DNA from: a virus
Taxonomy: Duplodnaviria; Caudoviricetes
Strand: one strand, 5' to 3'
Virus record (IMG/VR): IMGVR_UViG_3300002220_000062
Span: 1 to 64,000 of that record
DNA: 64,000 nt
Shown: in pieces, positions 1 through 64,000 of the stretch
Numbering within the stretch: the stretch's first letter is position 1
Layout of the letters: each line of letters begins with the position of its first letter
Made by a program: the position numbers and the translations under genes
Notes under the pieces: generated by a model
Database searches by the model: none
The model's input: only the letters and a program-made list of their open reading frames with translations
Told to the model about the DNA's origin: nothing

Positions 1-420
1 TTCTTCTTCAGCACCAGAAATCAATCTGAACTGATAGTCATCTGGTCTATTACCAGCAATTACATGTACTTGACTAAAGTACTTTTCTCCGAAGACAAGT
101 TCAATAACTCCCCTTGCGGCACCTACACCAGTGTCACCTACTAATACAGTGGCTCCAGCAGCACGTGCTTCTACCAACGGTATATTTCGTTCATCACTAC
201 CTACTACTTTCCACACAAAATCATCAGAAGTTTCTAGAACTTTCTCAGGAAAAAGTGAGAGGGTAGTGTCTAGGTTTTTCATTCCAGAATTTTGTAAAAG
301 AACAGTTGTAAGCGGAGATACTAATTGAGGTTGACTACCAAAAATAGCACCAATGTGGTTTTTTAATGTTAAACCTGACCAAGATTGCCCCTTAGTCATT
401 ACAAACTTTCCTAAACTCAT
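1..420 (-). CDS. Major capsid protein, crAss-like (5' part; continues beyond window start)
   Basis: Not in the ORF track. Manual translation from ATG at 420: MSLGKFVMTKGQSWSGLTLKNHIGAIFGSQPQ...DDFVWKVVG, open to position 1. Resembles the crAss-like capsid N-terminus and sits in the usual TerL-portal-scaffold-MCP order. Confidence 0.85.
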   Translation of the reverse strand, partial: MSLGKFVMTKGQSWSGLTLKNHIGAIFGSQPQLVSPLTTVLLQNSGMKNLDTTLSLFPEKVLETSDDFVWKVVGSDERNIPLVEARAAGATVLVGDTGVGAARGVIELVFGEKYFSQVHVIAGNRPDDYQFRLISGAEEE

Positions 421-467
421 AATTTGTTAATTAAATTAATTTTTATTTATTATATTTACTTTTATTT

Positions 468-1592
468 TTAAAGTACAATTTCTGAACCTATACCTCCACT
501 ATAACTATTTGGGTCTGATAAATAAGCTGGTGTTGTCCCATCACTATCAAATTTCATTCCTTTTAAAGCTCGCTCTAATTCATTAGAGGCTTTAGTTTTA
601 GTTTTACTTTCTAACAAAGAGAAATCTTTAAATCCTTTTGTTATTTCGTATAGGTAATAAAGTTTGGTATCAAAGTCAATAGGATTTTCTCTCCTATCTT
701 TCATTAGTTGGTTTTCCATAACTCCATTTGAGTTCTTTCCAACAATCTTTGTAATACTTTGATAAACTCTATCTTGTGTTGCTTTATTTACTTTCTGACC
801 TTTAATAAATTCATCAGTATTGTAAATTGCATTTTTTAAATCATTATCTATTTTTTCTTGTTCTGCAGCAACTCTTCGAGAATCTGCTTCTCTTTGAGTA
901 ACTAAAGCTTCCATTCTCTTCGCCTCAGTTAATTTAAGGCTTCCTAATGATTCTTTAGCATCTTCTATTACAGAATCATCACCAGCATCAATTGAACGTT
1001 TTAAAAGCCTCATAGCTCTATTCTCATCCATTCCTTGTGCTAAGTAATCTTGATAGATAATTTTTTTACTTAATTCTATATCTTCTTCAATGACACTATC
1101 AGTAATTCCATCTAGTGTTAAAATATTATCTTGATGTTGTTGATATTCTGCTAGACTTACACCTTTTTCTAGAGCCTCATATCCATCTTGTCCTATTTTA
1201 GAAACAATGAAATTTTTAGCTTGGTTATCAATTTCATCTTTAACAACTTTAGCTAAATCATCTTCTGATTTAATTTCATTCTTTTCGAGGTCCAGCGAGG
1301 GCAATAAGCCTTGGCGGCTTAGAACAGATGCAAAGGAAGAATAAGGGTTGGGAGAAGAATCATCTATTTCTTCATCGCCCTCTGGCTCCTCATCTCCAAC
1401 TACGTCCTCTGGATTCTCATCCTCGTTGGTGTTTATATTATCTACATCATCTTTTGATGTATTTACAGGTGGTTGTACATCTGTATTAATTTCATCTTCT
1501 AGATACTCTTCTGGTATACCATCAAAGTTAATCTCTAGGTTATCTTGCATGTCAAATAAAGACATTCCCAAGTCTTCTTGTGTTCCTTCCAT
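468..1592 (-). CDS. Conserved crAss-like structural/scaffolding-type protein
   Basis: 374 aa, very acidic N-terminus and a coiled-coil-like middle; lies between portal and capsid genes. Confidence 0.65.
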   Translation of the reverse strand: MEGTQEDLGMSLFDMQDNLEINFDGIPEEYLEDEINTDVQPPVNTSKDDVDNINTNEDENPEDVVGDEEPEGDEEIDDSSPNPYSSFASVLSRQGLLPSLDLEKNEIKSEDDLAKVVKDEIDNQAKNFIVSKIGQDGYEALEKGVSLAEYQQHQDNILTLDGITDSVIEEDIELSKKIIYQDYLAQGMDENRAMRLLKRSIDAGDDSVIEDAKESLGSLKLTEAKRMEALVTQREADSRRVAAEQEKIDNDLKNAIYNTDEFIKGQKVNKATQDRVYQSITKIVGKNSNGVMENQLMKDRRENPIDFDTKLYYLYEITKGFKDFSLLESKTKTKASNELERALKGMKFDSDGTTPAYLSDPNSYSGGIGSEIVL

Positions 1593-1615
1593 AATATTTC
1601 TCCCTTAATAATTTA

Positions 1616-1646
1616 CAAATATAATAAATTTTATGACAAAAGTCAA
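1616..1646 (-). promoter_or_regulatory. Bacteroidota-type promoter (TTGAC-N18-TATATTTG)
   Basis: TAnnTTTG -7 box just upstream of the 468..1592 gene; same spacing as six other copies in the window. Confidence 0.6.
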
Positions 1647-1689
1647 TACTTTTTTGTGAAAATATTGACTTTGCCCATTTTTATAATAG

Positions 1690-4101
1690 CTATTTCTTTA
1701 CTGTAGCTTTCTGTCTCATAGCAGAAATTTTCTTCATTTCTACTTCCATTTGGTCTTTATGTTTACTCATGTCATTAGATAGTTCTCTTGATTTATTAAA
1801 ATTATCCATTAACATTTTCTCTCTATCAAGTGATAATTTTTCTTTATCAATTGTATCATCTACGCCATTACTATCATCATCACCCTCTTCAGCTTTTAAT
1901 GAAGCTTGTAATTCAGCAACATAACGTCTAGTTTCATTATCTCTAATATTTCTAGCTTCTTCTGCAGCTATTAATGCTTGTTGTAAAGCTATAGAGTCTG
2001 CTTGTGCTTGTTGTGCAATCTTATTTTGTTGTTCTTGAGATTGTGAATTACGTTGATGCATATCATCCTCTGCAATCTCAATCTTACGCCTCATATCTGA
2101 TAAACTAGGGCTAAAGTATATATCCATAATAGTAGAGAAACTTCCACCATTTTGTAAGAAAGCTTGTGCATGACCTTTAAGTGCTTGTTCAAGTTCTGTA
2201 GCTTTAGATGAACTAGTTGCTACTAATCCATACTCTGCTTCATTAAACTCTTCCCCCTCCATATTAAGTACCTCAATTGTTTGGTCGTCTAATATGTATT
2301 GTACTTTCTTATTATTACCTTTTAGTGCTACCTTAGCTGCTTGTAAGAATGCAGATAAAACTCTTAGTTTTACTTTCTCATGCCCTGCAAACCAAAACTC
2401 AGTAATATGAGATGATTGATTTACAGACCGTTCTACACCAGATGCAGTTTCATTTTGATGAATAGCTCCCTCACGTTGTTTCGTAACACCAGCTATCTCA
2501 CCCATTTCATTCTTAATGAACTCTAGTAACTGTACATGTTGTTGAATGTATGTACCAGTTTCCATATCCATTACCTTACCACTTTGTTGCATAGAACCTG
2601 CTAGTTTCCCAGTAGATGCTCCATGATTACCTTCCTTGAATGAATCAACTACAGCAATCTTATTAACAACAGCAAAGTGTAACCATTTATCTATTTCCCA
2701 GTTTTCTGGTACCTTAGCTAAATCTAGTTCAAATATTTTACCATAGTTAGTTGAAATAGCTTTATTCAATCTATCCCAAATAACATCATACATATATTGG
2801 TAATTTTTACACCTATCAATCAATGATACGGCTTTACCTTGATTGGTGTTATATACTTGTCCAATAATTCCTGCATGTCCTGTAGATGGATTATTCAGTG
2901 AGTTGAATTGAATTTTTCTAGGTCGCATATTAACATATATGTCTTCACCTATCTTAGTTCCTTCCCACCATTCATTAACCCAATAGATAGTGGCTTCTTC
3001 CCCCATTTCTTCATCTACAACATACTCTTCAGACATTATTTTATATTCCTCTTCTCCTAGTTCACTGTAGTACTTAACTTTTTTAATTTTCTTAAGTGAC
3101 TTCCAATAAACACGTAGGACTCTAATATTTCCATTTTCATCCGTATAGTTTGAATTAAAGTAATGACCATTAATTTCTGCTAAGTTAAAGAAGGTATCCA
3201 TACCACCACCAGTAAAGTCCATACCACCATTTGGTAAGGCATCTCTTAATAGTGTGTGATTATTATGGTCATCTGAATAACTACTTTTTGATGTCTTAGT
3301 ACTATAATCATTTATATAGTCTATATCAGCAGGTTTTAATTCATTGTAGTAATAATCTATAATTTTCCCAGGACTCCAATGGTCTTCTAGGATAATTAAA
3401 TTTGAGTCTTCTATTCTATCTGAATTACCAGACCTAATTGAATATACTTTTAATGGATTAAGTTTGTCTAATTTAGGTTCATCAGATACTATATCTACTT
3501 GATATATCTCCTCAGCCATTAATAGTGCATCCTTAAATCCTTTATTAAATAACATATCAAACTCTTGTTCAGCCCAATAATGTCTAAGTATTTGATTGGC
3601 CATTTTCTCACGAATATCCTGCCAGTCATACTTCATATATTTTTCTAACTCTGCCATTTTAGTCTTAAGTTCTTCTTCCTCATAATTGGATTGAAGATAC
3701 TCAGTTAACCTACGCATAAGTTCTTGTTTCTTTCCTTCTTCTTTCTTACTTACAGCATCAGGATTGATTACTATAACCTTCCAGTCAAATCTTCGTTTTG
3801 TCTCTTCCCCTACTAATAAATCTATTTTAGGAACTACTATAGGGTGATGAGGTATATTATCAGGCACAAAATTTGCATCCATATTGTATGGATTTACAAC
3901 TGCAGATAAATCTCTTACATCCACAATTCCATTATACAAATTTAAATTGATAATTTTATTTCTAAGCGTCTGTCTAACACTCTCACTATGATAGAAAGAA
4001 TGTGTATCAGCATGGTCCATATTATCTTTACGCCATTCTACTGTCTTATTAATAAAAGACAGACGTTGTGGTGGAAGAGGTATATTATTTATTCTTGCCA
4101 T
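1690..4101 (-). CDS. Portal protein
   Basis: 803 aa directly downstream of TerL; crAss portal-like motifs (PKIDLLVGEE, WVNEWWEGTKIG, GVTKQREG) and a coiled-coil C-terminus. Confidence 0.88.
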   Translation of the reverse strand: MARINNIPLPPQRLSFINKTVEWRKDNMDHADTHSFYHSESVRQTLRNKIINLNLYNGIVDVRDLSAVVNPYNMDANFVPDNIPHHPIVVPKIDLLVGEETKRRFDWKVIVINPDAVSKKEEGKKQELMRRLTEYLQSNYEEEELKTKMAELEKYMKYDWQDIREKMANQILRHYWAEQEFDMLFNKGFKDALLMAEEIYQVDIVSDEPKLDKLNPLKVYSIRSGNSDRIEDSNLIILEDHWSPGKIIDYYYNELKPADIDYINDYSTKTSKSSYSDDHNNHTLLRDALPNGGMDFTGGGMDTFFNLAEINGHYFNSNYTDENGNIRVLRVYWKSLKKIKKVKYYSELGEEEYKIMSEEYVVDEEMGEEATIYWVNEWWEGTKIGEDIYVNMRPRKIQFNSLNNPSTGHAGIIGQVYNTNQGKAVSLIDRCKNYQYMYDVIWDRLNKAISTNYGKIFELDLAKVPENWEIDKWLHFAVVNKIAVVDSFKEGNHGASTGKLAGSMQQSGKVMDMETGTYIQQHVQLLEFIKNEMGEIAGVTKQREGAIHQNETASGVERSVNQSSHITEFWFAGHEKVKLRVLSAFLQAAKVALKGNNKKVQYILDDQTIEVLNMEGEEFNEAEYGLVATSSSKATELEQALKGHAQAFLQNGGSFSTIMDIYFSPSLSDMRRKIEIAEDDMHQRNSQSQEQQNKIAQQAQADSIALQQALIAAEEARNIRDNETRRYVAELQASLKAEEGDDDSNGVDDTIDKEKLSLDREKMLMDNFNKSRELSNDMSKHKDQMEVEMKKISAMRQKATVKK

Positions 4102-4119
4102 ATCATTTAATTAAACTTA

Positions 4120-4150
4120 CAAATATACTACTTTTTTTTATTAAAGTCAA
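4120..4150 (-). promoter_or_regulatory. Bacteroidota-type promoter (TTGAC-N18-TATATTTG)
   Basis: -7 box upstream of the portal gene; same architecture as 1616..1646. Confidence 0.6.
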
Positions 4151-4193
4151 GTCATTCTTTATGAAATATAAAAAATGACTTGTTTCTTAATAG

Positions 4194-6473
4194 CTATTTG
4201 TTTACATTAAAAACATTTGTTTGATTATCATTTACTTGTGGAAAGTTTCTTCTAAAAAATGAATCTTCTGATAAAGACCTGGTTGGATTATTTTCATTAT
4301 TCTTAGCTGAAATAGTTCTCTTAGTTCTATCTTCTCTTAAAATAAATAACATAATTCCTGCAGATACCCTATCAAAGTTACCATCAGAGTTCCACTTTAT
4401 ACATTCTTCTATATATGCTAAACTACGAAGTCTATGAAGATTAAGTCTTGCGTCATCTTCATCACCGTGTGCTTTAACTAACATCCAGTCTGCTTGTAGT
4501 AATCTACCCCACTTGTTTATATCTTTATTAGCGTGAGTTCCCTTAGCTCTATTACCATATAGATTAGTTTGTTTAACAAAATCCATATCTTTTAGTATTT
4601 GGGGAGTATCAGCCAAGTAGTGTAGTGCATTAAATTTATCAAAGTAACTAAACAAACCTTTTAAGTTGCTCTCATAATTTGCTTCTGCATTATAGAACTT
4701 CAGTGTTCTTAATGCTATTTCATAAGCCTCATTTGCTGTTCTTGGTCTACCAGAATACTCTGCTACAATTCTATCAGTAAAAGTATCTAATACTAATATA
4801 CTAAATAATGAACCTCCAGCGTCAGCATCAATAGGGTCAATCCCTGCAATATACCTACCTCTTATAATCTGCCCCTCACCATTCTTACGTGGCATCTCAA
4901 ATATCTCAAGGCATCCAGTTCTATCTCCTGTAGAAATATCATATGAACGTAATGGAAATTTTGAAGCGGTAGGTCTCCAAACTATATCTCCTGTAGAATC
5001 TGCAATTAAATCACCTACATAATGTTCAGCAAGAAATGCTTCTCTCTTAACCATTATGTTTTCTAAATACTCCTTTAAGTCGGCTACTGGAAATACTGTT
5101 CCCTCTGTACGCATCACTGCCTCTTGAGGTGTCATTGGTTCCTCAGCTTTCTTCTGAGTAATAGCCCTAGCATCAGATGAACTATATTTTACTTGATACC
5201 TATCAAGACATATTTCAACCATTGCTTTGATTACATCTGGCTCACCATTAACAGGGTCATAACAATTATTCCTGTTTAAATATGCACCCCAGAAGAATCC
5301 ACATCCAGTGCTACCATCTGTATTCTTATCATAAACATTAGGAATACCAAAGATATTATATGCACCAGGATTATAAAATAGTTTTTCAGAACCCTCAAAT
5401 GAAGCCCCCTCTGTACCACCTGTACCACCTGCTAACATATAACCAGATGCTATTCCCCCATCTTCTACAGCTTTTCTATTTACGTTCCAAGCTTTTTCAA
5501 GATTAGGAAATAATCCATCTTCTTCATAATGTATAAATGGACCCCTGATACCCCTAGCCTTATCTGGATTATCCTTTAAGGATATACCAAATACTGAGGA
5601 TAAGAAACCACGTCTAGTACCATATTCATCTTCGTAACCTAATTGGACTTCCATAGCTCTTTTCCCATCTACTAATCTCATACGAGGTAGTGGTGTATTG
5701 TCAGCTATCCAGTCTAACGTATCTAGGATTTTACCCCATATACCTTTATCTCCAGATAAGAAACCTTTCTCAGATGCTAAATGGAAGTTTGGGTTACCAG
5801 ACCCTGGAAGAACATACATATTTCTAGGACTCCAAGCTGCTGCTTTAAATGAGAAACCTACACCCCTAGTCTTTAATAACTTTCCGTGTTGTCCAGCTTC
5901 TTTACCAGCATGTACATAGTGAAAGAATAAATAATCACCTAACCATACTTTAGGAAACTTTCTAACCCTTTCCCCTTTCTTTTTACCTTTAGTACCCTCA
6001 GCTTTTTCTACCAACCAAATTGGTGTGTAGTTCCAATAGAAGTAAAGTTCTCCAGGTATCCATTCACCATCTGGTCTTACTAATCCATGTTTCCATTTAT
6101 ACAATTCTTCTTTCCAGAACATTGCATACTCAGACTTAGGATTTCCATTTGGTATGATATTAGTATACTTACCATTCTTTTCAAAGAATATGGCTTGTTC
6201 CCTAAAGAAATCCATATCTTCTAATATGTGTGGATTATGTATATCTACAACCCTTCTACCATCTTCATAATCTACTTCTTTACCTGCTTCATTAGTATAA
6301 GTCATTATAGCTTTATTTGCTATAAATCCTCTTTCCTCTTCAGGTGCAATTAAGTTTTGTATAAATTTTACTGTTGATATATATTCTAAAATATCATCCC
6401 ATACTTCCTTAGGTAAAGATTTCTTTAACTCCTCAGTAATAGGGGTCTGATATGAATTCATTTTTATTTCCAT
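4194..6473 (-). CDS. terL: Terminase large subunit
   Basis: LKTRGVGFSF Walker A-like segment, YEEDG Walker B-like segment, GGTGG motif, RNase H-like nuclease domain (IAGIDP, NYESN, GNFDRVSA). Confidence 0.92.
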   Translation of the reverse strand: MEIKMNSYQTPITEELKKSLPKEVWDDILEYISTVKFIQNLIAPEEERGFIANKAIMTYTNEAGKEVDYEDGRRVVDIHNPHILEDMDFFREQAIFFEKNGKYTNIIPNGNPKSEYAMFWKEELYKWKHGLVRPDGEWIPGELYFYWNYTPIWLVEKAEGTKGKKKGERVRKFPKVWLGDYLFFHYVHAGKEAGQHGKLLKTRGVGFSFKAAAWSPRNMYVLPGSGNPNFHLASEKGFLSGDKGIWGKILDTLDWIADNTPLPRMRLVDGKRAMEVQLGYEDEYGTRRGFLSSVFGISLKDNPDKARGIRGPFIHYEEDGLFPNLEKAWNVNRKAVEDGGIASGYMLAGGTGGTEGASFEGSEKLFYNPGAYNIFGIPNVYDKNTDGSTGCGFFWGAYLNRNNCYDPVNGEPDVIKAMVEICLDRYQVKYSSSDARAITQKKAEEPMTPQEAVMRTEGTVFPVADLKEYLENIMVKREAFLAEHYVGDLIADSTGDIVWRPTASKFPLRSYDISTGDRTGCLEIFEMPRKNGEGQIIRGRYIAGIDPIDADAGGSLFSILVLDTFTDRIVAEYSGRPRTANEAYEIALRTLKFYNAEANYESNLKGLFSYFDKFNALHYLADTPQILKDMDFVKQTNLYGNRAKGTHANKDINKWGRLLQADWMLVKAHGDEDDARLNLHRLRSLAYIEECIKWNSDGNFDRVSAGIMLFILREDRTKRTISAKNNENNPTRSLSEDSFFRRNFPQVNDNQTNVFNVNK

Positions 6474-7924
6474 AAACGTTCATCTAATACTATAGCTTCA
6501 GTGCTTAAGATAGTTTTAGCTACAGAGATAGCATTTTGTAATGCACATCTAGTAACCTTTAATGGGTCAAGAATATTTAGTTCAAACATATCTGTAGTTG
6601 TATCCAGTAGATTAGTTCCAAATATCTTTTTATAAGGAGATACTAAACAGACATCAAATGGATGCATTCTTTCTTCAAGACTACGAACAGCTTTAATTAA
6701 TGCTACACCACCACCCTCTACAATTCCTTCTTCTAAGGCACATCGTACAGATAATGTAGCATCATCAATTCTATCCTTACGTTCTTTCATTTCAACCTCT
6801 GAATTACCACCTACTCTTATAATAGCTATCTTACCCATTAGGTTTTCAATACGCTCTTTCATTAAGTGTTTCTCACCATCACCCTCTAATGTTAAATAAG
6901 TTGATGTTAAGTCTTCTAGTCTTTCTTTAGCTGAATCTCCAGTATTTGTGAAGATAGATTTCTCTTTACCTATATGTACACTCTGTAACTTTCCTAATAC
7001 ATTTATGTCTGTATATTTTGTATTTGGGTTAAGTATAGTTGCTTGTGTATATATAGCTAAATCTTCCATTAAGTTTTTTCTATGCCCTGCAAAACCAGGT
7101 GATTTAACTAATGCAACCTTTAGTGCTCCTCTATTAAAATTATCTTTTAATATACCAACTATCTCTTCTGAAAAGTAATCAGCTACAATAACTAATGGTG
7201 TTTCTTTTACTTGTAGAAGTATCTTAGCAATATCTTCTAGTTTAAGTAACTTACCATTTATTAACATTATATGTGGCTCTTCATAAACTATAGTTTGTTC
7301 ACTACCTTTATTTACAAAAGCATTATCAACATATCCAGTTTTAAGTTCCATACCACTAATAGTGATAAGAACATCTTCACTTGTATTTCCTTCTTCTACT
7401 TTAACAATGTCAGAATGATTATATGCTCTTTGTATTAACTCTCCTATCTTCTTATCATTATTAGCTGATATAGTAGCTACATCAACAATATTCTGTTTCT
7501 CTAGCTTCTTTGATGAATTAACTAATCTTGTAATTACTTCTTCTTCTAAATTATCTAATGCTAACTTTAATGTACCATATGGAACTCCTTTATCTAACAA
7601 ATCAAACCCTTTTTGAATAAGGGATTGAGCTAAACAAATAGAAGTAGTAGTACCATCACCAGCTTGTTCTACTGTCTTCTGTGCTACTTGTTTTAATAGT
7701 GTAGCAGCTATATTCTCTGTTGGGTCATATAGTTTTACATAATTAGAAACAGATACACCATCTTTAGTTATATATGGTTCCCCATACCCATCTGCTATAA
7801 TAACAGTACTACCATTTGGTCCTAATGTTGTTATAACTACATTTGCTAGTTTATTAACTCCTGCTAATAACTTTATCTTTAATTCCTCACCCGACTTAAT
7901 CTCTTTACTCAAATCCATTCTCAA
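6464..7924 (-). CDS. groEL: Phage-encoded chaperonin GroEL (Cpn60)
   Basis: TLGPNG, ITKDGVSV, AGDGTTT, TISANND and GIVEGGGVAL motifs; 486 aa, no GGM tail. Confidence 0.95.
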   Translation of the reverse strand: MRMDLSKEIKSGEELKIKLLAGVNKLANVVITTLGPNGSTVIIADGYGEPYITKDGVSVSNYVKLYDPTENIAATLLKQVAQKTVEQAGDGTTTSICLAQSLIQKGFDLLDKGVPYGTLKLALDNLEEEVITRLVNSSKKLEKQNIVDVATISANNDKKIGELIQRAYNHSDIVKVEEGNTSEDVLITISGMELKTGYVDNAFVNKGSEQTIVYEEPHIMLINGKLLKLEDIAKILLQVKETPLVIVADYFSEEIVGILKDNFNRGALKVALVKSPGFAGHRKNLMEDLAIYTQATILNPNTKYTDINVLGKLQSVHIGKEKSIFTNTGDSAKERLEDLTSTYLTLEGDGEKHLMKERIENLMGKIAIIRVGGNSEVEMKERKDRIDDATLSVRCALEEGIVEGGGVALIKAVRSLEERMHPFDVCLVSPYKKIFGTNLLDTTTDMFELNILDPLKVTRCALQNAISVAKTILSTEAIVLDERLWK

Positions 7925-8462
7925 ATGTGTTAAAACTTTTACTCCCTTTTTTCTTATTTTCGTTATCTTCCTGTTCCTTAATAACCTCTTTATATGCAGC
8001 CTTTAAATCTGCCATTAGTTTAGGCATCCTACTGTTAGCAGAGGATATCTTTGCAATATCTATTACAGGTTTTCCATACTTATCTCTCTCTTCAAGTAGG
8101 GCCTTTGTGTTTTCTAGATAATCTCCTATATCACTTGCTGACTGATATGCTTGTCTGTATAATCTTTCAATAATAGTTTCAAATTTTGAGTATAAGGCTA
8201 TAGCAGCTTTTATATCATCATCCATAACCCAGTCTTCCCCTAATACATCAATATCTTTCTTAAGTTCTATTAATCTATCTGGTTCTGACATAGCTGTATA
8301 ATCAGACTTTATATCACACCAATAGTAAATAAAAAGCATCTCTGCGTGTGCCATTTGTTTACCTTTAGTCTTATCTCTATCAAGGAGTTTCTTAAACGCA
8401 GAAAGACCCCAGACTTCTTGTTCTAGGGTCAATTGCCAGTTTTTAAACTTAAATAGTTTCAT
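7905..8462 (-). CDS. Conserved crAss-like helical protein of the packaging operon (possible terminase small subunit)
   Basis: 185 aa, overlaps the groEL start; function guessed from position only. Confidence 0.4.
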   Translation of the reverse strand: MKLFKFKNWQLTLEQEVWGLSAFKKLLDRDKTKGKQMAHAEMLFIYYWCDIKSDYTAMSEPDRLIELKKDIDVLGEDWVMDDDIKAAIALYSKFETIIERLYRQAYQSASDIGDYLENTKALLEERDKYGKPVIDIAKISSANSRMPKLMADLKAAYKEVIKEQEDNENKKKGSKSFNTFENGFE

Positions 8463-8463
8463 T

Positions 8464-8652
8464 TTACTTTCCTTTTTTAGTAGATATATCTTCTACTAAT
8501 TCAGCTCTACTTTGATTAGCATCTACAAATCTAGCTAATACATCTAATGCTTGTGATACAATTGCTACATCCTTAGAACTTTTAAATGCTCCAGCACCTA
8601 GTCCTACATTGATTCCTTGATTTATAATATCAAGTGCTTGTTTTTCATTCAT
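8464..8652 (-). CDS. Hypothetical protein
   Basis: 62 aa, tightly packed in the operon. Confidence 0.5.
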   Translation of the reverse strand: MNEKQALDIINQGINVGLGAGAFKSSKDVAIVSQALDVLARFVDANQSRAELVEDISTKKGK

Positions 8653-8816
8653 CTTATTCTTCTTTATTATTAATTAAAAAATCTATTCTAAATATGAAAA
8701 ATCCTATTGAGAATATACTTACTTGTTCTTCTTTTAAATCTGGTAGCATTGCTACTGGTATATATTCCATTCCTAATAACCAATCATCACTAGGTAATGT
8801 AAAATATACTAGTACA

Positions 8817-9191
8817 TTAGTTCCTTTCATCTACTGCTAATATAAAACTGTCATTAATTATAGCGAACACTTTACCATCAACTTCAATTGGTTTTAACTT
8901 AATACTCCCAACTCTTTCATGACTGTTGTTATCCTCACTTCTAAATACCATCATCTTTTCTAAATCTAATAGTACTTTAACACCAGGTTTAATATCACCA
9001 TCTTTAGAAATAAAACTACCTGCTGCAATTACATATTGTGTTTCTGCAAATTGGCCATTATTTAATATCAACTCTCCATCTGGTTCTTCTGAGTTTACAG
9101 TAATAACTAAATTATTTCTGTGTGGTTTAATTGGAAAATTCTTAATCAGTTTCTGAACTTCCTTCCTTGTTAAATTTTGAATTTCTTCCAT
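8817..9191 (-). CDS. groES: GroES-like co-chaperonin
   Basis: IKPHRNNLVI...VIAAG...IKPGVKVLL...IEVDGKVFAIINDSFILAV follows the GroES pattern; close to groEL. Confidence 0.7.
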   Translation of the reverse strand: MEEIQNLTRKEVQKLIKNFPIKPHRNNLVITVNSEEPDGELILNNGQFAETQYVIAAGSFISKDGDIKPGVKVLLDLEKMMVFRSEDNNSHERVGSIKLKPIEVDGKVFAIINDSFILAVDERN

Positions 9192-9441
9192 TCTTCCTTT
9201 TGTTTAAAAAATTTATTAATGTTGTTCTGTTTAAATATAATCTCCCAAGTGATTTATATAAAAACGTGCTTTTTATATTATCTATGTCCATTCCCTCTTC
9301 TACTTTTACTTCACTTAATTTTTCTGCAGTAAATTCAAATTGAGAATTAACCATATTCTTTACTACTTCATCAGGTAAATTATATTTTAATCCTATTGTA
9401 TGAATAAGTCTATCAATTTTTATTTTGTTTACTTTATCCAT
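9142..9441 (-). CDS. HU/IHF-like DNA-binding protein
   Basis: 99 aa, two helices followed by FLYKSLGRLY; crAss-like phages carry IHF-like genes in this region. Confidence 0.5.
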   Translation of the reverse strand: MDKVNKIKIDRLIHTIGLKYNLPDEVVKNMVNSQFEFTAEKLSEVKVEEGMDIDNIKSTFLYKSLGRLYLNRTTLINFLNKRKNGRNSKFNKEGSSETD

Positions 9442-9817
9442 GTATAATATTAAAATTAAATATAATTACAAAATTTTTACTTCCTAGTTCTAATTGGGGT
9501 ATAAAAGTATTTACTATTTTATTTCCTACTATAATCTTCTGTTTACGTAGTTTTGTTAAAACATTTTGTAATACAGAATCTTTTATATTAAGTTCATCCT
9601 TTATAAGTTTTTTAGTTTCATAATCAAATACCATCTTCCAAACTATAGAAAGATTAGTAATATCATGTTTATACTTATAATGATAATATAATAATAATCC
9701 TAATACATTGGTCTCCTGTTTAGTTAAATGATGAAATGAATTTGTTATTTCTAACCACTTAATAAATAGATTCTTTAATTCAATATTTATATTAGCTTGT
9801 TTTATATTAGGCCTCAT
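9434..9817 (-). CDS. Winged-helix DNA-binding protein
   Basis: LTKQETNVL...IKDELNIKDSVLQNVLTKLRKQKII pattern. Confidence 0.5.
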   Translation of the reverse strand: MRPNIKQANINIELKNLFIKWLEITNSFHHLTKQETNVLGLLLYYHYKYKHDITNLSIVWKMVFDYETKKLIKDELNIKDSVLQNVLTKLRKQKIIVGNKIVNTFIPQLELGSKNFVIIFNFNIIHG

Positions 9818-10115
9818 CGTCCTTAGCTTTTAAATAATCATGAATAGTATTATAAATTACTAATTCATTAATAGTACCACATCTCATACAGATATCGTTC
9901 TCTACTTCATCATTTTCTATATAAAGACTATTGCAAAATTTACAAGCTACTACTGGTAACTCATCATAATCTATTTTAGTATTTTCCATCTTATTTATTA
10001 AATTAATAACATCATTCACATATTCCGTATCATATACTGGGAATGGAGCCATTGCGTTATAGTACTCTAAGTGTTTCTTTTCATCACTAAGTACTTTGAT
10101 TATTTTCTGGTTCAT
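9807..10115 (-). CDS. Zinc-ribbon protein
   Basis: CKFC...CMRCG motif pair. Confidence 0.6.
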   Translation of the reverse strand: MNQKIIKVLSDEKKHLEYYNAMAPFPVYDTEYVNDVINLINKMENTKIDYDELPVVACKFCNSLYIENDEVENDICMRCGTINELVIYNTIHDYLKAKDDEA

Positions 10116-10296
10116 GTTTTTCTATCTTTAAGTCAACCTTCCATTTATTGGTTGCTTCTTCTGTTTCATTGATTTGGATATCATATGTGTAGTGTGGATA
10201 TTTCTCCATAAATACTACCATTCTATTTTCAAACTCTTGTATCTCAGTAAGAGCATCCGTTAAACTATTTCTCTCTATTTGGTATTGCAATATCAT
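10087..10296 (-). CDS. Hypothetical protein
   Basis: Overlaps both neighbours in the operon. Confidence 0.5.
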   Translation of the reverse strand: MILQYQIERNSLTDALTEIQEFENRMVVFMEKYPHYTYDIQINETEEATNKWKVDLKIEKHEPENNQST

Positions 10297-10591
10297 TATC
10301 TTTTTTGTATTGTTCCCATTCTTCTTCTCCCATTAAATCTGGGAATTTCTCCCCACCATTACATGATTTAGTAGCGAACCATTTCCCTGGTAAACTACAT
10401 CCACAGTGTTCACATGTCATTGGACCTCCATCTGGGTGTCCTACAGTCATACAACTGTCACACTTAGATTCCCTAAAAAGAATCTGTTCTTTAGTGTAGT
10501 GAGGTAAACCTATAATTGAATCATATCCAATCCGTGAATACCCCTCTACAAAAGACCTAATATTACTTGGTGTTATCTGACTCAGTTTCAC
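10265..10591 (-). CDS. Cys-rich (zinc-binding) hypothetical protein
   Basis: CDSC...CEHCGC...SC motifs. Confidence 0.55.
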   Translation of the reverse strand: MKLSQITPSNIRSFVEGYSRIGYDSIIGLPHYTKEQILFRESKCDSCMTVGHPDGGPMTCEHCGCSLPGKWFATKSCNGGEKFPDLMGEEEWEQYKKDNDIAIPNREK

Positions 10592-10835
10592 GTTTTAACA
10601 TTTGTAAGTTACCTAGTAATAAAAATTTCTCCATAGCAGCAATTTCATTACCAGTATGTTTAAGGACAATTTCTTCTACATTGTCCTCTGTAATCTCTAC
10701 TCCAGTTTCATGTAGTTCTTTGGCAAGTTCTTTAACCTCACCTAAAATTCTATACATAGCTGTCATATGACGTTTAACCTTGCGTTTCTCATCTCGCACT
10801 ATTCCTCGTTGTCCTATTTTTGAAAAACTACTCAT
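10563..10835 (-). CDS. Hypothetical protein
   Basis: 90 aa, operonic overlap with neighbours. Confidence 0.5.
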   Translation of the reverse strand: MSSFSKIGQRGIVRDEKRKVKRHMTAMYRILGEVKELAKELHETGVEITEDNVEEIVLKHTGNEIAAMEKFLLLGNLQMLKRETESDNTK

Positions 10836-11115
10836 TTACTTCTATATCTAATGTTAATAATTCTTCAAAGTCTTTTCTTCTCATTACAATGAAATCAGTA
10901 TTAAATCCTACTTCCATAGTATTAGCTACTGGATATGTTTTATGTACTTCCACTACTTCTGATGCTAAGTGTTCTACTATAGTAGTAAAAAACTCATCTC
11001 TTAATATTTCAATTTCCATTGGGAACGCAATTCCATTTGGTGCATCTACTATTTGTGTTACTCTTCCCCCTACAACATAAACGTTGTCTTGTAATATTTC
11101 GTCCTTTCTATTCAT
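10828..11115 (-). CDS. Hypothetical protein
   Basis: 95 aa, operonic overlap with neighbours. Confidence 0.5.
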   Translation of the reverse strand: MNRKDEILQDNVYVVGGRVTQIVDAPNGIAFPMEIEILRDEFFTTIVEHLASEVVEVHKTYPVANTMEVGFNTDFIVMRRKDFEELLTLDIEVNE

Positions 11116-11392
11116 TATATGCTATATTAGTTTTTATTGTACTATCATTGATTCTCCCTCCGAATATTGATAATACATCTTTAATCCATTTTCCATCTGA
11201 CCTAACAAATATCTTTATTATTCTTTCATTACGAGGTCCATACTCCAACGCTACATTTACATCTGTGGTGATATTCCCTCTATACTTATGTGTATATGTG
11301 TGTTGTTTGTTAAAGACCTCGTTTAGATTTGAAAGTAAGTCTTGTTTGATTTCTAAATACTTATTAAATACTGCTAATTCCGTTCTAGTCAT
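11108..11392 (-). CDS. Hypothetical protein
   Basis: 94 aa, first gene after the promoter at 11416..11446. Confidence 0.5.
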   Translation of the reverse strand: MTRTELAVFNKYLEIKQDLLSNLNEVFNKQHTYTHKYRGNITTDVNVALEYGPRNERIIKIFVRSDGKWIKDVLSIFGGRINDSTIKTNIAYNE

Positions 11393-11415
11393 TTTATCGA
11401 TTTCTAATTTCTATA

Positions 11416-11446
11416 CAAAGATACAACAATTAATTGACATATCCTA
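11416..11446 (-). promoter_or_regulatory. Repeated promoter TAGGA-N18-TATCTTTG
   Basis: TAnnTTTG -7 box; one of five TAGGA-class copies with identical spacing. Confidence 0.65.
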
Positions 11447-11447
11447 A

Positions 11448-11630
11448 TTATTTCGTATTTATTTTTTCATCTACTGTTGCATCTATATAAAAATGCATTA
11501 CTAAATCACCTACACTATGCGATATTCTAATAGGTACTTGTAATGTTGAACCAGCTATATTTGCTGCGTGTATAAGGAAAGACTCTACATAAGTACATTC
11601 CTCTTCCGTCATTGTTCTACTTTTTCCCAT
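11448..11630 (-). CDS. Hypothetical protein
   Basis: 60 aa, overlaps the upstream gene. Confidence 0.4.
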   Translation of the reverse strand: MGKSRTMTEEECTYVESFLIHAANIAGSTLQVPIRISHSVGDLVMHFYIDATVDEKINTK

Positions 11631-11958
11631 TCTTCACTATTCTATAATATTCGTACATAGCATCTACGGAATAAAATATAGGAAGTTTTAATTCCTTAGC
11701 ATACTTTACTTCTCCATCAGCCCCTTTCGATTCCCCTTTTAATCTCAAAAGACAATCACATGCTTTAACCCATTCTAAATCTAATTTAATCCAATCTTGG
11801 TATGGTCTCGGATGAGCCATATGTTGGAAGTGACTATACAATGGAACAAAAGGTGCAAAACCTCTTTCGATTAAAACATCAGCTACATCCATCTGTACTT
11901 TCACATTAACTGCCACATCTCCCAAAGTATATGGACTTGCAATATAGACTTTAATCAT
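11617..11958 (-). CDS. Nucleoside 2-deoxyribosyltransferase-like protein (DUF1937/DUF4406 type)
   Basis: VYIASPY...CDCLLRL.GESKGADGEVKYA pattern. Confidence 0.65.
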   Translation of the reverse strand: MIKVYIASPYTLGDVAVNVKVQMDVADVLIERGFAPFVPLYSHFQHMAHPRPYQDWIKLDLEWVKACDCLLRLKGESKGADGEVKYAKELKLPIFYSVDAMYEYYRIVKNGKK

Positions 11959-12122
11959 AAAAATTGTAATTCTTTATTATTATTATATTCTCCTCTTTGT
12001 GTGGCCATTTACCATCAAATAGTTCAGACCACTCTACTGTTATAGTACAATCATTGTACTTAAATGTTGTAAAATTCATATCTTATTTACTAATTTCTTT
12101 GTTACTTTCTTTGTAACTCATG

Positions 12123-12153
12123 CAAAGGTACGAAAAAAAAATGACAATTCCTA
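12123..12153 (-). promoter_or_regulatory. Repeated promoter TAGGA-N18-TACCTTTG
   Basis: Same motif and spacing as the other copies. Confidence 0.65.
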
Positions 12154-12154
12154 A

Positions 12155-12562
12155 TTATTTTGTATTTATTTTCAAATATTTTTTTGCCTTATCTAAAATT
12201 TCTATACTATCTTGGAATTTACCTAATGCTGTATTACAAGAATCACATAATAATCCTCTTATATTTCCAGTTACATGACAATGGTCAACACATAATTTTC
12301 TTTTAGTATGTGGCTCATTACCACATATAGCACACCTATTATTTTGTTTTTTTAATAAATTAGTATATGTATCTATAGATATACCGTAATTAGTCTGTAA
12401 ATGATACTCTCTATTATATACTCTTTTTATTTTTACTTTCTTCGGTTTCTTTTTATATGTACACTTTTTACATTTAGAAGAATGATTATCTTTGTTTCTT
12501 CTGTCTTTATAAAAATAATCCACATCTTTTACTTACCCGCACTTACTACATATCTTTACCAT
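12155..12562 (-). CDS. Endonuclease VII-like HNH endonuclease with an in-frame TAA near the N-terminus
   Basis: CAICG...LCVDHCHVTGNIRGLLCDSCNTALG. An upstream ATG at 12562 reads MVKICSKCG*VKDVDYF in frame with the track ORF. Confidence 0.8.
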
Positions 12563-12657
12563 TTATTTTTATTTTTTTTTAAATAAATATAAAAAGGTGC
12601 CAGTATTGCTATCAATAATAACAAACATACATCTACAATAATATCACTCTGGTACAT

Positions 12658-13107
12658 TTATTTTATATTTAATTGTTTTAGTAGTACTTTTAGTTCTGAT
12701 TTATTTTTGATAATCCCCTCAAATAACATACCTTCAGAACTACCACCAAAGAAAGCTTCTATGTGTAATTCTTGGTCTTTTAAATTATATCTTAATTTAT
12801 ATTCATCAAATCTGTATCTTCCTCCTACAGAATCAAAATAACCTTTCTTAGACCACCAATCCATAACAGAATGTTTATAATCAGTAAATCCTAAACTCTC
12901 AATATCTTCTCTATCTAGGTATTTAACTCTATAAGACAAACCAAGGTCTTCATTAGTTATTAATTGGTCTATTATATAAGCTTCCCCTTCTTTTATTGTA
13001 TACTTATACCAACTTAGAGATGAACCACCTTCATTTATATCTTCCTGTTCATATTCAAATCCAACATGAAACTCTTTTATTGAAGGTGTGTAATATTTAT
13101 TTTCCAT
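12658..13107 (-). CDS. Hypothetical phage protein
   Basis: 149 aa; YYTPSIKEFHVGFEYE...IKNKSELKVLLKQL. Confidence 0.6.
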   Translation of the reverse strand: MENKYYTPSIKEFHVGFEYEQEDINEGGSSLSWYKYTIKEGEAYIIDQLITNEDLGLSYRVKYLDREDIESLGFTDYKHSVMDWWSKKGYFDSVGGRYRFDEYKLRYNLKDQELHIEAFFGGSSEGMLFEGIIKNKSELKVLLKQLNIK

Positions 13108-13346
13108 TATATTGTTTTTAAACTAAGTGATAATATCGACTTACTATTTAATTGGTAGAGGGTTGTAACCTCTCTTAACGCTTGCATGAAGTCCATTACC
13201 ACATACTGGAACTCTTGGGTACTTATAACCTTAATAGTATTATCAAACCATTGTATATTATAATTACCATCTTCTCTTCTTGCTCTTCCACTTACTACTA
13301 TTCTAATAGTTACTGGTTTAATTACATCTATTCTTACTTCTTCCAT
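13107..13346 (-). CDS. Hypothetical protein
   Basis: 79 aa, TAATG coupling to the next gene. Confidence 0.5.
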   Translation of the reverse strand: MEEVRIDVIKPVTIRIVVSGRARREDGNYNIQWFDNTIKVISTQEFQYVVMDFMQALREVTTLYQLNSKSILSLSLKTI

Positions 13347-13482
13347 AATTCCATTGCTTTTTTAAATTGCTCTAATCCTTTAATACCTACAAAGATAACT
13401 ATCTCTCTTTCCTTATAAGTTTTTAATTTATTGAAAAAGATAGGTTCTTCATCTCTCATTCTTTCTAATATTCCTTTCATAC

Positions 13483-13788
13483 TTATTTAATATAAGGTTC
13501 TTTTATAGCTGAATAATCTGTAAATATATGCATTATTCTATTCATCTTACACTTAGATAAAAATCTATCCTTAAATTTTGTTAATACTTCAAAATTAAAA
13601 GGTTTATAAAATCTATAATTGTCTGTTGTATATACTAATAGATTAGACTTCTCATCCTTTACAAAAGTTTCAAGGAATACTGTTCCATATTCATTTGAAT
13701 AGTTGATTCTAAGATTATAATTTGGGTATCTTAAAAATATATCCTCTGTTGCTAAATTTATTAATTCTATTCTTTTACTTTCTTCCAT
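13483..13788 (-). CDS. Hypothetical protein
   Basis: 101 aa in the operon. Confidence 0.5.
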   Translation of the reverse strand: MEESKRIELINLATEDIFLRYPNYNLRINYSNEYGTVFLETFVKDEKSNLLVYTTDNYRFYKPFNFEVLTKFKDRFLSKCKMNRIMHIFTDYSAIKEPYIK

Positions 13789-13928
13789 TATAATTTAGTT
13801 TTTAATAATCCACATTGTAAGCATAGTATTGGTTTTGCGTATCCTCATCTATGTTTACAATTAGCTTGCTTTTTATCTTCTTGTATCTTCCAAGCATTAA
13901 ACATTGCTTCTCTTTGTGATTCTTCCAT
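13788..13928 (-). pseudogene. Small zinc-finger ORF interrupted by an in-frame TGA
   Basis: MEESQREAMF...NCKHR*GYAKPILCLQCGLLKTKL*; the final TAA overlaps the ATG of the next gene. Confidence 0.45.
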
Positions 13929-13940
13929 AATTATTAATTT

Positions 13941-13966
13941 AAAAAGGGGGTCACTACTCCCCCTTT
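13941..13966 (-). terminator. Intrinsic terminator-like hairpin
   Basis: AAAAAGGGGG-tcactact-CCCCCTTT; U-tract on the minus strand. Confidence 0.55.
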
Positions 13967-14161
13967 AAGCACCAATGTAGCGAAATTCCCTAACTTGCAC
14001 TCTGGTACACTTATTATATAGCTATTAGTGATTTAGCTCCATATTATATCTTCTTCTTTTACCCATTCAATACCAAGTTCATCTGTGTATTGTACTTTAG
14101 CATCTGGCTTTAATGTGCCAATAAGTCCTCTTTCTTTTATTATCTTTTCTTTCATATACTA

Positions 14162-14192
14162 CAAAGGTACGAAATATATTTGACATATCCTA
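14162..14192 (-). promoter_or_regulatory. Repeated promoter TAGGA-N18-TACCTTTG at the strand switch
   Basis: First promoter of the leftward arm; same motif as the other copies. Confidence 0.65.
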
Positions 14193-14322
14193 ATTTATTT
14201 TAATATTTTTTAAAATTTTTTTTGGAATTTTTTTAACTTTGACGAAAGAGCGAGATAACTTAATACTCACCCCCCACTCTTTTTTAACTTTGAGCATACC
14301 CCTATGGTATGTGTATATTATT

Positions 14323-14739
14323 ATGAATGCCAAGTTATTCGTGAAAGACGAACAATCCCTTTGGGAAAATGGCGAAATCTTTTCAGCAGGTGTTTACGCA
14401 GAAGAAGTAACGCTTGATTTAGAAAGTGGTTTTGAGAATGAAGAGAAATTCCTTTATTGGGTTAAAACCCGTAATAAGGAACGTGCTATTGCAAGTGCCA
14501 ACGAAGTTGTTAAACAACTTAACAAAGGTACATTGTGTGTAGCACGAGTGTTCAGCGATGAACCTTTCTACTTAGACCAAGAGTCAGACATCAATCCAAC
14601 AACCAATGTTGTGTTGAATAGATACTCTAAAACCATTTTGTGCACACCTGATAAAAGAGCTTCACTACACCGTAGTTTCGTAGTAGCACCACCATCAGTA
14701 GCATTGGTAGCTGAACCACAAGTTCAAGCAGAAGCCTAA
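14323..14739 (+). CDS. Hypothetical protein, first gene of the rightward arm
   Basis: ATG at 14323 (MNAKLFVKDE...) inside the track ORF; visibly higher GC than its neighbours; followed by a terminator. Confidence 0.6.
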   Translation: MNAKLFVKDEQSLWENGEIFSAGVYAEEVTLDLESGFENEEKFLYWVKTRNKERAIASANEVVKQLNKGTLCVARVFSDEPFYLDQESDINPTTNVVLNRYSKTILCTPDKRASLHRSFVVAPPSVALVAEPQVQAEA

Positions 14740-14747
14740 CAAGCAGT

Positions 14748-14780
14748 TAAAGAGTGTGTAACAGCACTCTTTTTCTTTTC
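14748..14780 (+). terminator. Intrinsic terminator
   Basis: AAAGAGTG-tgtaacag-CACTCTTT followed by a T-tract. Confidence 0.7.
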
Positions 14781-14974
14781 TTTTAAAAATGGATGAGTCA
14801 ACAGTCTTATTTGGCAGTGACTTTTATAGTCAAGTAGCTTCTAATCAGTACTATTAGGTAGTATTTGTTGTGATTAAGTGTGATTGGTAGTGATAGTGGT
14901 ACTATCCATTCCTCAATCATTCCATCTATTTCATCATCACAATATTTAACATCACTAAATTTAATATAGCTATT

Positions 14975-15172
14975 ATGTCTAATAACAAAAAGTATTTATC
15001 AGAAGAAGTATTATTTCGTACTAAATGTATTAATGATAATAATACATCATTTCTTACTATTAAATGGTATGATGTTATTGATTTTACTAATACAACATAT
15101 CTTATTAGATTTAATAGTGGAGGTGCTAAATGGTATAACAAGAATAGATTTACAGGTTATTGGAAACAATAA
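14975..15172 (+). CDS. Hypothetical protein
   Basis: 65 aa early-region ORF. Confidence 0.4.
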   Translation: MSNNKKYLSEEVLFRTKCINDNNTSFLTIKWYDVIDFTNTTYLIRFNSGGAKWYNKNRFTGYWKQ

Positions 15173-15411
15173 TCTAAATATACACTAAGTGTTAAATAAA
15201 CACAAATAAAAAACTTAATAACTTCACAAGTCATTGAGTGCACCAGTTTTTACTATAAGCAAATATTAAATAAGCGCACATTTATGTGTGAAAAGAATAA
15301 TATATAAAAGTAGTTTTAGGTGTAAAATGCAAATTAAAAAGGTTTAATTAAAAATATAATATGAAGATTAAAATATAATAAACTAAACATTTAACTAAAT
15401 AAATAAATCTT

Positions 15412-15927
15412 ATGAAAACATTGTCTCAACTAACACTATACTTAATAAGTATGGTATTAACAGTAATTGTATTAAACAGTGAAATATTATCTCCTGATGT
15501 TGAATCAGGATTAAGTATTATAGCAGGAATTGTATTAGGTTTTGCTTTAACATCTACACTAGTAGATATGAAATCAAGAAACAGAAGAGAACAATTAAAA
15601 CGTATTGAACGCATTAAACAAGCAATAATTAAAGCTTATCCTGATGCTACAGATTTAAGTTATGAATCTAATAATATAACTCACGGTATATATTATAGAC
15701 TACCAAAAGCTAAACTTAGAAGTTTTAGACCAATGTCTGAAAATATAGTTGATGATAATTTAATATTATATTTAATATTATCAATTGTATTAGGTATTAT
15801 AATCCGAATTGTATCAGTAATACATAATGAACCTATTTTAGGTTATATTGGTGGTATTTCGGCATTAGTCCTTGCAATTGGATTATCTTTACAGATATTT
15901 AAGAATATTAAAACAAGTGATATATAA
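15412..15927 (+). CDS. Membrane protein (about 4 TM helices)
   Basis: Two hydrophobic hairpins flanking a soluble loop. Confidence 0.55.
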   Translation: MKTLSQLTLYLISMVLTVIVLNSEILSPDVESGLSIIAGIVLGFALTSTLVDMKSRNRREQLKRIERIKQAIIKAYPDATDLSYESNNITHGIYYRLPKAKLRSFRPMSENIVDDNLILYLILSIVLGIIIRIVSVIHNEPILGYIGGISALVLAIGLSLQIFKNIKTSDI

Positions 15928-16020
15928 ATAATAAATAATAAGCTACAGTATAAAATTTTATGTAAGCACCGTAACTGATAACTCGGTATGCTATAAAATC
16001 TGTAGCTTTTATTATAATAA

Positions 16021-16070
16021 AACCTCTGATGAGTCTTTGAAATAAGACGAAACATATAATATGTCAGGTT
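16021..16070 (+). ncRNA. Type I hammerhead ribozyme
   Basis: Stem I AACCU/AGGUU, core CUGAUGA, stem II GUCUU/AAGAC, GAAA, stem III ACAUA/UAUGU, GUC cleavage triplet ending at 16065. Confidence 0.9.
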
Positions 16071-16091
16071 TAATTAAAACACATAATAAAA

Positions 16092-16325
16092 ATGAAAACA
16101 TTATTTAAATTCTTTTGTATATATTTATTAACAACCTTATCTATAATAATACTTTTTACAATAGTTTTATACTTAGGGTTTTCATTCATTGATTTAAAGT
16201 TTATAAATGTTGATAAAGACTTTATATTTATGATAATTAGATTAATAATTACAGTAAGTATTTTAACAGCAATGATTATGACATTAATATTTAATGATGT
16301 AAATAAAATTAAAAAACTTTTCTAA
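16092..16325 (+). CDS. Small membrane protein (2 TM)
   Basis: Two hydrophobic segments; immediately downstream of the hammerhead. Confidence 0.5.
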   Translation: MKTLFKFFCIYLLTTLSIIILFTIVLYLGFSFIDLKFINVDKDFIFMIIRLIITVSILTAMIMTLIFNDVNKIKKLF

Positions 16326-16352
16326 ATAATAATAATTAAAAACAATAAAACC

Positions 16353-16652
16353 ATGAGATTCATTAAAACAGTAACAGTAACAACAGACCAAGAAATATCA
16401 TTCATAGAAGCTAGAGAGCTTTTAAAATGGACAACTGCAACAAGAGCTGAATTAGCATTACCTAATATGACAGATACACATATTGGAAATGTAATATCAA
16501 TATTATCTGGATATAAATTAAGTGATTCTAATATATCAATGAATCGTCTTTATACAAATAGAGAATGGATTAAAATATTTCAAAAAGAATTAATGTTTAG
16601 AGCAGCAACAAGAAAATTATTAAGTCTTAGCTCTATTACAAACAAATTTTAA
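16353..16652 (+). CDS. Hypothetical protein
   Basis: 99 aa early-region ORF. Confidence 0.5.
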   Translation: MRFIKTVTVTTDQEISFIEARELLKWTTATRAELALPNMTDTHIGNVISILSGYKLSDSNISMNRLYTNREWIKIFQKELMFRAATRKLLSLSSITNKF

Positions 16653-16664
16653 AAACTAAATAAA

Positions 16665-16937
16665 ATGAAAAGATTAATATTATTCGTATTATTTGTGTTA
16701 TTAACATTTGCATTAATGGCACAAACAAAGATACCAACCTATAAAGTTGGAAATGACAATAAACTAATTGGTCTAAAGGTGGAGAAAGACAAAGTAGCAG
16801 TTATGCTAACACCTTATACATTAGTTCTTAATGATACATTATATAATGTATACAAAACTAGTAATAATAAATATTTTATTGTAAGATTGTCTAAGAAGAC
16901 AGGAAACAGTTATAAATATTATATTAACATAAAATAG
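16665..16937 (+). CDS. Signal-peptide-bearing hypothetical protein
   Basis: MKRLILFVLFVLLTFALMA|Q resembles a Bacteroidota signal peptide followed by Gln. Confidence 0.55.
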   Translation: MKRLILFVLFVLLTFALMAQTKIPTYKVGNDNKLIGLKVEKDKVAVMLTPYTLVLNDTLYNVYKTSNNKYFIVRLSKKTGNSYKYYINIK

Positions 16938-16992
16938 TTAAACCTGGCCTAAGATAATATCAAGGGTCAGGTTTATTTAAATCTTTATAAAG

Positions 16993-17451
16993 ATGGAAAT
17001 AAAAATTGAAAATTATCTAAACCACGATGAAATTAAAGAAACTGTTCAAGATGAACTAAGAAGACAAGTTAGAAAACATTTTGAAAATGAAGAGAATGCT
17101 AAAAGATTATTAAGTAATCTTGCATATCATATTGTTCAAGAAGATGTTGATAAGATTATACCAAATTATGAAAATGAACTTATTACTAAAGTAATTTCAC
17201 TACTTAATAATAAAGATATATCTTATCATTTATATAACTTTCATTATGATAATGGTAAAGCAGTATCTGCAGGGGCTAAGATAATTGAACAAACTGTCTT
17301 AGAAAATAAAGATATTATTAAACAAAAAGTTATTGATAGTATTTTAAATAAAGACTATTCAGAACAAGCTTGGAATAAATTTGAATCATTAGCTGAGGAT
17401 TTTAAAGCTAATATTTATGATTTTGTTGAACAAATGAGAAAAAGAAAATAA
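16993..17451 (+). CDS. Hypothetical protein
   Basis: 152 aa helical ORF. Confidence 0.55.
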   Translation: MEIKIENYLNHDEIKETVQDELRRQVRKHFENEENAKRLLSNLAYHIVQEDVDKIIPNYENELITKVISLLNNKDISYHLYNFHYDNGKAVSAGAKIIEQTVLENKDIIKQKVIDSILNKDYSEQAWNKFESLAEDFKANIYDFVEQMRKRK

Positions 17452-17873
17452 ATTAAATTAAAACTCTTTAATCAGAATAATAATCCAATTGCTTTTCCAA
17501 AGCTTGGTATTAATTTTAAATGTAGTTATATTATATAAAGTTACGCGAAGTCTTAGCTTACATATTTTATAAATAGAAAACATTAAAAATTATGAGACAA
17601 GATAGCTGAACAAGAATTCTGTTTATTATAGCAAATATATATAATAAGTCCGTTGGGGTTAGGTTTATCATACATTAAAAAGTATAATATGTATATTAAA
17701 GAGTTTTAATTTTAAATATTAATAAAATAGTTAAGTGACCAAACCTGCCTGTAAATTTGGTGTAAGTTGTTAACAGGTAATTATTTTATTAATCTTATTT
17801 TATTAGTGTTCAATATGGGAACTTAATTGAATTGTTGATATTTCAGCTAATAAAATAAGAAAATATTAATAAT

Positions 17874-18238
17874 GGGGGTGCCTGGTTTTGACAAGGTATA
17901 TGAATTAATATTAATCAGCCAGAGAGATAACTGTAAACTAAGGTGATTTTATATAAATGGAAACATTAATAAACAAATCGTAGCTAATATGAACATAGTT
18001 CATAATATTTTAAAAGCAGAACAAGGTTCTGATATTGTAGAATTTAAATTAGCAATTGCAGCCTAAGCAATAAAAATAAAGGCAAGGAGTTTAGTAGTTC
18101 TTGTAAAAATTACTTGGTGGAAGACACTATTAAATTAGTTGTCCCTATCTAACTAAAGAGTTTAAACTATAGTAAAGCTGTAATAATTAATATTAAGGAA
18201 ATGTTTTGGACAGGGGTTCGAGTCCCCTCACCTCCACA
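17874..18238 (+). ncRNA. ssrA: tmRNA
   Basis: 5' GGGGGTG-CCTGGTTTTGAC pairs with 3' CACCTCC-A; T-arm AGGGG-TTCGAGT-CCCCT; internal tag frame 17959..18066 ends in LAIAA*. Confidence 0.92.
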
Positions 18239-18530
18239 TAAAGTAGTAGTTAGTGCAAATGTTTAGCACCTCATGTCAGTAGACGAAACAATTATATAAC
18301 TAATATCGAAAGATTTATAATTGGAGAAATGTAGATTAACAAACTACACTACTACTTAACATCAAAAATAACAAAGAAGAGGAAACGCGTGAGCTATTCT
18401 TCCATTACTCTGAAGGTATCTGTATTGAGCAGTACAATTGAATGAGGTCTCAACTAGTGGGTCAAGATATTCGGTACCTCTTCTTTTTATTATATTAGTA
18501 AATAAAGGTTTAACTAAACAAAATTTAACA

Positions 18531-18680
18531 ATGCGTACAAGAATTAAATATCAATCACTTCCAGAAAAGATATGGGATAGAAAAAAACAATTAGCTCAAG
18601 ATATTATGTCTGAAGTAGGATGTAATATGACTAGAGCTTTAAAAAGAGTAGAATTTAACTTAGAATTAAATAGGGTTTAA
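18531..18680 (+). CDS. Hypothetical protein
   Basis: Likely start ATG 18531 (MRTRIKYQ...); the upstream part of the track ORF lies in an RNA hairpin. Confidence 0.45.
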   Translation: MRTRIKYQSLPEKIWDRKKQLAQDIMSEVGCNMTRALKRVEFNLELNRV

Positions 18681-18681
18681 T

Positions 18682-18891
18682 ATGAAAAAAATAATTGTAT
18701 TCTTCAGAAGGTTAGTAAGACTAACCTCTGCTTATTTTAAAAGATTGTATATGGAAGTTGAGTTTCAATATGAAGAAGAGGCTCCTTCCTTAGAACAACA
18801 GATGCGTAAATTTAAACGTAGTAAATTTTATAATGCTATGAAAAATGGCAATAAAAGATATGCGTCAACTAAAGGCTTCTCATTACAATAG
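18682..18891 (+). CDS. Hypothetical protein
   Basis: 69 aa, coupled to its neighbours. Confidence 0.45.
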   Translation: MKKIIVFFRRLVRLTSAYFKRLYMEVEFQYEEEAPSLEQQMRKFKRSKFYNAMKNGNKRYASTKGFSLQ

Positions 18892-18893
18892 TA

Positions 18894-19058
18894 ATGGGAT
18901 TCTTTGGTAGTTTAATTGGTGTTGTAGTAAAAACTGCATTAACACCAGTAGCAATTGTTAAAGATGTTGTAAATATTGCAACAAATGAAGAACTAAATTC
19001 AACAAGTAACCATATAGATTCAATAACGGATGATATTGAAGATATTTTTGAAATCTAA
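18894..19058 (+). CDS. Small hypothetical protein (54 aa, not in track)
   Basis: MGFFGSLIGVVVKTALTPVAIVKDVV...DIFEI*. Confidence 0.5.
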   Translation: MGFFGSLIGVVVKTALTPVAIVKDVVNIATNEELNSTSNHIDSITDDIEDIFEI

Positions 19059-19287
19059 TTAGAATAAACTCTTTGATTAATGATAAACAATAGTAGCAAA
19101 TAATATAGAGATTTCTACAAAATCCTTATGATGAGGTGAGTGACGAAATTGAATTAGTTGAATATTATAAACTGTATCAGCAGTTGTGTTTATTAAAGAT
19201 TATGTGAGAAAAGAGTGTTAGGTGTAAATCGAACCTACATACCATAGCTGAATTGGCAAAGAGTTTTAATTAAAAAATTATATTATT

Positions 19288-19548
19288 ATGAGAAATAAAA
19301 TTATACCATTTTTATTAGGTTGCTTAGTTTTTATGTCTATTGCAGCTTCAACAGCAACTTTTATGGTTGTTCAACCAATGAAACCGAAATTTACATTGGT
19401 GAAATCATTTAGAGCTAAGTATTTCATAGAGAATGAGGTTAAAACTTATATTGAATCTAAAGTTAGAGAAGGATATATAGTTAAATCAATATCTATGATA
19501 GATGACGAAAGTTGGTCCAAAGGTATTGTAGTAATGGAAAAATATTAA
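19288..19548 (+). CDS. Secreted or membrane-anchored hypothetical protein
   Basis: N-terminal hydrophobic helix. Confidence 0.5.
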   Translation: MRNKIIPFLLGCLVFMSIAASTATFMVVQPMKPKFTLVKSFRAKYFIENEVKTYIESKVREGYIVKSISMIDDESWSKGIVVMEKY

Positions 19549-20372
19549 TAATAAAGAAATGAAAATACAAATAGTTAGGTCAACACCTCGTAGAATATTA
19601 CTTGAAAGTTATACAACTAAATCTGGACAAGTTAAAAATAGATATTTTGTTAATTCTGAGTCAAAACCAGTGAAAACTATTAAACATCTAAAATAATTAT
19701 ATATTATAATAACATATATTATAATTAATAATTTAAAACCATTTAACTATGTCACAAATAGCAGTACAAACAGGAATACATATTCCTTCAGGTAGAACAG
19801 TAAATGTGTACCAACATAGAGAAAGAAAGTCTTATGTTGACACAAAAGATTATAGAACAGAGTATCCAGTAGCTGAAGTGCAACTGAGATAATTCTATTT
19901 AGCATCTCTGACGCATTTTAAAGTATCCTTGCTTAACTTTTATATCATTTTGGTATAAGAGTATATTTGGTACTATAATAATGCGTTAGAGAGCTTTATT
20001 TTAATTTATAAAAGGTAAGTAGTGAAGCTACAAGTGTGATGAAAATCCGTACAATGGAATCAGACAAAGGTTAATCTCCATTGTGTAGTAACCTTGAAAG
20101 ACCCGAAGCTTGCCTTTTTATTTTAGTAACAAAGAAAAGAACCAAAAGAAATATAATATATAATTTTTAATATATAGCTATTTCATAAAAATCAATAACA
20201 ATGAAGTTTTCAATAGGAGAGTATAAAAAAATTGTATCTCATTGTTATACCAATGACGATATTGATAGAGCTAAAGAACTATTTAAAGATGATTATGATT
20301 TGTATTCTGAGTTTGAAAGACAAGTTATAAGGGATATGATAAATATCAGAATAACTTTAATACAACAAAATC

Positions 20373-20615
20373 ATGGGTAATACTTTACCAATAGTAATAG
20401 TTCTAATAATTATTTACATATTTGCTATATTAGATAATTATACACCTACTAAAAAAATAGAAGAGTTCAAGCATTTAACTGGTAATTTTAGGCATAAAAA
20501 GACACCAAAAGGTGTAATAACTGAGGTTGAAGTTAGAAATAGTAATGAATTATTTTATAGAAAAGGCACAAAAGAAGAGTTAAAGTTTTTAAATATAAAT
20601 AAATATATTGAGTAA
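20373..20615 (+). CDS. Membrane-anchored hypothetical protein
   Basis: N-terminal TM segment. Confidence 0.45.
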   Translation: MGNTLPIVIVLIIIYIFAILDNYTPTKKIEEFKHLTGNFRHKKTPKGVITEVEVRNSNELFYRKGTKEELKFLNINKYIE

Positions 20616-20917
20616 TGAATGGATTTATAAATAAAATACTGTTTAAGATAGCATCTTTAAACATATTCAGAAGAAGATATTTTATATATCAAGACACACG
20701 TACAGATTTATTTTATATTAAGACTAGAAAACTATTCTTTTTACCAAAATATATTCTTATAGATGGTATTGGATATGTAACTTCATACTATTTAAAGCGT
20801 AAAGCAATTAAGTATTGTAGTCATGAGTCGAAAGATTCAGCAATTCGTACAATATCCCAATACAAAAGATATTATACTAAACAACCAAAACTAAGATATA
20901 TAAGAATATGGGAATAA
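20615..20917 (+). CDS. Hypothetical protein
   Basis: 100 aa basic ORF, TAATG coupled. Confidence 0.45.
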   Translation: MNGFINKILFKIASLNIFRRRYFIYQDTRTDLFYIKTRKLFFLPKYILIDGIGYVTSYYLKRKAIKYCSHESKDSAIRTISQYKRYYTKQPKLRYIRIWE

Positions 20918-21054
20918 TGAATTATAAAGTCGTAGATTCTTTTTTAGATGAGAAATGTGAAGACCAAATTTTGTTACCAATAGATTTTATTGATACACCA
21001 AATTGTACACCAGTATTTATTAACGCTAACACCACTCTACATGTTTTATTGTAG

Positions 21055-22002
21055 ATGATAAATTATAACCTTATGAGAAAATTTAAACTAATAAAAGAGT
21101 ATATTGGAAGCCCAAGATTGGGAACAATTGCTAGATATACTGGTGATTTATTTGATAAAGATAATGATTTATTACCATCAGTTGTTAAAGATAAACACTT
21201 CTTTGAATTTTGGGAAGAAATTATTAAAGAAGAAATTATTGAATACCCAATTGGAACTAAAGTTTTAAATAGTCATACTAATACTATTTATACTAAAAAG
21301 CAAGATGGTTGGTATAAACCATCAGATAAAACAGCTTATACTGATGAACAACTCAGAAAAAGTAAATGTATAAGTGTTATTGAAGAAAAAGTAGTTGAAA
21401 AAGACTATGAAATTTTACAATTATCTTTAAAACGTAGTATTAAACCTAATATTATAGATATTAATAATAGAAGTAAAGAATATATTTTAGCTTTACTAAA
21501 TTGTGATGGAAATAGTATTCATTCTATCAAAAGATTATCAGACGGTGAAATATTTACTATTGGTGATATCACTAATATAGGTACAATATTATCTATTCGT
21601 ACAGAAGGTCAAGGATTAGTTTTTAATGGGAGTTATAAATATGGATTAAATGATTTAAAACATGTTAAACAACCATTATTCACAACAGAAGATGGGGTTG
21701 ATATATTTGAAAATAAAGATGGTGAAATTATTTGGTGGTCTTTACAATTAGATAATTGGAAAATTAGTAATGCTCCTCATATTTGTAAAAATTTAATACC
21801 TACAAAAACAGAAGATTTATTAAAACATTGTAGAGAATTAAGATTTTCAACAAAAGAAGCTGCTGAAGAATATATTTTAATGAATAAACCTTGTTTATCT
21901 TTAAAAGAAACTATTTTAGCTATTCAAAGAAGGTCTGTAGATTATAAAGAAAAAACTATTATAATAGACAAATTAAAAGCATTAGTAAAATCTAAATTAT
22001 AA
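21055..22002 (+). CDS. Modular hypothetical phage protein
   Basis: 315 aa with short modules (KDYEIL, SIKRLSDGEIFTIGD, LFTTEDGVDIF, FSTKEAAEEYI). Confidence 0.6.
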   Translation: MINYNLMRKFKLIKEYIGSPRLGTIARYTGDLFDKDNDLLPSVVKDKHFFEFWEEIIKEEIIEYPIGTKVLNSHTNTIYTKKQDGWYKPSDKTAYTDEQLRKSKCISVIEEKVVEKDYEILQLSLKRSIKPNIIDINNRSKEYILALLNCDGNSIHSIKRLSDGEIFTIGDITNIGTILSIRTEGQGLVFNGSYKYGLNDLKHVKQPLFTTEDGVDIFENKDGEIIWWSLQLDNWKISNAPHICKNLIPTKTEDLLKHCRELRFSTKEAAEEYILMNKPCLSLKETILAIQRRSVDYKEKTIIIDKLKALVKSKL

Positions 22003-22004
22003 AT

Positions 22005-22244
22005 ATGCAGTATAAATCAAATCATCAGCCACTTGCGAGAATAAGAGTATCTCTTGAGGCTAAAATAGCTTTAATGCTACAAGAACCTGATAAATCTACA
22101 GATGTTACATTTGTTAGAGAGGATGGAAGTAAAGTAATACAGACATTAAGTGATGTATTCTTACAAGGAAAGAATCCAAGTATTATTGTAGCAGACTTAA
22201 AAGCTATCCAGCATGATTTAAATGCTAAATATTTTACAGTATGA
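22005..22244 (+). CDS. Hypothetical protein
   Basis: 79 aa, ATGA overlap with the next gene. Confidence 0.5.
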   Translation: MQYKSNHQPLARIRVSLEAKIALMLQEPDKSTDVTFVREDGSKVIQTLSDVFLQGKNPSIIVADLKAIQHDLNAKYFTV

Positions 22245-22657
22245 GTATGTTTATTCCAATAAAAAAGAAAGAAGAAGTGAAAAAACCAATTGTTAAAGGC
22301 TATAATATTTCTGTAGCTATAGAAAATGGTGGTTATTGTTTTCGAGTAGAAGACGAATATATAGCTGTAAATTGCTTTAGTAGTTCTTTTGCAAATTGTC
22401 AATTAATGACAATATCACCAATAGCTAACATTAAAAATGTAAAAGATACTAATATTATTAAATCATTGTTAAAAAAAATATATAATACTATCGGTAAAAG
22501 AATGATAGCTATTGATATTAACAAAAGTTATGAAGAAATAGTATTAAATCAATTAGCTCCATATTCTCTTGATGTTAAAAGAATGGATTATACAAGTTCT
22601 AATGGTAGCGAAATGGTAATGTGTGTTTTTAGATTAAATACTGAAACAATAAATTAA
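22241..22657 (+). CDS. Hypothetical protein, paralogue of 50372..50782
   Basis: Shared NCQL...DI..SY...Y.SSNGS.M motifs. Confidence 0.6.
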   Translation: MSMFIPIKKKEEVKKPIVKGYNISVAIENGGYCFRVEDEYIAVNCFSSSFANCQLMTISPIANIKNVKDTNIIKSLLKKIYNTIGKRMIAIDINKSYEEIVLNQLAPYSLDVKRMDYTSSNGSEMVMCVFRLNTETIN

Positions 22658-22699
22658 AAATTAAAAATTAATAACTATAAATAATAATAATTAGAAATC

Positions 22700-23185
22700 A
22701 TGGCAAAAGCAAAAAAAAGTACAGGAGTAGCATTAGTAGAAGGAACTCAAAGTTTAGCAACATTAGGTCAGGCCGATATTCCTGGAATGTTGAAAATAGT
22801 TCTTGCGAAAATTAAAGAATTAAAAGGCAATATGCCTGAAACTTCTAAAACAACAGGAATTCTTCCAGGGTTTGACAAAAAAGTTAAAGAAATTGATACT
22901 GTTGAAGAGTTAATTAAAGCTCATTCAAGTATTATAGGAAGAGCTAAAGCTTATAATGAATCTGCAGAAATGTTAGAAGTTAACATTGAAAAATTTCCTT
23001 TTAAATTAGAAGGAAGTACTGCTGAAGAGTGGATTAATGATATTAAATCTACTATTAACATTGTAAAAAACAAAGTAGCTTTAGACAAATTTGAACAAGT
23101 AAGAATTAAATTGGAATCTAATCTTTCTGCTAAGATGAAATTAGCTAAAGATTTAGAAGATTGTCAAAATATTCTAATTGATTAA
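22700..23185 (+). CDS. Hypothetical helical protein
   Basis: 161 aa ORF. Confidence 0.6.
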   Translation: MAKAKKSTGVALVEGTQSLATLGQADIPGMLKIVLAKIKELKGNMPETSKTTGILPGFDKKVKEIDTVEELIKAHSSIIGRAKAYNESAEMLEVNIEKFPFKLEGSTAEEWINDIKSTINIVKNKVALDKFEQVRIKLESNLSAKMKLAKDLEDCQNILID

Positions 23186-23188
23186 ATT

Positions 23189-23458
23189 ATGCTTACTACT
23201 GGTACTAAGGTAGTACAACAAGAATTTAAAAAGGGGAATAAAGTATATCCCCTTTTTTTAACATCTAATGGATATAGACTAAATGACTTAATAGAAGCAA
23301 TTGTAGAAAAAACAAGTAATTTCACTGGATGTATTGTAATTAAATGTACAAAAGGTTATATATTTGATTTTGCTAGCAAAAGTGATACTTTCACAGTATA
23401 TGCAAGACATTTTAGTCATAAAAAGTATAATAAAACAGATTTATATGAAATATACTAG
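23189..23458 (+). CDS. Small protein ending in YEIY (array member 1)
   Basis: C-terminus DLYEIY*. Confidence 0.55.
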   Translation: MLTTGTKVVQQEFKKGNKVYPLFLTSNGYRLNDLIEAIVEKTSNFTGCIVIKCTKGYIFDFASKSDTFTVYARHFSHKKYNKTDLYEIY

Positions 23459-23663
23459 AGAAAATTTATTTGTTGGACTTATATTTCAGGCTTATGGAGA
23501 ACTTTATAGAATAGAAGAACTAAATGAGTATAAAGCAGTAATACTAGCATTTAAAAATAATCATAGATTCACACATTCTTATAATAATTTACTACAATCT
23601 TTAAATTTTGGTAGAAGTTATATTATTATGAATACTAAAAAAGATTTATATGAAATATACTAA
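23445..23663 (+). CDS. Small protein ending in YEIY (array member 2)
   Basis: Starts MKYTREN within the previous gene's YEIY codons; ends DLYEIY*. Confidence 0.55.
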   Translation: MKYTRENLFVGLIFQAYGELYRIEELNEYKAVILAFKNNHRFTHSYNNLLQSLNFGRSYIIMNTKKDLYEIY

Positions 23664-23886
23664 AGAACAATTACCAGGTATTATACTTGTTGAAAATGGG
23701 TCTGGAACAAAAATAAAACTAGAAGTTACGAAAGATTGTAATTATTACAAAGCTTCATCTACTAGTTGGGGGAAAAGTTATGAGTATTCAGCAGAAACAA
23801 TAGTGCAGAATCTCAATAAAAAACATTGGAATCTAATTTCAATATTGTACGCTACAAGTAAAGAAAAAACTTATGAAATATACTAA
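23650..23886 (+). CDS. Small protein ending in YEIY (array member 3)
   Basis: MKYTKEQ...KTYEIY*. Confidence 0.55.
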   Translation: MKYTKEQLPGIILVENGSGTKIKLEVTKDCNYYKASSTSWGKSYEYSAETIVQNLNKKHWNLISILYATSKEKTYEIY

Positions 23887-23892
23887 ATAAAT

Positions 23893-24180
23893 ATGAACAA
23901 ATTAAAATTTAAAATTGGAGATTTTATAAGACCAATAGAGGGTAAATCATCTTCTAACTATAACGATTTATCAAATCTAAAGCTTTTACAAGTGATTAAA
24001 CCTTTACAGGTGTCATCTGCTAAATCAGGTGTAGAATGTAAAGTTATTGATGGTGTTGTATCATTAATGGGTCCACAGTATTATTCTGCTTTAGGAAAGA
24101 ATCGTTCTGGTAAAACTATTAGAGTATACGTAGATGCCTTTGAATTAGTTCCTAATATAGATAATTATGAAATATTTTAA
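23893..24180 (+). CDS. Small protein ending in YEIF (array member 4)
   Basis: KFKIGDFI beta-rich start; ends DNYEIF*. Confidence 0.55.
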   Translation: MNKLKFKIGDFIRPIEGKSSSNYNDLSNLKLLQVIKPLQVSSAKSGVECKVIDGVVSLMGPQYYSALGKNRSGKTIRVYVDAFELVPNIDNYEIF

Positions 24181-24424
24181 AGATGTACCATTAGCTGTAC
24201 CAGTAATTGTAACTTTTGATAATAATAATAGAATTCAAGGTGAAATTACAACAAATGAAAAGAAACTTTATTTTCATAGTAATTCTAGAGCTGGATGTGG
24301 TCCTAAATATAAAGGGTTTAAATGTTCTTGGACTTTTGATGTTTTATCAAAGGAAAGATATACAGATAATGTAAAAAAAATTGAGTTAGTAACACCATTA
24401 ACACCAGTGTATGAAATATATTAA
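24167..24424 (+). CDS. Small protein ending in YEIY (array member 5)
   Basis: MKYFKD...PVYEIY*; paralogue of member 6. Confidence 0.55.
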   Translation: MKYFKDVPLAVPVIVTFDNNNRIQGEITTNEKKLYFHSNSRAGCGPKYKGFKCSWTFDVLSKERYTDNVKKIELVTPLTPVYEIY

Positions 24425-24671
24425 TGGAATACCAATAGAAGTCTTAGTTTTAGTAAAACATAGACGGCATAAAGAAGAAATAGAAGGAATTATTTCACAT
24501 AATAATGATATACACTTTCTCTTTCATAATAATAAAATTGATGGAGGACATCCAAAAAAATTTGGATATTCAAAATCCTGGGTTTTTGCCAAAACACGAG
24601 GTGGATTTACAGAAAATATTTTAAGTGTTAGACTTGCTATACAAAAAGAAGAATATTATGAAATATTTTAG
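24411..24671 (+). CDS. Small protein ending in YEIF (array member 6)
   Basis: MKYING...EYYEIF*; shares G.I...FH.N...G(F/Y)..SW.F with member 5. Confidence 0.55.
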   Translation: MKYINGIPIEVLVLVKHRRHKEEIEGIISHNNDIHFLFHNNKIDGGHPKKFGYSKSWVFAKTRGGFTENILSVRLAIQKEEYYEIF

Positions 24672-24731
24672 TTAAATGACTCTAAGAGGTTATTATAGAT
24701 AAGGCACATCTATATTTAATGAAGAGAGAAG

Positions 24732-26657
24732 ATGCAGGAGAATTTAAACGTATATTTTATAGGTAATATAAACTATACAGAATTTAAGTCCTCCACTATT
24801 GAAGAGTGTTATGAATATTTAAAAGAGAAACCTGTCATTTCTCTTGATATTGAGACCACTCACAAGTTTGGAGGAAGGTTCAGAGGAGAAGGATTAAGTC
24901 CTTATTTATCTGAGATAGTTATGTTTCAAATTGGAGATTTAGACCGCCAATATGTTATTGACTATAGAGTAACAGATGTTAAGATGCTTTTGCCATTATT
25001 AATATCACCTGATATTACAATTGTTGGACAAAATATTAAGTTTGAATACTTACATATTTTACACAATGAAGGAGTCAGAATTAATAAGGTCTATGATACT
25101 ATGGTTGTGGAACAAATATTATTCAATGGATTAAATCCCGAAGCTTCGCTTAAAGCATTGAATGAAAAATATTTGAACATATTCGTAGAAAAAAGTATAA
25201 GATTAGAATTTTCAACAATTGGTAATAAACCATTTACTGTTAATCAGATTTTATACGGTGCTGAAGATATACTATACCCTCTACAAATTAGAGAGTTCCA
25301 ATTACAAGACGCTATAAAGAAAGATGTCACTAATTGTGTTTCACTTGAAATGTTATTTGTAGAAGTACTTGGGGATATAGAATACAAAGGTATGAATTTC
25401 GATACAAAAATATGGGAAGACAACTACATAAAAAATTTAGCTAATTACAAATCGATATTACTAGAGCTCGATGAATATGTATTGACATATTATAGAGATT
25501 CTGAATTTATTAATAAACAGTACGACCTCTTCACAAGTGAAGAAAGGACGACAATCAGTTGGACTAGCTCACAGCAAGTCATTAAATTTTTTAAGTATTT
25601 GGGTATATGCCCACAAGCAGTTTCTAAAACTACAGGAAATTTATCTTATACAGTTAATGCGAAAGTATTATCTGCTTCTTTATTTACAATGAATAAGGAT
25701 ATTCCTAAACAGGAAAAGGATTTAATTCTTAAGTATTTGAAATTCAAACAACAAGAACAATCTTGTACTATCTTTGGTACAGATTTCTTTAAGTATATTA
25801 ACCCTGTAACTAAAAGACTACATAGTAACTTTAGACAAATTCTAAATACAGGAAGAATAAGCAGTACAAATCCTAATTTACAAAATATACCAGCTAGCAA
25901 TGAGTTTAGAGCTGCTTTTACAGCACCTATTGGTTATAAGATTGTTAATGCGGATTATAGTGGTCAAGAGACTGTTATTTTAGCTAATGTATCTAAAGAA
26001 TCTAATATTGTAAAACTTATACTTGAGGGTGGTGACATGCACTGTTTTGTAGTTAAAGCATTACATCCAGAGTTAAGTGATTTATCTGATGATGATATTA
26101 AAAAACATCATAAAGATAAAAGACAAGTAGCTAAGGCTGCAGGATTTGCAATTCAATTCGGTGGTAATGGTCATACAATATCAAAGAATTTAGGTATACC
26201 TGATGAACAGGGAGAAGAAGTATATAATGCTTATTTTAAAGCATTCCCACAACTAAAGAATTACTTTAATAAAGTACAACGGGAATCAAAACAGCAAGGT
26301 TATATATTAATAGACCCAATTACAGGTAGAAAAAATTGGTTTAGAAAACCTAAAAATAATAAAGAACAAGGTGTTATTGATAGAGCAGCATTAAACTTTC
26401 CAATACAAGGAAGAGCTGGAAGTATCACAAAGTTCGCAGGTATTCTTTTTAGGAGATGGGTATTAGAAAACAACCTACAAGATGTAGTTAGTATTACTAA
26501 TCTCGTGCACGATGAAATTAATGTAGAGGCTCGTGACGATTATGCTGAATTAACAGCACGACATTTAGAAGAATCAATGGTAGAAGCTGGATTAAAATGG
26601 TGTGTAGACGTACCATTAAAAGCAGATGCTGTAATAACTGACCATTGGAGTCATTAA
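24732..26657 (+). CDS. polA: DNA polymerase, family A, with 3'-5' exonuclease domain
   Basis: LDIET exonuclease motif, TGRISSTNPNLQNIP, ADYSGQE (motif A), RQVAKAAGFAIQFG (motif B), VHDEI (motif C). Confidence 0.95.
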   Translation: MQENLNVYFIGNINYTEFKSSTIEECYEYLKEKPVISLDIETTHKFGGRFRGEGLSPYLSEIVMFQIGDLDRQYVIDYRVTDVKMLLPLLISPDITIVGQNIKFEYLHILHNEGVRINKVYDTMVVEQILFNGLNPEASLKALNEKYLNIFVEKSIRLEFSTIGNKPFTVNQILYGAEDILYPLQIREFQLQDAIKKDVTNCVSLEMLFVEVLGDIEYKGMNFDTKIWEDNYIKNLANYKSILLELDEYVLTYYRDSEFINKQYDLFTSEERTTISWTSSQQVIKFFKYLGICPQAVSKTTGNLSYTVNAKVLSASLFTMNKDIPKQEKDLILKYLKFKQQEQSCTIFGTDFFKYINPVTKRLHSNFRQILNTGRISSTNPNLQNIPASNEFRAAFTAPIGYKIVNADYSGQETVILANVSKESNIVKLILEGGDMHCFVVKALHPELSDLSDDDIKKHHKDKRQVAKAAGFAIQFGGNGHTISKNLGIPDEQGEEVYNAYFKAFPQLKNYFNKVQRESKQQGYILIDPITGRKNWFRKPKNNKEQGVIDRAALNFPIQGRAGSITKFAGILFRRWVLENNLQDVVSITNLVHDEINVEARDDYAELTARHLEESMVEAGLKWCVDVPLKADAVITDHWSH

Positions 26658-26668
26658 AAATTTAGAAT

Positions 26669-27349
26669 ATGAAATTATGGCACATAAGTGACACACATGG
26701 ATATCACGAACTATTAGCTATACCTGAAGATATTGATATAATAATTCATTCAGGTGATTTTAGTAATAGATTTGATGTTTATAAAAATGAACAAGAAGCT
26801 TTAAATTTTTTACATTGGTATGGAAATCTTAAAATTAAACACAAAGTTTTAATTGCAGGAAATCATGATGCTTATGCATTTGTATTACATAAAAAGTTTA
26901 AAGAATGGTGTAAACATTATAATATTTAATATTTAGAAAATACATATATTACTATTGAAGGGATAAAAATATTTGGTAGCCCAAATACACCTACTTTTGG
27001 TAATTGGTATTTTATGAAAACTAGAGATAAAATGGATAAACATTGGTCTAAAGTAACAGAAGAGATAGATGTATTTGTAGTACATGGTCCTCCAAAAGGT
27101 ATCTTAGATTTAAGTTATTCTAAAGACCATAGATTAGAGTTTTGTGGATGTAAAAGTTTACGAAATCATATTTTAAATAGAATAAAACCTAAATTATGTT
27201 TATTTGGACATATTCATAATAATGAAGATATTATTAATGCAGGAACTATGAAATTAACAGAATATAATACTATTTTTAGTAATGGGTCTGTAGTAACAGA
27301 TAGGAAATTTGGACAATTAAGTAGTAATGGTAATATATTTGATATCTAA
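26669..27349 (+). pseudogene. Calcineurin-like metallophosphoesterase split by one in-frame TAA (26927-26929)
   Basis: SDTHG, HSGD and IAGNHD in the first half; VHGPP and FGHIH in the second. The frame is continuous across HYNI*YLENTYITIEGIKIFGSP. Confidence 0.8.
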
Positions 27350-27363
27350 TTTAATTTATAATA

Positions 27364-27522
27364 ATGAGCAAATTAGTAGAATGTCCTAATTGTTTAGGGA
27401 CAGGAGAAGAAGTAATTAAACAAAAGTATGCTAGACCTTGTAGATTCTGTAAAGGTGTAGGTATGTTAGATGAAGAGATAGCAGAATCATTAATAGATGA
27501 AAAATTCTATGAAGACCTTTAA
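27364..27522 (+). CDS. Small DnaJ-type zinc-finger protein (52 aa, not in track)
   Basis: CPNCLGTG...CRFCKGVG, two CxxCxGxG repeats. Confidence 0.65.
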   Translation: MSKLVECPNCLGTGEEVIKQKYARPCRFCKGVGMLDEEIAESLIDEKFYEDL

Positions 27523-27532
27523 ATTATAAGAA

Positions 27533-28141
27533 ATGAGTAAAAGCTTAGTGCTGAATTTTGAAGTACTAATGAATTTTAACATTTCTGTTGAGGAATTCTT
27601 ATTCTTATATAATATATCGGAAGATAAACCATTACATAAGGAGAATATAGACTTAGAAAAACTACAACAACAACAATTAATAAAAATAGTAACAGAAGAC
27701 GAAGAAATAAAATATTTTTTAAGAGAAAAATCTATACAATTAATAGAATTTCTGACAATAGAGATGGAAAATTCTTTAGAGTCAAGTGAAAAAAATATAA
27801 AAAAATCAAATCGTGTTATTAACCAGGAAATAGCTGGAAGAATAGAAGAATTTAGAAACAAATGGAAAGGATTAAAATCTGGTTCTATGGGTAGCCAAAA
27901 ATCTTGCCAAGTGAAATTACTAAGATGGATGAAAGAAAATCCAAGTTATTCATTTGATGACATTTTAAAAGCAGCTAATATCTATTTAGAAAGTTTGAAT
28001 GGTGACTACAGATTTTTACAGCGAGCTGATTATTTCATATTTAAACAGGAAAATAATCGTGAGGAATCTTCTAGATTATCTGCATTTGTAGATGAGATAG
28101 GATTAACCAATACCGATGATTGGACTACAAATTTAAATTAA
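27533..28141 (+). CDS. Replication-associated protein upstream of the helicase (initiator/loader-like, uncertain)
   Basis: 202 aa; position and FDDILKAANIY...LQRADYFIFK motif. Confidence 0.45.
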   Translation: MSKSLVLNFEVLMNFNISVEEFLFLYNISEDKPLHKENIDLEKLQQQQLIKIVTEDEEIKYFLREKSIQLIEFLTIEMENSLESSEKNIKKSNRVINQEIAGRIEEFRNKWKGLKSGSMGSQKSCQVKLLRWMKENPSYSFDDILKAANIYLESLNGDYRFLQRADYFIFKQENNREESSRLSAFVDEIGLTNTDDWTTNLN

Positions 28142-28167
28142 TAATATGAAAAACAACTTAAAGTAAA

Positions 28168-28323
28168 ATGAGTTTATATACAAGAGTCTATGATGATATT
28201 GTAGATAGAAGAAAAAGGTTACTCAATGGGCAAATAAATTGCATCCCTTGGGGATTACCTAGATTTGAAAATGAATTACCTGGTATTGAACGAGGTAAGT
28301 ATTATTTAATAACAGCAAATAGT
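28168..28323 (+). CDS. DnaB-like replicative helicase, exon 1
   Basis: MSLYTRVY...NCIPWGLPRFENELPGIERGKYYLITANS; stops at the start of the Walker A loop. Confidence 0.85.
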
Positions 28324-28625
28324 TTTTAGTTTATAATAATTTAATTTGTAAACAAACAGAAGCTACGCTAGATGGTGACATCTAGATGATTATCCTTTGA
28401 ATTGCTGGAAACTCTTAACAAGTAATGTTGAAGACAATCAGCAGCCAAGCTTAGAAATAAGAAGGTTCAACGACTAGTGCAATAGAGCACGTACACTATA
28501 AGTTAATGATAGTGGAAGCGGAGGACATCTCTATGAGATGAAGATATAGTCTAGTCTATATGGAAACATATAGCAGTTCATAAGAGAACGTATATAAGAG
28601 TTACGTCTTATATAGAATATAAACG
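28324..28625 (+). mobile_element. Group I intron 1 (ORF-less, IA2-like, 302 nt)
   Basis: 5' exon ends in U; P1 UAGU/GCUA; P AAUUGCUGGAAA; Q AAUCAGCAGCC; R GUUCAACGACUA; P7.1 and P7.2 hairpins; S AAGAUAUAGUC; P9 CUAUAUG-GAAA-CAUAUAG; terminal G at 28625. Confidence 0.92.
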
Positions 28626-28634
28626 AAAGTGGGT
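28626..28634 (+). CDS. DnaB-like helicase, 9-nt micro-exon 2 (Lys-Val-Gly)
   Basis: AAAGTGGGT lies between the terminal G of intron 1 and P1 of intron 2 (GGGU/GCCC); it restores Walker A ANSKVGKT. Confidence 0.82.
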
Positions 28635-28708
28635 AGAATTTGCCCCTCTGGTTAGTAATAATTAGAGCAAACTCAGAATCCTAGAAATAGGGGTTAATTA
28701 ATAATTAA

Positions 28709-29266
28709 ATGGAAATAATAAAAGCAGGTCAAAAACCAAAAATGGGAGATTTTGTATATGTTGTACAAGATTATACTAGTTTTACATATAAAGATGCTAA
28801 TGGTAATTGTAAACATTGTTATCTTGATAATATGTCTTCACTTTGTTACACCTTAAAAGATGCCGATGAAAAGAAACAAGCAGAAATACTTGAATTATTT
28901 AAAAGTATTTTTGATGTTAATTCAAAAGTTACCTTTGGTGTAAATCTAACAAGAATGGAGTATATTGAGACTCTTAAAAAACATTTTACTTTAATATCTT
29001 GTGTAGAAGTTCCAACAGGATATGGAACACGTCAGAAACAATATCATGCTATATTTTTTACAAATTCTATGGCTAGAGATTATGGTGGTACTTATAGAGG
29101 TAGATTAAATAAAGAAGGTGTAATTGTAAGCACTATGAAACATAGGAAAACTATAAATCCTGGTGATAAAATTGACACTGTAATTAATGAAAGTGATATT
29201 GAAAAGATAATGTCTTATAAGAGTAAATATCATCTACAAAAATTTCTTAGAACAAAAATTAATTAG
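28709..29266 (+). CDS. Intron-borne hypothetical protein A
   Basis: 185 aa, enclosed by helix GGUUAAUUA (28692) / UAAUUAGCU (29260); no nuclease motif seen. Confidence 0.6.
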   Translation: MEIIKAGQKPKMGDFVYVVQDYTSFTYKDANGNCKHCYLDNMSSLCYTLKDADEKKQAEILELFKSIFDVNSKVTFGVNLTRMEYIETLKKHFTLISCVEVPTGYGTRQKQYHAIFFTNSMARDYGGTYRGRLNKEGVIVSTMKHRKTINPGDKIDTVINESDIEKIMSYKSKYHLQKFLRTKIN

Positions 29267-29300
29267 CTAACGGGGAAACCCTTTATAAAAATAAGTAAAA

Positions 29301-29600
29301 ATGAAAAAAACTACAACAGCGTGTTGTGCGTTATGTCAAATTAATAATGTAAATAATGATACAACTATTGAAGAGTTAGAATATGCAATTGACATATTAA
29401 CTAATCAGAAAGAGAAAAATACAGAAGTAGGTATTACAACAGGTAATGGACAAACTTCAGTATTTGTTATAGTTTCTCCTGGAGAATATGTACTAAGTAG
29501 AAATCTAAAAAAATTAGGATTTGAACTTAAACACACATTTGAAAGAAGAAAAGGATATCCACCTGTTGGAGAATTAGAGATGTATATTAAAAATCTTTAA
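29301..29600 (+). CDS. Intron-borne hypothetical protein B
   Basis: 99 aa in the P5 extension; CCALC motif. Confidence 0.6.
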   Translation: MKKTTTACCALCQINNVNNDTTIEELEYAIDILTNQKEKNTEVGITTGNGQTSVFVIVSPGEYVLSRNLKKLGFELKHTFERRKGYPPVGELEMYIKNL

Positions 29601-29602
29601 TT

Positions 29603-30166
29603 ATGTGGGAGACTTATGAATGGGGAAGGTCAAGATATGACATTCTCTATAAAGATGGTAGTACAGAAAAGATAAAGAGTGCATGTTTTGCAGCACTTAC
29701 TCGTACTACTAATAGCACAATTAAGCGTATAAAATTATATGATTTTAAATGTAAACCAACTATAGAATATCGTAAATGGTATTTAGAATATGTTAGTGAT
29801 ATGTTACAACTAGAAGAGGTAGAAATTACTGAAGACTATATAGCATTTGACGCATATGATAATAAAAACAAAAATATGTTAGTATTATCATTATTTAGAT
29901 TTTTATATGAACAACTTGGTTATGTTACACCTATAATTCAAACACATGAGGTATTTTTAGAACCTTTAAGAAATGGAGAATGTGAATATATAGATAAATT
30001 AGAAAGATTTTGTTACTTCTATAGTAAAATAGAAACAAAAAAAGCTTATTATTCTACTATACATTCTTGGTATCCTAAAACTACTGTTATTAAATCAACA
30101 GAAGATTTCTTAAAGATTAAAAAACTACCATCTGTTAATTCATTTTTTACTTATGAAAAAAACTAA
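29603..30166 (+). CDS. Intron-borne hypothetical protein C
   Basis: 187 aa in the P5 extension; its stop codon is part of the P5 3' strand UAAAG. Confidence 0.6.
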   Translation: MWETYEWGRSRYDILYKDGSTEKIKSACFAALTRTTNSTIKRIKLYDFKCKPTIEYRKWYLEYVSDMLQLEEVEITEDYIAFDAYDNKNKNMLVLSLFRFLYEQLGYVTPIIQTHEVFLEPLRNGECEYIDKLERFCYFYSKIETKKAYYSTIHSWYPKTTVIKSTEDFLKIKKLPSVNSFFTYEKN

Positions 30167-30431
30167 AGACAATCCCGTGCCGTCACTTGATTTTAATATA
30201 ATAAAAACTAATACATTTAAAGAAGATGATGAAATATGTCATATAAGAAATTTTATGGTAGGTTTACCTTACTTTTTTAAAGCAACTGATTATGATGTAA
30301 AACATTATTCAGGAAAAAATGGTATTTATTTGTTAAAACAATACGGTGTAGAGACTAACAATGAGAAACCTAAATCAGGACACATGACAGAAATATCATG
30401 GGGTAGTAAAAAACATCCTGATGAAGATTAG
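30153..30431 (+). CDS. ORF overlapping the intron catalytic core (may not be coding)
   Basis: 92 aa reading through Q, P6, R and P8; DNPVPS and GVETN are translations of Q and R. Confidence 0.3.
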   Translation: MKKTKDNPVPSLDFNIIKTNTFKEDDEICHIRNFMVGLPYFFKATDYDVKHYSGKNGIYLLKQYGVETNNEKPKSGHMTEISWGSKKHPDED

Positions 30432-30518
30432 GTTTATGAGATAGTCCGAACTATATGGTGACATATAGAGCCAAACAGAAATGATTTGGCTGTGAAAATT
30501 AAACAAAAATTAATAAAA

Positions 30519-31019
30519 ATGAAATTATATTTAAAAGATTATAAAAAAAAATCAACTACATGTGTAAAAAGTTTTTTATTAGATTATTATAAGAATGTTT
30601 TCAGTTTAGAAGGAACACCTGCTACATACTTTAGTCCTATATGTGACGAAAAAGATTTGCAATGTTCTGCTAGAAAATCACGTTCATTTACAGATATGTA
30701 TTATTTAACTAAAACTTATTTTCCAACATTAACAGAAAAAACTTTTACTAAGAAATTAGTAGAAGTAATGAAAGTGCATAAGTTAAAATTCTTATTTTGT
30801 AATGGTGCAAAAAAAACAGTAATACATGCCAGTTTTGGTACTAATAATCAAAGAACAAGTAACTTTTTTAAGTCATTAGTATTTGATTATTGTGGTTTAT
30901 TAAAGACTCAATATAATCTAAAAGGTAATGGAGAGCATTCTATAATAGATGTAATAGAATTTTCTGGTTATAAAAATGATGTAATTGAAAAAGAACTTAA
31001 CCGTTTAAGGAACACATAA
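30519..31019 (+). CDS. Intron-borne hypothetical protein E
   Basis: ATG at 30519 after P9.1; ends 8 nt before the 3' splice site. Confidence 0.6.
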   Translation: MKLYLKDYKKKSTTCVKSFLLDYYKNVFSLEGTPATYFSPICDEKDLQCSARKSRSFTDMYYLTKTYFPTLTEKTFTKKLVEVMKVHKLKFLFCNGAKKTVIHASFGTNNQRTSNFFKSLVFDYCGLLKTQYNLKGNGEHSIIDVIEFSGYKNDVIEKELNRLRNT

Positions 31020-31027
31020 CAAAATTG

Positions 31028-31963
31028 AAAACTCAAATAGCCGATTGGTTATTTTTGTACAATACTATTCAACAAGTTATTGAAAAATCTCTAAATATCA
31101 AATTAAAGATATTTTATTTTAGTTTAGAAATGTCTAAGGAAGAAAAGATGCTAGCAGCTTTCTCTAATATTATATATATTAAAGAAGGTATAAGAATAGC
31201 TCCAAAGGACCTTAGAAGTACTAAATCAGATAAAATATTAAGTGAAGAGACTTTAGAGTTAATATCAAAATATAAACCATATTTCGACAAAATTGAAGAA
31301 ATAGTTGAATTTATAGATGATATTAGAAATCCCACAGGTATTTATAAATTTGTTAGAAGTTACGCTATTGCAAATGGTGTACAACATAAGAAAACTATAA
31401 ATATTAAGGGTACATTAACAGAAATCGATGATTACTATGAACCAAACGACCCTGAAGAGTACGTTATGGTTTTTATTGACCATATAAGTTTGATTTCTAC
31501 CGAGGAAGAAGGAGGACAAAAGATGAATTTGCATCAATCTATTGTCAAGCTTTCTTCAGATTACCTTATTAGATTACGAAATAAATATAAATACATTCCA
31601 GTTGTTATTCAACAACAAGCATCTGCTCAAGAATCCGTAGAGAATATGAAAGTCGGAAGACTTAAACCTTCAATGGATGGATTAGGAGACTGTAAGCTTA
31701 CCCAAAGGGATGCAAATGTTATATTGGGACTATTTAGTCCTTTTCGTCATGAATTAAGAGAATACCAAGGATATGATATTACCTTTTTTAAGGATAATAT
31801 TAGATTTCTAGAAGTATTAGGTGGAAGAGAAGGTGGTGGTGGTACAGTATGTCCACTGTTCTTTGATGGAGCAGTGAATTATTTTAAAGAGTTACCAAAA
31901 CCAATGGACCAAGAAGGGCTTAGAAGCGTTTATAGTTACATTGAGAAAACAATTAAAAAATAA
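31028..31963 (+). CDS. DnaB-like replicative helicase, exon 3
   Basis: Begins KTQIADW (end of Walker A); YFSLEMS, VFIDHI (Walker B), VIQQQA and QRDANVILGLFSP motifs. Spliced product is 366 aa. Confidence 0.9.
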   Translation, partial: KTQIADWLFLYNTIQQVIEKSLNIKLKIFYFSLEMSKEEKMLAAFSNIIYIKEGIRIAPKDLRSTKSDKILSEETLELISKYKPYFDKIEEIVEFIDDIRNPTGIYKFVRSYAIANGVQHKKTINIKGTLTEIDDYYEPNDPEEYVMVFIDHISLISTEEEGGQKMNLHQSIVKLSSDYLIRLRNKYKYIPVVIQQQASAQESVENMKVGRLKPSMDGLGDCKLTQRDANVILGLFSPFRHELREYQGYDITFFKDNIRFLEVLGGREGGGGTVCPLFFDGAVNYFKELPKPMDQEGLRSVYSYIEKTIKK

Positions 31964-32287
31964 ATGGGAGAATTAGGAGAGAGAAGAAATGAAGGAAAAT
32001 TAAAATGGTCTTTAGTAAGTTGGAAAGCTTTAGAACCAATGGTTAAAGTATTAATGTTCGGAGCAGAAAAATACGATGACCACAATTGGAAGAAAGGACT
32101 GAATTACACTGAAACGTGTGAATCTTTACAAAGACATTTAAATTCTTTTATTGAAGGAGAGGATAATGACCAGGAATCTGGCATTCCCCATGTAGGACAC
32201 ATTCTATGTAATGCAATGTTTTTATCGTATATGTCTAAATATAGAAAAGACTTAGATGATAGATTTATTGATGAAAACTTCAAATAA
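31964..32287 (+). CDS. dATP/dGTP diphosphohydrolase-like protein (DUF5664 type)
   Basis: GKLKWSL...FGAEKYDDHNWKKG...RHL...DQESGIPHVGH..CN pattern. Confidence 0.75.
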   Translation: MGELGERRNEGKLKWSLVSWKALEPMVKVLMFGAEKYDDHNWKKGLNYTETCESLQRHLNSFIEGEDNDQESGIPHVGHILCNAMFLSYMSKYRKDLDDRFIDENFK

Positions 32288-32326
32288 CACCCTTAATAGT
32301 GGTGGTTGGACGGAGAAAATGATAGA

Positions 32327-33097
32327 ATGGAAATTAAATTACCAAATACAAAAGAACCAGCATCAAGAGTAAATCCTAAAACAGTAATTGTATTTAGTCA
32401 ACCTAAGATGGGTAAAACCACAATAGTAGCAGGACTAGATAATTGCTTAATTATAGATTTAGAAAAAGGTACTGATTTTGTTAATGCTTTAAAATATGAT
32501 GTAATTAGAACAGCGGAATCTGAAAATAAATTACCAATCGTAATCTTAAAGCAGCTAATAGAAACAATTAAAACAGCTAATGCTGATAAAAAAGGCTATG
32601 TGTACAATTTCATAGCCATTGATACAGTTACAGCATTAGAAGATATTGTTTTACCATTAGCAAATAAAATGTATAGAGATACCTCTATTGGACGTAATTG
32701 GGTAGGAGAAGATGTTACTTCCCTTCCTAATGGTGCAGGATATCGTTATACAAGAGAGGCGCTTAAAATGGTCCTAAATGAATTAGAAAGTATTTGCGAT
32801 ACTCTAATTATATTAGGTCATACTAAGGATAAACTAGTAGAAAAAGAAGGCAAAGAAATGAACGAACGAGGCTTAGACCTAACAGGCAAAATGGCTGGTA
32901 TTTTATGTTCAAAAGTAGATGCCATAGGTTATCTTTATCGCCATGAAAATGAGACAATTATTAATTTTCAATCTTCTGAAAGTTTATTATGTGGAGCACG
33001 TAGTGAACATTTAAAAGGAAAGGAAATAGTAGTTGCAAAATCCGATGGGACAGGAAATATCGCAATAGATTGGTCCCAAATATTTATTAATAAGTAA
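32327..33097 (+). CDS. AAA_24/Sak4-like P-loop ATPase (recombination)
   Basis: SQPKMGKTT, IDLEKG, IAIDTVT and LILGH motifs; likely start MEIKLP. Confidence 0.75.
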   Translation: MEIKLPNTKEPASRVNPKTVIVFSQPKMGKTTIVAGLDNCLIIDLEKGTDFVNALKYDVIRTAESENKLPIVILKQLIETIKTANADKKGYVYNFIAIDTVTALEDIVLPLANKMYRDTSIGRNWVGEDVTSLPNGAGYRYTREALKMVLNELESICDTLIILGHTKDKLVEKEGKEMNERGLDLTGKMAGILCSKVDAIGYLYRHENETIINFQSSESLLCGARSEHLKGKEIVVAKSDGTGNIAIDWSQIFINK

Positions 33098-33120
33098 AAT
33101 TTTAAAACGAAAGAAAGATT

Positions 33121-33696
33121 ATGTTTGATTTGAATGAAAAGAAATTTGGAGGAACCGTTATTTTTAATAATGGACAAGCTGGTATAGCTAAAGGTGTAGA
33201 AATTTCTGTGGAGAAAAGGCAAGCGGATGAGCCAGATACATATCCTAATTATAAATTAGTGGTATCTGATGGTGTATCAAAAGTAAATCAAGGATTTTAT
33301 TATCCTAAATCTGACCCTAATAAGAGTGAGGAACAAAATGACCAAGCTGCAGTTAGAGAAGTTGGTAGAATTATGCATATAGCTAGAGCCGTAATGGGTG
33401 CTAACTATACATTTCCTAACGTATCTAGTGCAAAAGAAGCATTTGATGTATTATTTAATTTAATACGTGAAAATGCAGGTGGTAAAACATTTAATGTCTT
33501 TGTTACTTATGGAACAACTGGATATCCAGACAAATATCTTAAATTGAGATATTTTAATTTTATTGAACCAAGCGATACTGCAGTTAGTAGATTAAAAGCT
33601 ACTCCTTCAGATTTAATGGAGAGATTAGAACAAGATGCTCCAGTGTCTGGTTCATTGGATACCCCAGCTGCCCCTGAGATAGAGAAATGGTCATAA
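33121..33696 (+). CDS. Probable single-stranded DNA-binding protein
   Basis: Between the Sak4-like ATPase and primase; low-complexity tail ending near Trp. Confidence 0.45.
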   Translation: MFDLNEKKFGGTVIFNNGQAGIAKGVEISVEKRQADEPDTYPNYKLVVSDGVSKVNQGFYYPKSDPNKSEEQNDQAAVREVGRIMHIARAVMGANYTFPNVSSAKEAFDVLFNLIRENAGGKTFNVFVTYGTTGYPDKYLKLRYFNFIEPSDTAVSRLKATPSDLMERLEQDAPVSGSLDTPAAPEIEKWS

Positions 33697-33710
33697 TTAA
33701 ATAATTAATT

Positions 33711-33733
33711 GGGGGAGGAAACTCCCCCTTTTT
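33711..33733 (+). terminator. Intrinsic terminator
   Basis: GGGGGAG-GAAA-CTCCCCC-TTTTT. Confidence 0.85.
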
Positions 33734-33746
33734 ATACCGTAAAATT

Positions 33747-34784
33747 ATGATAAACTTAAACAAAAAATTAATAACAAAACAAGACGTTTTAAATGAAACT
33801 ACAGACGTAGATATCTATAGGTTTTATATAGGTGGTTATATAGATTTTTCTCACAAAATAAAATCACCATTAAGAAAAGATGATATTAGACCATCATTAG
33901 GCTTCTTTAAAGGAGATAATGGAGAAATATGTTTTAATGATTTTGTATTAGGTGGTGGAGATTGTATAAAATTTGTACAACTTCTTAAAGGATTAGATTT
34001 CTTTGAAGCTCTTAGCTTAATAGCAATTGATTTTGGTTTTGCTGATAAATATATCGTTAAAAAGATTAAAGGAAGTGAAACAGTTTATGATTCTTCAAAA
34101 TATGAAAGTAGAGACAAAATTATTAGTAAAATAGTTGCGTTTAATCTAGGTATAAAAAGAAGAGCATGGACAGCATATGATTATGCCTTTTGGTTACAAT
34201 TTGGTATTGATTCACAAACATTAGAAAAATATAATGTTGTTCCTGTATCCTATATCTTTATGAATGGTTTACCTATATTAGCAGAAAAATACGCATATGC
34301 ATTTATAGAATTTAAAGACGGAGTAGAGACATATAAAATTTATCAACCGTTTAGTAAAAGTTATAAATGGTTAAGTAATCACAATGGTTCGGTATGGCAA
34401 GGATGGAGTCAATTACCAGAAAAAGGTAAAAGACTTATCATTACTAAATCTTTAAAAGATGTAATGGCAATTGATTACATTACAGGTGTACCTGTTGTAT
34501 CTTTACAATCTGAGAGTGTGATGCCAAAAGCTAGTATAATACAAGAATTAAGAAATAGATTTGAACAAATTTGGATTCTTTATGATAATGATTTTGATAA
34601 AGAAGTAAATTGGGGTCATAAATTTGGAGCAGAAATAGCTGAAGAAAATTTTATACCTCAAATAGAAATTGATTCAATTTATAAGTCCAAAGACTTCAGT
34701 GATTTAGTTAAAAATAAATCAGCAGCAGTAGCTAGTGAAGTATTACGACAATTAATAACTGATTATGAAACAGCACCATTTTAA
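33747..34784 (+). CDS. DNA primase (DnaG/TOPRIM type)
   Basis: SPLRKDD.RPS zinc-binding-like region, IITKSLKDVM and LYDND TOPRIM motifs, KDFSD. Confidence 0.85.
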   Translation: MINLNKKLITKQDVLNETTDVDIYRFYIGGYIDFSHKIKSPLRKDDIRPSLGFFKGDNGEICFNDFVLGGGDCIKFVQLLKGLDFFEALSLIAIDFGFADKYIVKKIKGSETVYDSSKYESRDKIISKIVAFNLGIKRRAWTAYDYAFWLQFGIDSQTLEKYNVVPVSYIFMNGLPILAEKYAYAFIEFKDGVETYKIYQPFSKSYKWLSNHNGSVWQGWSQLPEKGKRLIITKSLKDVMAIDYITGVPVVSLQSESVMPKASIIQELRNRFEQIWILYDNDFDKEVNWGHKFGAEIAEENFIPQIEIDSIYKSKDFSDLVKNKSAAVASEVLRQLITDYETAPF

Positions 34785-34795
34785 TAATTAAAAGT

Positions 34796-35212
34796 ATGGA
34801 AGAACAATTAATAACATTTGAAACAGCTAAACTAGCTAAGGAAAAGGGATTTAATACCTCTAATACAGGTTATAGGTATGATAAAAAAGGGGATAGGATT
34901 ATGGACACCCCTTTAGATAGATTATTATGGGGTACTAATTACCCTATAGCAACACAATCACTACTTCAAAAATGGTTAAGGGATATTCATAATATTCATA
35001 TAAAAGTTGATGATTTTATAGATGATGAAACTTGTATAGAATGGGATTATGAAATTGTAATAATTGGTACAGATTGTACTATTACAGGTGAATATATACC
35101 ATTAGTTCCATATAGTACAAATGACACATTAAGACAATTTTTAAATTATGAATCTGCATTAGAATCAGGATTAGAAAAAGCTTTAAAATTAATAGAATTA
35201 TGCAAAAAGTAA
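34796..35212 (+). CDS. Hypothetical protein, paralogue of the next gene
   Basis: FETAKLAKEKGF...QKWLRDIHNIHI...ALESGLEKALKLI. Confidence 0.6.
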   Translation: MEEQLITFETAKLAKEKGFNTSNTGYRYDKKGDRIMDTPLDRLLWGTNYPIATQSLLQKWLRDIHNIHIKVDDFIDDETCIEWDYEIVIIGTDCTITGEYIPLVPYSTNDTLRQFLNYESALESGLEKALKLIELCKK

Positions 35213-35514
35213 AAATAAATCAAGAAACATTTGACTTAGCAGTTGAAAAAGGATTTCCATTATATAAATCTATATTTCATAGATTATTTAATATAGTAGA
35301 AATACCACATCAACTAAAAGTTCATAAATGGTTAATAAATGAATATGATATTCATGTAATGAAACAACAATTCCAAAGTTATAGATACAATAAAATTTCA
35401 TATAGAGCTTTTGTTGTTACAGTTCCTGATGGAAAAGTTATTAAATCTAAAAAAACAGGTTCATTTCAAGAAGCTTTTGAAGATGGACTACAGTTAGCAC
35501 TAAATCTAATATAA
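35200..35514 (+). CDS. Hypothetical protein, paralogue of the previous gene
   Basis: QETFDLAVEKGF...HKWLINEYDIHV...AFEDGLQLALNLI. Confidence 0.6.
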   Translation: MQKVKINQETFDLAVEKGFPLYKSIFHRLFNIVEIPHQLKVHKWLINEYDIHVMKQQFQSYRYNKISYRAFVVTVPDGKVIKSKKTGSFQEAFEDGLQLALNLI

Positions 35515-35524
35515 AAATAAAAAT

Positions 35525-35920
35525 ATGTTAATAGCGGTATACGGTTCTTTAAGAAAAGACCTAACAAATTACAATGCTTATCTAAGGGATTCAAAGTATG
35601 TAGGTACATATGATACCAAACCCATCTACACATTAAAGAGTTTAGGATATTTTCCAGGACTTTTAAAAAATGGTACTACATCTATAGTAATGGAAGTATT
35701 TAGAGTAGATGATGAAACTATGAGTTCAATTGATAGATTAGAAGGTTATCAATTAAATGGTGGTAGTAATCATTATGAAAAAGAAACTATCAAAACACCA
35801 TTTGGTGATGCATTTATATATTTTTATGCAAAACCAGATAACATAAAAGAAGCACCAACAGTATTATCAGGAGATTGGAAAGAGTATTTAAAAAATAAAA
35901 AAATGTATCATAATGCTTAG
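35525..35920 (+). CDS. Gamma-glutamylcyclotransferase (AIG2-like)
   Basis: AVYGSLRK...FPGL...IDRLEG...SGDW. Confidence 0.85.
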   Translation: MLIAVYGSLRKDLTNYNAYLRDSKYVGTYDTKPIYTLKSLGYFPGLLKNGTTSIVMEVFRVDDETMSSIDRLEGYQLNGGSNHYEKETIKTPFGDAFIYFYAKPDNIKEAPTVLSGDWKEYLKNKKMYHNA

Positions 35921-36749
35921 AAATTTTAGACCTAGTATCAGAAGTAGACATCCATCTCATGCACCACTTAGAGAAAGAGGTGCTTTTCCATTATTTCCAT
36001 TCAGGTCTGTTATTAGATTTGGCTCAACAACAGAGTTACCAGATTCTGTAACTATGGGAGGAAATAGAATTGAAATTAACACAGTAGAATCTGTTAAAAA
36101 TTCATCTAGTAAATTACGGATGAAAAACTGTTTTGACAATGAACAAGTTAAAACAGCAGATTGGTGTTTAGCAGGAGAAGATAATAGTCCTCAATCTGTA
36201 TTAGATAGAGTAGCTAATTTTGGATATCCTGTTATTTCTAAAAGTTTTTTTGGAAGTAGAAACCAAGGTAATAAGAAACATGATACTGCTGAGGAATTGG
36301 CAGCTTGGTTAGTAGGAAAAGACTTAAGAAACTATTTATTTGAAAAGTATTATAACTATTCTAGAGAATATAGATTACATATATCAAGAAATGGATGTTT
36401 CTATACTTGTAGAAAGATGTTAAAAGAAGGTACAAATGAAGAAGACAAATGGTATCGTAATGATGCACATTGTGTTTGGATTTTGGAAGAAAATGATTTA
36501 TTTGATAAACCATCGAATTGGGATGCAGTTGTTGCAGAATCTGTTAAAGCATTACAATCCGTAGGATTGGATGTTGGAGCAGTAGATTTAAGAATACAAT
36601 CAGCTACAAACAAAAATGGTACTGTAAGAGAAAATCCAGATTTTATAATTGTGGAAATTAACTCAGCACCATCTTTTGGTGATGTAACATTAGGTAAATA
36701 TAAAATAGAATTAACAAACTTATTAACACAAAAAAATGTCAGAAACTAA
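35913..36749 (+). CDS. ATP-grasp ligase (RimK-like)
   Basis: YPVISK, REYRLH, GLDVGAVD and IVEINSAPS motifs. Confidence 0.85.
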   Translation: MLRNFRPSIRSRHPSHAPLRERGAFPLFPFRSVIRFGSTTELPDSVTMGGNRIEINTVESVKNSSSKLRMKNCFDNEQVKTADWCLAGEDNSPQSVLDRVANFGYPVISKSFFGSRNQGNKKHDTAEELAAWLVGKDLRNYLFEKYYNYSREYRLHISRNGCFYTCRKMLKEGTNEEDKWYRNDAHCVWILEENDLFDKPSNWDAVVAESVKALQSVGLDVGAVDLRIQSATNKNGTVRENPDFIIVEINSAPSFGDVTLGKYKIELTNLLTQKNVRN

Positions 36750-37425
36750 AAAACAAAAAGTAATTATTGGTGTAGAAAGTAAACTATCACCAGATGAATT
36801 GGCTTTCTTCTCATTAAGATTTGATGTAGAACAAATAGAATTTGAATCATTATTGAAAAAACGCCCATCAAAAGGTGTAGATTTTCTATATTTTTCAGGT
36901 GGAGCAGATGTAAATCCAGCTCTTTATGGTCAAAAAAAAGGTAAATTTACTTTTATAGATGAAAAAAGAGATGAAATTTGTCAAAATATAGTAAATGGTT
37001 ATCCAGGTACACCAAAATTGGGGATTTGTAGAGGTGCTCAATTTTTAACAGTTATGGCTGGTGGTAGATTAATTCAACATATTGAAGGTCATACATCTTC
37101 ACATAAAATTGATGTACATTTTGAAGGTAATTCAAAGCCATCTACATATGATATAACATCGACACATCATCAAATGATGTATCCATTTAATATTGGTGCA
37201 GATAGATATTCACTAATTGGTTGGGCAACTATGTTTAGAAGTATGGTTTATTTAGATGGTAATGATAATCAAATTAGCGTACCTGAAAAATTTGTAGAAC
37301 CAGAAATTATTTATTACAGACAAACTCGTTCTTTAGCAATACAAGGACACCCAGAGTATAGTAATTGTAATAACAATACAAAAGACCTTTGTTTAGATTT
37401 AATCGAAACATATTTATTACGTTAA
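36736..37425 (+). CDS. Class I glutamine amidotransferase / peptidase C26
   Basis: SGGADVNP, LGICRGAQ, STHHQ and QGHPE catalytic motifs. Confidence 0.9.
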   Translation: MSETKKQKVIIGVESKLSPDELAFFSLRFDVEQIEFESLLKKRPSKGVDFLYFSGGADVNPALYGQKKGKFTFIDEKRDEICQNIVNGYPGTPKLGICRGAQFLTVMAGGRLIQHIEGHTSSHKIDVHFEGNSKPSTYDITSTHHQMMYPFNIGADRYSLIGWATMFRSMVYLDGNDNQISVPEKFVEPEIIYYRQTRSLAIQGHPEYSNCNNNTKDLCLDLIETYLLR

Positions 37426-37455
37426 AAAAAATATTAAAATAAAAATAACAAAAAG

Positions 37456-38265
37456 ATGATTAAAAATGTAACATTGGGTGCAGACCCTGAATTATTTTTA
37501 GAAAAAGACGGAGAAGTCGTTTCCGCAGAAGGATTAATTGGAGGGACTAAAGAAGAACCAAAAGCAATTAGTGAAGAAGGACATTGTATTCAAGAAGACA
37601 ATGTAATGATTGAATTTAATATTCCAGCCTCTAAAACAGCAGTTGAATTTAGAGACAATATTAACTTTGTTAAGGATTATTTATCAGCATTAGCAACAAT
37701 ACAGGGAGGAAAATTAAATTTCTCTGCTTCTGCTGAACTTGATACTAAGTATCTTCAAACAGACCAAGCTAAATTGTTTGGTTGTGACCCTGATTATAGT
37801 GTACATTTAAAACGTCAAAATACTCCACCAGAATCAACAGGTTCTTTAAGAACTTGTGGAGGTCATATTCATGTTGGCTATGATAATCCTTCTCAAGAAG
37901 TAAGTGAGAAAATTATCTATGCTATGGATTTTGTATTAGGGCTTGAGTCAATTAATTTAGACCCAGATGATAGAAGAAGAGAAATGTATGGTAATGCTGG
38001 ATGCTTTAGATTTAAAGAATATGGTGTTGAATACAGAACTTTATCTAATTTTTGGATTACAACAAATGAATTAATGGAATGGGCATTTAATAGTACATTA
38101 AAAGCAATTGAATTAGTTAATTCAGGTGTAATTGATTTATTGATTAAAGATTATGCAAAAGCAGTTAAAATTGTTATTGATAACAATGATAAAGAAGCTG
38201 CAAAATTATTACTAAAAGTAGTAAATAAAATAATAGAAAAAAAATTAGTAACAATAGAAAAATAA
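37456..38265 (+). CDS. phiEco32-like COOH-NH2 ligase type 2
   Basis: LGADPELF, QEDNVMIEFN, GCDPD, GGHIHVG and YGVEYRTLSNFW motifs. Confidence 0.9.
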   Translation: MIKNVTLGADPELFLEKDGEVVSAEGLIGGTKEEPKAISEEGHCIQEDNVMIEFNIPASKTAVEFRDNINFVKDYLSALATIQGGKLNFSASAELDTKYLQTDQAKLFGCDPDYSVHLKRQNTPPESTGSLRTCGGHIHVGYDNPSQEVSEKIIYAMDFVLGLESINLDPDDRRREMYGNAGCFRFKEYGVEYRTLSNFWITTNELMEWAFNSTLKAIELVNSGVIDLLIKDYAKAVKIVIDNNDKEAAKLLLKVVNKIIEKKLVTIEK

Positions 38266-38271
38266 AAAAAG

Positions 38272-40158
38272 ATGTGTGGAATCTTCGCGTGGGCTGGAAA
38301 AGACCCAAGAAAATTTAATAAAACTAAGTTAGATATATTAGGTATATACAATGAAGTTAGAGGAGGTCATTCTTGTGGCATAGCAAAAGATGGTGAAATA
38401 TCAATAGGTATAGATAAAAATAAAGCTTATAAAGACTTTTTAGCTACTACTGGATATGATGCACCAAAAAAATATCCAGTTGTAATTGGCCATACAAGAC
38501 AAAGCACCTATGGGGCTCATACCGTAGCTAACGCCCATCCTTTTGGATTTGGTATTGTTGGTGAAGGATATGAGTTCATGGGATGTCATAATGGTACATT
38601 ACTTAATCATCATGATTTAGCTATAGAATTTGGTATTGATACTAATGAATCTGTTAGTGGAAGTGTTCCAGGAGTTAAAGTTACAAGGTCTAAAATTGAT
38701 AGTGAAATATTATTAGAAATAATATATAAAACTAAAAAATATAAAGTCCTTAGTGCTTATAATGGAGCAGCAGCACTAGTTTGGACTGATGTTAATAAAC
38801 CTAATGTAATTTATTGTTATCATGGTAAATCTAGAAAAAGAGATTTTGTAAATCTTGAGCAAGAAGAAGAAAGACCATTATATTACTGGCAAGAAACCAA
38901 AAATAGTTTATTTGTATCATCAATGGAAAGTAGTTTATCTGCTATTGGTGGTAATGAAGATACTATTAAGGAGTTTGAATTTAATACTGTTTATGAAATA
39001 ACAGATGGTAATATTGATACTGCCAAGAAAATTAAAATTACAAGATTAAATAGATTTCAAACAGGTGTCGAAAACACAAAAAAGGATTATTGCAGAAACC
39101 TAAATCAAGAGTCTTCTGCAAATCACGCAAGGCAAGACATAGAAGATGAATGGGGTATGCGCTCTTGGGAACCTACTAGAAATCGTACTATTCTAGAAAA
39201 AGAGGTTGAAAAAGCACATAATAAATCTACAGAATTTAGTGGAAAAGAAGCCTTAGATTTAAAAGATGCAATTAACAATAATATTTATACAGAAAATACT
39301 TTACGAAATTCTAATTCTTATGGTAAACAAGTTTATTTTAATAAACTTAGATACTGGAGAACTGGACATAGAATAAATGGTGTATTTTGTTATATTGCAA
39401 ATTTTGGTTTTTACTTCTTAGGATACAGTGTAAAAGAATCAGAAACTAGATTCTGGGATATTGTAAATAAACCATTTGTAAATGATGATTTTACAACACC
39501 AGATAAAATTCCAGCAATGGATTTAGATTCTGTTACTTACCCATTTGAACATACTGCTAAAAATGAAATAACTAATCCACCATTATTCTTTATGTATGAT
39601 GGTATAAAAGTTAAAACTGCTGCAGATTATATAGCTTGTTCAACAATGGAATCAACTAAAGAGAAAGTATTTACTTTTGAACAGTTGTCTCATTGTTCTT
39701 CTCATCCTATTATGGATATAGAAGAAAAATACAAACCATATTCTAGGCAAGAAGTTATGTTTGAAGGAGTACCTGTTACTAATGTATTCTGCCCATTAGG
39801 TGCAGAAAGAATTTATACATTTGAGAATGGTAACTGTATAAACATGCAACCTATAGTTACAGTAAGAAGATTAGAAGAAGAAAATTCAACAGTTAACCAA
39901 ACTAAATTAGCTTTAGTTATTGATAATCTTGAAAAAATTGAAGAAGATTTATCTGCTCTTCCAGTTAATGTTAATTCTAATAATGATTTATTAGAAGATG
40001 ATATTAATGATATGTTTAAAGAATCACTACGAAAATTTCCACAGTATATAAAAAAATTAGATACTTATGGAGCAGGTAGAGGATTTGAGGCTAGTAATAT
40101 TTTAAAGGAATTTGTCAACAAAGCTACAACTTTAGTAGCAATAGAAGAAAAAGAGTAA
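38272..40158 (+). CDS. Class II (Ntn) glutamine amidotransferase with C-terminal extension
   Basis: MCGIF, RGGHSCG, GHTRQST, NAHPF, HNGTL and DSE motifs. Confidence 0.88.
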   Translation: MCGIFAWAGKDPRKFNKTKLDILGIYNEVRGGHSCGIAKDGEISIGIDKNKAYKDFLATTGYDAPKKYPVVIGHTRQSTYGAHTVANAHPFGFGIVGEGYEFMGCHNGTLLNHHDLAIEFGIDTNESVSGSVPGVKVTRSKIDSEILLEIIYKTKKYKVLSAYNGAAALVWTDVNKPNVIYCYHGKSRKRDFVNLEQEEERPLYYWQETKNSLFVSSMESSLSAIGGNEDTIKEFEFNTVYEITDGNIDTAKKIKITRLNRFQTGVENTKKDYCRNLNQESSANHARQDIEDEWGMRSWEPTRNRTILEKEVEKAHNKSTEFSGKEALDLKDAINNNIYTENTLRNSNSYGKQVYFNKLRYWRTGHRINGVFCYIANFGFYFLGYSVKESETRFWDIVNKPFVNDDFTTPDKIPAMDLDSVTYPFEHTAKNEITNPPLFFMYDGIKVKTAADYIACSTMESTKEKVFTFEQLSHCSSHPIMDIEEKYKPYSRQEVMFEGVPVTNVFCPLGAERIYTFENGNCINMQPIVTVRRLEEENSTVNQTKLALVIDNLEKIEEDLSALPVNVNSNNDLLEDDINDMFKESLRKFPQYIKKLDTYGAGRGFEASNILKEFVNKATTLVAIEEKE

Positions 40159-40160
40159 GT

Positions 40161-41936
40161 ATGGATAATTTAGTAAAAATAAATGAAATGGTGGTAACTA
40201 TTGATGGTACCACTAAGCCTAAGCAAGATTGTCGCAGAATGGGTGGAGAATTCTACCTAAAAGGAGAAATCAATGTTGAAAACTCTGGACAATGCTATTA
40301 TATCAATGGAAAGTATTATAAATATAATACTGGATATATAGTATTTGACCATAGAGTAGGTCAATACATAATTAAAAATACTGATAAACTTCAAGAAGGG
40401 GTAGTCCGAATTGAAGCAAATGGTAATTTAGTTATGGGTTTCTTTACACGTGAAGAGAATGGAGCTATAATTACAACACTAGAGGACCCAACTGGTAATA
40501 CTTATGTATGTTTGAATAAAGAAATTCTAGAAAATACGCACTATATAGAAAATTTATACACAGGTAGATATTCTCACAGATTATTTACAAGAGTAGAACA
40601 TTTTTTAAATCCAGGCAATGTTTCTAGTACTTTAAAAAACACGCTACCTTACGACTCTAGGGGAGCTATGGATGACTTAATGGCATACCATAAAAATCAT
40701 CATAAACCAAAAATTAGTAAAGAGGTAAAACTCTATAGTCCAATATTAGGGGACTTAACTTTTGGTGTAGAGTATGAGACTACAAAAGGACAAATTCCAC
40801 CTACAAAATGTAAAGAATTAGGTCTTATTGCTTTGAAAGATGGAAGTATAGTAGGATTAGAATATGCTACTATTCCACTTCAAGGAGAGAAAGGGTTACA
40901 AACTTTGATTAATGGTATTGTAGAACTAAGAAAATATACTTCTTATGATAAGGACTGCTCATTACATTTCCATATTGGTAATATACCAAGAACAGAAGAA
41001 TTTTTCTTAGCTGTTTGGAAAGTGTTATGTACATTAGAAAATCCAATGTTTGGATTATTCCCTCTTTATAAAAAATATAATTTTGGAGTTAAAAGAAAAC
41101 ATTACACAAAACCATTACCAATAGTTGAAACATTATTTCAAATGGATAAAGTTATTACTAAAGATAATATTAAATCGAATTTTGGAATTCTTTATAATTA
41201 TTTATCAATGGGACAACCTTATTCATCTGTTAAAAATGATTTAAACAATGTAATGTCTCACCCATCTGACCCTCACGGGAATAGTAAGTGGAATATTAGA
41301 AGTAGATATCATTGGGTTAATTTAATACCATTGTTATTTGGTAATAAAGAAACAATTGAATTTAGACTTCATACTCCAACTTATGATTTAGACAAGATAG
41401 TAAATTATCTTGTTTTATGTACATCAATTATAAATTTTGCTAAGAACAATACAAAAGCTATATTAACTCAACCTGAAATTCTTATGAATTTAAATTTGGG
41501 TGATGTAGTATATAAAATTAGTGGTCAAATGAATTCTGTAGAAATCAATAGATTTGCTGATTATGTATATGCTTATATTGGTCATAGAAGAGATTATAAC
41601 TATATGGAAAGTAGCCGTGGAGATTTAATTGGTAATGAAGATGGTTTCAGAGTTAAAAACAAAATACCTTGGGCTGTAGCAAATACTATGGAAGTTGTAT
41701 TATCTAAAATTCCGTCAAATAGAAAAAGAGATTCTTTATCAGGATATGCTAATCAATTTAATTGGAATGTAGCACAGATTAGAAATGCTGCAGAAGACCA
41801 TGTAAGAAATGTTGAAGCAAGAAGAGGCGGTGGTATACAATTCTTTGGAAATGGAGAACCCCAAGTAGTTCCTCAAGCTGTTCAAGATATTGACCCATTT
41901 GATTTAATAGTAGAAAACGATGGTCAAGAACATTAG
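40161..41936 (+). CDS. Putative amidoligase
   Basis: FGVEYET, KDGSI.GLEY, CSLHFHIG and TIEFRLH motifs. Confidence 0.82.
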   Translation: MDNLVKINEMVVTIDGTTKPKQDCRRMGGEFYLKGEINVENSGQCYYINGKYYKYNTGYIVFDHRVGQYIIKNTDKLQEGVVRIEANGNLVMGFFTREENGAIITTLEDPTGNTYVCLNKEILENTHYIENLYTGRYSHRLFTRVEHFLNPGNVSSTLKNTLPYDSRGAMDDLMAYHKNHHKPKISKEVKLYSPILGDLTFGVEYETTKGQIPPTKCKELGLIALKDGSIVGLEYATIPLQGEKGLQTLINGIVELRKYTSYDKDCSLHFHIGNIPRTEEFFLAVWKVLCTLENPMFGLFPLYKKYNFGVKRKHYTKPLPIVETLFQMDKVITKDNIKSNFGILYNYLSMGQPYSSVKNDLNNVMSHPSDPHGNSKWNIRSRYHWVNLIPLLFGNKETIEFRLHTPTYDLDKIVNYLVLCTSIINFAKNNTKAILTQPEILMNLNLGDVVYKISGQMNSVEINRFADYVYAYIGHRRDYNYMESSRGDLIGNEDGFRVKNKIPWAVANTMEVVLSKIPSNRKRDSLSGYANQFNWNVAQIRNAAEDHVRNVEARRGGGIQFFGNGEPQVVPQAVQDIDPFDLIVENDGQEH

Positions 41937-42636
41937 TCAAGGAGATTACGTATTAGACATAGATTATGAATCATTATTAGGAAAGGATTGGGCAGACGTT
42001 CTTAGAGAAAATCTGATTAATACTGAATATATGAAAAATTTAATGATTTTTCTAAATGAGTCATATAAAAAGGGGGGTATTTACCCCTCTAAGTCTAATG
42101 TGTTTAAAGCTCTTGAATCTGTAGATTTTGCAGATGTACGAGTAGTAATGATTGGTAGGGAACCCTACAATGATGGTAATGCAACTGGTATTCCTTTAGC
42201 TAATTATGATAAGTATGGGAAGAGATTCTCAGACGAGTTACTTAAATACTTTAAAGGAATAGAAACATCCATATATGATGGGATTAAATTATATCAAAAC
42301 CCAGAATTAGATGAATTATCACCACAAGGTGTATTATTTTTAGATGCAGCATTAACATCAACAGGGACTAAATTAGAACATTTAGTATACTGGAGAAATT
42401 TCATAAGACAGGTAATAATAAGTATCCAGGAATGGATACCAGATGTAGTATTTGTATTTATGGGAGAAGAAGCAAAATATTTTGCTCAATATGTAGAGAA
42501 TCCAAATTATAAATTATTTTGTGAGCATCCTTATGAATCTGTACAATTAAAAAAACCTTGGGATGGTGAAGTTCTTAATGAAGTAAACATTGTCTTAAAA
42601 ACTATGAATAATGATGACAATCCTATAGTTTGGTAA
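41920..42636 (+). CDS. ung: Uracil-DNA glycosylase family 1-like (divergent)
   Basis: IYPSKSNVFKA, VRVVMIGREPY, QGVLFLDAALT and EHP; the canonical GQDPY motif is altered. Confidence 0.75.
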   Translation: MVKNISQGDYVLDIDYESLLGKDWADVLRENLINTEYMKNLMIFLNESYKKGGIYPSKSNVFKALESVDFADVRVVMIGREPYNDGNATGIPLANYDKYGKRFSDELLKYFKGIETSIYDGIKLYQNPELDELSPQGVLFLDAALTSTGTKLEHLVYWRNFIRQVIISIQEWIPDVVFVFMGEEAKYFAQYVENPNYKLFCEHPYESVQLKKPWDGEVLNEVNIVLKTMNNDDNPIVW

Positions 42637-42710
42637 GTATTAATTTAAACAGAAAAAGATGATGATGTGGATTCCAGGTAATAATATTAGTAAAAAAATT
42701 CTGAAATAAT

Positions 42711-42741
42711 TAGGAATTGTGAATTTAATTTTGTATATTTG
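42711..42741 (+). promoter_or_regulatory. Repeated promoter TAGGA-N18-TATATTTG upstream of an HNH gene
   Basis: Same motif and spacing as the other copies. Confidence 0.65.
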
Positions 42742-42759
42742 TATAAAAATATAAATATA

Positions 42760-43317
42760 ATGGAATTAATTAAAAAAGGACTAACTTTAGATGAAAAAAA
42801 TCAAATCAAGAAAATAGATTATGAAAGAATTTGTAAAAAATGTGGAATAAAACAATCATTAATAAAATTTTCTTGTAAAAAAGAAAAAAATGGATTATAT
42901 TATTTTAATTATACATGTAACAAATGTGAATATAAACGAAAGTTAAAAATGCATAATGGAAGTATAATTTCATACAATGCAACCCAGACTTATAAAGAAA
43001 ATTTTACTATAGAAGGAAGAGCATCTATGTTAAGAAATAGATGTAAACAAAGAGCTAAAAAATATAATTATGATTTTTCTTTAACCAAAGAATATATAAT
43101 TTCACTTTTAGAAAATGGGGTATGTGAAAAAACTAATATTAAATTAATAATAGATGATTCTACTTACCATCCATATGCTCCTTCTATAGATAGAATTGAT
43201 AATAATAAAGGTTATACTAATGATAATATTCAAGTTACTTGTATGATATACAATTTCTGTAAAAATAAATTTTCCGAAGAACAGGTAAATGAATTTTTTA
43301 AAGATATGAGATTATGA
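42760..43317 (+). CDS. Free-standing HNH-type homing endonuclease
   Basis: CKKC...CNKC zinc finger, PSIDRIDNNKGYTNDNIQVTC..YN..K. The track's TTG start lies in the -7 box, so ATG 42760 is more likely. Confidence 0.8.
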   Translation: MELIKKGLTLDEKNQIKKIDYERICKKCGIKQSLIKFSCKKEKNGLYYFNYTCNKCEYKRKLKMHNGSIISYNATQTYKENFTIEGRASMLRNRCKQRAKKYNYDFSLTKEYIISLLENGVCEKTNIKLIIDDSTYHPYAPSIDRIDNNKGYTNDNIQVTCMIYNFCKNKFSEEQVNEFFKDMRL

Positions 43318-43781
43318 TTTTTATAAAGGGCAATGTCCCGAGTTTAAAAAATAGTAAAGTAAAGACATCAAGAGGTATATTCAGCTCTCCTACTGTAAAC
43401 AATTACATTAGGAAGCTGGGTATACAGTCTTTCAATTCTAGAAAGAAAATAGTACAAGGTTATGTTGATATAGCAAAACCAAATCAAATTGAAGCATTAC
43501 GGGCCCAATTTGAAGAAATGAGTATTGGTAAAGAAAATCCTTTATTTATAGGATACCATCAGGTGAGAAATAGTAAAAGATTATTTGATTTTAGCAATAG
43601 TGTTGAAGTTATACAAGATTTATTTACAGCTCACAATTTTATAGAAGATGATAACGTACAATACGTTTTTCCTATTCCTATGAGTATTGATGGAGAATTA
43701 CCTACTACAAAAAATATAAGAACAACAAAATGGTATTCCATAGATAAAGATAATCCAGGAGTATACATTAAAATCTTTTAA
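43314..43781 (+). CDS. Holliday junction resolvase, RusA-like
   Basis: GNVPSLKN...KRLFDFSN...QDL...IEDDN...DKDNPGV pattern. Confidence 0.7.
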   Translation: MIFIKGNVPSLKNSKVKTSRGIFSSPTVNNYIRKLGIQSFNSRKKIVQGYVDIAKPNQIEALRAQFEEMSIGKENPLFIGYHQVRNSKRLFDFSNSVEVIQDLFTAHNFIEDDNVQYVFPIPMSIDGELPTTKNIRTTKWYSIDKDNPGVYIKIF

Positions 43782-43783
43782 AT

Positions 43784-44044
43784 ATGAACAAAGAATTGAA
43801 ATTACAGATTATAAATCTAGCAAAATTTATATTTGAGGACAAAGAATATGTAAAATTCATAACCTACTTACAAACAAATAGACTTAATGATTTAAGATTA
43901 CTTGTAGATGAGAAGGTAGAATTATTAAGTATTCTTAATGATTTTAGAGAAACTGATGAAGTTATTCTAAAACAAATAAAATATTGTGATGAACTAGAAA
44001 ATTTGGTAATGGATGTTTTCATAGAAGAAATGAAAGTAAATTAA
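43784..44044 (+). CDS. Hypothetical protein
   Basis: 86 aa in the operon. Confidence 0.5.
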   Translation: MNKELKLQIINLAKFIFEDKEYVKFITYLQTNRLNDLRLLVDEKVELLSILNDFRETDEVILKQIKYCDELENLVMDVFIEEMKVN

Positions 44045-44051
44045 ACAAATT

Positions 44052-45065
44052 ATGAATGATGATGAAGAATTGAACGAGCTATATGGCTCAAATGATGAGA
44101 TTGATATTTATTTAAGTTATAGTAGAGTATCTGATTTTAGTAAAAATGGTCCTAAAGCCTTAATTGAACGCCAGAGATTGGAAGGAGAAGGTATAAATGT
44201 AGGGTCTATTACAGACGATTGGTTATTTAACAGAGAAAATTTTGATGATATTTATTTTGTATTTAATGGTGAAAAACCTACTGCAACTTTAGGAAAGCTT
44301 GTTAATATAATTTTAAAAAATTATACTAAATTACCTTCTAAGGAAGTAGTATTAAATATAATTGAAAGAAACAATTTTTGGAAAAGAAGTAAGGAAGAAA
44401 CATTACTAGCAAATTTTGATACACCTGAATTTTGGAGCTACTTAGCTGCTCAATTTCAAGGCTCAACAAAAACACTAGTAACAACTTCTGAATTAGAGCT
44501 AGGAAAAGAACTAGCAGAAATACTTACTACCCACGAATATTCTAAAGATATATTTAGTGATAGATATGAAAGAATTAATCAATATAAATTTAATTTAACT
44601 TATAAAAATATTAAATTTAGAGGAGTAATCGACATGGTTCTAATTGACCATGAATTTAAAACAATTAGATTGGTGGACCTAAAGACAGGAGCAGGCCCAT
44701 CTTCAGAGTTTCTTACTAGTTTTTTACGCTATAGGTATTATTTTCAAGAGGCAATATATATGAAAGCTATTGATATAATCAAAAAAGAGTTAAACATAGA
44801 AGAATATCAAGTGTTACCTTTTCAATTCCTATACATAGGAAGGGCAGAAAGGGTTCCAATTACTTTTGATGTGACACAGAAATGGCATGATGCTGCATTG
44901 AGCGGTTTTACATCTGATGGTGGATACCATTATAAAGGGTTAGATTCAACCCTAGATGACATTTTATGGCACTTCAAGAATAAAGAATTTACTTTTTCAA
45001 GGGATATAAGCGAAAATCATGGAAAAATAGATTTGAATGATAAATTTTTTAGTATAATTAATTAA
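44052..45065 (+). CDS. PD-(D/E)XK exonuclease (RecB/Cas4-like)
   Basis: LSYSRVS, FRGVIDMV...LVDLKT, Y.FQEAIY motifs. Confidence 0.8.
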   Translation: MNDDEELNELYGSNDEIDIYLSYSRVSDFSKNGPKALIERQRLEGEGINVGSITDDWLFNRENFDDIYFVFNGEKPTATLGKLVNIILKNYTKLPSKEVVLNIIERNNFWKRSKEETLLANFDTPEFWSYLAAQFQGSTKTLVTTSELELGKELAEILTTHEYSKDIFSDRYERINQYKFNLTYKNIKFRGVIDMVLIDHEFKTIRLVDLKTGAGPSSEFLTSFLRYRYYFQEAIYMKAIDIIKKELNIEEYQVLPFQFLYIGRAERVPITFDVTQKWHDAALSGFTSDGGYHYKGLDSTLDDILWHFKNKEFTFSRDISENHGKIDLNDKFFSIIN

Positions 45066-45072
45066 TAATTTA

Positions 45073-45621
45073 ATGAGTAAAGTTAGATATAATAAATCTA
45101 AAACTTACTTGTTACCATTATTAGCTGAGGTAATAGATATTGATGTAAGGTTTTTTAACCATTTACAAAATACATTTATTTTTGATGTAGAAGGTAAATA
45201 CAAGGATTGTATGCTTATATTGCATGACTTTTCTTTTAAAAACCCAGAGTTTACAGCATATGAACATAAACTTACAAATAATCCATACTTCGTAGATTTA
45301 ATAGATATAGATAATAAAGTCTTATATGTATTTAAATTTCCAGAAGAATATATGGATGAATATAACCATTTTAAAAATGGAAAGTATTCTTTATTTGGAA
45401 AGGATGCCAAAGATACAATAATAAACTTCTTTGGAAAGATTTATACAGGAAACTTAAACGCAGTCAATTTCTTATTACTGATTAAACAAATATTATATAA
45501 AGAACCAAAATTAAAAGAAAAAATAGAAAATGAGTTAGGTGTTAGATTATCAGAAGATGCGGAATTAACCGATATTATAACTTTTGAAAATGAAACATTT
45601 GACATAGCAAATAATAAATAA
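45073..45621 (+). CDS. Conserved hypothetical protein
   Basis: 182 aa; KTYLLPL...FKNGKYS. Confidence 0.55.
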   Translation: MSKVRYNKSKTYLLPLLAEVIDIDVRFFNHLQNTFIFDVEGKYKDCMLILHDFSFKNPEFTAYEHKLTNNPYFVDLIDIDNKVLYVFKFPEEYMDEYNHFKNGKYSLFGKDAKDTIINFFGKIYTGNLNAVNFLLLIKQILYKEPKLKEKIENELGVRLSEDAELTDIITFENETFDIANNK

Positions 45622-45680
45622 GAATTTATTTGTAGTTAACGTGAGTGATAGGTAATTGTTTTAAAAAAACAAGAATGTAG

Positions 45681-48242
45681 ATGAATAATGAATTAATGAA
45701 ATATTTTAAAGGTGATTCTCTAGCTGCAGGTGTGTGGCTAGGGAAATACGCCTTATCAGGAGAGAAAACTCCAGATGATATGCATAGAAGAATGGCGGAA
45801 GAGTTTGCCAGAATGGAAATCATAAACAAAGCAAAATACAATACTGACAACAAAGCCTTTTTATCTAGTTATGGGTTCAATAGGCAACTGAAAGATGCGG
45901 AAGAATTTATTTACCATCTATTTAAAGATTTTAAATATGTAATTCCACAAGGTTCAGTAATGTCACAATTGGGTGCAAATACAATAGGTTCCTTATCTAA
46001 TTGTTTTGTAATAGGTCAGCCAGAAGACTCATACGGTGGAATATTCCAGAAAGATGAGGAAATGGCACAATTAGAAAAGCGTAGAGGAGGAGTAGGAATT
46101 GATTTATCTTCATTAAGACCAGTCAATACCCCAACCAGTAATGCCGCAAAAACCTCAACAGGTGCTGTATCATTTATGCATAGATTCTCTAACACAACTA
46201 GAGAAGTTGCACAAAATGGCAGAAGAGGTGCTTTAATGATATCTATGGATATTAATCATCCAGATGTTCTAGAGTTTATTAAGATTAAAAGAGATTTAAC
46301 ACAAGTGACAGGTGCTAATATTTCAATTAAACTTAATAATGAATTTATGAAAGCTGTAGAGAATAATGAAAGTTATTGTCTAAGATTTCCAATTGATAAA
46401 AAACCAATTCGTAAAATGGACATGGCCAATAATGTATTATATGGTCATGATAAAGGTTTTGTAAAATGGATAAATGCTAGAGAATATTGGGATGAAATTA
46501 TTAAATCTGCTCATAATGTAGCAGAACCAGGATTAATGTATTGGGATGCTATGATTAATTATTCTCCAGATGGAGTTTATAATCAATATAGAGCTATTAC
46601 AACTAATCCTTGTAGTGAAATAGGTATGCAGGCATATGATGCTTGTAGACTAATAGCAGTAAACTTACTTAGTTTTGTAGATAACCCATTTACTAAAGAT
46701 GCTATTTTTAATTATGATAAATTTTATGAAGTTAACTATGAAGCTATGAGATTAGGTGATAATCTTGTAGATTTAGAAATAGAGCATATTGATAGAATTT
46801 TAGCAAAAATTGAAAGTGACCCTGAAAGTGATGATTTAAAACATACAGAGAGAAATCTTTGGACTAAAATTAGAGAAACTGCATCTTCAAGTAGAAGAAC
46901 TGGTATAGGATTTACTGCATTAGGAGACACCTTAGCAGCTTTAAATTTAAAGTATGATTCAGAGGAAGCAATAAAACAAATAGACGCTATAATGCGTGTT
47001 AAAATGCGTTCTGAATTAGATTGTACTATTGATTTAAGTATTCTTTTGGGTTCTTTTGAAGGATTTGATGAAAAAAAGGAATTTTATGTAGATGGAAATA
47101 ACATTTATGGTAAAAATGATTTTTACGATATGTTATCTAAGGAGTTTCCTAGTGAAGCTTTAAGAATGTTTACATTTGGTAGACGTAATGTATCTTGGAG
47201 TACAGTTGCACCAACAGGTACTGTTAGTTTATTAGCACAAACTACATCAGGTATTGAACCTTTGTTTCAGGGCTTTTATACCCGAAGAAAGAAGATAAAT
47301 ATCAATGATGATAATGTGCGAGTAGATTTTACAGACCAAAATGGAGATACTTGGCAAGAATTTAATGTTGTACATCCTAAATTTAAAGATTGGATAATAT
47401 ATGATTCACCTGAATATGGAGAATCTATAGAAGATGCAAATATTCGTGTTGAAAAATTAAGTAAAAAAGATTTACAAGAATTATTTGAATTATCTCCTTG
47501 GTACGGTAGTACTGCAAATGATATAGATTGGTTAAAACGTATTAAAGTACAAAGTACTATACAAAAGTACATAACACATAGTATATCATCTACTATCAAT
47601 CTACCAGAAAATATTACAGAAGAAGAAGTATCTCAGATATATCTAAAAGCTTGGGAACAAGACATTAAAGGTATAACAGTTTATAGAGATGGCTCTCGAA
47701 GTGGTGTTTTAGTAAATAATACAGAGATAGCAACTAAATTTGCATATAATAATGCTGTTAAAAGACCAAAGACAGTTGAGGCGGAAGCTAAAACAACAAT
47801 GTCTGATGGTAAAAAATATAGTATTTTTGTTGGTTTAGTTGATGGTATCCCTTACGAAGTATTTGCCTTTATGGGTGGTACAAAAGAAGGGAAAGGTTCT
47901 ATTGTCAAAGAAGGTAAAGGCGAGTATTACTTCATAGGGGAAGGTGATAACAGCAAAAATCGCATTTTAACTGGAAGAATGACAGAAGAACAAGAAATTA
48001 TTACTAGGTTAATATCTGGGTCATTACGACATGGGAGAGGAATCCACTATATTGTAGATGACTTAAATAAAACTAGTGGTAGTTTGTTTTCATTTAACTT
48101 TGCTATTGCTAAAGTATTAAAAACATATATACCAGATGGAGTTAAATCAACTATTACTTGCGCAGATTGTGGAAGTACTGATGTAATTTTTGAAGAAGGA
48201 TGTGTAAAATGCTTGGAGTGCGGTAATACCAAATGTGGTTAA
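45681..48242 (+). CDS. nrdJ: Ribonucleotide reductase, class II (B12-dependent) type
   Basis: SNCF, RRGALM, TNPCSE, VAPTGT and YRDGSR motifs; C-terminal CxxC...EGC..CxxCG; no beta-subunit gene nearby. Confidence 0.85.
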   Translation: MNNELMKYFKGDSLAAGVWLGKYALSGEKTPDDMHRRMAEEFARMEIINKAKYNTDNKAFLSSYGFNRQLKDAEEFIYHLFKDFKYVIPQGSVMSQLGANTIGSLSNCFVIGQPEDSYGGIFQKDEEMAQLEKRRGGVGIDLSSLRPVNTPTSNAAKTSTGAVSFMHRFSNTTREVAQNGRRGALMISMDINHPDVLEFIKIKRDLTQVTGANISIKLNNEFMKAVENNESYCLRFPIDKKPIRKMDMANNVLYGHDKGFVKWINAREYWDEIIKSAHNVAEPGLMYWDAMINYSPDGVYNQYRAITTNPCSEIGMQAYDACRLIAVNLLSFVDNPFTKDAIFNYDKFYEVNYEAMRLGDNLVDLEIEHIDRILAKIESDPESDDLKHTERNLWTKIRETASSSRRTGIGFTALGDTLAALNLKYDSEEAIKQIDAIMRVKMRSELDCTIDLSILLGSFEGFDEKKEFYVDGNNIYGKNDFYDMLSKEFPSEALRMFTFGRRNVSWSTVAPTGTVSLLAQTTSGIEPLFQGFYTRRKKININDDNVRVDFTDQNGDTWQEFNVVHPKFKDWIIYDSPEYGESIEDANIRVEKLSKKDLQELFELSPWYGSTANDIDWLKRIKVQSTIQKYITHSISSTINLPENITEEEVSQIYLKAWEQDIKGITVYRDGSRSGVLVNNTEIATKFAYNNAVKRPKTVEAEAKTTMSDGKKYSIFVGLVDGIPYEVFAFMGGTKEGKGSIVKEGKGEYYFIGEGDNSKNRILTGRMTEEQEIITRLISGSLRHGRGIHYIVDDLNKTSGSLFSFNFAIAKVLKTYIPDGVKSTITCADCGSTDVIFEEGCVKCLECGNTKCG

Positions 48243-49437
48243 TATGTTAAATAAGCAAAAAGATGAGATTCAACAACAAGCCTTAAAGGCATGGTTAGAA
48301 TCAGGTAAAAAAGGTACTTGTGAGATAATTACAGGCCTTGGAAAAACCTTCATTAGTTTACATGCTTTATATACTATGCCAAAAGATGATAAAGTTCATC
48401 TATTTTTAGCTGAGACAGTTGAAAGAAAGAAAGATTTAGTTAATGACATTAAAAAATTTAATAAAATTTTTAATAAAGATGTTACTAATGATTATAATCT
48501 ACAATTTACCTGTTACCAATCAGCTTATAGAAAAACTGGAAATCATTATGGCTTAGTTATAGCTGATGAAATTCATGACTCATTAAGTCCAGCTTATTCA
48601 CAATTTTATGAAAATAATACATATGATGCTATTATTGGATTATCTGCAATGATTAATAAAAAAGTTAAATACAATATTCATAATAAGATTGTTACAAAAG
48701 GGGAGATGCTGAAAAGTATATCCCCTATTTGTTTCTCCTACACACTTGACCAAGGTCAGGAAGAAGGCACTGCTAGGTCATTAATAGTTTATGTTATAAA
48801 ACATAAGTTAGATGATGTTAATACTAATATTAAGGCAGGAAGTGCGAAGAAACCATTTTTTCAAACTGAAAAAGCAGCTTATGATTATTGGGACAAAATG
48901 CATAAAAGAGCATGGTTTATTTTAAATGAAGATGAAAAGAATCTTAAAATAAGGATTACTGCACAAAGGCGTAGTCATATTTTATATAATCTAGAATCAA
49001 AAGTTGAAGTTATAAAGAAACTAATAAGTAAATTAGATACTAAAACAATAATATTTGGTAATAGTTTAGAAAGTTTATTAAAAATTACACCAAATGTAGT
49101 TAGTTCTAGAAATAGCGAGCTACAAAATGAAAGGATTAGAAATGCATTTGATACTAACAAGATTAGAGTCATAGGTAGTTTTAAAAAATTAAAACAAGGT
49201 GCAAATTTAGTAGATTTAGATAACTGTATTATAATGTCATATTATAGTACAGATAAAGATTTTATTCAAAGAGTAGGTAGGTTAAGAGATAATGGAGAAT
49301 TAGGACATGTATTTATACTTCTAACAGAAAATACACAAGAAGAAGTGTGGTTCACAAAAATGTTTGAAGGAGTACAGAATCTAAATCCTATTTTCTTTAA
49401 TAATATTGATGAGTATTTAATAACATTAAAAAAGTAA
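48235..49437 (+). CDS. Superfamily 2 helicase
   Basis: TGLGKT, ADEIH, GLSA and QRVGRLR motifs. Confidence 0.85.
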   Translation: MVNMLNKQKDEIQQQALKAWLESGKKGTCEIITGLGKTFISLHALYTMPKDDKVHLFLAETVERKKDLVNDIKKFNKIFNKDVTNDYNLQFTCYQSAYRKTGNHYGLVIADEIHDSLSPAYSQFYENNTYDAIIGLSAMINKKVKYNIHNKIVTKGEMLKSISPICFSYTLDQGQEEGTARSLIVYVIKHKLDDVNTNIKAGSAKKPFFQTEKAAYDYWDKMHKRAWFILNEDEKNLKIRITAQRRSHILYNLESKVEVIKKLISKLDTKTIIFGNSLESLLKITPNVVSSRNSELQNERIRNAFDTNKIRVIGSFKKLKQGANLVDLDNCIIMSYYSTDKDFIQRVGRLRDNGELGHVFILLTENTQEEVWFTKMFEGVQNLNPIFFNNIDEYLITLKK

Positions 49438-49440
49438 TAT

Positions 49441-50346
49441 ATGATTGCGATAGGAAGCGCTGTAAATAATTTCTATTTAGGTAGAAAGGATGATAACTCT
49501 GCAAATGAGTATATTTGTTGGGACGAAGAAGAAAAAAAAGAAATAGAAGCTGAAATTGGACTAACAAAAAAAGATGAACGTCATTCAAATCATTCCAGTG
49601 TTGTCTATGTCAAAGATAGTATTCATTATACTATACATGATATAAAAAAACTGGCTGTTTTTCAGGATATTGAAAAATATTTATTTTTACCAAAGTATAA
49701 AAGAATAATGGCACCGCCATTGTTAGTATATGCTTGGACAAAGACTAGGGCTGCTTTCAGAAATGATAATTTAGCTGACTGGGAAAATAATATTGTAACT
49801 GCCAGTTTTCTTTATCATAAATATATGAAAAAGATATCTGAAAAATTAAAGTTTAGGGCAAGAATTTGGTCTTCACATTTAACATATTTTGGAGCAATGG
49901 CATTTGGTGCACATTTTAAAGAGCATACATTCAAAGAATATACAGAATATACAGAACATTCTTTATTTGATTTATTCAGATATAATGGTCATTTTTCTTT
50001 ATATGAAAAATGCTTAATAACAACATTTACAAGAAGTAGAGTACTTTCATCTGCCTTTTTTGATACTTTAAGTAAGGAAGACCAACTTGGGCTTGTTATG
50101 GAGAGATTATATGTAGATTGTTCTAATGAATTTATAATAGAGGAACTTCTTTATGAAGCTAAAGAACAAATACCAACTATAGATTTATTTAAAACAGTAA
50201 TTATGTATAGATGTTCACAAAATAGTTTATCTTGGTTTAGAGATTATTTAATACATAATTATAATGATATAATGTCTGAATTTGATGAAAAATTTGTAGG
50301 CGAATTATATGAAGCTGTAAAATGGCAAAAATTAGAAAATGTCTAA
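49441..50346 (+). CDS. Hypothetical protein (301 aa)
   Basis: Long operonic ORF; no motif recognised with confidence. Confidence 0.55.
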   Translation: MIAIGSAVNNFYLGRKDDNSANEYICWDEEEKKEIEAEIGLTKKDERHSNHSSVVYVKDSIHYTIHDIKKLAVFQDIEKYLFLPKYKRIMAPPLLVYAWTKTRAAFRNDNLADWENNIVTASFLYHKYMKKISEKLKFRARIWSSHLTYFGAMAFGAHFKEHTFKEYTEYTEHSLFDLFRYNGHFSLYEKCLITTFTRSRVLSSAFFDTLSKEDQLGLVMERLYVDCSNEFIIEELLYEAKEQIPTIDLFKTVIMYRCSQNSLSWFRDYLIHNYNDIMSEFDEKFVGELYEAVKWQKLENV

Positions 50347-50371
50347 AAATTAATTAAAAGTAAAATTATAA

Positions 50372-50782
50372 ATGGAATTAGAACAAGTTACACAACCAAT
50401 AAAAGAGGTTAAAAAAGAACCAAATTTTGAAAAAACATTATTAAAGGATAACCCATATGATGAGAATTATAAATTTCTAATTAAAAGAAAAGATGGTTAT
50501 AAATTTATGTTATACACAATTAAGTATCCTACAAATAATTGTCAACTTTCTTCAATTGGAAATGCAAATGATTTACTACAAATACCAGAAGGTGATATTG
50601 TTGAAGTTATACATGCTATTAGGAAGGGCACTTGTAATATGGTAATTATGGATATTAGAGATTCTTATCTTGTAAAGTTAAAAAAATTCTTTGAACCATT
50701 TGGAGAATTTAGATTAGAGTCACCATATAAAAGTTCAAATGGTAGTAGTATGGTAATACTTATTTTAAAATGGAACATATAA
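50372..50782 (+). CDS. Hypothetical protein, paralogue of 22241..22657
   Basis: NCQLSSI...DIRDSY...YKSSNGSSM. Confidence 0.6.
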   Translation: MELEQVTQPIKEVKKEPNFEKTLLKDNPYDENYKFLIKRKDGYKFMLYTIKYPTNNCQLSSIGNANDLLQIPEGDIVEVIHAIRKGTCNMVIMDIRDSYLVKLKKFFEPFGEFRLESPYKSSNGSSMVILILKWNI

Positions 50783-51303
50783 CATTTGATTTAGAAACCC
50801 TAGGGAACGGCACAAATGCGCCAATAGTTCAGATAGGAGCTGTAAAATTTACAGATGATGGTACTATAACAGATACTTTCTTACGAAATATAGATTTAGA
50901 ATCACTTGAGGGATTAGGTTTTCATATTGATTATAATACACTTAGTTGGTGGTTTAATCAATCCCCAGAGGCAATTAAATCTGTATTTGGTGAAGAATTA
51001 GACCGTGTAAGTTTAAGTAATGCGTTATATCAATTTCAAATATGGATTGGAAAAACAGCTGATTATTATTATTGGTCACATGCAACATTTGACCCACCAA
51101 TTCTTAAAAATAATTATAAAGCAGTTGGAAAAAATATTCCTATACCATTTAGATTACATGTAGATATTAGAACATTATCCTTACTAGGAGGTAAAATTAC
51201 TATAGATAGAGGAGATTTAATACATCACAATGCATTAGATGATTGTATACACCAGGCTAACTATATTAGTAAGGGGTTACAACAACTAAAGAATAAAAAA
51301 TGA
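50770..51303 (+). CDS. DEDDh 3'-5' exonuclease
   Basis: FDLETLG, ATFDPPIL, DIRT and HNALDDC motifs. Confidence 0.85.
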   Translation: MEHITFDLETLGNGTNAPIVQIGAVKFTDDGTITDTFLRNIDLESLEGLGFHIDYNTLSWWFNQSPEAIKSVFGEELDRVSLSNALYQFQIWIGKTADYYYWSHATFDPPILKNNYKAVGKNIPIPFRLHVDIRTLSLLGGKITIDRGDLIHHNALDDCIHQANYISKGLQQLKNKK

Positions 51304-52076
51304 AAACATTCGTAATAGGAGATATTCATGGGGGCTACAAAGCCCTCATGCAATGTCTTGAAAGAAGTGAATTTAATAAAGAAGAGGATACTCTAATATC
51401 ACTTGGTGATATTGCAGATGGATGGTCACAAGTTCCAGAATGTATTGAAGAACTACTAACAATTAAAAATTTAATATTAATAGAAGGGAACCATGATAAT
51501 TGGGCTAGACAATGGTTAAAATTTGGTATAGCTAATAAAATGTGGTTAAATCAAGGCGGTCAAGCTACTTTTGATGCATATACTATATATCATCCTGATT
51601 TAATGATTAAACATGAAAAAGAATTTTTTAATAAACAGATAGATTATTATGTAGATGATAAAAACAGAGGTTTTGTACATGGTGGCTTTACATCTAGTAA
51701 AGGATTAGGCCATGAACCATATCGTAGTAATTATATTTGGGATAGAGATTTATGGACTTTAGCAGTTTTATCACAAGGAAGAATACACGAAGGTGGAAAT
51801 AAACAATCAAGAAGATTTGAAAAGCATACTGAAATCTATTTAGGTCATACTAGTACTGGTATGTGGGATATTAAACCACATTATCCTGAATATAATGACC
51901 AAAAACAGACTAAAAATGGAAGAATAACTGTACCTATGAATAGGTGTAATATTTGGAATTTAGACACTGGTGGTGGATTTGAAGGGAAGTTAACAATAAT
52001 GGATATAGATACTAAAGAATATTTTCAATCTGATTATGTAAAAACACTTTATCCAGATGAAGTTGGTAGAAAATAA
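51300..52076 (+). CDS. Ser/Thr phosphatase-like metallophosphoesterase
   Basis: GDIHG, LGDIAD, GNHD, VHGG, GHT and LDTG motifs. Confidence 0.88.
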   Translation: MKTFVIGDIHGGYKALMQCLERSEFNKEEDTLISLGDIADGWSQVPECIEELLTIKNLILIEGNHDNWARQWLKFGIANKMWLNQGGQATFDAYTIYHPDLMIKHEKEFFNKQIDYYVDDKNRGFVHGGFTSSKGLGHEPYRSNYIWDRDLWTLAVLSQGRIHEGGNKQSRRFEKHTEIYLGHTSTGMWDIKPHYPEYNDQKQTKNGRITVPMNRCNIWNLDTGGGFEGKLTIMDIDTKEYFQSDYVKTLYPDEVGRK

Positions 52077-52088
52077 TCACTAAAATAT

Positions 52089-52119
52089 TAGGAATATCCA
52101 ATTATTTGTTGTATATTTG
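52089..52119 (+). promoter_or_regulatory. Repeated promoter TAGGA-N18-TATATTTG upstream of an HNH gene
   Basis: Same motif and spacing as the other copies. Confidence 0.65.
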
Positions 52120-52137
52120 TATATAAATACAAAAATT

Positions 52138-52740
52138 ATGATTAAACAAAAACAAACAAAATTAACTATAGTTAAAAAAGTAGATAGTTTATTTTATTAT
52201 ACTTCTAAAGGTTATAAAAAAGAACGTAAAAGAGTATTATGTAAATGTGACTGTGGAAACAATATAGAAGTAGATTTAAATAATATATTATCTATGGCTA
52301 CAAAAAGTTGTGGATGCTTAAAAAAAGAAAAATTACCTATAGCAAGACAGAATAGTTATAACAAAAGAAAAGTAGTAAATTCAGGTATTAAGAAATTATT
52401 TAGAAATTATAAATATACTGCATTAAGAAAAAATTTAGATTTTTTAATAGATTATGATTTTTTCTTTAATATGTCACAAAAGCATTGTAATTATTGCGGT
52501 ATAGAACCTAGTTTAAAAGTAAAAAATGAAACTGGTAGTATATATAATTTAGTTAATGGATTAGATAGAGTTGATAATTCTAAAGGATATATTGTGTCTA
52601 ATTTAGTAACTTGCTGTTCTAAATGTAATTATGCAAAAAGAAATATGACAAAAGAAGACTTTTTAAATTTAATAAATAGGATATATGAATTTCAATCAGA
52701 TTTTCTTAAAGAATTATATCCAAATGAAAAAGGAAGATAA
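52138..52740 (+). CDS. Free-standing HNH-type homing endonuclease
   Basis: CKCDCG, KSCGC, CNYCG and GLDRVDNSKGYIVSNLVTCCSKCNYAK motifs. Confidence 0.85.
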   Translation: MIKQKQTKLTIVKKVDSLFYYTSKGYKKERKRVLCKCDCGNNIEVDLNNILSMATKSCGCLKKEKLPIARQNSYNKRKVVNSGIKKLFRNYKYTALRKNLDFLIDYDFFFNMSQKHCNYCGIEPSLKVKNETGSIYNLVNGLDRVDNSKGYIVSNLVTCCSKCNYAKRNMTKEDFLNLINRIYEFQSDFLKELYPNEKGR

Positions 52741-52952
52741 TGGTAAAAGAAAAATTAAAAACAATTTATAATTTAGAATTACATGAAACTTTATGGGTAT
52801 CTGCTGAACTAACAATTCAAAGAGTCCCAGGAGGATGGAATTATAAATATTATGAATATAGAAATTTAATAGAATATCATAATGATTATATTTTAATAAA
52901 TACTATTTTTATACCTTATCATAATGAATTTCAAATTTATGACCCTTTTTGA
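52740..52952 (+). CDS. Hypothetical protein
   Basis: 70 aa; RVPGGW motif. Confidence 0.5.
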   Translation: MVKEKLKTIYNLELHETLWVSAELTIQRVPGGWNYKYYEYRNLIEYHNDYILINTIFIPYHNEFQIYDPF

Positions 52953-52986
52953 TTCATCTAATTTTTTTTTAAAAAAGGAAAATAAT

Positions 52987-53568
52987 ATGATAGATAATAT
53001 AGAATTAATAAAACCATTTTTGAAATTTGATAATAAAGATGATTTTTATTACCTTCAAATTTTACAAAGAAAAAAGGAAAACCCACAAATAGGAAGTAAT
53101 AGTAGAGTAATAAAAAATTATTATATTACATCTGAACAATATTTATTGGATAGATATGATGAGATTAAAATAATTTGTGAAATATTTAATGCTAGAGCTT
53201 CATTACGACTTAATAGAAGAAGTTTTAAAAAAGTAGCATTTAAAGCAATGCAAAATATAGCCAATACAATGGGTAACGGTGAATTTTCTTTTATAAAAAA
53301 ATCGTATGATAGAGCTTGTGGTTTAGGTCATAATGAACTCTCTAAAAAATGGATTTTAGATTATGATAGTATTTCTATAAATGAACTTAGTGATATGTTA
53401 ACTTATATTAAAGATATTGAACCAATAGGTAGAAAAGAATTAGCTATTATACCTAGTAAAAATGGGTATCATATTATTACAAATCCTTTTAATTTACAAA
53501 AATTTAAAAATGATTTTAATGGTATAGAAATTCATAAAGATAATCCTACAAATTTATATATTCCATAA
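52987..53568 (+). CDS. Conserved hypothetical phage protein
   Basis: Likely start MIDNIELIK; FYYLQILQRKKEN...WILDYD...SKNGYHIIT. Confidence 0.55.
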   Translation: MIDNIELIKPFLKFDNKDDFYYLQILQRKKENPQIGSNSRVIKNYYITSEQYLLDRYDEIKIICEIFNARASLRLNRRSFKKVAFKAMQNIANTMGNGEFSFIKKSYDRACGLGHNELSKKWILDYDSISINELSDMLTYIKDIEPIGRKELAIIPSKNGYHIITNPFNLQKFKNDFNGIEIHKDNPTNLYIP

Positions 53569-53586
53569 TATTAAAAAATAAAAATA

Positions 53587-54123
53587 ATGAGTACATTTTT
53601 TATAGCAGATTTACATCTTGGTCATAAAAGTATGGCAATTAAAAGAGGATTTAGTAGTACATTTGAACATGATGAATATCTAATTAAACAATGGAATAAA
53701 GTTGTTTCTAAAAAAGATAAAGTATTTATTTTAGGAGATGTATCAATGGAATCTCATAATTGGTATTTTTATTTAGACCAAATGAATGGTTTTAAGAGTG
53801 TAGTTTTAGGTAATCATGATTTACCACAACATATACCAGAGTTATTAAAATATGTAGAACATATATCTGGTATGGTTAAATATAGTACAGCAAACTTTCC
53901 AAAAATATTTTTAACACATTGTCCTATTCATACAAGAGAATTAGATTATAGAGTTAAATATAATATACATGGGCATATACATGAGTATAATGTAATGAGA
54001 ACTGAAACTATAGGTAAATATGGTCATACAAGAGAAGTTAAAGATGACCGTTATATTAATGTATCTTGTGAACAAATAGATTATACACCTAAAAAAATTG
54101 AACAATTAATAAAACTAAAGTAA
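53587..54123 (+). CDS. Calcineurin-like metallophosphoesterase
   Basis: ADLHLGH, LGDV, GNHD, THCP and HGHIH motifs. Confidence 0.85.
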   Translation: MSTFFIADLHLGHKSMAIKRGFSSTFEHDEYLIKQWNKVVSKKDKVFILGDVSMESHNWYFYLDQMNGFKSVVLGNHDLPQHIPELLKYVEHISGMVKYSTANFPKIFLTHCPIHTRELDYRVKYNIHGHIHEYNVMRTETIGKYGHTREVKDDRYINVSCEQIDYTPKKIEQLIKLK

Positions 54124-54167
54124 AAGAAAAAAGGGAGAACCGTTATGGAACTCCCTTTCTTTTTTTT
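54122..54167. terminator. Bidirectional intrinsic terminator between the convergent arms
   Basis: A-tract, AAAGGGAG...CTCCCTTT stem, T-tract, between opposing stop codons. Confidence 0.8.
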
Positions 54168-54182
54168 AGACTTTCAACTTTA

Positions 54183-57100
54183 TTAATTTGTTATGTAATT
54201 AATATACTGATATTTTTGTTTATATGTAGTCTTTTTTAAATTTATAATTGGTGTTAATGATTTTAAATCTTTAACAATAACTAAGTTACCTTTAGAATCT
54301 TTATCTGTAACTGACCAAGGTGTTATAGCTGTACCTAGAATACTTGTTAAACTTTCTACAACTCTCATTGATGGAATTGGAGACTTTAAAATTTTGTATT
54401 GTTGTCTAGGGTCAATATAAGACATTAACTCTGAGTTTAATCTAGCTGCAACTAAAGCTGTGTACCATAAAACACTATCATCATCATCTCCATCTCCTGC
54501 TAATCCAGAAAGCAATATTGCTAATTTAAATAATAATATATTTAACCCAGCTTCTGCAATTGTTTTTTGTATATTTTTCTTTTCTGAATCAGATAATTCA
54601 TTCCAATTACTTGATAATAACTTAAAGTTCATCTCTTTTAAAGCAGGAAGTACCGCTTTAATAAAATATCTTATTGTAGTTGTATACATACCTTCTATAT
54701 CCTCTTGTAATGCGTCTGAGAAGAATCTTTCCTCCTCTAATAATTCATCTTTAGCTTTCCCAACATGTACAAAACCCCTCCATCTATTAAGTGCAGACTC
54801 AACTAAATATTTACGAAACATCATAAAGATTTTACCTGTTGCATGTCTCATAGCCTCTGGTTGCATATTACTATCATAGTTACCCATGGTCTGAAATATT
54901 TTAGCTTTTAAGAAATTATTAACAATTTCTTTTCCACCCTCGTTATATTTTATACCAAGTGATTTAGTTGTATATACTACTTTATTATTTAAAACCAGTT
55001 TTCCTTTGGAGTTGTCAAGCATATCTAATAATGATGCAGCATTTTTTTCATCTACAATATTACCATTAGCATCTATAAAATTACTATCAGCATCTAATAC
55101 TTTAATAGTTTCTAGTACCCCCATAGTTAAAACAGATTGTAACCAATGCTCACCAGATGCTTGCATAAATTGCATTGAATCTGAATTTAGTTTTGCTTTA
55201 GCTAAAGTATTTTTAATAAAAGCCTGTTCTACAGAAACACTTACCATACCAAATGTATCAAACATCTCATTTATTTGATTTGTTATTGACATTTTAATAG
55301 GTGAAGACATATCTTTTAAATTATTTAATGCATCTGCAAAATATAATTTTTCTGCCTTCATTAATGCAGAACCAGAAATATGATTTCCAGCAAGGCCTTC
55401 TAAGAATAACTGAGCCTTACCATTAAGTACGTTAACTGAACCAGCAACCTCATTTATCCACATACCTAATTTAGCAGTCCATCCATTAAGTACACCAACT
55501 GCTTTATTCATATCTACTCCACCAATACTACCTGCGTCTTTATGTAAAATATCATATAAATTACTTTCCATTAAAGATACTAATCTTTCATAAGTTTCAG
55601 ATTTGATTCCTTCAACTGTTGCTGTTTTATTTCTCTTAATAATAAGATTAACAAATGGTACTCTACTTCCAGTAGTTTTATAGTATTTCTTATTTTTAGC
55701 TATCTCAACTAAACTAGTCATACTATTTTCTGCTTGATGTTTTTCATCAAAATTTACACCATTTTTAGCTTCTAATCTGTAAACAGTAAACAAATCTAAT
55801 GATTGTTGTGATGGTTCAATTTTACCTCTAAAATTTATCTTAACCTCATAAATAGGATTACCAGCTAAATCTTGTTTTATAGTTTCATAACCAATATCAT
55901 CAGGTCTTATACTTGTTAAATCTTTCCAAGCATCAGTAGCTATACCAGTAGCATTACCCTCTATAACTCTCTCTAAATTAGATTTGGTGATAGATGGTAG
56001 ATTATAAAATACAGAACCAAATAATGGTTTACTCACAATTGAATGTATACCAAAAGTTTGTTTTTTAGTATCTAATGAAATCTGTCTAAAAGCCAATAAA
56101 GCTTCTTTCTCAACTTCACTTAAATCCTCTAAGTTATTTAACCATTCTTTATTTGGTTTTGATAATCTAGTACCTTTTTCATTAACTACCTCATGAGTAT
56201 TATTAAGTATCCATTTTTTAAATTCTGAATTTGTAAAGTATTGTCTAAATTCTCTAGAATTCTTTCCAAATTTTACAATAACTTCATCTCTACCTAATGT
56301 ATATTCAGCTAATTTTTTCTCATATAGTAATTTGAATTCTAATTTAACTTCACCTTTAAGATATGCTCTGCCATATGCGTCATATTCTAATAACTTTGCG
56401 TGTGCTTTAGATGGACTTTGCCCTTTTTTTTCAGTTGACCATTTATCAAAAATAGATTTTAGTTTAAAATCATTATCTCTATCCCTTCTAATAATATTTT
56501 CTATAATACCATTTATAAGATTTTGCATAATTTGTACTAACTTAGAATTAGTACTTATACCAGATACAAATAATTTAGTACCAAGACTTATATCAAAGTG
56601 AATATCATATACAATACTATTTGCATAATCTTCTACTTCTTTATCTATTTCATCAGCATAAGTAGTATTCATCATTTTAGATACCCATGCAGTTTTCCCT
56701 TCTGGTATTTGTAAATCAAAATGTTGTTTTTCTAATTTAGTTTTCCATTTTGCTAATACTTTAGCAGCATATTTTCTATTATTTAAAACTTTAATAACAC
56801 CTTTTTTATTTATAGCCTCAATATTATTAGTTAAAGTAGTATATTTGCCAAGTGCAGCACCTAACTCTTTTTCAAGTGTTACAATATCCTCTCTTTTGAT
56901 TAAGGTTTGGTCACTTGTTCTCATTTCTGAGATAAAAGATAATACTTCGTGTATTAAAGAGTGAGCAGTTAAATATTTTTTATATAAAGCAATAGTATTT
57001 TTAATACTGTCAGCAGTTAAGTCTTCTTTATCAAAAGCAGTTTCAAGTGAGTTAATATTTTTAATCATACTATGAGTAAAGATACTAATAGCTTCCCATT

Positions 57101-58838
57101 TCTTTGCATTATCAAATACATCAATATCCGCGAATAATTTTTTAAGATTATCAGAGTATTTTTTTAACTTAGTTGGGTCTTTAATTACTTTAATTAAATG
57201 GTCATATCTTCTAATACTTTCTTCTAAGTTATCTTTAATACCATTTAATAAGTATGTTTGTCTTTCTTCAATAGTTTTTAAAGAATAGTATGTACGTGGC
57301 TCTCTACTTTCATAGATACCCTCATTAATACCTCCTTCATAATCACTTTCTTGTATAACTTTAGTAATACTATTAATTAACTTAGTGTAATCACTATTCT
57401 TAGGTAATCCAAATAATGTTCTAATATAATCTACAATCTGAGTCCATAAAGATTTACCATTTTCCTCTATACCCATTAATTCTAATTGGAACTCCTCATT
57501 AGTCATTAATTCAGCTATAAATTCTTCTTGGTTTTTAAACCCATATGATTTATTTGTTGATAATAATTTGTATTTGGTATACATCTTATTAATAAAGTCT
57601 TTGAACATCTTTTCATTCATTGACTCAGGTCTTGTATAAGCTTTTATTGTAACACTATGAACTATCTCATGTAATAATGAAGAGATTACTTGCGCAGGTG
57701 TAAACTGTAATAATCTATCTTTATTTATTTCTATTATATTTGTAGATGGGTCATACTGCATTACAGTATTAAAATTCTTTAATCTTGATTCTGCTACAAA
57801 TTTAATTTTAGCATTAGTTCTATAAAGTAATGGTAATAGTTTTTCAATAAGTAATTTTGTAAACTTATTAAAGCCTTTGTAATTAGTTTTTATATTATCT
57901 AATACTTCTTTAGCAGTAAATGACTTGTCCTCATTATTAAATAATATAAAGTTAATAGGATTATTTTCTTTAACTTCATTGACAGTATTTTCACCCTCTA
58001 CTATAGAAAGGAAGTCATCTGTGTTTTCATCTAATAATTCTGTAATTCTTGATTTACTACTTACTAATATATTATTACTTTCAAAATCAATAAATTGTTT
58101 AAAATTTTCAATATCTTGTTCTGAACCTAATATATGTATTTGTTCTGGTTCAAATACTACATATTGTCCTGATTTATTATCAATATTTCCGTCTTGTGTA
58201 GTTTTAGCAACATCTTCACTTTTTGATAATATGCTAACTTCTTTCGGATTAATTATATTAATAATAGATGGATTATAAGATTTTAATTCTTTATTAGCTA
58301 CTGTTTCTGTATAAAATTTTGCCTTATCTTTAGTTGTAGCGAAATAAAAACCACTTCCTAACATTTGACCAGCTCCTGAATTTAAAAATTCTTTAGAAAA
58401 TTTATCAATATTTACATAACTCCCATGATAAACAATATCTTTTACTTTACTTTCAGGAAATATGGTATCTAAATATTTAGAATATTCTTCTTGTGTACCT
58501 ATTTCAGATAATTCAGGGTTATTTTCAAATATAGTATCTATACCTTCTTTAATAATTATATTATCTTGTTTAGTAATTATATGTTCTTTTTCATATTCTT
58601 TCACTATATCATCATATAATGATAAAACATTATCATTAGGAATAATAGTAGATGTTTCTGCATCTATCTCAAATAGACTTTTACCATAAGTATTTAAGCC
58701 GTATTTTTGTTCAGCAATATTACTATATAGTTCATTTAATCCTTCAAATTTTGAAAAATCAATTATTTGTCTATCTTCATTAATAGCTCCCTTATCTACT
58801 AAATCTGTGATTAGTTTTTGTTTTATTGGACAACTCAT
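54183..58838 (-). CDS. Giant virion (ejected/cargo) protein with ART-like and zincin-like domains
   Basis: 1551 aa following the vRNAP; VYHGS...GSGFYFA (ART-like), LLHEIVH...EEFIAE (HExxH), helical C-terminus with hydrophobic segments. Confidence 0.7.
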   Translation of the reverse strand: MSCPIKQKLITDLVDKGAINEDRQIIDFSKFEGLNELYSNIAEQKYGLNTYGKSLFEIDAETSTIIPNDNVLSLYDDIVKEYEKEHIITKQDNIIIKEGIDTIFENNPELSEIGTQEEYSKYLDTIFPESKVKDIVYHGSYVNIDKFSKEFLNSGAGQMLGSGFYFATTKDKAKFYTETVANKELKSYNPSIINIINPKEVSILSKSEDVAKTTQDGNIDNKSGQYVVFEPEQIHILGSEQDIENFKQFIDFESNNILVSSKSRITELLDENTDDFLSIVEGENTVNEVKENNPINFILFNNEDKSFTAKEVLDNIKTNYKGFNKFTKLLIEKLLPLLYRTNAKIKFVAESRLKNFNTVMQYDPSTNIIEINKDRLLQFTPAQVISSLLHEIVHSVTIKAYTRPESMNEKMFKDFINKMYTKYKLLSTNKSYGFKNQEEFIAELMTNEEFQLELMGIEENGKSLWTQIVDYIRTLFGLPKNSDYTKLINSITKVIQESDYEGGINEGIYESREPRTYYSLKTIEERQTYLLNGIKDNLEESIRRYDHLIKVIKDPTKLKKYSDNLKKLFADIDVFDNAKKWEAISIFTHSMIKNINSLETAFDKEDLTADSIKNTIALYKKYLTAHSLIHEVLSFISEMRTSDQTLIKREDIVTLEKELGAALGKYTTLTNNIEAINKKGVIKVLNNRKYAAKVLAKWKTKLEKQHFDLQIPEGKTAWVSKMMNTTYADEIDKEVEDYANSIVYDIHFDISLGTKLFVSGISTNSKLVQIMQNLINGIIENIIRRDRDNDFKLKSIFDKWSTEKKGQSPSKAHAKLLEYDAYGRAYLKGEVKLEFKLLYEKKLAEYTLGRDEVIVKFGKNSREFRQYFTNSEFKKWILNNTHEVVNEKGTRLSKPNKEWLNNLEDLSEVEKEALLAFRQISLDTKKQTFGIHSIVSKPLFGSVFYNLPSITKSNLERVIEGNATGIATDAWKDLTSIRPDDIGYETIKQDLAGNPIYEVKINFRGKIEPSQQSLDLFTVYRLEAKNGVNFDEKHQAENSMTSLVEIAKNKKYYKTTGSRVPFVNLIIKRNKTATVEGIKSETYERLVSLMESNLYDILHKDAGSIGGVDMNKAVGVLNGWTAKLGMWINEVAGSVNVLNGKAQLFLEGLAGNHISGSALMKAEKLYFADALNNLKDMSSPIKMSITNQINEMFDTFGMVSVSVEQAFIKNTLAKAKLNSDSMQFMQASGEHWLQSVLTMGVLETIKVLDADSNFIDANGNIVDEKNAASLLDMLDNSKGKLVLNNKVVYTTKSLGIKYNEGGKEIVNNFLKAKIFQTMGNYDSNMQPEAMRHATGKIFMMFRKYLVESALNRWRGFVHVGKAKDELLEEERFFSDALQEDIEGMYTTTIRYFIKAVLPALKEMNFKLLSSNWNELSDSEKKNIQKTIAEAGLNILLFKLAILLSGLAGDGDDDDSVLWYTALVAARLNSELMSYIDPRQQYKILKSPIPSMRVVESLTSILGTAITPWSVTDKDSKGNLVIVKDLKSLTPIINLKKTTYKQKYQYINYITN

Positions 58839-61800
58839 TATTTACAAGGTTTGTTTATTGCGTCATTGTTATCATTAAATAAATCCAACTGACTTGGGTC
58901 TATTTTAATTTTACTCTTATTTTCTGTATAAGGTTTAATGTTCCTTAACTCATTTATTACTTCTGCTAATGATTCAGCATGTGTTCCTTCATTTCTTCCA
59001 GCTAATCTTTTATCATATAGTAATGTAGCGTTATCAAGTTTTCCTGAATTTATTTCATCTAATATCCACTCACGTTGTTCTGGCTCAACACTTCTTAATA
59101 CAATAGTTTCACCATTTGCAGTAGTATAATCAGCATAGTCCTTTTTACCTAATAACCAGTCTTTATATGTATTCGCAGCAGCTGTTACAGCAGAGATTCC
59201 TTCAGATGATAACTTAATTGTACCATTTACACCACCCTCACTAAAAGGATTACCAAAATGTGAATATTCATGTGTCCTATTTAAAGTTCTCATAGTATTA
59301 ACTCCATCTGTAGTATATACAGGTTGATTTTTTAATACTGTCCATTTATTTTCTAAATCTACTTTAACTTGTCTAGGTTTTTGTTCTACATTTTCAACAC
59401 CCTGTAAAGTATTAATATAAACATCTGTAATAGCTTGTTTACCTATTTCATTTATCTCTCTTGTACCAATGCCAGCAAAGTTCTTAGTTAATGATGGTGT
59501 ATTTACTTCTGTAAACTCACTTCCATTCCAAGTAAACCATTTACTTTCATTTTGGTCAAATACATATACAGGTTTGTTTTGTTGTATAGCCATTTCAACT
59601 GCATAACCAGTTCCTCCTTGAATAGCATCTTTTATTAAAACTCTTTGTTCTGCTTTTGGTTTACCTAAATCTGCTTTCCATACATCTCCTGCTTTTCCTA
59701 TTGAACTTATAGCAAATACAGCATCAGAATTTTTAACTTGGGCCCAGTTTCTAATTAGCTTCTCTTCTTTCATTGTAGCGTATTTATAACCCCACATAGC
59801 TTTAGCTGCTTTAGCAACCATTGAAGGACCCTCAATAGCCTCTGACATATCACTAATATTTACATTACCCCTTGGTGTTTTAGTATTTAAATAGTAATGT
59901 TTATTATTTACCATTCCAAATTCTTCACCTATATAATCCCACTCTGAATCAGAACCATTAGCACCACCAGAATGATTAGTAAAATCACCCATATTAGTAG
60001 GTTCTTTTTTAATTTCTGTTTTTACTCTTGTATCTATTTCTTCAGCTGAAATTGACTTTTCTTTTTCTTCTTCCACTTTTTCAGGATTTATTAATGCATA
60101 AAATTGACCAGTAATTTCAGGAGTAAGAGTTAATTGATTTAATGGAAAGATACTTCTATTAGTTTCATCCCATTTACTATATTCTAATACTTTAAATCCT
60201 TTTCTATCACTGTATCCTAAAGTTTCAGATGCTATATATACTGGATTATTAGCAGGAGTAAAACCTATTAAACGATATGACCTTTCAATTGGGTTTCCTT
60301 CTGGGCTTTTAGCATTCTTTTTAACCCATTCTCTTGTCATACTTTTCTCACTTGGATATAATGCAAAACCATAATCATTATTAGGCAGTTTTGTATTTAC
60401 CTCATTATCAAATATTTTTTTAGTTACTTGATAATCTTCTTTATTTGCTTTAAAGAAATCATGTTGAAAAACAGTATCTATTTTTCCACCCATATTATTT
60501 AACTCAATGGCTGTATCTATTATATAATCATTTAAATTATTTTTAGCAAACCATTCATATGGTATGTAACTATAGAATTGATTAATATTCATTTGAAAAC
60601 CTGAGCTTAAAAATGAATATTTAATAAGCATAGTAGATAACTCAGGATTATCATTCATTAAATCCAACCAAGCTGTAGTTAAATCATTCTCTATAGATGC
60701 TGATTTTTTTCTATTACTCATACCTATAAATTTCATACCAGTCTCATTAGTTTTTATTTCTAATTCTTGGACCAATAAGTTTTTACTTACTTTTTTATAA
60801 GCATCTAATATATCTACAGTTTTAGTAACTATTGCCCATCTATTATGTTGTGTCATTTTTAATGGACCAAATCCTGACATAATATATGAATAATAACTAT
60901 TCTCCAATTTTGTTGCTAATTTTTCACTTAATAAATCAGTTCCATAAATGGATTTTGATATTGCATTAAATGTATTTACAACTGTTGGGTTTGCTATTAG
61001 GAATGTAGATGGGTTTGCTTCCATTACATCTCCTATAAAATTAATAATATTTTCAGTATAAGCACCAAGTAGTGTATATTTACCATTTTTAACCAACTTA
61101 GTACTAAACCCTTTAAAATTACCCTCTTCTGCTTCATCATTATTAATTAAATTATGAATTAAATTTTTCATAATGATTAATGATGTTACATTTTTTCCAT
61201 AACCAGATACATCAACCTTAGATGCATCGTTATTTTCTTTTATCTTTTTAGCTTGGTTTTGCCATTCTATAAAAGTATAGAAAATATTCATCTGTGTTTC
61301 AGGATTAGCCTTACCATTAATTTGAACTCTCAGCTCTTTTAATGATAAACTATTTATTTTAAATCCTTTTCTGCTTTTAAATCTTCCTTTAGTAACAAAT
61401 ATTACTTTCTTTATTTCTTCAAATTGCTCTTCAGAAACTTTAGATTTAAATAATCTAGATAATGTTTTAATTGATATATCACCTTTAGTTGATTCATAAA
61501 TAGTTCTATAACTTTTAGTAACACCATTTATTGTCTTAGGTGCAAAAGATTCTAATTCTTCTACTACTTTACTTTCAACATATTTTTCTTCTATATTACC
61601 AGTATTCTTGTTAATTTTAGACTCAGCATTGGTAATGAAGTTAATATATTCTTTTATAACTGGTTGTCCTATTAATGCATTAACATAATAAGGATGAACA
61701 CCAGCTCTTAATAACATAAACCCTACGTTAGCAGTTTGTGTAGTCCAGTTACCTCTAGTAATATAAGGGTCTCTAGCAATATCCACATACGCATTTAATA

Positions 61801-64000
61801 ATGCTGAGAGTGAGTTTGCTATGTTTATTTTTTTTAGACTTTTATCACTAGTTTTAACAGTTTTATTATAGTATTCAAAATCCTCATCTGATAGTGGTTG
61901 TGAATATTCAGAGTCAAACGTTGTTTCCTCTTGACTATTCATTTTACCAATACCTAAATTATATTTATGAAAACCTAATGAAGCCATCATACCCCTTACG
62001 TGGTCAACTACAGCATTAGCAGTTTGACCTACCCCAGCTTTACCAGCAATAAATTGATATTTTAATTCAATCTCATTTATTAGATTAAAGTCAGATAGAT
62101 TTGTAGATGGTGGTATAGGAAATAAGTCCTTTATATCATCTTTAATAAAACTATAATCAATTGGAGTCATTACCTCCTTAATTACCTTTGGGTTCGTTAA
62201 AACAGCTTTATAGGCTTCTATTAGCTTATTCTGTAATCCTTTTACAGAATTAGTTTCTAAATTGTTATCTTCTTTTATATATTCTAATTTACTAACAACA
62301 TTATAATTAGGAATTTCTTTCTTAATATTTTCAAGTAATTTACTCTTACTATCTGAATGTAAGATAAAATTAACTAACTCATTAACATCATGATTTAATA
62401 TATCTTTTACATCACCACCAAATAAGAATCTTACAATACTTTCCTCATCTAATTGTGATGAGTCTTCTACACCTAATTCATCTAATAAATCAGCTACTTT
62501 TTTACTTGTTTGTAAAAGTGTTTTACCTCTTAAGTTTGTATAAATATACTCTCTAATTTTACCAGCATTTTTATATAATGCTTTAAAACTAGGCATCATC
62601 AAATACATCTTATCAATATCAAAGTCACTACCTGTTTTAGTAGTAATACCAGTATATGTAATAATAGTATCTCCAACTTCTGCTGGTAATATACCAACTA
62701 CTTCAATAGCATCATTTGATGCCAATGCTTGATTAGGAATCCTATAACTTACAATATTTCTTAGTATTCTTTGGTCTATTAATCCATCTGTATAATTATT
62801 TTCTTTTGTACCAAATAATTGTGCTGGTGTTTTTGATGCATAATCAGGAACATACTTTGCAATAAAAGAACCAGAAAGTAAAACACCACCTGGTCTAATT
62901 ATTTTTCTACCTGTTTTAGATAAAATAAACTCACCATTATCATCCCTTAAGAATGTAGGCTCGTGGGTAGTGTTCATAGCCCAAGGAGTCCATATTACAC
63001 CTTTTTGATTTGCTTCTTCATTACTAAACCCATAGTTAGCCATTTGAATAAATGCTCCACCATTTGTTTGTATTTTTACTAATCTTTTTAAAGATATAGA
63101 TGCAAATATATTTTGTAACTTTTGTTGATAACCAGGAATACCAAATGGAGATAAACCAGATTCTAAAGCATCAATAACATTTTGTGGTGCTCTTCTAGTT
63201 TTCAATTCATCTACTAATACCTTGTTTAATCTAGCAATATTACCTATTTTATTATTGGAAGAAATACCAAATTCTTTTTGGAAACTACTTTTACCTTTAT
63301 TAGATAATGTTTCTACTATTTTATTAATGTAATTTAATAGATTTTCACCATTTATTTCTTCTCCATCCATTATAAATTCTTCTGTTGGATTAAAAGCTAA
63401 TCCAGCAAATATATTTTTTTGAATCTGAGAGCCAACAGCTGTATCTTTAAATGTTTTAGTTGGTAAATCTTGTTGTAATTTCCATCCACTATTTTTTAAG
63501 GTTAATGGATTTAATTTGAAGTTATCTAATACTTTACCATTTTCATCATGTGATTTTGTAGGTAGGTTAGACCCAACTTTAATACCTTGTCCTGTAATTA
63601 ATTCATCTATATTATCAGTCACCATTTGGTCTGCTAATCTTTTAAGGCCAGGATTATTCTTAACTAATTGTGGTAATAAGACAGCTTGTGAGTATTTTAA
63701 ATAAGTAGGCACACCATTGTTAATTTCAAAGTACACTCCTTTTAATGGTTGTGCTGCTCTTTTTAATTCATCAACAGTAAATGGTTCTTTATTTATTTGC
63801 ATTAATTTATCAAATACAATATCATCTATATTAGCCCATTTTCCTAAACCTTGTTTTAAAAATTTCCAACGTTCAGGAGTTATCCAAGCTTGTGCATCTG
63901 TAGAATCAATACCATCTTGTATTACTTCACCTTTTTTATCTACTTTTCTTTCATAGAATTTTCCAATAGTTCTCCATTCTTTTTCAGTAAATAACTCTTT
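58838..64000 (-). CDS. Virion RNA polymerase (5' end beyond the window)
   Basis: YRIPNQ and GSDFDIDKMY catalytic motifs; the frame stays open from 63802 to 64000 (DSTDAQAWITP). Confidence 0.9.
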   Translation of the reverse strand, partial: KELFTEKEWRTIGKFYERKVDKKGEVIQDGIDSTDAQAWITPERWKFLKQGLGKWANIDDIVFDKLMQINKEPFTVDELKRAAQPLKGVYFEINNGVPTYLKYSQAVLLPQLVKNNPGLKRLADQMVTDNIDELITGQGIKVGSNLPTKSHDENGKVLDNFKLNPLTLKNSGWKLQQDLPTKTFKDTAVGSQIQKNIFAGLAFNPTEEFIMDGEEINGENLLNYINKIVETLSNKGKSSFQKEFGISSNNKIGNIARLNKVLVDELKTRRAPQNVIDALESGLSPFGIPGYQQKLQNIFASISLKRLVKIQTNGGAFIQMANYGFSNEEANQKGVIWTPWAMNTTHEPTFLRDDNGEFILSKTGRKIIRPGGVLLSGSFIAKYVPDYASKTPAQLFGTKENNYTDGLIDQRILRNIVSYRIPNQALASNDAIEVVGILPAEVGDTIITYTGITTKTGSDFDIDKMYLMMPSFKALYKNAGKIREYIYTNLRGKTLLQTSKKVADLLDELGVEDSSQLDEESIVRFLFGGDVKDILNHDVNELVNFILHSDSKSKLLENIKKEIPNYNVVSKLEYIKEDNNLETNSVKGLQNKLIEAYKAVLTNPKVIKEVMTPIDYSFIKDDIKDLFPIPPSTNLSDFNLINEIELKYQFIAGKAGVGQTANAVVDHVRGMMASLGFHKYNLGIGKMNSQEETTFDSEYSQPLSDEDFEYYNKTVKTSDKSLKKINIANSLSALLNAYVDIARDPYITRGNWTTQTANVGFMLLRAGVHPYYVNALIGQPVIKEYINFITNAESKINKNTGNIEEKYVESKVVEELESFAPKTINGVTKSYRTIYESTKGDISIKTLSRLFKSKVSEEQFEEIKKVIFVTKGRFKSRKGFKINSLSLKELRVQINGKANPETQMNIFYTFIEWQNQAKKIKENNDASKVDVSGYGKNVTSLIIMKNLIHNLINNDEAEEGNFKGFSTKLVKNGKYTLLGAYTENIINFIGDVMEANPSTFLIANPTVVNTFNAISKSIYGTDLLSEKLATKLENSYYSYIMSGFGPLKMTQHNRWAIVTKTVDILDAYKKVSKNLLVQELEIKTNETGMKFIGMSNRKKSASIENDLTTAWLDLMNDNPELSTMLIKYSFLSSGFQMNINQFYSYIPYEWFAKNNLNDYIIDTAIELNNMGGKIDTVFQHDFFKANKEDYQVTKKIFDNEVNTKLPNNDYGFALYPSEKSMTREWVKKNAKSPEGNPIERSYRLIGFTPANNPVYIASETLGYSDRKGFKVLEYSKWDETNRSIFPLNQLTLTPEITGQFYALINPEKVEEEKEKSISAEEIDTRVKTEIKKEPTNMGDFTNHSGGANGSDSEWDYIGEEFGMVNNKHYYLNTKTPRGNVNISDMSEAIEGPSMVAKAAKAMWGYKYATMKEEKLIRNWAQVKNSDAVFAISSIGKAGDVWKADLGKPKAEQRVLIKDAIQGGTGYAVEMAIQQNKPVYVFDQNESKWFTWNGSEFTEVNTPSLTKNFAGIGTREINEIGKQAITDVYINTLQGVENVEQKPRQVKVDLENKWTVLKNQPVYTTDGVNTMRTLNRTHEYSHFGNPFSEGGVNGTIKLSSEGISAVTAAANTYKDWLLGKKDYADYTTANGETIVLRSVEPEQREWILDEINSGKLDNATLLYDKRLAGRNEGTHAESLAEVINELRNIKPYTENKSKIKIDPSQLDLFNDNNDAINKPCK

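What the first reader, a model, noticed from the sequence alone, without database searches (positions are those of the whole stretch)
23189..24671. Array of six small genes all ending in YEIY/YEIF through a shared TATGAAATAT junction
Seen: six consecutive, mostly dissimilar ORFs end DLYEIY, DLYEIY, KTYEIY, DNYEIF, PVYEIY and EYYEIF. At four junctions the same bases give the next gene's MKY start (14-nt overlap). At the other two (23886, 24671) the motif persists although that ATG does not start the next long ORF. Inference: either a conserved C-terminal docking, degradation or modification signal on a set of effector proteins, or a recombination/translational-coupling joint for shuffling gene cassettes.
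Basis: partly seen in the sequence, partly recalled or inferred. Interest (0 to 1): 0.75.

Follow-up and report, generated by a model that had tools for sequence, protein, structure and literature searches.

The report
Shared YEIY tail on phage proteins
Six small, mostly unrelated genes of an uncultured crAss-like phage all end in the same four amino acids (Tyr-Glu-Ile-Tyr/Phe); relatives carry 5 to about 30 such genes, and selection keeps the ending at the protein level, so it looks like an undescribed address tag whose reader is unknown.

Summary
Six consecutive ORFs (23189-24671) end YEI[YF]-stop through an exact TATGAAATAT. These are the only six such sites in the 91-kb genome.

The tail is kept as protein, not as DNA.
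- Six other phage records carry 3-32 such endings each, all on one strand.
- They use 21 spellings of the last five codons.
- Seven orthologue pairs differ 10 times synonymously and never non-synonymously in the tail, while their bodies are 38-84% identical.

The motif is essentially only C-terminal. It follows a polar linker behind small, mostly beta-barrel bodies that fall into about 50 BLAST clusters. g5 and g6 belong to a widespread 75-aa domain that carries other tails in other lineages.

The MKY start and the 14-nt overlap are by-products, because TAT-GAA contains an ATG. Where that ATG is unused it is often removed (TAC). The repeated junction also marks whole-cassette gains and losses.

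My best reading is a C-terminal recognition tag on a hypervariable set of accessory proteins, with an unknown reader. A 152-161-aa helical protein that is always adjacent is a lead only.

I found no description of it. Earlier notes of this scan report similar arrays with different tails in other phages.

The parts
23189..23458 (+). g1, 89 aa, ends KTDLYEIY. The body has no detectable relative.
   Evidence: The single-sequence AF2 model was unusable (pLDDT 43). A hairpin followed by a T-run lies inside the ORF at 23228-23257.
23445..23663 (+). g2, 72 aa from the ATG embedded in g1's tail (MKYTRE...), ends KKDLYEIY.
   Evidence: The start is inferred by analogy with the other junctions.
23650..23886 (+). 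g3, 78 aa (MKYTKE...), ends KEKTYEIY.
   Evidence: The Atlas model aligns residues 1-65 with small beta-barrel-like domains and leaves the tail outside; this is a lead only.
23893..24180 (+). g4, 95 aa (MNKLKFKIGD...), ends NIDNYEIF. It starts 6 nt after g3's stop, so it has no MKY start.
   Evidence: The Atlas structure resembles small viral proteins and CarD/TRCF-RID or SH3-like barrels; this is a lead only.
24167..24424 (+). g5, 85 aa. It is a small beta-barrel domain (residues 1-74) with a flexible linker and tail, TPLTPVYEIY.
   Evidence: AF2 with 47 sequences gave pLDDT 83.8; the last strand is 69-74 and residues 75-85 are coil with lower confidence. The fold is Sm/Hfq/Tudor/SH3-like, Z about 5. 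The family has 882 representatives.
24411..24671 (+). g6, 86 aa, a paralogue of g5, ends KEEYYEIF.
23444..23458 (+). Junction 1: TAT GAA ATA TAC TAG. The ATG at 23445 starts g2.
23649..23663 (+). Junction 2. The ATG at 23650 starts g3. It shares about 30 nt with junction 1.
23872..23890 (+). Junction 3. The embedded ATG opens only MKYTK* (23873-23890).
24166..24180 (+). Junction 4. The ATG at 24167 starts g5.
24410..24424 (+). Junction 5. The ATG at 24411 starts g6.
24657..24675 (+). Junction 6. The embedded ATG opens only MKYFS* (24658-24675). Homology to relative L007 resumes exactly here.
22700..23185 (+). A 161-aa, probably helical protein (phrog_2574, function unknown). It lies directly upstream of the array. 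The family co-occurs with tail-bearing genes and is adjacent to them in every record where it was found. It is a candidate partner, and this is a lead only.
24732..26657 (+). Family A DNA polymerase. It marks the downstream border of the variable locus.

Best explanation
The six genes form a hypervariable array of small accessory proteins in a crAss-like phage. Most are small beta-barrels, and most are unrelated to one another.

What they share is a protein-level C-terminal tag: Tyr-[Glu/Asp]-[Ile/Leu]-[Tyr/Phe]-COOH on a short polar, flexible linker. The wider consensus is (E)-P-x-Y-E-I-Y.

I read the tag as a short linear recognition motif that hands all these different bodies to one common reader. 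It could be a docking hub (phage or host) or a protease that times their removal.

- The codons TAT-GAA contain an ATG. In tight arrays this ATG is used as the start of the next gene. The tail and stop codons then dictate that gene's first five residues (MKY[T/I/F][K/N/D/E/R/S]) and give the 14-nt overlap.
- Where the ATG is not used, it is often erased by the synonymous codon TAC.
- The repeated 10-15-nt junction also acts as microhomology at which whole cassettes are gained or lost.

Shown here: the tail, its selection at the protein level, its independence from the overlap, the diversity of the bodies, and cassette breakpoints at the junction.

Inferred: that the tail is read by a common partner.
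For: **Non-random and C-terminal only.**
- The window holds 6 sites against 0.16 expected.
- Relatives G001-G006 hold 9, 16, 3, 20, 6 and 32 sites. All lie on one strand, and the controls give 0-1.
- YEI[YF] is C-terminal 6, 14 and 16 times and internal 0, 2 and 2 times in G000, G002 and G004.

**Selection acts on the protein.**
- There are 21 DNA spellings of the last five codons.
- Seven reciprocal-best orthologue pairs between G002 and G004 keep YEIY. Their 28 tail codons show 10 synonymous and 0 non-synonymous differences, while the bodies are 38-84% identical.
- The closest relative, L007, spells the tail TTC TAA where the window has TTT TAG.
- In 76 non-redundant tails the logo is Y 76, E 73, I 73 and Y 71/F 5.

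**The tail does not depend on the overlap.**
- Genes at the start of an array lack MKY but have the tail.
- In G006, 20 of 32 tails use TAC, which has no ATG, and the next gene starts 2-3 nt after the stop.
- Among tails whose ATG is unused, TAC makes up 28 of 47, against 18% in the background (Fisher 3e-10).

**The bodies differ.**
- There are about 50 BLAST clusters among the 76 tails.
- g1-g4 do not match the g5/g6 profile except in the tail.
- G000 and G003 are collinear and each holds six tailed genes at the same locus. The bodies are unrelated except for g5/g6 and one G003 gene.

**The tail lies outside the fold.** In the AF2 model of g5 the last strand is 69-74 and residues 75-85 are coil with lower confidence.

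**The tail is modular.**
- In the g5/g6 domain family, 20 of 62 single-domain representatives end Y[ED][ILV][YFW]. None of the 87 longer ones do.
- Other members end in other recurring tails: LPIFN, EWDxxEN and LK[IV]NQN[DE].
- On an unrelated metagenome contig, at least 9 small ORFs with several visibly different N-termini (body types not tested) all end EWDxxxN[ED].
Against: - No reader was found, and nothing shows binding or degradation.
- The bodies may all be one very old beta-barrel superfamily. In that case the tail could be an inherited remnant, kept for a reason intrinsic to the fold. Only g5 has a confident model.
- g1-g4 have no homologues anywhere, so they are supported as genes only by their long open frames and the shared tail.
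- Within the window itself all six tails use the identical 10-mer. The chance of that from codon usage alone is about 0.001 by my arithmetic from the figures. In this one genome, therefore, recent duplication, gene conversion or overlap constraint also contributes.
- There are no expression data.
Confidence: 0.6

Rival explanations
1. The DNA joint is the selected feature. Under this reading the conserved junction is a recombination site kept in order to shuffle gene cassettes, and the peptide is incidental.
For: - Two clean whole-cassette insertions or deletions between G002 and G004 break inside the junction 15-mer. The G004 record positions are about 33296-33631 and 23601-23831.
- Homology between L007 and the window resumes exactly at 24657.
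- G000 and G003 hold different cassettes at the same locus.
Against: - The DNA is not conserved: there are 21 spellings, and orthologues differ only synonymously.
- Only 10 nt plus the TA of the stop codon are invariant in the window, and the flanks are unalike.
- I saw no inverted repeat by eye (no search was run). No recombinase was seen in the few neighbouring genes that were scanned.
- Breakpoints at gene ends are what any short repeat would give.
Confidence: 0.1
2. The motif is a translational-coupling device. Under this reading it is kept because it lets terminating ribosomes restart at the embedded ATG, in a host group that, to my knowledge, makes little use of Shine-Dalgarno pairing.
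For: - Most TATG junctions start the next ORF with a 14-nt overlap: 35 of 54 tails that carry the ATG.
- An unused ATG is often erased, which shows that it is an active start.
- No + strand terminator-like site was found inside the array.
Against: - The tail persists without any ATG, as in 20 of 32 tails in G006.
- It also persists at array ends with no following gene.
- The amino acids are kept while the nucleotides change.
Confidence: 0.07
3. The tail is intrinsic to the proteins. Under this reading it is the last structural element, or a strand that adds onto a neighbouring barrel to form homo- or hetero-oligomers, inherited from one ancestral gene by tandem duplication.
For: - g5 and g6 are paralogues, and g2/g3/g5 are weakly alike.
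- The modelled or matched bodies (g3, g4, g5) all look like small beta-barrels. Sm-like barrels often form rings, which is general knowledge.
Against: - In the g5 model the tail is coil beyond the last strand.
- Linker length varies.
- The same domain family carries quite different tails or none.
- There are about 50 body clusters with no detectable kinship.
Confidence: 0.15

Closest known systems
C-terminal tip of bacterial SSB (acidic ...D-D-D-I-P-F-COOH), a hub motif read by many replication and repair proteins (general knowledge)
   Same: It is a very short acidic/hydrophobic/aromatic peptide at the free C-terminus, on a flexible linker behind a small barrel domain, and it is read as a free end. 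One homologue of the g5/g6 domain ends EDLPF and a few end LPIFN.
   Different: Here one tag sits on dozens of different proteins, rather than one protein meeting many readers. The tail has no Asp run and no Pro-Phe. The sequence Y-E-I-Y does not fit the SSB tip.
C-terminal degrons such as the ssrA tag (...LAA) read by ClpXP, or Tsp (general knowledge)
   Same: A few terminal residues decide the fate of otherwise unrelated proteins. This would suit early proteins that must be removed on time.
   Different: The sequence is unlike LAA-type degrons. No protease link was found. The phage's own tmRNA tag ends LAIAA.
Hyperplastic regions of T4-like phages, where small early genes are shuffled at repeated promoter/stem-loop elements (PeSL; recalled from memory, not checked here)
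   Same: They are arrays of small, fast-changing, mostly unknown early genes, with gain and loss at a short repeated sequence at gene borders.
   Different: There the repeat is intergenic regulatory DNA. Here it is coding, it is conserved as protein and not as DNA, and the genes overlap.
Cargo-loading peptides of encapsulins, and other terminal targeting peptides (general knowledge)
   Same: A short terminal peptide on a linker addresses unrelated cargo proteins to one receptor surface.
   Different: Nothing links these genes to the virion module. They lie in the block that holds the replication genes.
Other shared-tail arrays noted by this scan in other phages and elements (e1-4772764, e1-5359635, e1-5717004; AI notes, unchecked)
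   Different: The tails and the phage groups differ. None of those notes reports YEIY or the embedded start codon.

Membership tests
Tandem paralogue family (simple gene duplication) | Bodies detectably homologous to one another | tested here: not met
   Only g5/g6 are clear (2e-11); g2/g3/g5 are weak. With termini masked, g1-g4 are orphans among 345 small ORFs, and the g5/g6 profile matches them only in the tail.
g5/g6 small beta-barrel domain family (unnamed, no Pfam) | Profile match over the ~75-aa body (G..I.C.I ... YYI.QN..G ... GY.YSW ... V.N..L) | tested here: met
   This holds for g5 and g6 only. There are 882 representatives at E<=1e-3 in 1.84 billion proteins, including multi-repeat proteins. 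No Pfam or PHROG family matched. The body-only profile gives 4e-19 for g5 and 1e-14 for g6.
Sm/Hfq, Tudor, SH3-like small beta-barrels | Five- or six-stranded small barrel fold | tested here: inconclusive
   The g5 model (pLDDT 84) matches Hfq, Tudor and designed SH3 barrels at Z 4-5 and Foldseek E about 0.1. This is a resemblance at fold level only.
SSB C-terminal tip | Acidic run ending in [IL]-P-F-COOH | tested here: not met
   In 76 tails the consensus is Y-E-I-Y. There is no Pro at -1 and no Asp run.
Beta-clamp binding motif (QL[SD]LF) | Gln at the first position and Leu...Phe spacing | tested here: not met
   Position -4 is N 24, T 14 and Q only 8 of 76. Positions -3 to 0 are Y-E-I-Y.
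HbYX motif of proteasome/AAA activators | Hydrophobic residue, then Tyr at the penultimate position, then any residue at the C-terminus | tested here: not met
   The penultimate residue is Ile or Leu in 76 of 76 tails; Tyr is at 0 and -3.
Integron-type cassette site (attC with integrase) | Imperfect inverted repeats at the cassette border and a nearby tyrosine recombinase | not tested
   The junction alignment was run for conservation only. Just 12 nt are invariant and no inverted repeat was apparent by eye. No repeat search was run on the junctions and no integrase search was made.
Substrate of the phage's amidoligase/ATP-grasp cluster (35525-41936) | Co-occurrence of tail genes and ligase genes | tested here: not met
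   The ATP-grasp and 591-aa ligase genes are found only in G003. They are absent from the complete G004 record, which has 20 tails, and were not found in G002 (79% complete), G001 or G005.

The most novel reading that the evidence does not exclude
The tail is one half of a two-part phage system. A dedicated reader would gather a large, fast-changing repertoire of small beta-barrel effectors through a four-residue C-terminal address tag. The best candidate reader is the 152-161-aa helical protein that lies directly beside a tail-bearing gene in all eight records where it occurs.

Different phage lineages would then use different tags on the same kinds of bodies (YEIY, EWDxxxNE, LPIFN and others). 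That would make 'tag and reader' a general and so far undescribed way in which phages organise their accessory proteins.
Probability: 0.25. Interest if true: 0.85.

Novelty: new variant of a known kind. Interest (0 to 1): 0.7.

Why it matters
crAss-like phages are among the most abundant phages of Bacteroidota, and most of their early genes have no known role. Here up to about 30 genes of one phage are tied together by one invariant four-residue ending, roughly a third of the ORFs in a 35-kb block of one 175-kb relative.

That turns a crowd of orphan genes into a single testable question: what reads -YEIY-COOH?

The same domain carries other lineage-specific tails elsewhere. If that pattern holds, it points to a general rule for how phages address or time their accessory proteins. 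It would also give a simple sequence mark for finding hypervariable host-interaction genes in metagenomes.

The case is also a clean example of a protein motif that carries the next gene's start codon inside it, and whose repetition drives cassette turnover.

Tried and rejected
- **Pfam and PHROGs on all six proteins and their neighbours.** Nothing useful came back.
- **Word-indexed homologue searches for g6 and g4.** Each found only itself.
- **tblastn against 50,697 phage records.** A g5/g6 family member and the 161-aa protein gave no match.
- **Nearest cultured phage.** Cellulophaga phi14:2 has no YEI[YF]-stop site and no detectable 161-aa homologue.
- **First pattern scan.** A stricter scan gave 4 stretches. 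One of them, L036, is a different thing: a family with a shared N-terminus, MKYIKLFEEIDFD.
- **Tail as substrate of the amidoligase/ATP-grasp cluster.** Rejected by phyletic pattern.
- **Phage tmRNA tag related to the tail.** It is not; the tag ends LAIAA.
- **Complex prediction, 161-aa protein with g6.** The result was no answer (score 0.00). It counts neither for nor against binding.
- **AF2 of g1 without an alignment.** Unusable, pLDDT 43.
- **Profile searches of solved structures with A4 and A6.** Nothing meaningful.
- **The search for related loci with A4 or A5.** With P0082 it found no viral relative.
- **Sequencing runs.** No RNA holder is listed. Contigs from four DNA runs lie identically on the stretch, with no joints and no cassette variants.
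- **+1 frameshift fusing neighbouring ORFs.** Considered and dropped. Only the YEIF spelling (A-TTT-TAA) could slip. The Tyr-ending spellings cannot, and most junctions elsewhere do not overlap.
- **Literature.** No paper holds both 'YEIY' and 'phage', and two broader searches found nothing on such tails.
- **PHROGs on the EWD-tail contig L141.** No matches, so its viral nature is unproven.
Full report
**What is there.**

The window is the first 64 kb of a 91,453-bp virus record with 28.6% G+C. Its portal protein is 57.6% identical to that of Cellulophaga phage phi14:2, a member of the Crassvirales. It also encodes a terminase, a primase and a family A DNA polymerase. It is therefore an uncultured crAss-like phage.

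Genes from about 14 to 54 kb run on the + strand. Directly upstream of the polymerase gene lie six ORFs of 72-95 codons: 23189-23458, 23445-23663, 23650-23886, 23893-24180, 24167-24424 and 24411-24671. Every one ends YEIY or YEIF followed by a stop.

- The 10-mer TATGAAATAT occurs 8 times in the window, 6 of them here. Shuffles give 1.6.
- The codon-level pattern occurs 6 times against 0.16 expected, and nowhere else in the genome.
- YEI[YF] never occurs inside any of the 133 ORFs of 50 codons or more.
- Four junctions overlap by 14 nt and give an MKY start. The other two leave five-codon ORFs.
- Around the junctions only the 10-mer and the TA of the stop codon are invariant. Junctions 1 and 2 share about 30 nt.

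**Is the conserved thing DNA or protein?**

A pattern scan of IMG/VR, followed by searches of the matching records, found the same ending in six other virus records. They carry 9, 16, 3, 20, 6 and 32 sites, always on one strand, against 0-1 in the reversed-pattern control.

- G003 is collinear with the window's phage.
- G001, G002 and G004 share only about 24-36% identity in core proteins such as the polymerase, portal and terminase.
- In G006 (175 kb, complete) the portal search found nothing.

Across these records the last five codons are spelt in 21 ways: TAT/TAC, GAA/GAG/GAT, ATA/ATT/ATC/TTA/CTA, TAC/TAT/TTT, and all three stop codons.

Seven reciprocal-best orthologue pairs between G002 and G004 both keep YEIY. 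Their 28 tail codons differ 10 times synonymously and never non-synonymously, while the bodies are only 38-84% identical. The closest relative, L007 (87% polymerase identity), spells the last tail TTC TAA where the window has TTT TAG.

In 76 non-redundant tail-bearing ORFs the last four positions are Y 76, E 73/D 3, I 73/L 3 and Y 71/F 5. Upstream preferences are weaker: P at -5 in 30 ORFs, N/T/Q at -4, and E at -6.

**The start codon and the overlap are consequences.**

TAT-GAA contains an ATG in the +1 frame. When it is used, the tail and stop codons fix the next protein's first residues. ATG AAA TAT ACT/ATT/TTT is followed by a codon that begins with the last two bases of the stop. That gives MKYT-K/N, MKYT-D/E, MKYI-K/N, MKYF-K/N and MKYF/MKYT-R/S.

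Spelling variants of the tail give MKF, MKS, MRY, MSY and MIY, all of which are seen. Genes that begin after a non-overlapping border have unrelated N-termini but still carry the tail.

- In G006, 20 of 32 tails use TAC, which has no ATG. There the next gene starts 2-3 nt after the stop.
- Over all records, 35 of 82 tails have the ATG in use.
- Among the 47 where it is not used, TAC makes up 28, against 18% TAC in long ORFs (Fisher 3e-10).

So the embedded ATG is a real start that is either used or tends to be removed. The peptide is kept either way. Within the window all six tails use one spelling. Codon usage alone would give that about once in a thousand (my arithmetic). Here, then, overlap constraint and probably recent duplication or conversion (junctions 1 and 2) add to the identity.

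**What the proteins are.**

g5 and g6 are paralogues. A profile built from them and three relatives finds 882 representative proteins at E<=1e-3 among 1.84 billion, including proteins with up to six repeats of the domain. No Pfam or PHROG family covers it.

With 47 sequences AlphaFold2 gives a confident all-beta model of g5 (pLDDT 83.8). The last strand ends at residue 74, and residues 75-85 (TPLTPVYEIY) are coil with lower confidence. Structure searches give only generic small-barrel matches: Hfq/Sm, Tudor and SH3-like, at Z about 5.

g1-g4 match the profile only in the tail. They have no homologue in any search. Atlas models suggest small barrels for g3 and g4 as well, which is a lead only.

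The 76 tail-bearing ORFs (56-170 aa, median 84.5) fall into about 50 BLAST clusters once the termini are masked, and profile rounds merge only a few of them. At the same locus, G000 and its collinear relative G003 each hold six tailed genes. The bodies are unrelated except for g5/g6 and one G003 gene, while the flanking 161-aa gene is plainly orthologous (z about 50).

The array is therefore a hypervariable locus whose one constant is the tail.

**The tail is a module.**

Among the best 150 representatives of the g5/g6 domain, 20 of 62 single-domain proteins end Y[ED][ILV][YFW], and none of the 87 longer ones do. Other single-domain members end in other recurring tails: LPIFN, EWD..EN.., LK[IV]NQN[DE] and [ED]LWI.

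I followed one EWD-tailed member to a 28-kb metagenome contig. There at least nine neighbouring small ORFs all end EWDxxxN[ED]. Their N-termini look like several different kinds, though I did not compare the bodies. The nature of that contig is unproven.

So the same body takes different tails in different lineages, and different bodies take the same tail within one lineage. That is the behaviour of an address label. It is not the behaviour of a structural element or of inherited paralogy. Earlier notes of this scan describe comparable arrays with other tails in other phages. They are unchecked and I did not test them.

**Cassette turnover.**

Between G002 and G004, two whole genes are present in one record and absent in the other. 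The two flanks meet inside the junction 15-mer (positions as listed).

In L007 the array and the 161-aa gene are missing. The orthologue of ORF 22241-22657 runs on for about 30 codons and itself ends KEYEIF. Homology to the window resumes exactly at 24657. L008 lacks the whole block.

The junction thus serves as microhomology for gain and loss. Since its DNA is not conserved, I read this as a side effect and not as its purpose.

**How it most likely works.**

I commit to a C-terminal recognition tag on a set of accessory proteins, read by one partner (confidence 0.6). Docking to a hub and timed proteolysis are both open.

- The tail does not fit the SSB tip, the clamp-binding motif, ssrA-type degrons or HbYX.
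- The phage's amidoligase cluster is not linked to it.

One lead stands out: a 152-161-aa protein (phrog_2574, function unknown, no solved relative). From its sequence I judge it to be largely helical; no structure was predicted.

- In G000, G001, G002, G003, G004 and G006 it lies 3-79 nt upstream of a tail-bearing gene.
- In two further contigs it is flanked by genes ending YQIY and YAIF.
- It was not found in phi14:2, which has no tails.
- Shared ancestry of gene order could explain this pattern. A complex prediction gave no answer.

**Limits.**

- There are no expression data, and no RNA run is listed.
- Four DNA runs from three studies hold identical sequence, with no cassette variants.
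- The host is unknown.
- g2's start and the reality of g1's first 25 codons are uncertain. Those codons contain a hairpin followed by a T-run.

**Novelty.**

No paper in the library pairs YEIY with phage, and broader searches found no description of such tails. Short C-terminal tags are a known kind of thing. A tag shared by a phage lineage across up to about 30 unrelated small proteins, with the next gene's start codon inside it, is to my knowledge undescribed.

Noticed in passing
window 23228-23257 (+), inside g1: An A-run, a GGGG...CCCC hairpin and a run of seven T look like a two-way intrinsic terminator. It lies 43 nt after the 161-aa gene's stop, inside g1's codons 14-23 (dG -11.8 kcal/mol, z -2.2). 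It may end or attenuate the upstream transcript, and it raises doubt about g1's N-terminus.
   Followed up: partly
window 22700-23185 (+); also L130:2029-2505, L095:2429-2896, L128:15125-15589, L143, L147, L148: A family of 152-161-aa proteins of unknown function, which I judge helical from sequence. It sits directly beside tail-bearing genes in all eight records where it was found. It was not found in Cellulophaga phage phi14:2 or in 50,697 phage records by tblastn.
   Followed up: partly
L141 6749-10285 (metagenome contig Ga0208904_1000614): A second kind of array. At least nine small neighbouring ORFs, with several visibly different N-termini and including a g5/g6-domain member, all end EWDxxxN[ED]. 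None matches PHROGs.
   Followed up: partly
L036 (rev. strand) 619-4691, IMGVR_UViG_3300028299_000014: About ten consecutive ORFs of 73-236 aa share an N-terminus, M[KR]Y[IL]KLFEEIDFD[ED], with differing remainders. This is the mirror case, a shared head and not a shared tail.
   Followed up: no
L007 1-141 versus window 22600-22657 and 24657: In a close relative (polymerase 87% identical) the orthologue of ORF 22241-22657 has a different last ~30 residues and itself ends KEYEIF. The 161-aa gene and the six-gene array are absent there.
   Followed up: partly
window 17874-18237 (+): ARAGORN calls a phage tmRNA with tag peptide AEQGSDIVEFKLAIAA. That is shorter than the 35-aa tag proposed in another first-reader note.
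   Followed up: partly
L121:9261-11231 (-) versus window 24732-26657: The collinear relative G003 has a 657-aa gene with no Pfam match at E<=0.001 in the place of the window's family A polymerase. This may be a polymerase replacement of the kind reported for crAss-like phages (from memory).
   Followed up: no
All tail-bearing ORFs (G000-G006): The last Tyr codon is TAC in 35 of 77 tails, against about 18% TAC in long ORFs. This could be a codon-context effect before the stop, or a preference for Thr over Ile in the overlapping frame. It is unexplained.
   Followed up: no

Follow-up and report, generated by a model that had tools for sequence, protein, structure and literature searches.

Two group I introns on either side of a nine-nucleotide exon in the Walker A codons of a marine crAss-like phage helicase gene

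The DNA analyzed here, referred to below as the window, comprises the first 64,000 nucleotides of the IMG/VR virus record IMGVR_UViG_3300002220_000062. It contains the replicative helicase gene of a marine crAss-like phage, which has two interruptions inside its ATP-binding loop, both of them group I introns. The gene is the phage's only DnaB-like helicase, and the Walker A codons are its most conserved stretch. Its exons and introns, the paired elements (P) of both ribozymes, and the open reading frames (ORFs) within intron 2 are listed in Table 1. Gene callers report just a 312-aa C-terminal helicase ORF, the truncated helicase already remarked upon in the original prediction, and unspliced exon 1 reads into Phe-stop after ANS.

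Table 1. Features of the interrupted helicase gene (positions in the window)
Feature	Position	Strand	Description
Helicase exon 1	28168..28323	+	52 codons, ends ...YYLITANS at U28323; from ORF list
Intron 1	28324..28625	+	302 nt, ORF-less group I, IA2-like; terminal G28625
Intron 1 P1	28320-27/28358-65		
Intron 1 P1-loop hairpin	28329-53		
Intron 1 P2	28368-85		
Intron 1 P3	28393-99/28519-25		
Intron 1 P4	28402-08/28438-44		
Intron 1 P6	28445-65		
Intron 1 P7	28472-76/28547-51		
Intron 1 P7.1	28477-90		
Intron 1 P7.2	28494-514		
Intron 1 P8	28527-39		
Intron 1 P9	28556-73		
Exon 2	28626..28634	+	9 nt, Lys-Val-Gly of Walker A loop; last 4 nt in P1 of intron 2
Intron 2	28635..31027	+	2393 nt, group I, core split by ORFs; terminal G31027
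Intron 2 P1	28631-34/28642-45		
Intron 2 P10	28639-41/31028-30		predicted
Intron 2 P2	28646-54/28659-67		
Intron 2 P3	28672-75/30362-65		
Intron 2 GAAA-loop hairpin	28680-91		predicted, between P3 and P4
Intron 2 hairpin	28694-701/29259-66		predicted, between P3 and P4
Intron 2 P4	29270-75/30173-78		
Intron 2 P5	29280-84/30165-69		
Intron 2 P6	30179-83/30343-47		
Intron 2 P7	30353-57/30442-46		
Intron 2 P8	30367-73/30428-34		
Intron 2 P9	30451-56/30463-68		
Intron 2 P9.1	30469-75/30485-91		
Intron 2 ORF a	28709..29266	+	185 aa, loop of hairpin between P3 and P4; from ORF list
Intron 2 ORF b	29301-29600	+	99 aa, P5 loop; family of 10, variably present
Intron 2 ORF c	29603-30166	+	187 aa, P5 loop; family of 14, variably present
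Intron 2 ORF d	30153..30431	+	92 aa, reads through P5', P4', P6, P7, P3', P8
Intron 2 ORF e	30519..31019	+	166 aa from ATG (177 aa from TTG at 30486), 3' tail after P9.1
Helicase exon 3	31028..31963	+	311 codons + stop, starts KTQIADW; ORF 31025-31963

The predicted joined exons total 1101 nt and would encode a DnaB-like helicase of 366 aa plus stop. The product is collinear from end to end with seven intron-less relatives (367-373 aa, 68-75% identity), the joints being free of gaps, and 26 full-length relative clusters span 367-376 aa. At the insertion point the intron-less relatives read ANS-KVG-KTQ (context ...ITANSKVGKTQIADW...), with K-V-G codons identical to those of exon 2, and the KVGKT loop is present at exactly this point. 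Full-length relatives carry PF03796 (DnaB-like replicative helicase), and in the P0078 alignment ANSKVGKT falls on ARPSMGKT of Helicobacter pylori DnaB; the protein has the RecA-type core with the Walker A pattern A/GxxxxGK[ST], here A-x-x-x-x-G-K-T. Exon 1 is also present in 55 related loci (tblastn) and aligns with the N-termini of intron-less relatives. Exon 3 matches the DnaB-like helicase family PHROG 19 (E = 1e-6) and has 3120 homologues; searched alone, it matches no Pfam family. The original prediction, whose coordinates are all correct, had placed a Lys-Val-Gly micro-exon in the Walker A loop of a 366-aa DnaB-like helicase that would need two splicing events, and the collinearity and shared codons bear this out.

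Intron 1 scores 99.5 bits against the Rfam model Intron_gpI (RF00028; gathering threshold 50) over 28325-28573, model positions 1-253. Short-range scans detect it; scans of the whole window, at gathering or E-value thresholds, miss it because of their speed filters. Its minimum free energy fold (z = -4.0) contains P1, P3, P4-P6, P8, and P9, and includes a U28323.G28362 pair at the 5' splice site within an 8-bp P1. The guide GCUA is conserved, the intron-side extension of P1 covaries in relatives, and all members of the family (9/9) end in G. Given the intron-less sequence, the intron borders are uniquely fixed. The ribozyme core is 72-93% identical to those at the same site in loci L001, L011/L015, L027, and L029, through which, and by core alignment, the same-site introns of L002, L031, and L036 join the family. 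In relatives, intron 1 encodes a GIY-YIG + NUMOD1 ORF, the GIY-YIG protein of L001 lying at 1993-2751 of that locus; judged by its sequence, the copy in the window is a decayed, endonuclease-less member of this GIY-YIG intron family. A P10 pairing of intron 1 with the 9-nt exon was sought and none was found; the sequence on the 5' side of the guide shows no conservation.

Intron 2 is recovered only in part by the same model, with 29.3 bits (E = 7.6e-5) for its 3' part (30318-30468), below the gathering threshold because ORFs occupy its loops and place 0.55- and 0.87-kb inserts in the core. The search with group I models proposed in the original prediction thus identifies intron 1 outright and leaves intron 2 under the threshold. 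The case for intron 2 comes from comparison: 14 relatives share conserved blocks in the same order with variable spacers, and across them 91.8% of cells in the structural alignment are paired and 19 of 55 pairs have changed on both sides, as against 34-47% paired and 1-9 pairs changed on both sides in slid controls. Covarying helices include P4, P6, P7 (A-U to G-C in four genomes), P8, P9, and P9.1, and P3 covaries through four pair sets, giving a P3-P9 core with the P3/P7 pseudoknot. The U28634.G28642 pair at the 5' splice site is invariant in the 14 relatives, and all copies of intron 2 end in G. The borders could slide by one A, and the rule of a U at -1 and a terminal G selects 28635-31027. 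With these findings, the U-G pairs and terminal G residues noted for both introns in the original prediction, and its reading of two tandem group I introns, are upheld.

Some features count against the model. Two hairpins between P3 and P4 of intron 2 are unusual, and they, like P10, are predictions read from the sequence alone; moreover, P1 of either intron contains just four exon base pairs. A pairing of the 5' end of intron 2 with its 3' end was dropped, as it is not kept in L034. Intron 2 is best described as a phage-type subgroup IA intron with ORFs gained in several peripheral loops.

The ORF a family has six members in relatives and is missing from L006, L034, and L060, in which this hairpin has a closed form; ORF a has no Pfam or PHROG match, and ORFs b and c have no firm family match in either collection. 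ORF d is fused with ORF c in some relatives, and an ORF of L034 (4948-5337) crosses the same core. ORF e represents the most widespread intron 2 ORF family, with 18 members in relatives. Its AlphaFold model (pLDDT 79.5) gave weak winged-helix-like matches with VIA-align (Z up to 5); in tests of it as a homing endonuclease, neither a profile search of PDB sequences nor Foldseek at E ≤ 0.001 returned a match. None of the five ORFs has a Pfam or PHROG nuclease match, and intron 2 of the window thus encodes no endonuclease of a known family by these searches; a LAGLIDADG ORF lies in the P8 loop of intron 2 in L001 and L006. If translated, the five ORFs, one of which runs through the catalytic core, could disturb folding.

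Within the 2704-nt insert, no 9-mer besides the 9-nt exon codes for K-V-G, and about 0.25 would be expected by chance, at a rate of 11.9 per 128 kb. Extended by its flanking G and A, the motif has a single occurrence in the window, where 0.19 would be expected. The exon sits exactly between the terminal G of intron 1 and the conserved start of intron 2, and the bases 3' of it are the intron 5' end that is found directly after the same codons in single-intron relatives. In nine other loci, too, two introns flank this exon, and its variation is limited to the wobble base of the Val codon or a change of Val to Ile, which argues for coding constraint. Nine nucleotides should be long enough, since intron 2 needs just the last four and intron 1 has no P10 on the exon.

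Among the 55 related IMG/VR loci, 30 are intron-less, 16 carry intron 2 only, and 9 carry both introns around the same 9-nt exon. For example, both introns of L029 exceed the Rfam threshold (88.5 and 68.8 bits), its intron 2 belonging to another lineage at the same site; intron 2 of L034 gives only partial 3' matches (30.9 bits), and at E ≤ 0.001 Rfam finds nothing in L001, L002, L031, L036, or the phi14:2 insert. The cultured Cellulophaga phage phi14:2 also has intron 2 (2.6 kb, multi-ORF); in its record NC_021806, which is annotated without an intron, the K-V-G codons end at position 13,149 and the K-S-Q codons follow at 15,766. A tree of exon 3 requires at least seven changes of state for intron 1 and at least six for intron 2, of which four and three, respectively, are forced by well-supported branches. 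Sister genomes differ in intron 1 (L002/L004 and L036/L042), and the tandem state occurs in at least five lineages on this tree. Across relatives, three insertion points fall within a 9-nt stretch of the Walker A codons, and the interrupted alleles show strong conservation of exons 1 and 3. Such repeated gains or losses fit two mobile introns homing to adjacent sites.

We consider it very probable, on the anatomy, homology, covariation, and population distribution described above, that two group I introns, independent of each other and mobile in origin, sit at adjacent homing sites and that both are removed to yield a normal 366-aa helicase. The two sites, both within the Walker A codons, are separated by 9 nt. 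The helicase gene would be transcribed as a single pre-mRNA, and the introns have no terminator-like site on the + strand. Each ribozyme would then define its 5' splice site by a short P1 of its own (for intron 1, exon UAGU with guide GCUA; for intron 2, GGGU with GCCC) and its end by the obligatory G, and either splicing order should join exon 1, exon 2, and exon 3 into the message for the normal 366-aa helicase. An intein was rejected on the stop codons after exon 1 and exon 2, and ribosomal bypassing on the length of the gaps, 302 and 2393 nt.

One elaboration is that intron 1 homes piggy-back: if the target of its GIY-YIG endonuclease includes the 5' end of intron 2, it would invade only alleles that contain intron 2. 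Intron 1 was found only alongside intron 2, in 10 of 26 intron 2 alleles (the window included) versus none of 30 intron-less ones, a count that is confounded by kinship, since homing takes place between co-infecting close relatives, and these have intron 2 in common. No intron-1-only allele is apparent among the 120 closest protein clusters, and intron 1 has changed state at least four to seven times, each on an intron 2 background; however, repeated loss from a two-intron ancestor fits equally well, and we regard this elaboration as possible but rather unlikely.

The original prediction also suggested that skipping of the micro-exon might act as a regulatory switch, the phage tuning its helicase through inclusion or skipping of the 9-nt exon, with a product lacking the P-loop glycine that could poison the hexamer. 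The exon-skipped product does stay in frame, at 363 aa, the tandem state persists in at least five lineages, and according to the summary in PMC10136302, RT-PCR has revealed skipping of the exon between two tandem group I introns in Twort orf142 and in Coxiella 23S rRNA. The regulatory part is not supported. The guides differ, and GCCC would pair with just two of the last four nucleotides of exon 1; the P3 strands of the two introns are not cross-complementary; and their similarity is confined to a 31-nt J8/7-P7-P9 motif. These properties disfavor a composite ribozyme or use of the distal site. Furthermore, intron 1 differs between sisters and most relatives have one intron or none, so that the arrangement looks incidental, and several gains or losses of intron 1 on the tree are expected of a selfish insertion, not of a fixed control device. 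A switch therefore seems very unlikely, and it is no more likely that some transcripts are spliced from exon 1 to exon 3 so that a P-loop-less subunit poisons or times the replicative hexamer.

That the gene is a pseudogene or split gene, with the insert staying in and the 9-mer a chance match, is scarcely credible: the lone C-terminal gene call and the Rfam score of intron 2 would suit it, but conservation of exons 1 and 3 is high in all interrupted alleles, the exactly placed 9-mer varies only at the wobble base or from Val to Ile across 10 genomes where about a quarter of one chance match is expected, the core helices of intron 2 covary, and a C-terminal fragment deprived of the glycine and lysine context of Walker A would not work as a helicase.

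The case has a bearing on how short an exon between two self-splicing group I introns can be, 9 nt here, and it marks the Walker A codons of a phage helicase as a multi-site homing hotspot. It would also explain why most helicases of an abundant marine crAss-like clade, phi14:2 included, are annotated as N-terminally truncated ORFs beside ‘hypothetical proteins’. In practice, annotation can be improved, and phi14:2 offers a tractable system, as strand-specific RNA-seq of infected Cellulophaga baltica has been published (GEO GSE133609, from bioRxiv 10.1101/2020.03.07.982082). Were the switch true, tandem self-splicing introns would be an RNA-level regulator of phage replication.

Among known systems, the P4/P6 and P9 sequences of intron 2 probably resemble those of the T4 td intron. 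Unlike T4 td and other phage subgroup IA introns, intron 2 is without P7.1/P7.2, has two extra P3-P4 hairpins, and carries ORFs in four places instead of one, and this genome has no recognizable homing endonuclease. Introns of Bacillus, Staphylococcus, and Aeromonas phages match the J8/7-P7-P9 region of intron 2 with 84-88% identity over about 40 nt. [quoted passage not shown] 2021, PMC7886860), likewise core replication and structural genes. Our literature searches turned up no description of the P-loop site in the helicase, of a 9-nt exon, or of introns in marine Steigviridae-like phages, and no precedent for a phage exon this small. In placozoan mitochondrial cox1, a 1-bp exon is spliced correctly (PMC5436844); such organellar micro-exons are likewise very small and lie between organelle-type introns, but in eukaryotic mitochondria and with different intron partners.

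The closest parallel in a phage is orf142 of Staphylococcus phage Twort, in which introns I2 and I3 flank a 23-nt exon whose skipping was seen by RT-PCR; I2 and I3 are near-identical, and a composite ribozyme was proposed (as summarized in PMC10136302). Both cases have two phage IA2-type group I introns around a very short exon in one protein gene, and Twort-like Staphylococcus phage introns are 76-78% identical to intron 1 over about 200 nt. The differences are the exon length (9 versus 23 nt), the host, here a crAss-like phage of Bacteroidota, and the introns themselves, which share a 31-nt motif here versus the high similarity of I2 and I3, so that the intron similarity that goes with Twort-type skipping is lacking here. 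In Coxiella burnetii 23S rRNA, tandem group I introns flank a 34-nt exon, and skipping was detected by RT-PCR (same source). There too, a short exon separates two adjacent, unrelated group I introns, but in an rRNA gene of a bacterial chromosome and with a longer exon, whereas the 9 nt here are three codons of a catalytic motif. The arrangement in the helicase gene is confirmed and found again in related phages; it takes a habit known from phages to an extreme and is not a new mechanism.

The source virus record spans 91,453 bp and is about 91% complete, with the window forming its first 64 kb. The helicase is nearest to those of marine crAss-like phages, for example Cellulophaga phage phi14:2 (Crassvirales, Steigviridae), and its gene is present in pieces (see the table). 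The C-terminal ORF matches PHROG 19, DnaB-like helicase, and has 3120 homologues. Elsewhere, the window contains a full-length tmRNA gene (17874-18239, + strand; Rfam RF00023, 83.2 bits) and a sub-threshold match to a hammerhead type III ribozyme (15997-16058, + strand; 38.5 bits, where the gathering threshold is 48.5; E = 9e-5).

Features of the interrupted helicase locus; positions refer to the window unless another record is named
Feature	Position	Strand	Description
Helicase exon 1	28168-28323	+	ORF of 52 codons ending in YYLITANS, then stop
Intron 1	28324-28625	+	Group I (Intron_gpI); terminal G28625
9-nt exon	28626-28634	+	Supplies three codons (K-V-G) absent between exons 1 and 3
Intron 2	28635-31027	+	Group I; terminal G31027
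Helicase C-terminal ORF	31025-31963	+	312 codons; TTG start, then KTQIADW
ORF a	28709-29266		In the second of two hairpins between P3 and P4 of intron 2
ORF b	29301-29600		P5 loop of intron 2
ORF c	29603-30166		P5 loop of intron 2
ORF d	30153-30431		Catalytic core of intron 2
ORF e	30519-31019		3' tail of intron 2
phi14:2 locus L067	NC_021806.1 12288-20640		Exon 1, 701-853; K-V-G, 854-862; intron, 863-3478; exon 3 from 3479

Joining 28168-28323, 28626-28634 and 31028-31963 gives the 366-aa P-loop helicase of the original prediction, and this protein matches seven intron-less relatives collinearly (68-75% identity), without gaps at the joints. In an alignment with Helicobacter DnaB, its K-V-G-K-T falls on the Walker A residues S-M-G-K-T. 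Among the 120 closest protein clusters, 26 are full-length (367-376 aa, PF03796) and read GKYYLITANS-KVG-KTQIADW, so that the proposed loop is present at this point in intron-less helicases, while 72 start exactly one codon ahead of KTQ; no allele with the first insert alone was apparent in this set. The 2704-nt insert holds a single K-V-G-coding 9-mer, at the 9-nt exon, with about 0.25 expected by chance.

The group I core predicted to end at G28625 was recovered by a short-range Rfam scan (Intron_gpI, 99.5 bits, match 28325-28573). Despite this score, cmscan over the whole 64-kb window did not recover it at either threshold; AT-rich phage introns can escape detection unless they are scanned in short stretches. 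The predicted fold (z = -4.0) has a P1 of 8 bp, which includes the pairing of exon UAGU with GCUA and has U28323.G28362 at the splice site, together with P3, P4-P6, P7.1/7.2, P8 and P9. Homologues of 0.5-1.2 kb occupy the same site in L001, L002, L011/L015, L027/L045, L029, L031 and L036 (related helicase loci), with covariation in the P1 extension on the intron side. In six, the P1 loop carries a GIY-YIG plus NUMOD1 ORF, where the window intron has merely a small hairpin. A P10 pairing of intron 1 with the 9-nt exon was sought and not found.

For intron 2, the Rfam match is limited to the 3' part (29.3 bits), and comparison with 14 relatives reveals five conserved blocks in constant order, separated by spacers of a few nt to 1.5 kb. 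These blocks build P1 through P9 and P9.1; P1 (GGGU with GCCC) contains U28634.G28642, and P3 and P4 are unusually separated by two hairpins. Across the core, 91.8% of cells are paired, against 34-47% in slid-partner controls, and 19 of 55 pairs show changes on both sides (controls, 1-9). Covariation in P3 involves four pair sets. The terminal G is shared by every relative's copy. The J8/7-P7-P9 segment matches introns from Staphylococcus, Bacillus and Aeromonas phages. A candidate P10 would pair the three bases that open exon 3 with a U-run immediately 5' of the guide.

Intron 2 behaves as a modular vehicle for ORFs: its copies in the window, L001-L010, L031, L034 and L060 contain at least 10 ORF families, most without a known domain, at no fewer than five insertion positions (after P2; in the P3-P4 hairpin, P5, P8 and P9 loops; in the 3' tail). 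A LAGLIDADG gene occupies the P8 loop in L001 and L006. The families of ORFs a-e come and go independently of one another in relatives, and no firm family match was found for any of them; ORF e models well, with a weak predicted resemblance to a winged helix. ORF d (4948-5337 in L034) crosses the catalytic core from P5' to P8, is kept open in relatives and is fused with ORF c in several. Its translation would compete with ribozyme folding. No terminator-like site was found on the + strand across the introns.

Cultured phi14:2 has a 2616-nt homologue of intron 2 with the same core blocks, lying between g024, which is exon 1 with its read-through, and g029, a DnaB truncated at the N terminus. 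RefSeq annotates the insert as four hypothetical genes, g025-g028, which are intron ORFs, and gives no intron. RNA-seq of this phage has been published (GSE133609).

Among 55 IMG/VR loci containing both exons, 30 are intron-less, 16 have intron 2 alone and nine carry both introns, one on each side of the 9-nt exon; in L029, each intron exceeds the Rfam threshold. The 9-nt exon is AAAGTGGGT in five genomes; three others encode Val by GTA or GTT, and two have Ile (ATT) instead. The exon is thus under constraint as coding sequence. The exon 3 tree requires at least seven state changes for intron 1 and at least six for intron 2, and sister genomes differ in intron state (L002/L004, L036/L042). Intron 1 is always accompanied by intron 2 (10/26 intron-2 alleles vs 0/30 intron-less), and the target of its homing enzyme may include the 5' end of intron 2. 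At a third insertion point, L025 (4293-6000), which is one of the 16 loci counted with intron 2 alone, has an intron-2-type intron shifted 4 nt upstream, between the second and third bases of the Val codon; the start of helicase protein P0086 (RG-KTQ) suggests a similar variant.

We infer that both introns are spliced. Two selfish introns would have homed into adjacent sites of a nucleotide-conserved motif, and each would splice independently; the 9-nt exon would be long enough, since only four of its nucleotides are used by intron 2 and none by intron 1. The proposed regulatory switch between inclusion and skipping of this exon finds no support: the guides and P3 strands of the two introns are incompatible, and the introns have only 31 nt in common. 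Twort I2/I3, for which skipping of a 23-nt exon is reported (PMC10136302), differ in this respect.

Group I introns of crAss-like phages are already known in other genes (PMC7886860), and our literature search found no report of this helicase site, nor of a phage exon as short as 9 nt. Tandem group I introns flanking short exons are likewise known, with exons of 23 nt in Twort and 34 nt in Coxiella (PMC10136302), and the 9-nt exon between two group I introns is an extreme case of this arrangement.

Follow-up and report, generated by a model that had tools for sequence, protein, structure and literature searches.

A 2.4-kb group I intron in the replicative helicase gene of a crAss-like phage with five open reading frames scattered through its ribozyme core

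The window analysed (64,000 nt, positions 1 to 64,000 of IMG/VR record IMGVR_UViG_3300002220_000062) came from a crAss-like phage, with Cellulophaga phage phi14:2 as the nearest named relative. On its plus strand, where all features described below are located, a gene for a DnaB-type replicative helicase was split, the break falling inside the Walker A codons. Exon 1 (nt 28168-28323), identified by tblastn to phi14:2 g024 and 60 related loci, comprised 52 codons and ended in ...YYLITANS. It was followed by a compact group I intron without ORF (intron 1, nt 28324-28625, at site 1, after AGT); a 9-nt micro-exon, AAAGTGGGT (nt 28626-28634), encoding Lys-Val-Gly of Walker A; a 2393-nt group I intron (intron 2, nt 28635-31027, at site 2, after GGT); and exon 3 (nt 31028-31963), which started with KTQIADW... 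and encoded the remaining Walker A residues and the RecA-like domain. In tblastn, exon 3 shared 54% identity with the phi14:2 DnaB and 44-50% with the replicative helicases of Bacteroides crAss-like phages.

Both junctions of intron 2 were fixed by 30 related loci carrying the helicase gene uninterrupted, in which exactly 3 codons, mostly KVG, lie between ANS and KTQ. Joining nt 28634 to nt 31028 gave KVG-KTQ, as in these homologues, and restored the host frame exactly; the spliced reading frame encoded 366 aa. In intron-less helicase genes, the sequence at this site is that around AATAGTAAAGTNGGTAAAAC. Among the intron-bearing genomes, the helicase exons had dN/dS values of 0.07-0.09, which suggests that the helicase is functional and that splicing is required.

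Intron 1, a second intron beyond the one described preliminarily and separated from it by 9 nt, matched the full Rfam model RF00028 with 99.5 bits (nt 28325-28573), while a whole-window search at the gathering threshold misses even this intron because of its speed filters. A DNA contig of run X8 joined nt 28323 directly to nt 28626 and represents a natural variant minus exactly the 302 nt of intron 1. The site-1 intron of relatives carries a GIY-YIG gene.

Intron 2 began with P1 (nt 28631-28645), in which GGGU (nt 28631-34) paired with the guide GCCC (nt 28642-45), the 5' splice site being marked by a U.G pair; this internal guide sequence was conserved in related loci, and UUU at nt 28639-41, as read from the sequence, could pair with AAA of exon 3 as P10. 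P1 had just 4 exon pairs, and P3 just 4-5 bp. P2 (nt 28646-67; 9 bp with a GUAA loop) was recovered by MFE folding, and its stem varied between loci with pairing kept. The 5' strand of P3, CUCA (nt 28672-75), was followed by a small hairpin, CCUA-GAAA-UAGG (nt 28680-91), which covaried (CCCA/UGGG, UCUA/UAGA, CUCCU/AGGAG), and by an 11-bp stem (nt 28692-702 and 29258-68), recovered by MFE, that closed the loop of ORF A. The P element, AACGGGGAAACC, started at nt 29269 and the Q element at nt 30170, both recognised by sequence. After J3/4, the 5' strand of P4, ACGGGG (nt 29270-75), was paired by MFE with UCCCGU (nt 30173-78), with compensatory changes in two related loci (L034 and L019), and P5 was formed by nt 29281-85 and 30164-68, also by MFE. 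P6 comprised GCCGU (nt 30179-83), supported by MFE, and nt 30343-47, after which came J6/7, and both of its strands showed compensatory changes.

The R element started at nt 30348 and the S element at nt 30438, again recognised by sequence. The 5' strand of P7, GACUA (nt 30353-57), covaried as A-U, G-C or U-A between loci, and its 3' strand, UAGUC (nt 30442-46), was contained in the partial RF00028 alignment (see below) and in the MFE fold. Covariation supported the 3' strand of P3, UGAG (nt 30362-65), pairs observed being CUCA/UGAG, CUCU/GGAG, UUCC/GGAA, CAUC/GAUG, and ACUC/GAGU. P8 (nt 30367-73 and 30428-34) occurred with six different stem sequences, pairing kept, its 3' strand again lying in both the RF00028 alignment and the MFE fold. 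P9 (nt 30451-68) and P9.1 (nt 30470-90, with the conserved loop CAGAAAUGA) covaried and were recovered by MFE. The intron closed with a 3' terminal element, (G/C)AUAACAAAAUUG (nt 31015-31027), ending in the terminal G at nt 31027 and near-identical in 15 of 18 loci. The preliminary description had placed P1-P3, P, Q, R, S, and the terminal G far apart along this region, and all were found at or within 1-3 nt of those places.

The same core elements were present in the window and in 17 related loci, and many more loci had an insertion at site 2. In most of the 17, motifs P, Q, R, and S had 0-1 mismatches, while the spacing between them varied from 25-70 nt to 0.1-1 kb. Compensatory changes were found in P3, P4 (G-C to A-U or U-A), P6, P7, and P8 among 16-17 loci, though the strands lie 0.1-1.8 kb apart. 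As judged by this comparison, the ribozyme core (P1-P10) was shown to be present and evolutionarily maintained, though cut into six pieces. With the ORFs removed, the intron was reduced to 342 nt, and MFE folding of this version gave P1, P2, P4, P5, P6, P7, P8, P9, and P9.1, with z = -6.2. These results are far from what chance would give and bear out the earlier assignment to group I.

Against RF00028, whose gathering threshold is 50 bits, the contiguous intron 2 gave only a partial match to its 3' part (nt 30318-30468, R-S-P9; 29.3 bits, E = 8e-5), the low score being due to the interrupted core. By comparison, a compact 761-nt orthologue at the same site (locus L019) matched the whole model with 67.1 bits (E = 1e-16). 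Rfam scans of the phi14:2 and Kolpuevirus loci and of the core of L069 gave no matches. The P and Q sequences of intron 2 presumably resemble those of the T4 td intron; when the compact core of L019 was compared with phage records by blastn, the matches included introns of Klebsiella, Vibrio, Flavobacterium, and Enterococcus phages, whereas T4 td was not retrieved. No RNA run was listed as containing the locus; the sole run labelled RNA-Seq looked like DNA, and the exon-exon joint was not present there.

Five ORFs, designated A to E, were found in intron 2, where four or five lying in the gaps of the core had been described. The positions proposed for A (in a helix before P4), B and C (in P5), and E (in the P9 region) held, whereas D proved to run through the core instead of lying in a loop. 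ORF A (nt 28709-29266; 185 aa) occupied the loop of the 11-bp stem between P3 and P4, and its stop codon, TAG, lay inside the 3' strand of that stem. It belonged to an orphan family with six homologues located in introns and another, free-standing, in L064; its dN/dS was 0.46, and Pfam, PHROGs, and ESM Atlas gave no lead. ORF C (nt 29603-30166; 187 aa), in L5, also represented an orphan family, with 29 homologues, none annotated, that were free-standing directly downstream of the uninterrupted helicase gene in at least 15 loci. Its dN/dS was 0.28, a PDB profile search and ESM Atlas gave no usable lead, and its TAA stop fell inside the 3' strand of P5. Thus, the stop codons of both A and C form part of helix strands, as noticed previously.

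ORF B (nt 29301-29600; 99 aa), likewise in L5, had 174 representative relatives in a broad family whose stand-alone members are about 100 aa long, homologues being free-standing downstream of the helicase gene in L056-58 and L065, and the lowest dN/dS of the set (0.11). Its predicted structure (pLDDT 82.5) resembled GNAT chains, with Z up to 9.2 and an rmsd of 2.9 A over 82 residues, covering just the C-terminal half of that fold (about residues 75-165). There was no Pfam GNAT match, and the acetyl-CoA motif A (R/Q-x-x-G-x-G/A) was absent at the equivalent alignment position; the product is therefore predicted to have a GNAT-like fold and cannot be classed as a GNAT enzyme. A PDB profile match of the B family to designed armadillo-repeat proteins (E = 4e-11) was judged a compositional or consensus-repeat artefact and rejected because the predicted fold was alpha/beta and matched GNAT halves.

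ORF D (nt 30153-30431; 92 aa) started inside the end of ORF C and ended with a TAG in the 3' strand of P8. Spanning L6 and L8, it read through P5', P4', P6, J6/7, P7, P3', and P8, that is, through the catalytic core. Over 13 loci, this frame had 1 stop in 1091 codons, versus 82 and 192 stops when the two alternative frames were read, and in many relatives the C-terminus was Cys-rich, often with CxxC...CxxC. ORF E (nt 30519-31019, ATG at nt 30519; 166 aa) was located after P9.1; its stop codon fell within the conserved element at the 3' end of the intron, at a distance of 8 nt from the 3' splice site. The E family comprised 21 intron-borne members, often two per intron, and one of them was the sole ORF of the compact L019 intron; in intron-less loci, homologues were free-standing upstream or downstream of the helicase gene. 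Its model (pLDDT 79.7) had a weak winged-helix likeness with Z below 5, a PDB profile search gave no match, and Foldseek gave noise-level hits only. Invariant residues were M1, Y4, C49, R55, S56, and C94 only, with no invariant Asp, Glu or His in the alignment; dN/dS was 0.57. As estimated from these ratios (0.11-0.57), ORFs A, B, C, and E are under purifying selection.

Searches of A to E against Pfam and PHROGs revealed no HNH, GIY-YIG, LAGLIDADG or other nuclease family, in agreement with the motif reading of the preliminary description; the positive controls, the LAGLIDADG gene of L004 and the GIY-YIG gene of the site-1 intron, were detected. The predicted folds of the two proteins modelled, a GNAT half for B and a weak winged helix for E, were not nuclease folds. 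Transposase families were detected neither in these ORFs nor in 10 representative ORFs of related introns, and tblastn of A to E against the whole phage genome gave no paralogue at E below 0.07. A scan for sigma-70 promoters and terminators, ill-suited to Bacteroidota and phage RNA polymerases, returned fewer promoter-like sites than shuffles did. As far as can be told from the lack of nuclease signatures and from weak fold likenesses, the cargo is accessory and not concerned with mobility.

The comparison with related genomes that had been proposed yielded both of the patterns sought, that is, the same intron with different cargo and free-standing cargo homologues. In relatives, the intron held other combinations of 1-6 ORFs at six or more loop positions, the same families recurring in different combinations and loops. 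In intron-less relatives, the homologues were free-standing genes right beside the intact, uninterrupted helicase gene, and no ribozyme remnants were found next to them. The same intron of L004, the closest relative (helicase 96% identical), and of L009 contained a LAGLIDADG endonuclease gene (PF03161, 3e-38) as an additional, sixth ORF at a different loop. Thus, the copy in the window would have lost, or never gained, a homing gene, and the family is otherwise an ordinary family of mobile introns.

Taken together, these features suggest that nt 28635-31027 is most probably a functional intron of the self-splicing group I type that has turned into a container for ordinary phage accessory genes. 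A decayed relic no longer able to splice, with the helicase either dead or made as two polypeptides (the N-terminal 52 aa and a C-terminal part started from the TTG at nt 31025) and the ORFs merely lying between the fragments, is very improbable. Splicing of intron 2 is deduced by sequence comparison, the contiguous intron falls below the Rfam threshold, the TTG is a possible start for the C-terminal part, and genes in pieces have a phage precedent in Aeromonas phage Aeh1, whose nrdA is reportedly split by mobE. However, the split lies inside the P-loop (ANSKVG|KT), with no obvious way of rebuilding it from two chains; the distant core helices stay paired through compensatory changes across the 17 loci; the exons are under strong purifying selection; and conservation extends to the internal guide sequence and the 3' terminal element. 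The idea that A to E are fragments of one degenerate homing endonuclease gene, to which the general expectation of one such gene per phage group I intron would lead, was refuted: they are separate families with full-length homologues of conserved length in introns and as free-standing genes, all dN/dS values measured were below 1, the predicted folds of B and E were confident, compact, and different from each other, and the LAGLIDADG gene of L004 and L009 is an extra ORF in another loop.

More weight, although still little, is given to the possibility that the ORFs serve the intron, one or more of them, most likely E or the Zn-ribbon D, being a novel type of protein that acts in homing, in targeting or as a maturase and whose free-standing copies target the P-loop of the helicase gene, as mobE does for nrdB. 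Since E is the one ORF of the minimal L019 intron, where a homing or maturase gene would be expected, its role may be in the intron's service and not in that of the phage; it is often present twice per intron, it is found just upstream of the target gene in many genomes that lack the intron, a classic layout of free-standing homing genes, and its predicted fold is weakly of the DNA-binding winged-helix type. D, for its part, has a frame kept free of stops across the core in 12 of 13 loci, and CxxC...CxxC is a frequent feature of its end. Nevertheless, such a role is unlikely: E has no invariant Asp, Glu or His, nuclease matches were obtained neither by Pfam and PHROGs nor by PDB profile and fold searches, the target site is intact in genomes with free-standing E, the mobility genes of relatives are canonical LAGLIDADG and GIY-YIG genes, and B comes from a broad family of small stand-alone proteins.

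If the intron acts as a container of accessory genes, the whole 2.4 kb would be transcribed before long-range pairing in P3, P4, P5, P6, P7, and P8 brings the core together; splicing initiated by guanosine, along with removal of the upstream intron, would then join ANS-KVG-KTQ and restore the P-loop. The cargo could be translated from the precursor, from the excised RNA, or from both. Ribosomes translating ORF D across the core, and those translating ORF E near the 3' splice site, would have to clear before the core could fold, and cargo translation and helicase maturation may thereby be coupled. Competition between translation and folding is a strong inference for ORF D only. Entry of the genes is probably explained by the scarcity of places in or near the helicase gene where an insertion does no harm, intron loops being one of them, and anything inside a homing intron would be copied along with it. 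The location may be neutral, as first proposed, or selected. A more far-reaching version, conceivable but doubtful, would make the family a gene-drive vehicle and an expression hub. Accessory genes adjacent to the helicase gene would be moved into the loops of the homing intron and copied into intron-less co-infecting phages upon homing by the LAGLIDADG enzyme of the intron or the GIY-YIG enzyme of the upstream one. Translation of ORF D through P4'-P6-P7-P3'-P8 would act as a switch rendering cargo expression and helicase mRNA maturation mutually exclusive for each transcript, thereby timing replication.

A typical group I intron either lacks ORFs or has one loop occupied by one homing endonuclease gene. 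Intron 2 shares with the classical phage introns (T4 td/I-TevI, nrdB/I-TevIII, and nrdD/I-TevII; SPO1 I-HmuI; Twort) the location in a highly conserved motif of an essential DNA-metabolism gene, the P1-P10 helices, the U.G pair of the 5' splice site, the terminal G, ORFs in peripheral loops, an in-frame stop just inside the intron, and a patchy distribution among relatives, some of which carry LAGLIDADG or GIY-YIG genes. It differs from them in having five ORFs (1-6 in relatives) instead of one, with at least six different loops in use, no recognisable endonuclease in the window copy, a core spread over 2.4 kb, an ORF running through the catalytic core, and cargo families that are also ordinary neighbouring genes. 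Free-standing homing genes and collaborative homing are known from T4 mobE with the nrdB intron and cyanophage F-CphI with the psbA intron, the mobile ORF being a proven nuclease. There, as here, the same families occur inside an intron or free-standing beside the interrupted gene, but the position-switching families of intron 2 have no nuclease signature.

Cargo other than endonucleases has precedents. A group I intron of fungal mitochondrial rnl (mL2449) houses rps3, sometimes with a homing gene, and the ORFs may overlap the core. Intron 2 is like this and the double-ORF mitochondrial introns in housing a non-endonuclease gene of the host; the fungal intron, however, is in an organellar rRNA and has a single host gene in a single loop, whereas several unrelated accessory genes are held here in several loops of a phage protein-gene intron, in a set changing between close relatives. 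IStrons, such as CdISt1 of Clostridioides difficile, are group I introns fused to an IS605/IS607 element (bioRxiv 10.1101/2023.11.20.567912). Like intron 2, they are bacterial-type group I introns with more than one ORF, all spliced out of the mRNA. Their core is contiguous at the 5' end, and a single transposon (tnpA/tnpB), placed ahead of the 3' splice site, makes up their cargo, whereas the ORFs of the window have no TnpA/TnpB transposase domains, are interleaved with the core helices, and are apparently unrelated to mobility. Because of the rps3 introns and the IStrons, the preliminary view of an undescribed system was overstated: multi-ORF and non-nuclease cargo in group I introns was known already, and what is new is a variant with five genes scattered through the core. 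In crAss-like phages, introns and inteins are known to be densely distributed, and group I introns lie in core replication as well as structural genes (Yutin et al. 2021, PMC7886860). That survey detected introns through endonuclease domains and does not cover multi-ORF endonuclease-free introns or the helicase of the marine phi14:2 clade; the gene-laden, scattered arrangement was not found in the literature searched.

The ribozyme apparently still assembles with five genes separating its helices by up to 1.7 kb, one of them crossing the catalytic core. It stretches the limits for co-transcriptional ribozyme folding where translation is coupled to transcription, and offers a naturally occurring case in which to study how ribosomes and RNA folding compete. 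Intron loops can evidently store ordinary phage genes, so that close relatives can have radically different gene orders near a core replication gene while the gene itself stays unbroken. Such introns are missed by annotation pipelines: in the reference record of phi14:2 (NC_021806), the homologous intron, 2616 nt long at about 13150-15765 and between g024 and g029, is unannotated, DnaB is annotated as truncated, starting from an internal ATG, and four "hypothetical proteins" are given. As phi14:2, which has an intron of this kind, is available in culture (on Cellulophaga baltica #14), these inferences are open to bench testing; its predicted ligated exon junction is ...AATAGTAAAGTGGGT joined to AAATCACAA...

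The 91-kb virus record, with a G+C content of about 28%, is from a crAss-like phage. The ORF at 31028-31963 encoded the C-terminal part of a helicase sharing 54% identity with DnaB of Cellulophaga phage phi14:2 (Crassvirales, Steigviridae) and 44-50% identity with the "replicative DNA helicase" of Bacteroides crAss-like phages; its neighbourhood encoded a family A DNA polymerase, a replisome organiser, a Sak4-like ATPase, SSB and a primase. The N-terminus was matched by a 52-codon ORF at 28168-28323, ending ...YYLITANS. Both helicase parts were located in 60 loci, phi14:2 and Kolpuevirus included, after retrieval of 66 related IMG/VR loci. Thirty of these had an uninterrupted helicase, in which exactly three codons, usually AAA GTN GGT (KVG), lay between ANS and KTQ and completed the Walker A motif A-N-S-K-V-G-K-T. 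Since the window has AAAGTGGGT at 28626-28634, the gene was laid out as exon 1 (to 28323), intron 1 (28324-28625), a 9-nt micro-exon (28626-28634), intron 2 (28635-31027) and exon 3 (31028-31963), each intron being preceded by U and having a final G. Among intron-bearing genomes the helicase exons showed strong purifying selection (dN/dS 0.07-0.09), indicating that the helicase is used and needs reconstitution.

The core elements P, Q, R and S of intron 2 were found where the preliminary description had placed them (29269, 30171, 30346 and 30436, respectively), and these motifs recurred at the same insertion site in 17 related loci, with 0-1 mismatches in most. Their spacing ranged from a compact form up to kilobases. 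In the compact loci (L019 and L020), P-Q-R-S fell within 140 nt of a 761-nt intron that matched the whole RF00028 model (67.1 bits, E = 1e-16), and the R-S-P9 segment of the window gave 29.3 bits (E = 8e-5). Compensatory changes were observed in P4 (ACGGGG/UCCCGU to ACGAGG/UCUCGU in L034 and to ACGGUG/UACCGU in L019), P7 (GACUA/UAGUC, GACUG/CAGUC, GACUU/AAGUC), P3 (CUCA/UGAG, CUCU/GGAG, UUCC/GGAA, CAUC/GAUG, ACUC/GAGU) and likewise P6, these counts being hand tallies on anchored segments that ignore phylogeny. P8 had six distinct 7-bp stem sequences, fully paired in 13 of 16 loci and showing a single mismatched pair per locus in the remaining three; pairing was also kept despite sequence variation in P2, a small GAAA hairpin, P9 and P9.1. 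When the four big inserts were swapped for GAAA loops, the minimum-energy fold of the resulting 342-nt RNA contained P1, P2, the hairpin, the ORF A stem, P4, P5, P6, P7, P8, P9 and P9.1 (z = -6.2 versus dinucleotide shuffles), and an internal guide, UUU-GCCC, was able to pair with both exon ends to form P1 and P10. On this evidence the ribozyme is regarded as real and maintained, and self-splicing is predicted.

The ORFs were interleaved with this core. ORF A (28709-29266) lay between P3 and P4 in a loop closed by an 11-bp stem, with the TAG stop of the ORF inside the 3′ strand; ORFs B (29301-29600) and C (29603-30166) lay in L5, with the TAA of C in the P5 3′ strand; and ORF E (30519-31019) followed P9.1, its TAA lying 8 nt upstream of the splice site within the conserved 3′ terminal element. 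ORF D (30153-30431) started in the end of C and ran through P5′, P4′, P6, J6/7, P7, P3′ and the P8 5′ strand to a UAG stop in the P8 3′ strand. Its frame contained one stop in 1091 codons over 13 loci, versus 82 and 192 stops in the two alternative frames, though the L6 and L8 inserts were often of unrelated sequence between loci; therefore the frame itself is under selection. In many relatives ORF D ended with a CxxC...CxxC motif. Relatives had ORFs at three further positions: the P2-P3 interval, the P7-P3′ interval and the P9 loop. C and D overlapped in an A-run, TATGAAAAAAAC TAAAGAC (30140-30170), and in L004, the closest relative, positions 4590-4620 read AAAAAATAAAG where the window has AAAAAACTAAAG, fusing C and D into one 236-aa ORF; slippage-prone coupling of the two is possible. 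The D frame of another relative (L005:4577-5026) carried two tandem Q...R-like segments (ESNPMLSL...NGVETE, then GNPVSQL...DVETNNGQP), which suggests that part of the ribozyme core was duplicated within the intron.

The same intron with different cargo, and free-standing cargo homologues, had been proposed as things to look for, and both were found. Clustering of all intron ORFs gave about ten recurring families in changing combinations, with one (L019) to six (L011) ORFs per intron. In the cultured phage phi14:2 the same site was occupied by a 2616-nt intron containing four ORFs (g025-g028), of which the D-like one alone was related to the window ORFs. Its reference annotation (NC_021806.1, 13150-15765) treats g024 and g025-g028 as hypothetical and starts DnaB (g029) at an internal ATG; the intron is absent from it, g024 and g029 being the two parts of a helicase that a 2.6-kb intron of the same family interrupts. 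Where the helicase was uninterrupted, these families were ordinary flanking genes, typically RepO - E - [helicase] - C - (E) - Sak4, alternatively ...[helicase] - B - E or A - E - f16 - [helicase], and no ribozyme motifs were found next to these free-standing copies. Thus, gene content is largely conserved, and what changes is position beside or inside the helicase.

None of ORFs A-E matched a nuclease family or any other family in Pfam or PHROG. ORF B was highly conserved (mean column identity 66%, dN/dS 0.11), with 174 representative relatives, mostly stand-alone proteins about 100 aa long, and its model (pLDDT 82.5) matched GNAT acetyltransferases over their C-terminal half, with Z reaching 9.2 and an rmsd of 2.9 A across 82 residues. 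ORF C had 29 homologues, none annotated, and database and ESM Atlas comparison gave no lead for ORF A. ORF E had only 15 database homologues and lacked invariant acidic or histidine residues, and its model (pLDDT 79.7) showed at most a weak winged-helix likeness (Z below 5). With dN/dS between the window and L004 of 0.46, 0.28 and 0.57, respectively, A, C and E are, as judged from sequence, real genes under relaxed constraint, not debris.

Taken with the free-standing copies, these data make a functional intron with accessory cargo the probable explanation. That the cargo instead serves the intron, as new homing or maturase proteins, is unlikely. A dead intron or a split helicase is very improbable given the paired changes in the core and the constraint on the exons. 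The preliminary description had also allowed that the ORFs might be pieces of one degenerate endonuclease; in L004 and L009, however, a true LAGLIDADG gene (PF03161, 3e-38) lay between P7 and P3′ as a further ORF, and this reading can practically be dismissed. Accessory genes may accumulate because insertions at this site do no harm in a densely packed genome, as in the landing pad first suggested; another reading is hitch-hiking on homing, because a homing endonuclease occurs in close relatives and in an intron 9 nt away.

In-frame TAG stops were located just inside intron 1 (28327-28329) and intron 2 (28653-28655). Transcription of the helicase pre-mRNA would run across both introns, and these stops would release exon ribosomes. 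The intron 2 core would assemble only once about 1.8 kb had been transcribed and ribosomes were off A-D, the P-loop then being restored by splicing. Ribosomes on D would cover the guanosine-binding core and those ending E the 3′ splice site, so that a given transcript would be either translated for cargo or spliced.

Phage group I introns classically carry no ORF or one endonuclease ORF, IStrons carry a transposon with one or two transposase genes behind a contiguous core, and the fungal rnl intron is the home of rps3. In a survey of crAss-like phages, dense introns were detected via their endonucleases (PMC7886860). Full-text literature searches turned up no account of a core interspersed with several non-endonuclease genes in any phage group I intron; the arrangement is a variation on known group I introns, not a new class.

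Intron 1 was a complete, compact, ORF-less group I intron (RF00028, 99.5 bits) ending 9 nt upstream of intron 2 and leaving the KVG micro-exon (28324-28634 with the intron). In a DNA contig of an unrelated soil-metagenome run, 28323 was joined directly to 28626, revealing a natural variant without exactly these 302 nt. Several relatives had a GIY-YIG/NUMOD gene inside the site-1 intron, and Kolpuevirus 'frurule' had an insertion bearing GIY-YIG in the same P-loop motif. The helicase P-loop codons contained at least three insertion sites inside a 13-nt span (L028:4293-6000, also L002); the L028 intron followed AAGGT at a point 4 nt upstream of site 2, with the exon continuing A GGA.

Of the 33 IMG/VR loci with a 20-nt Q-P6 word, at least three (L075, L087, L089) had an intact helicase and a core lying elsewhere, and nine more had no helicase in reach; the intron family is therefore present in other genes too. 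Cores with the identical word outside the helicase were at L075:11008-11130, L087:11546-12040 and L089 (minus strand), further such phage contigs being L070, L077-L081, L093, L095 and L097, and ORFs again lay between or around the core elements.

Elsewhere in the window, a metallophosphoesterase gene (26669-27349) formed one frame with a single in-frame TAA at 26927-26929, and was intact (225 aa) in two relatives (L012, L056). As no suppressor tRNA was found within the window, the stop may mark a pseudogene, reflect a sequencing error or be read through. A tmRNA was located at 17874-18239 (RF00023, 83 bits), with the tag peptide AEQGSDIVEFKLAIAA predicted by ARAGORN.
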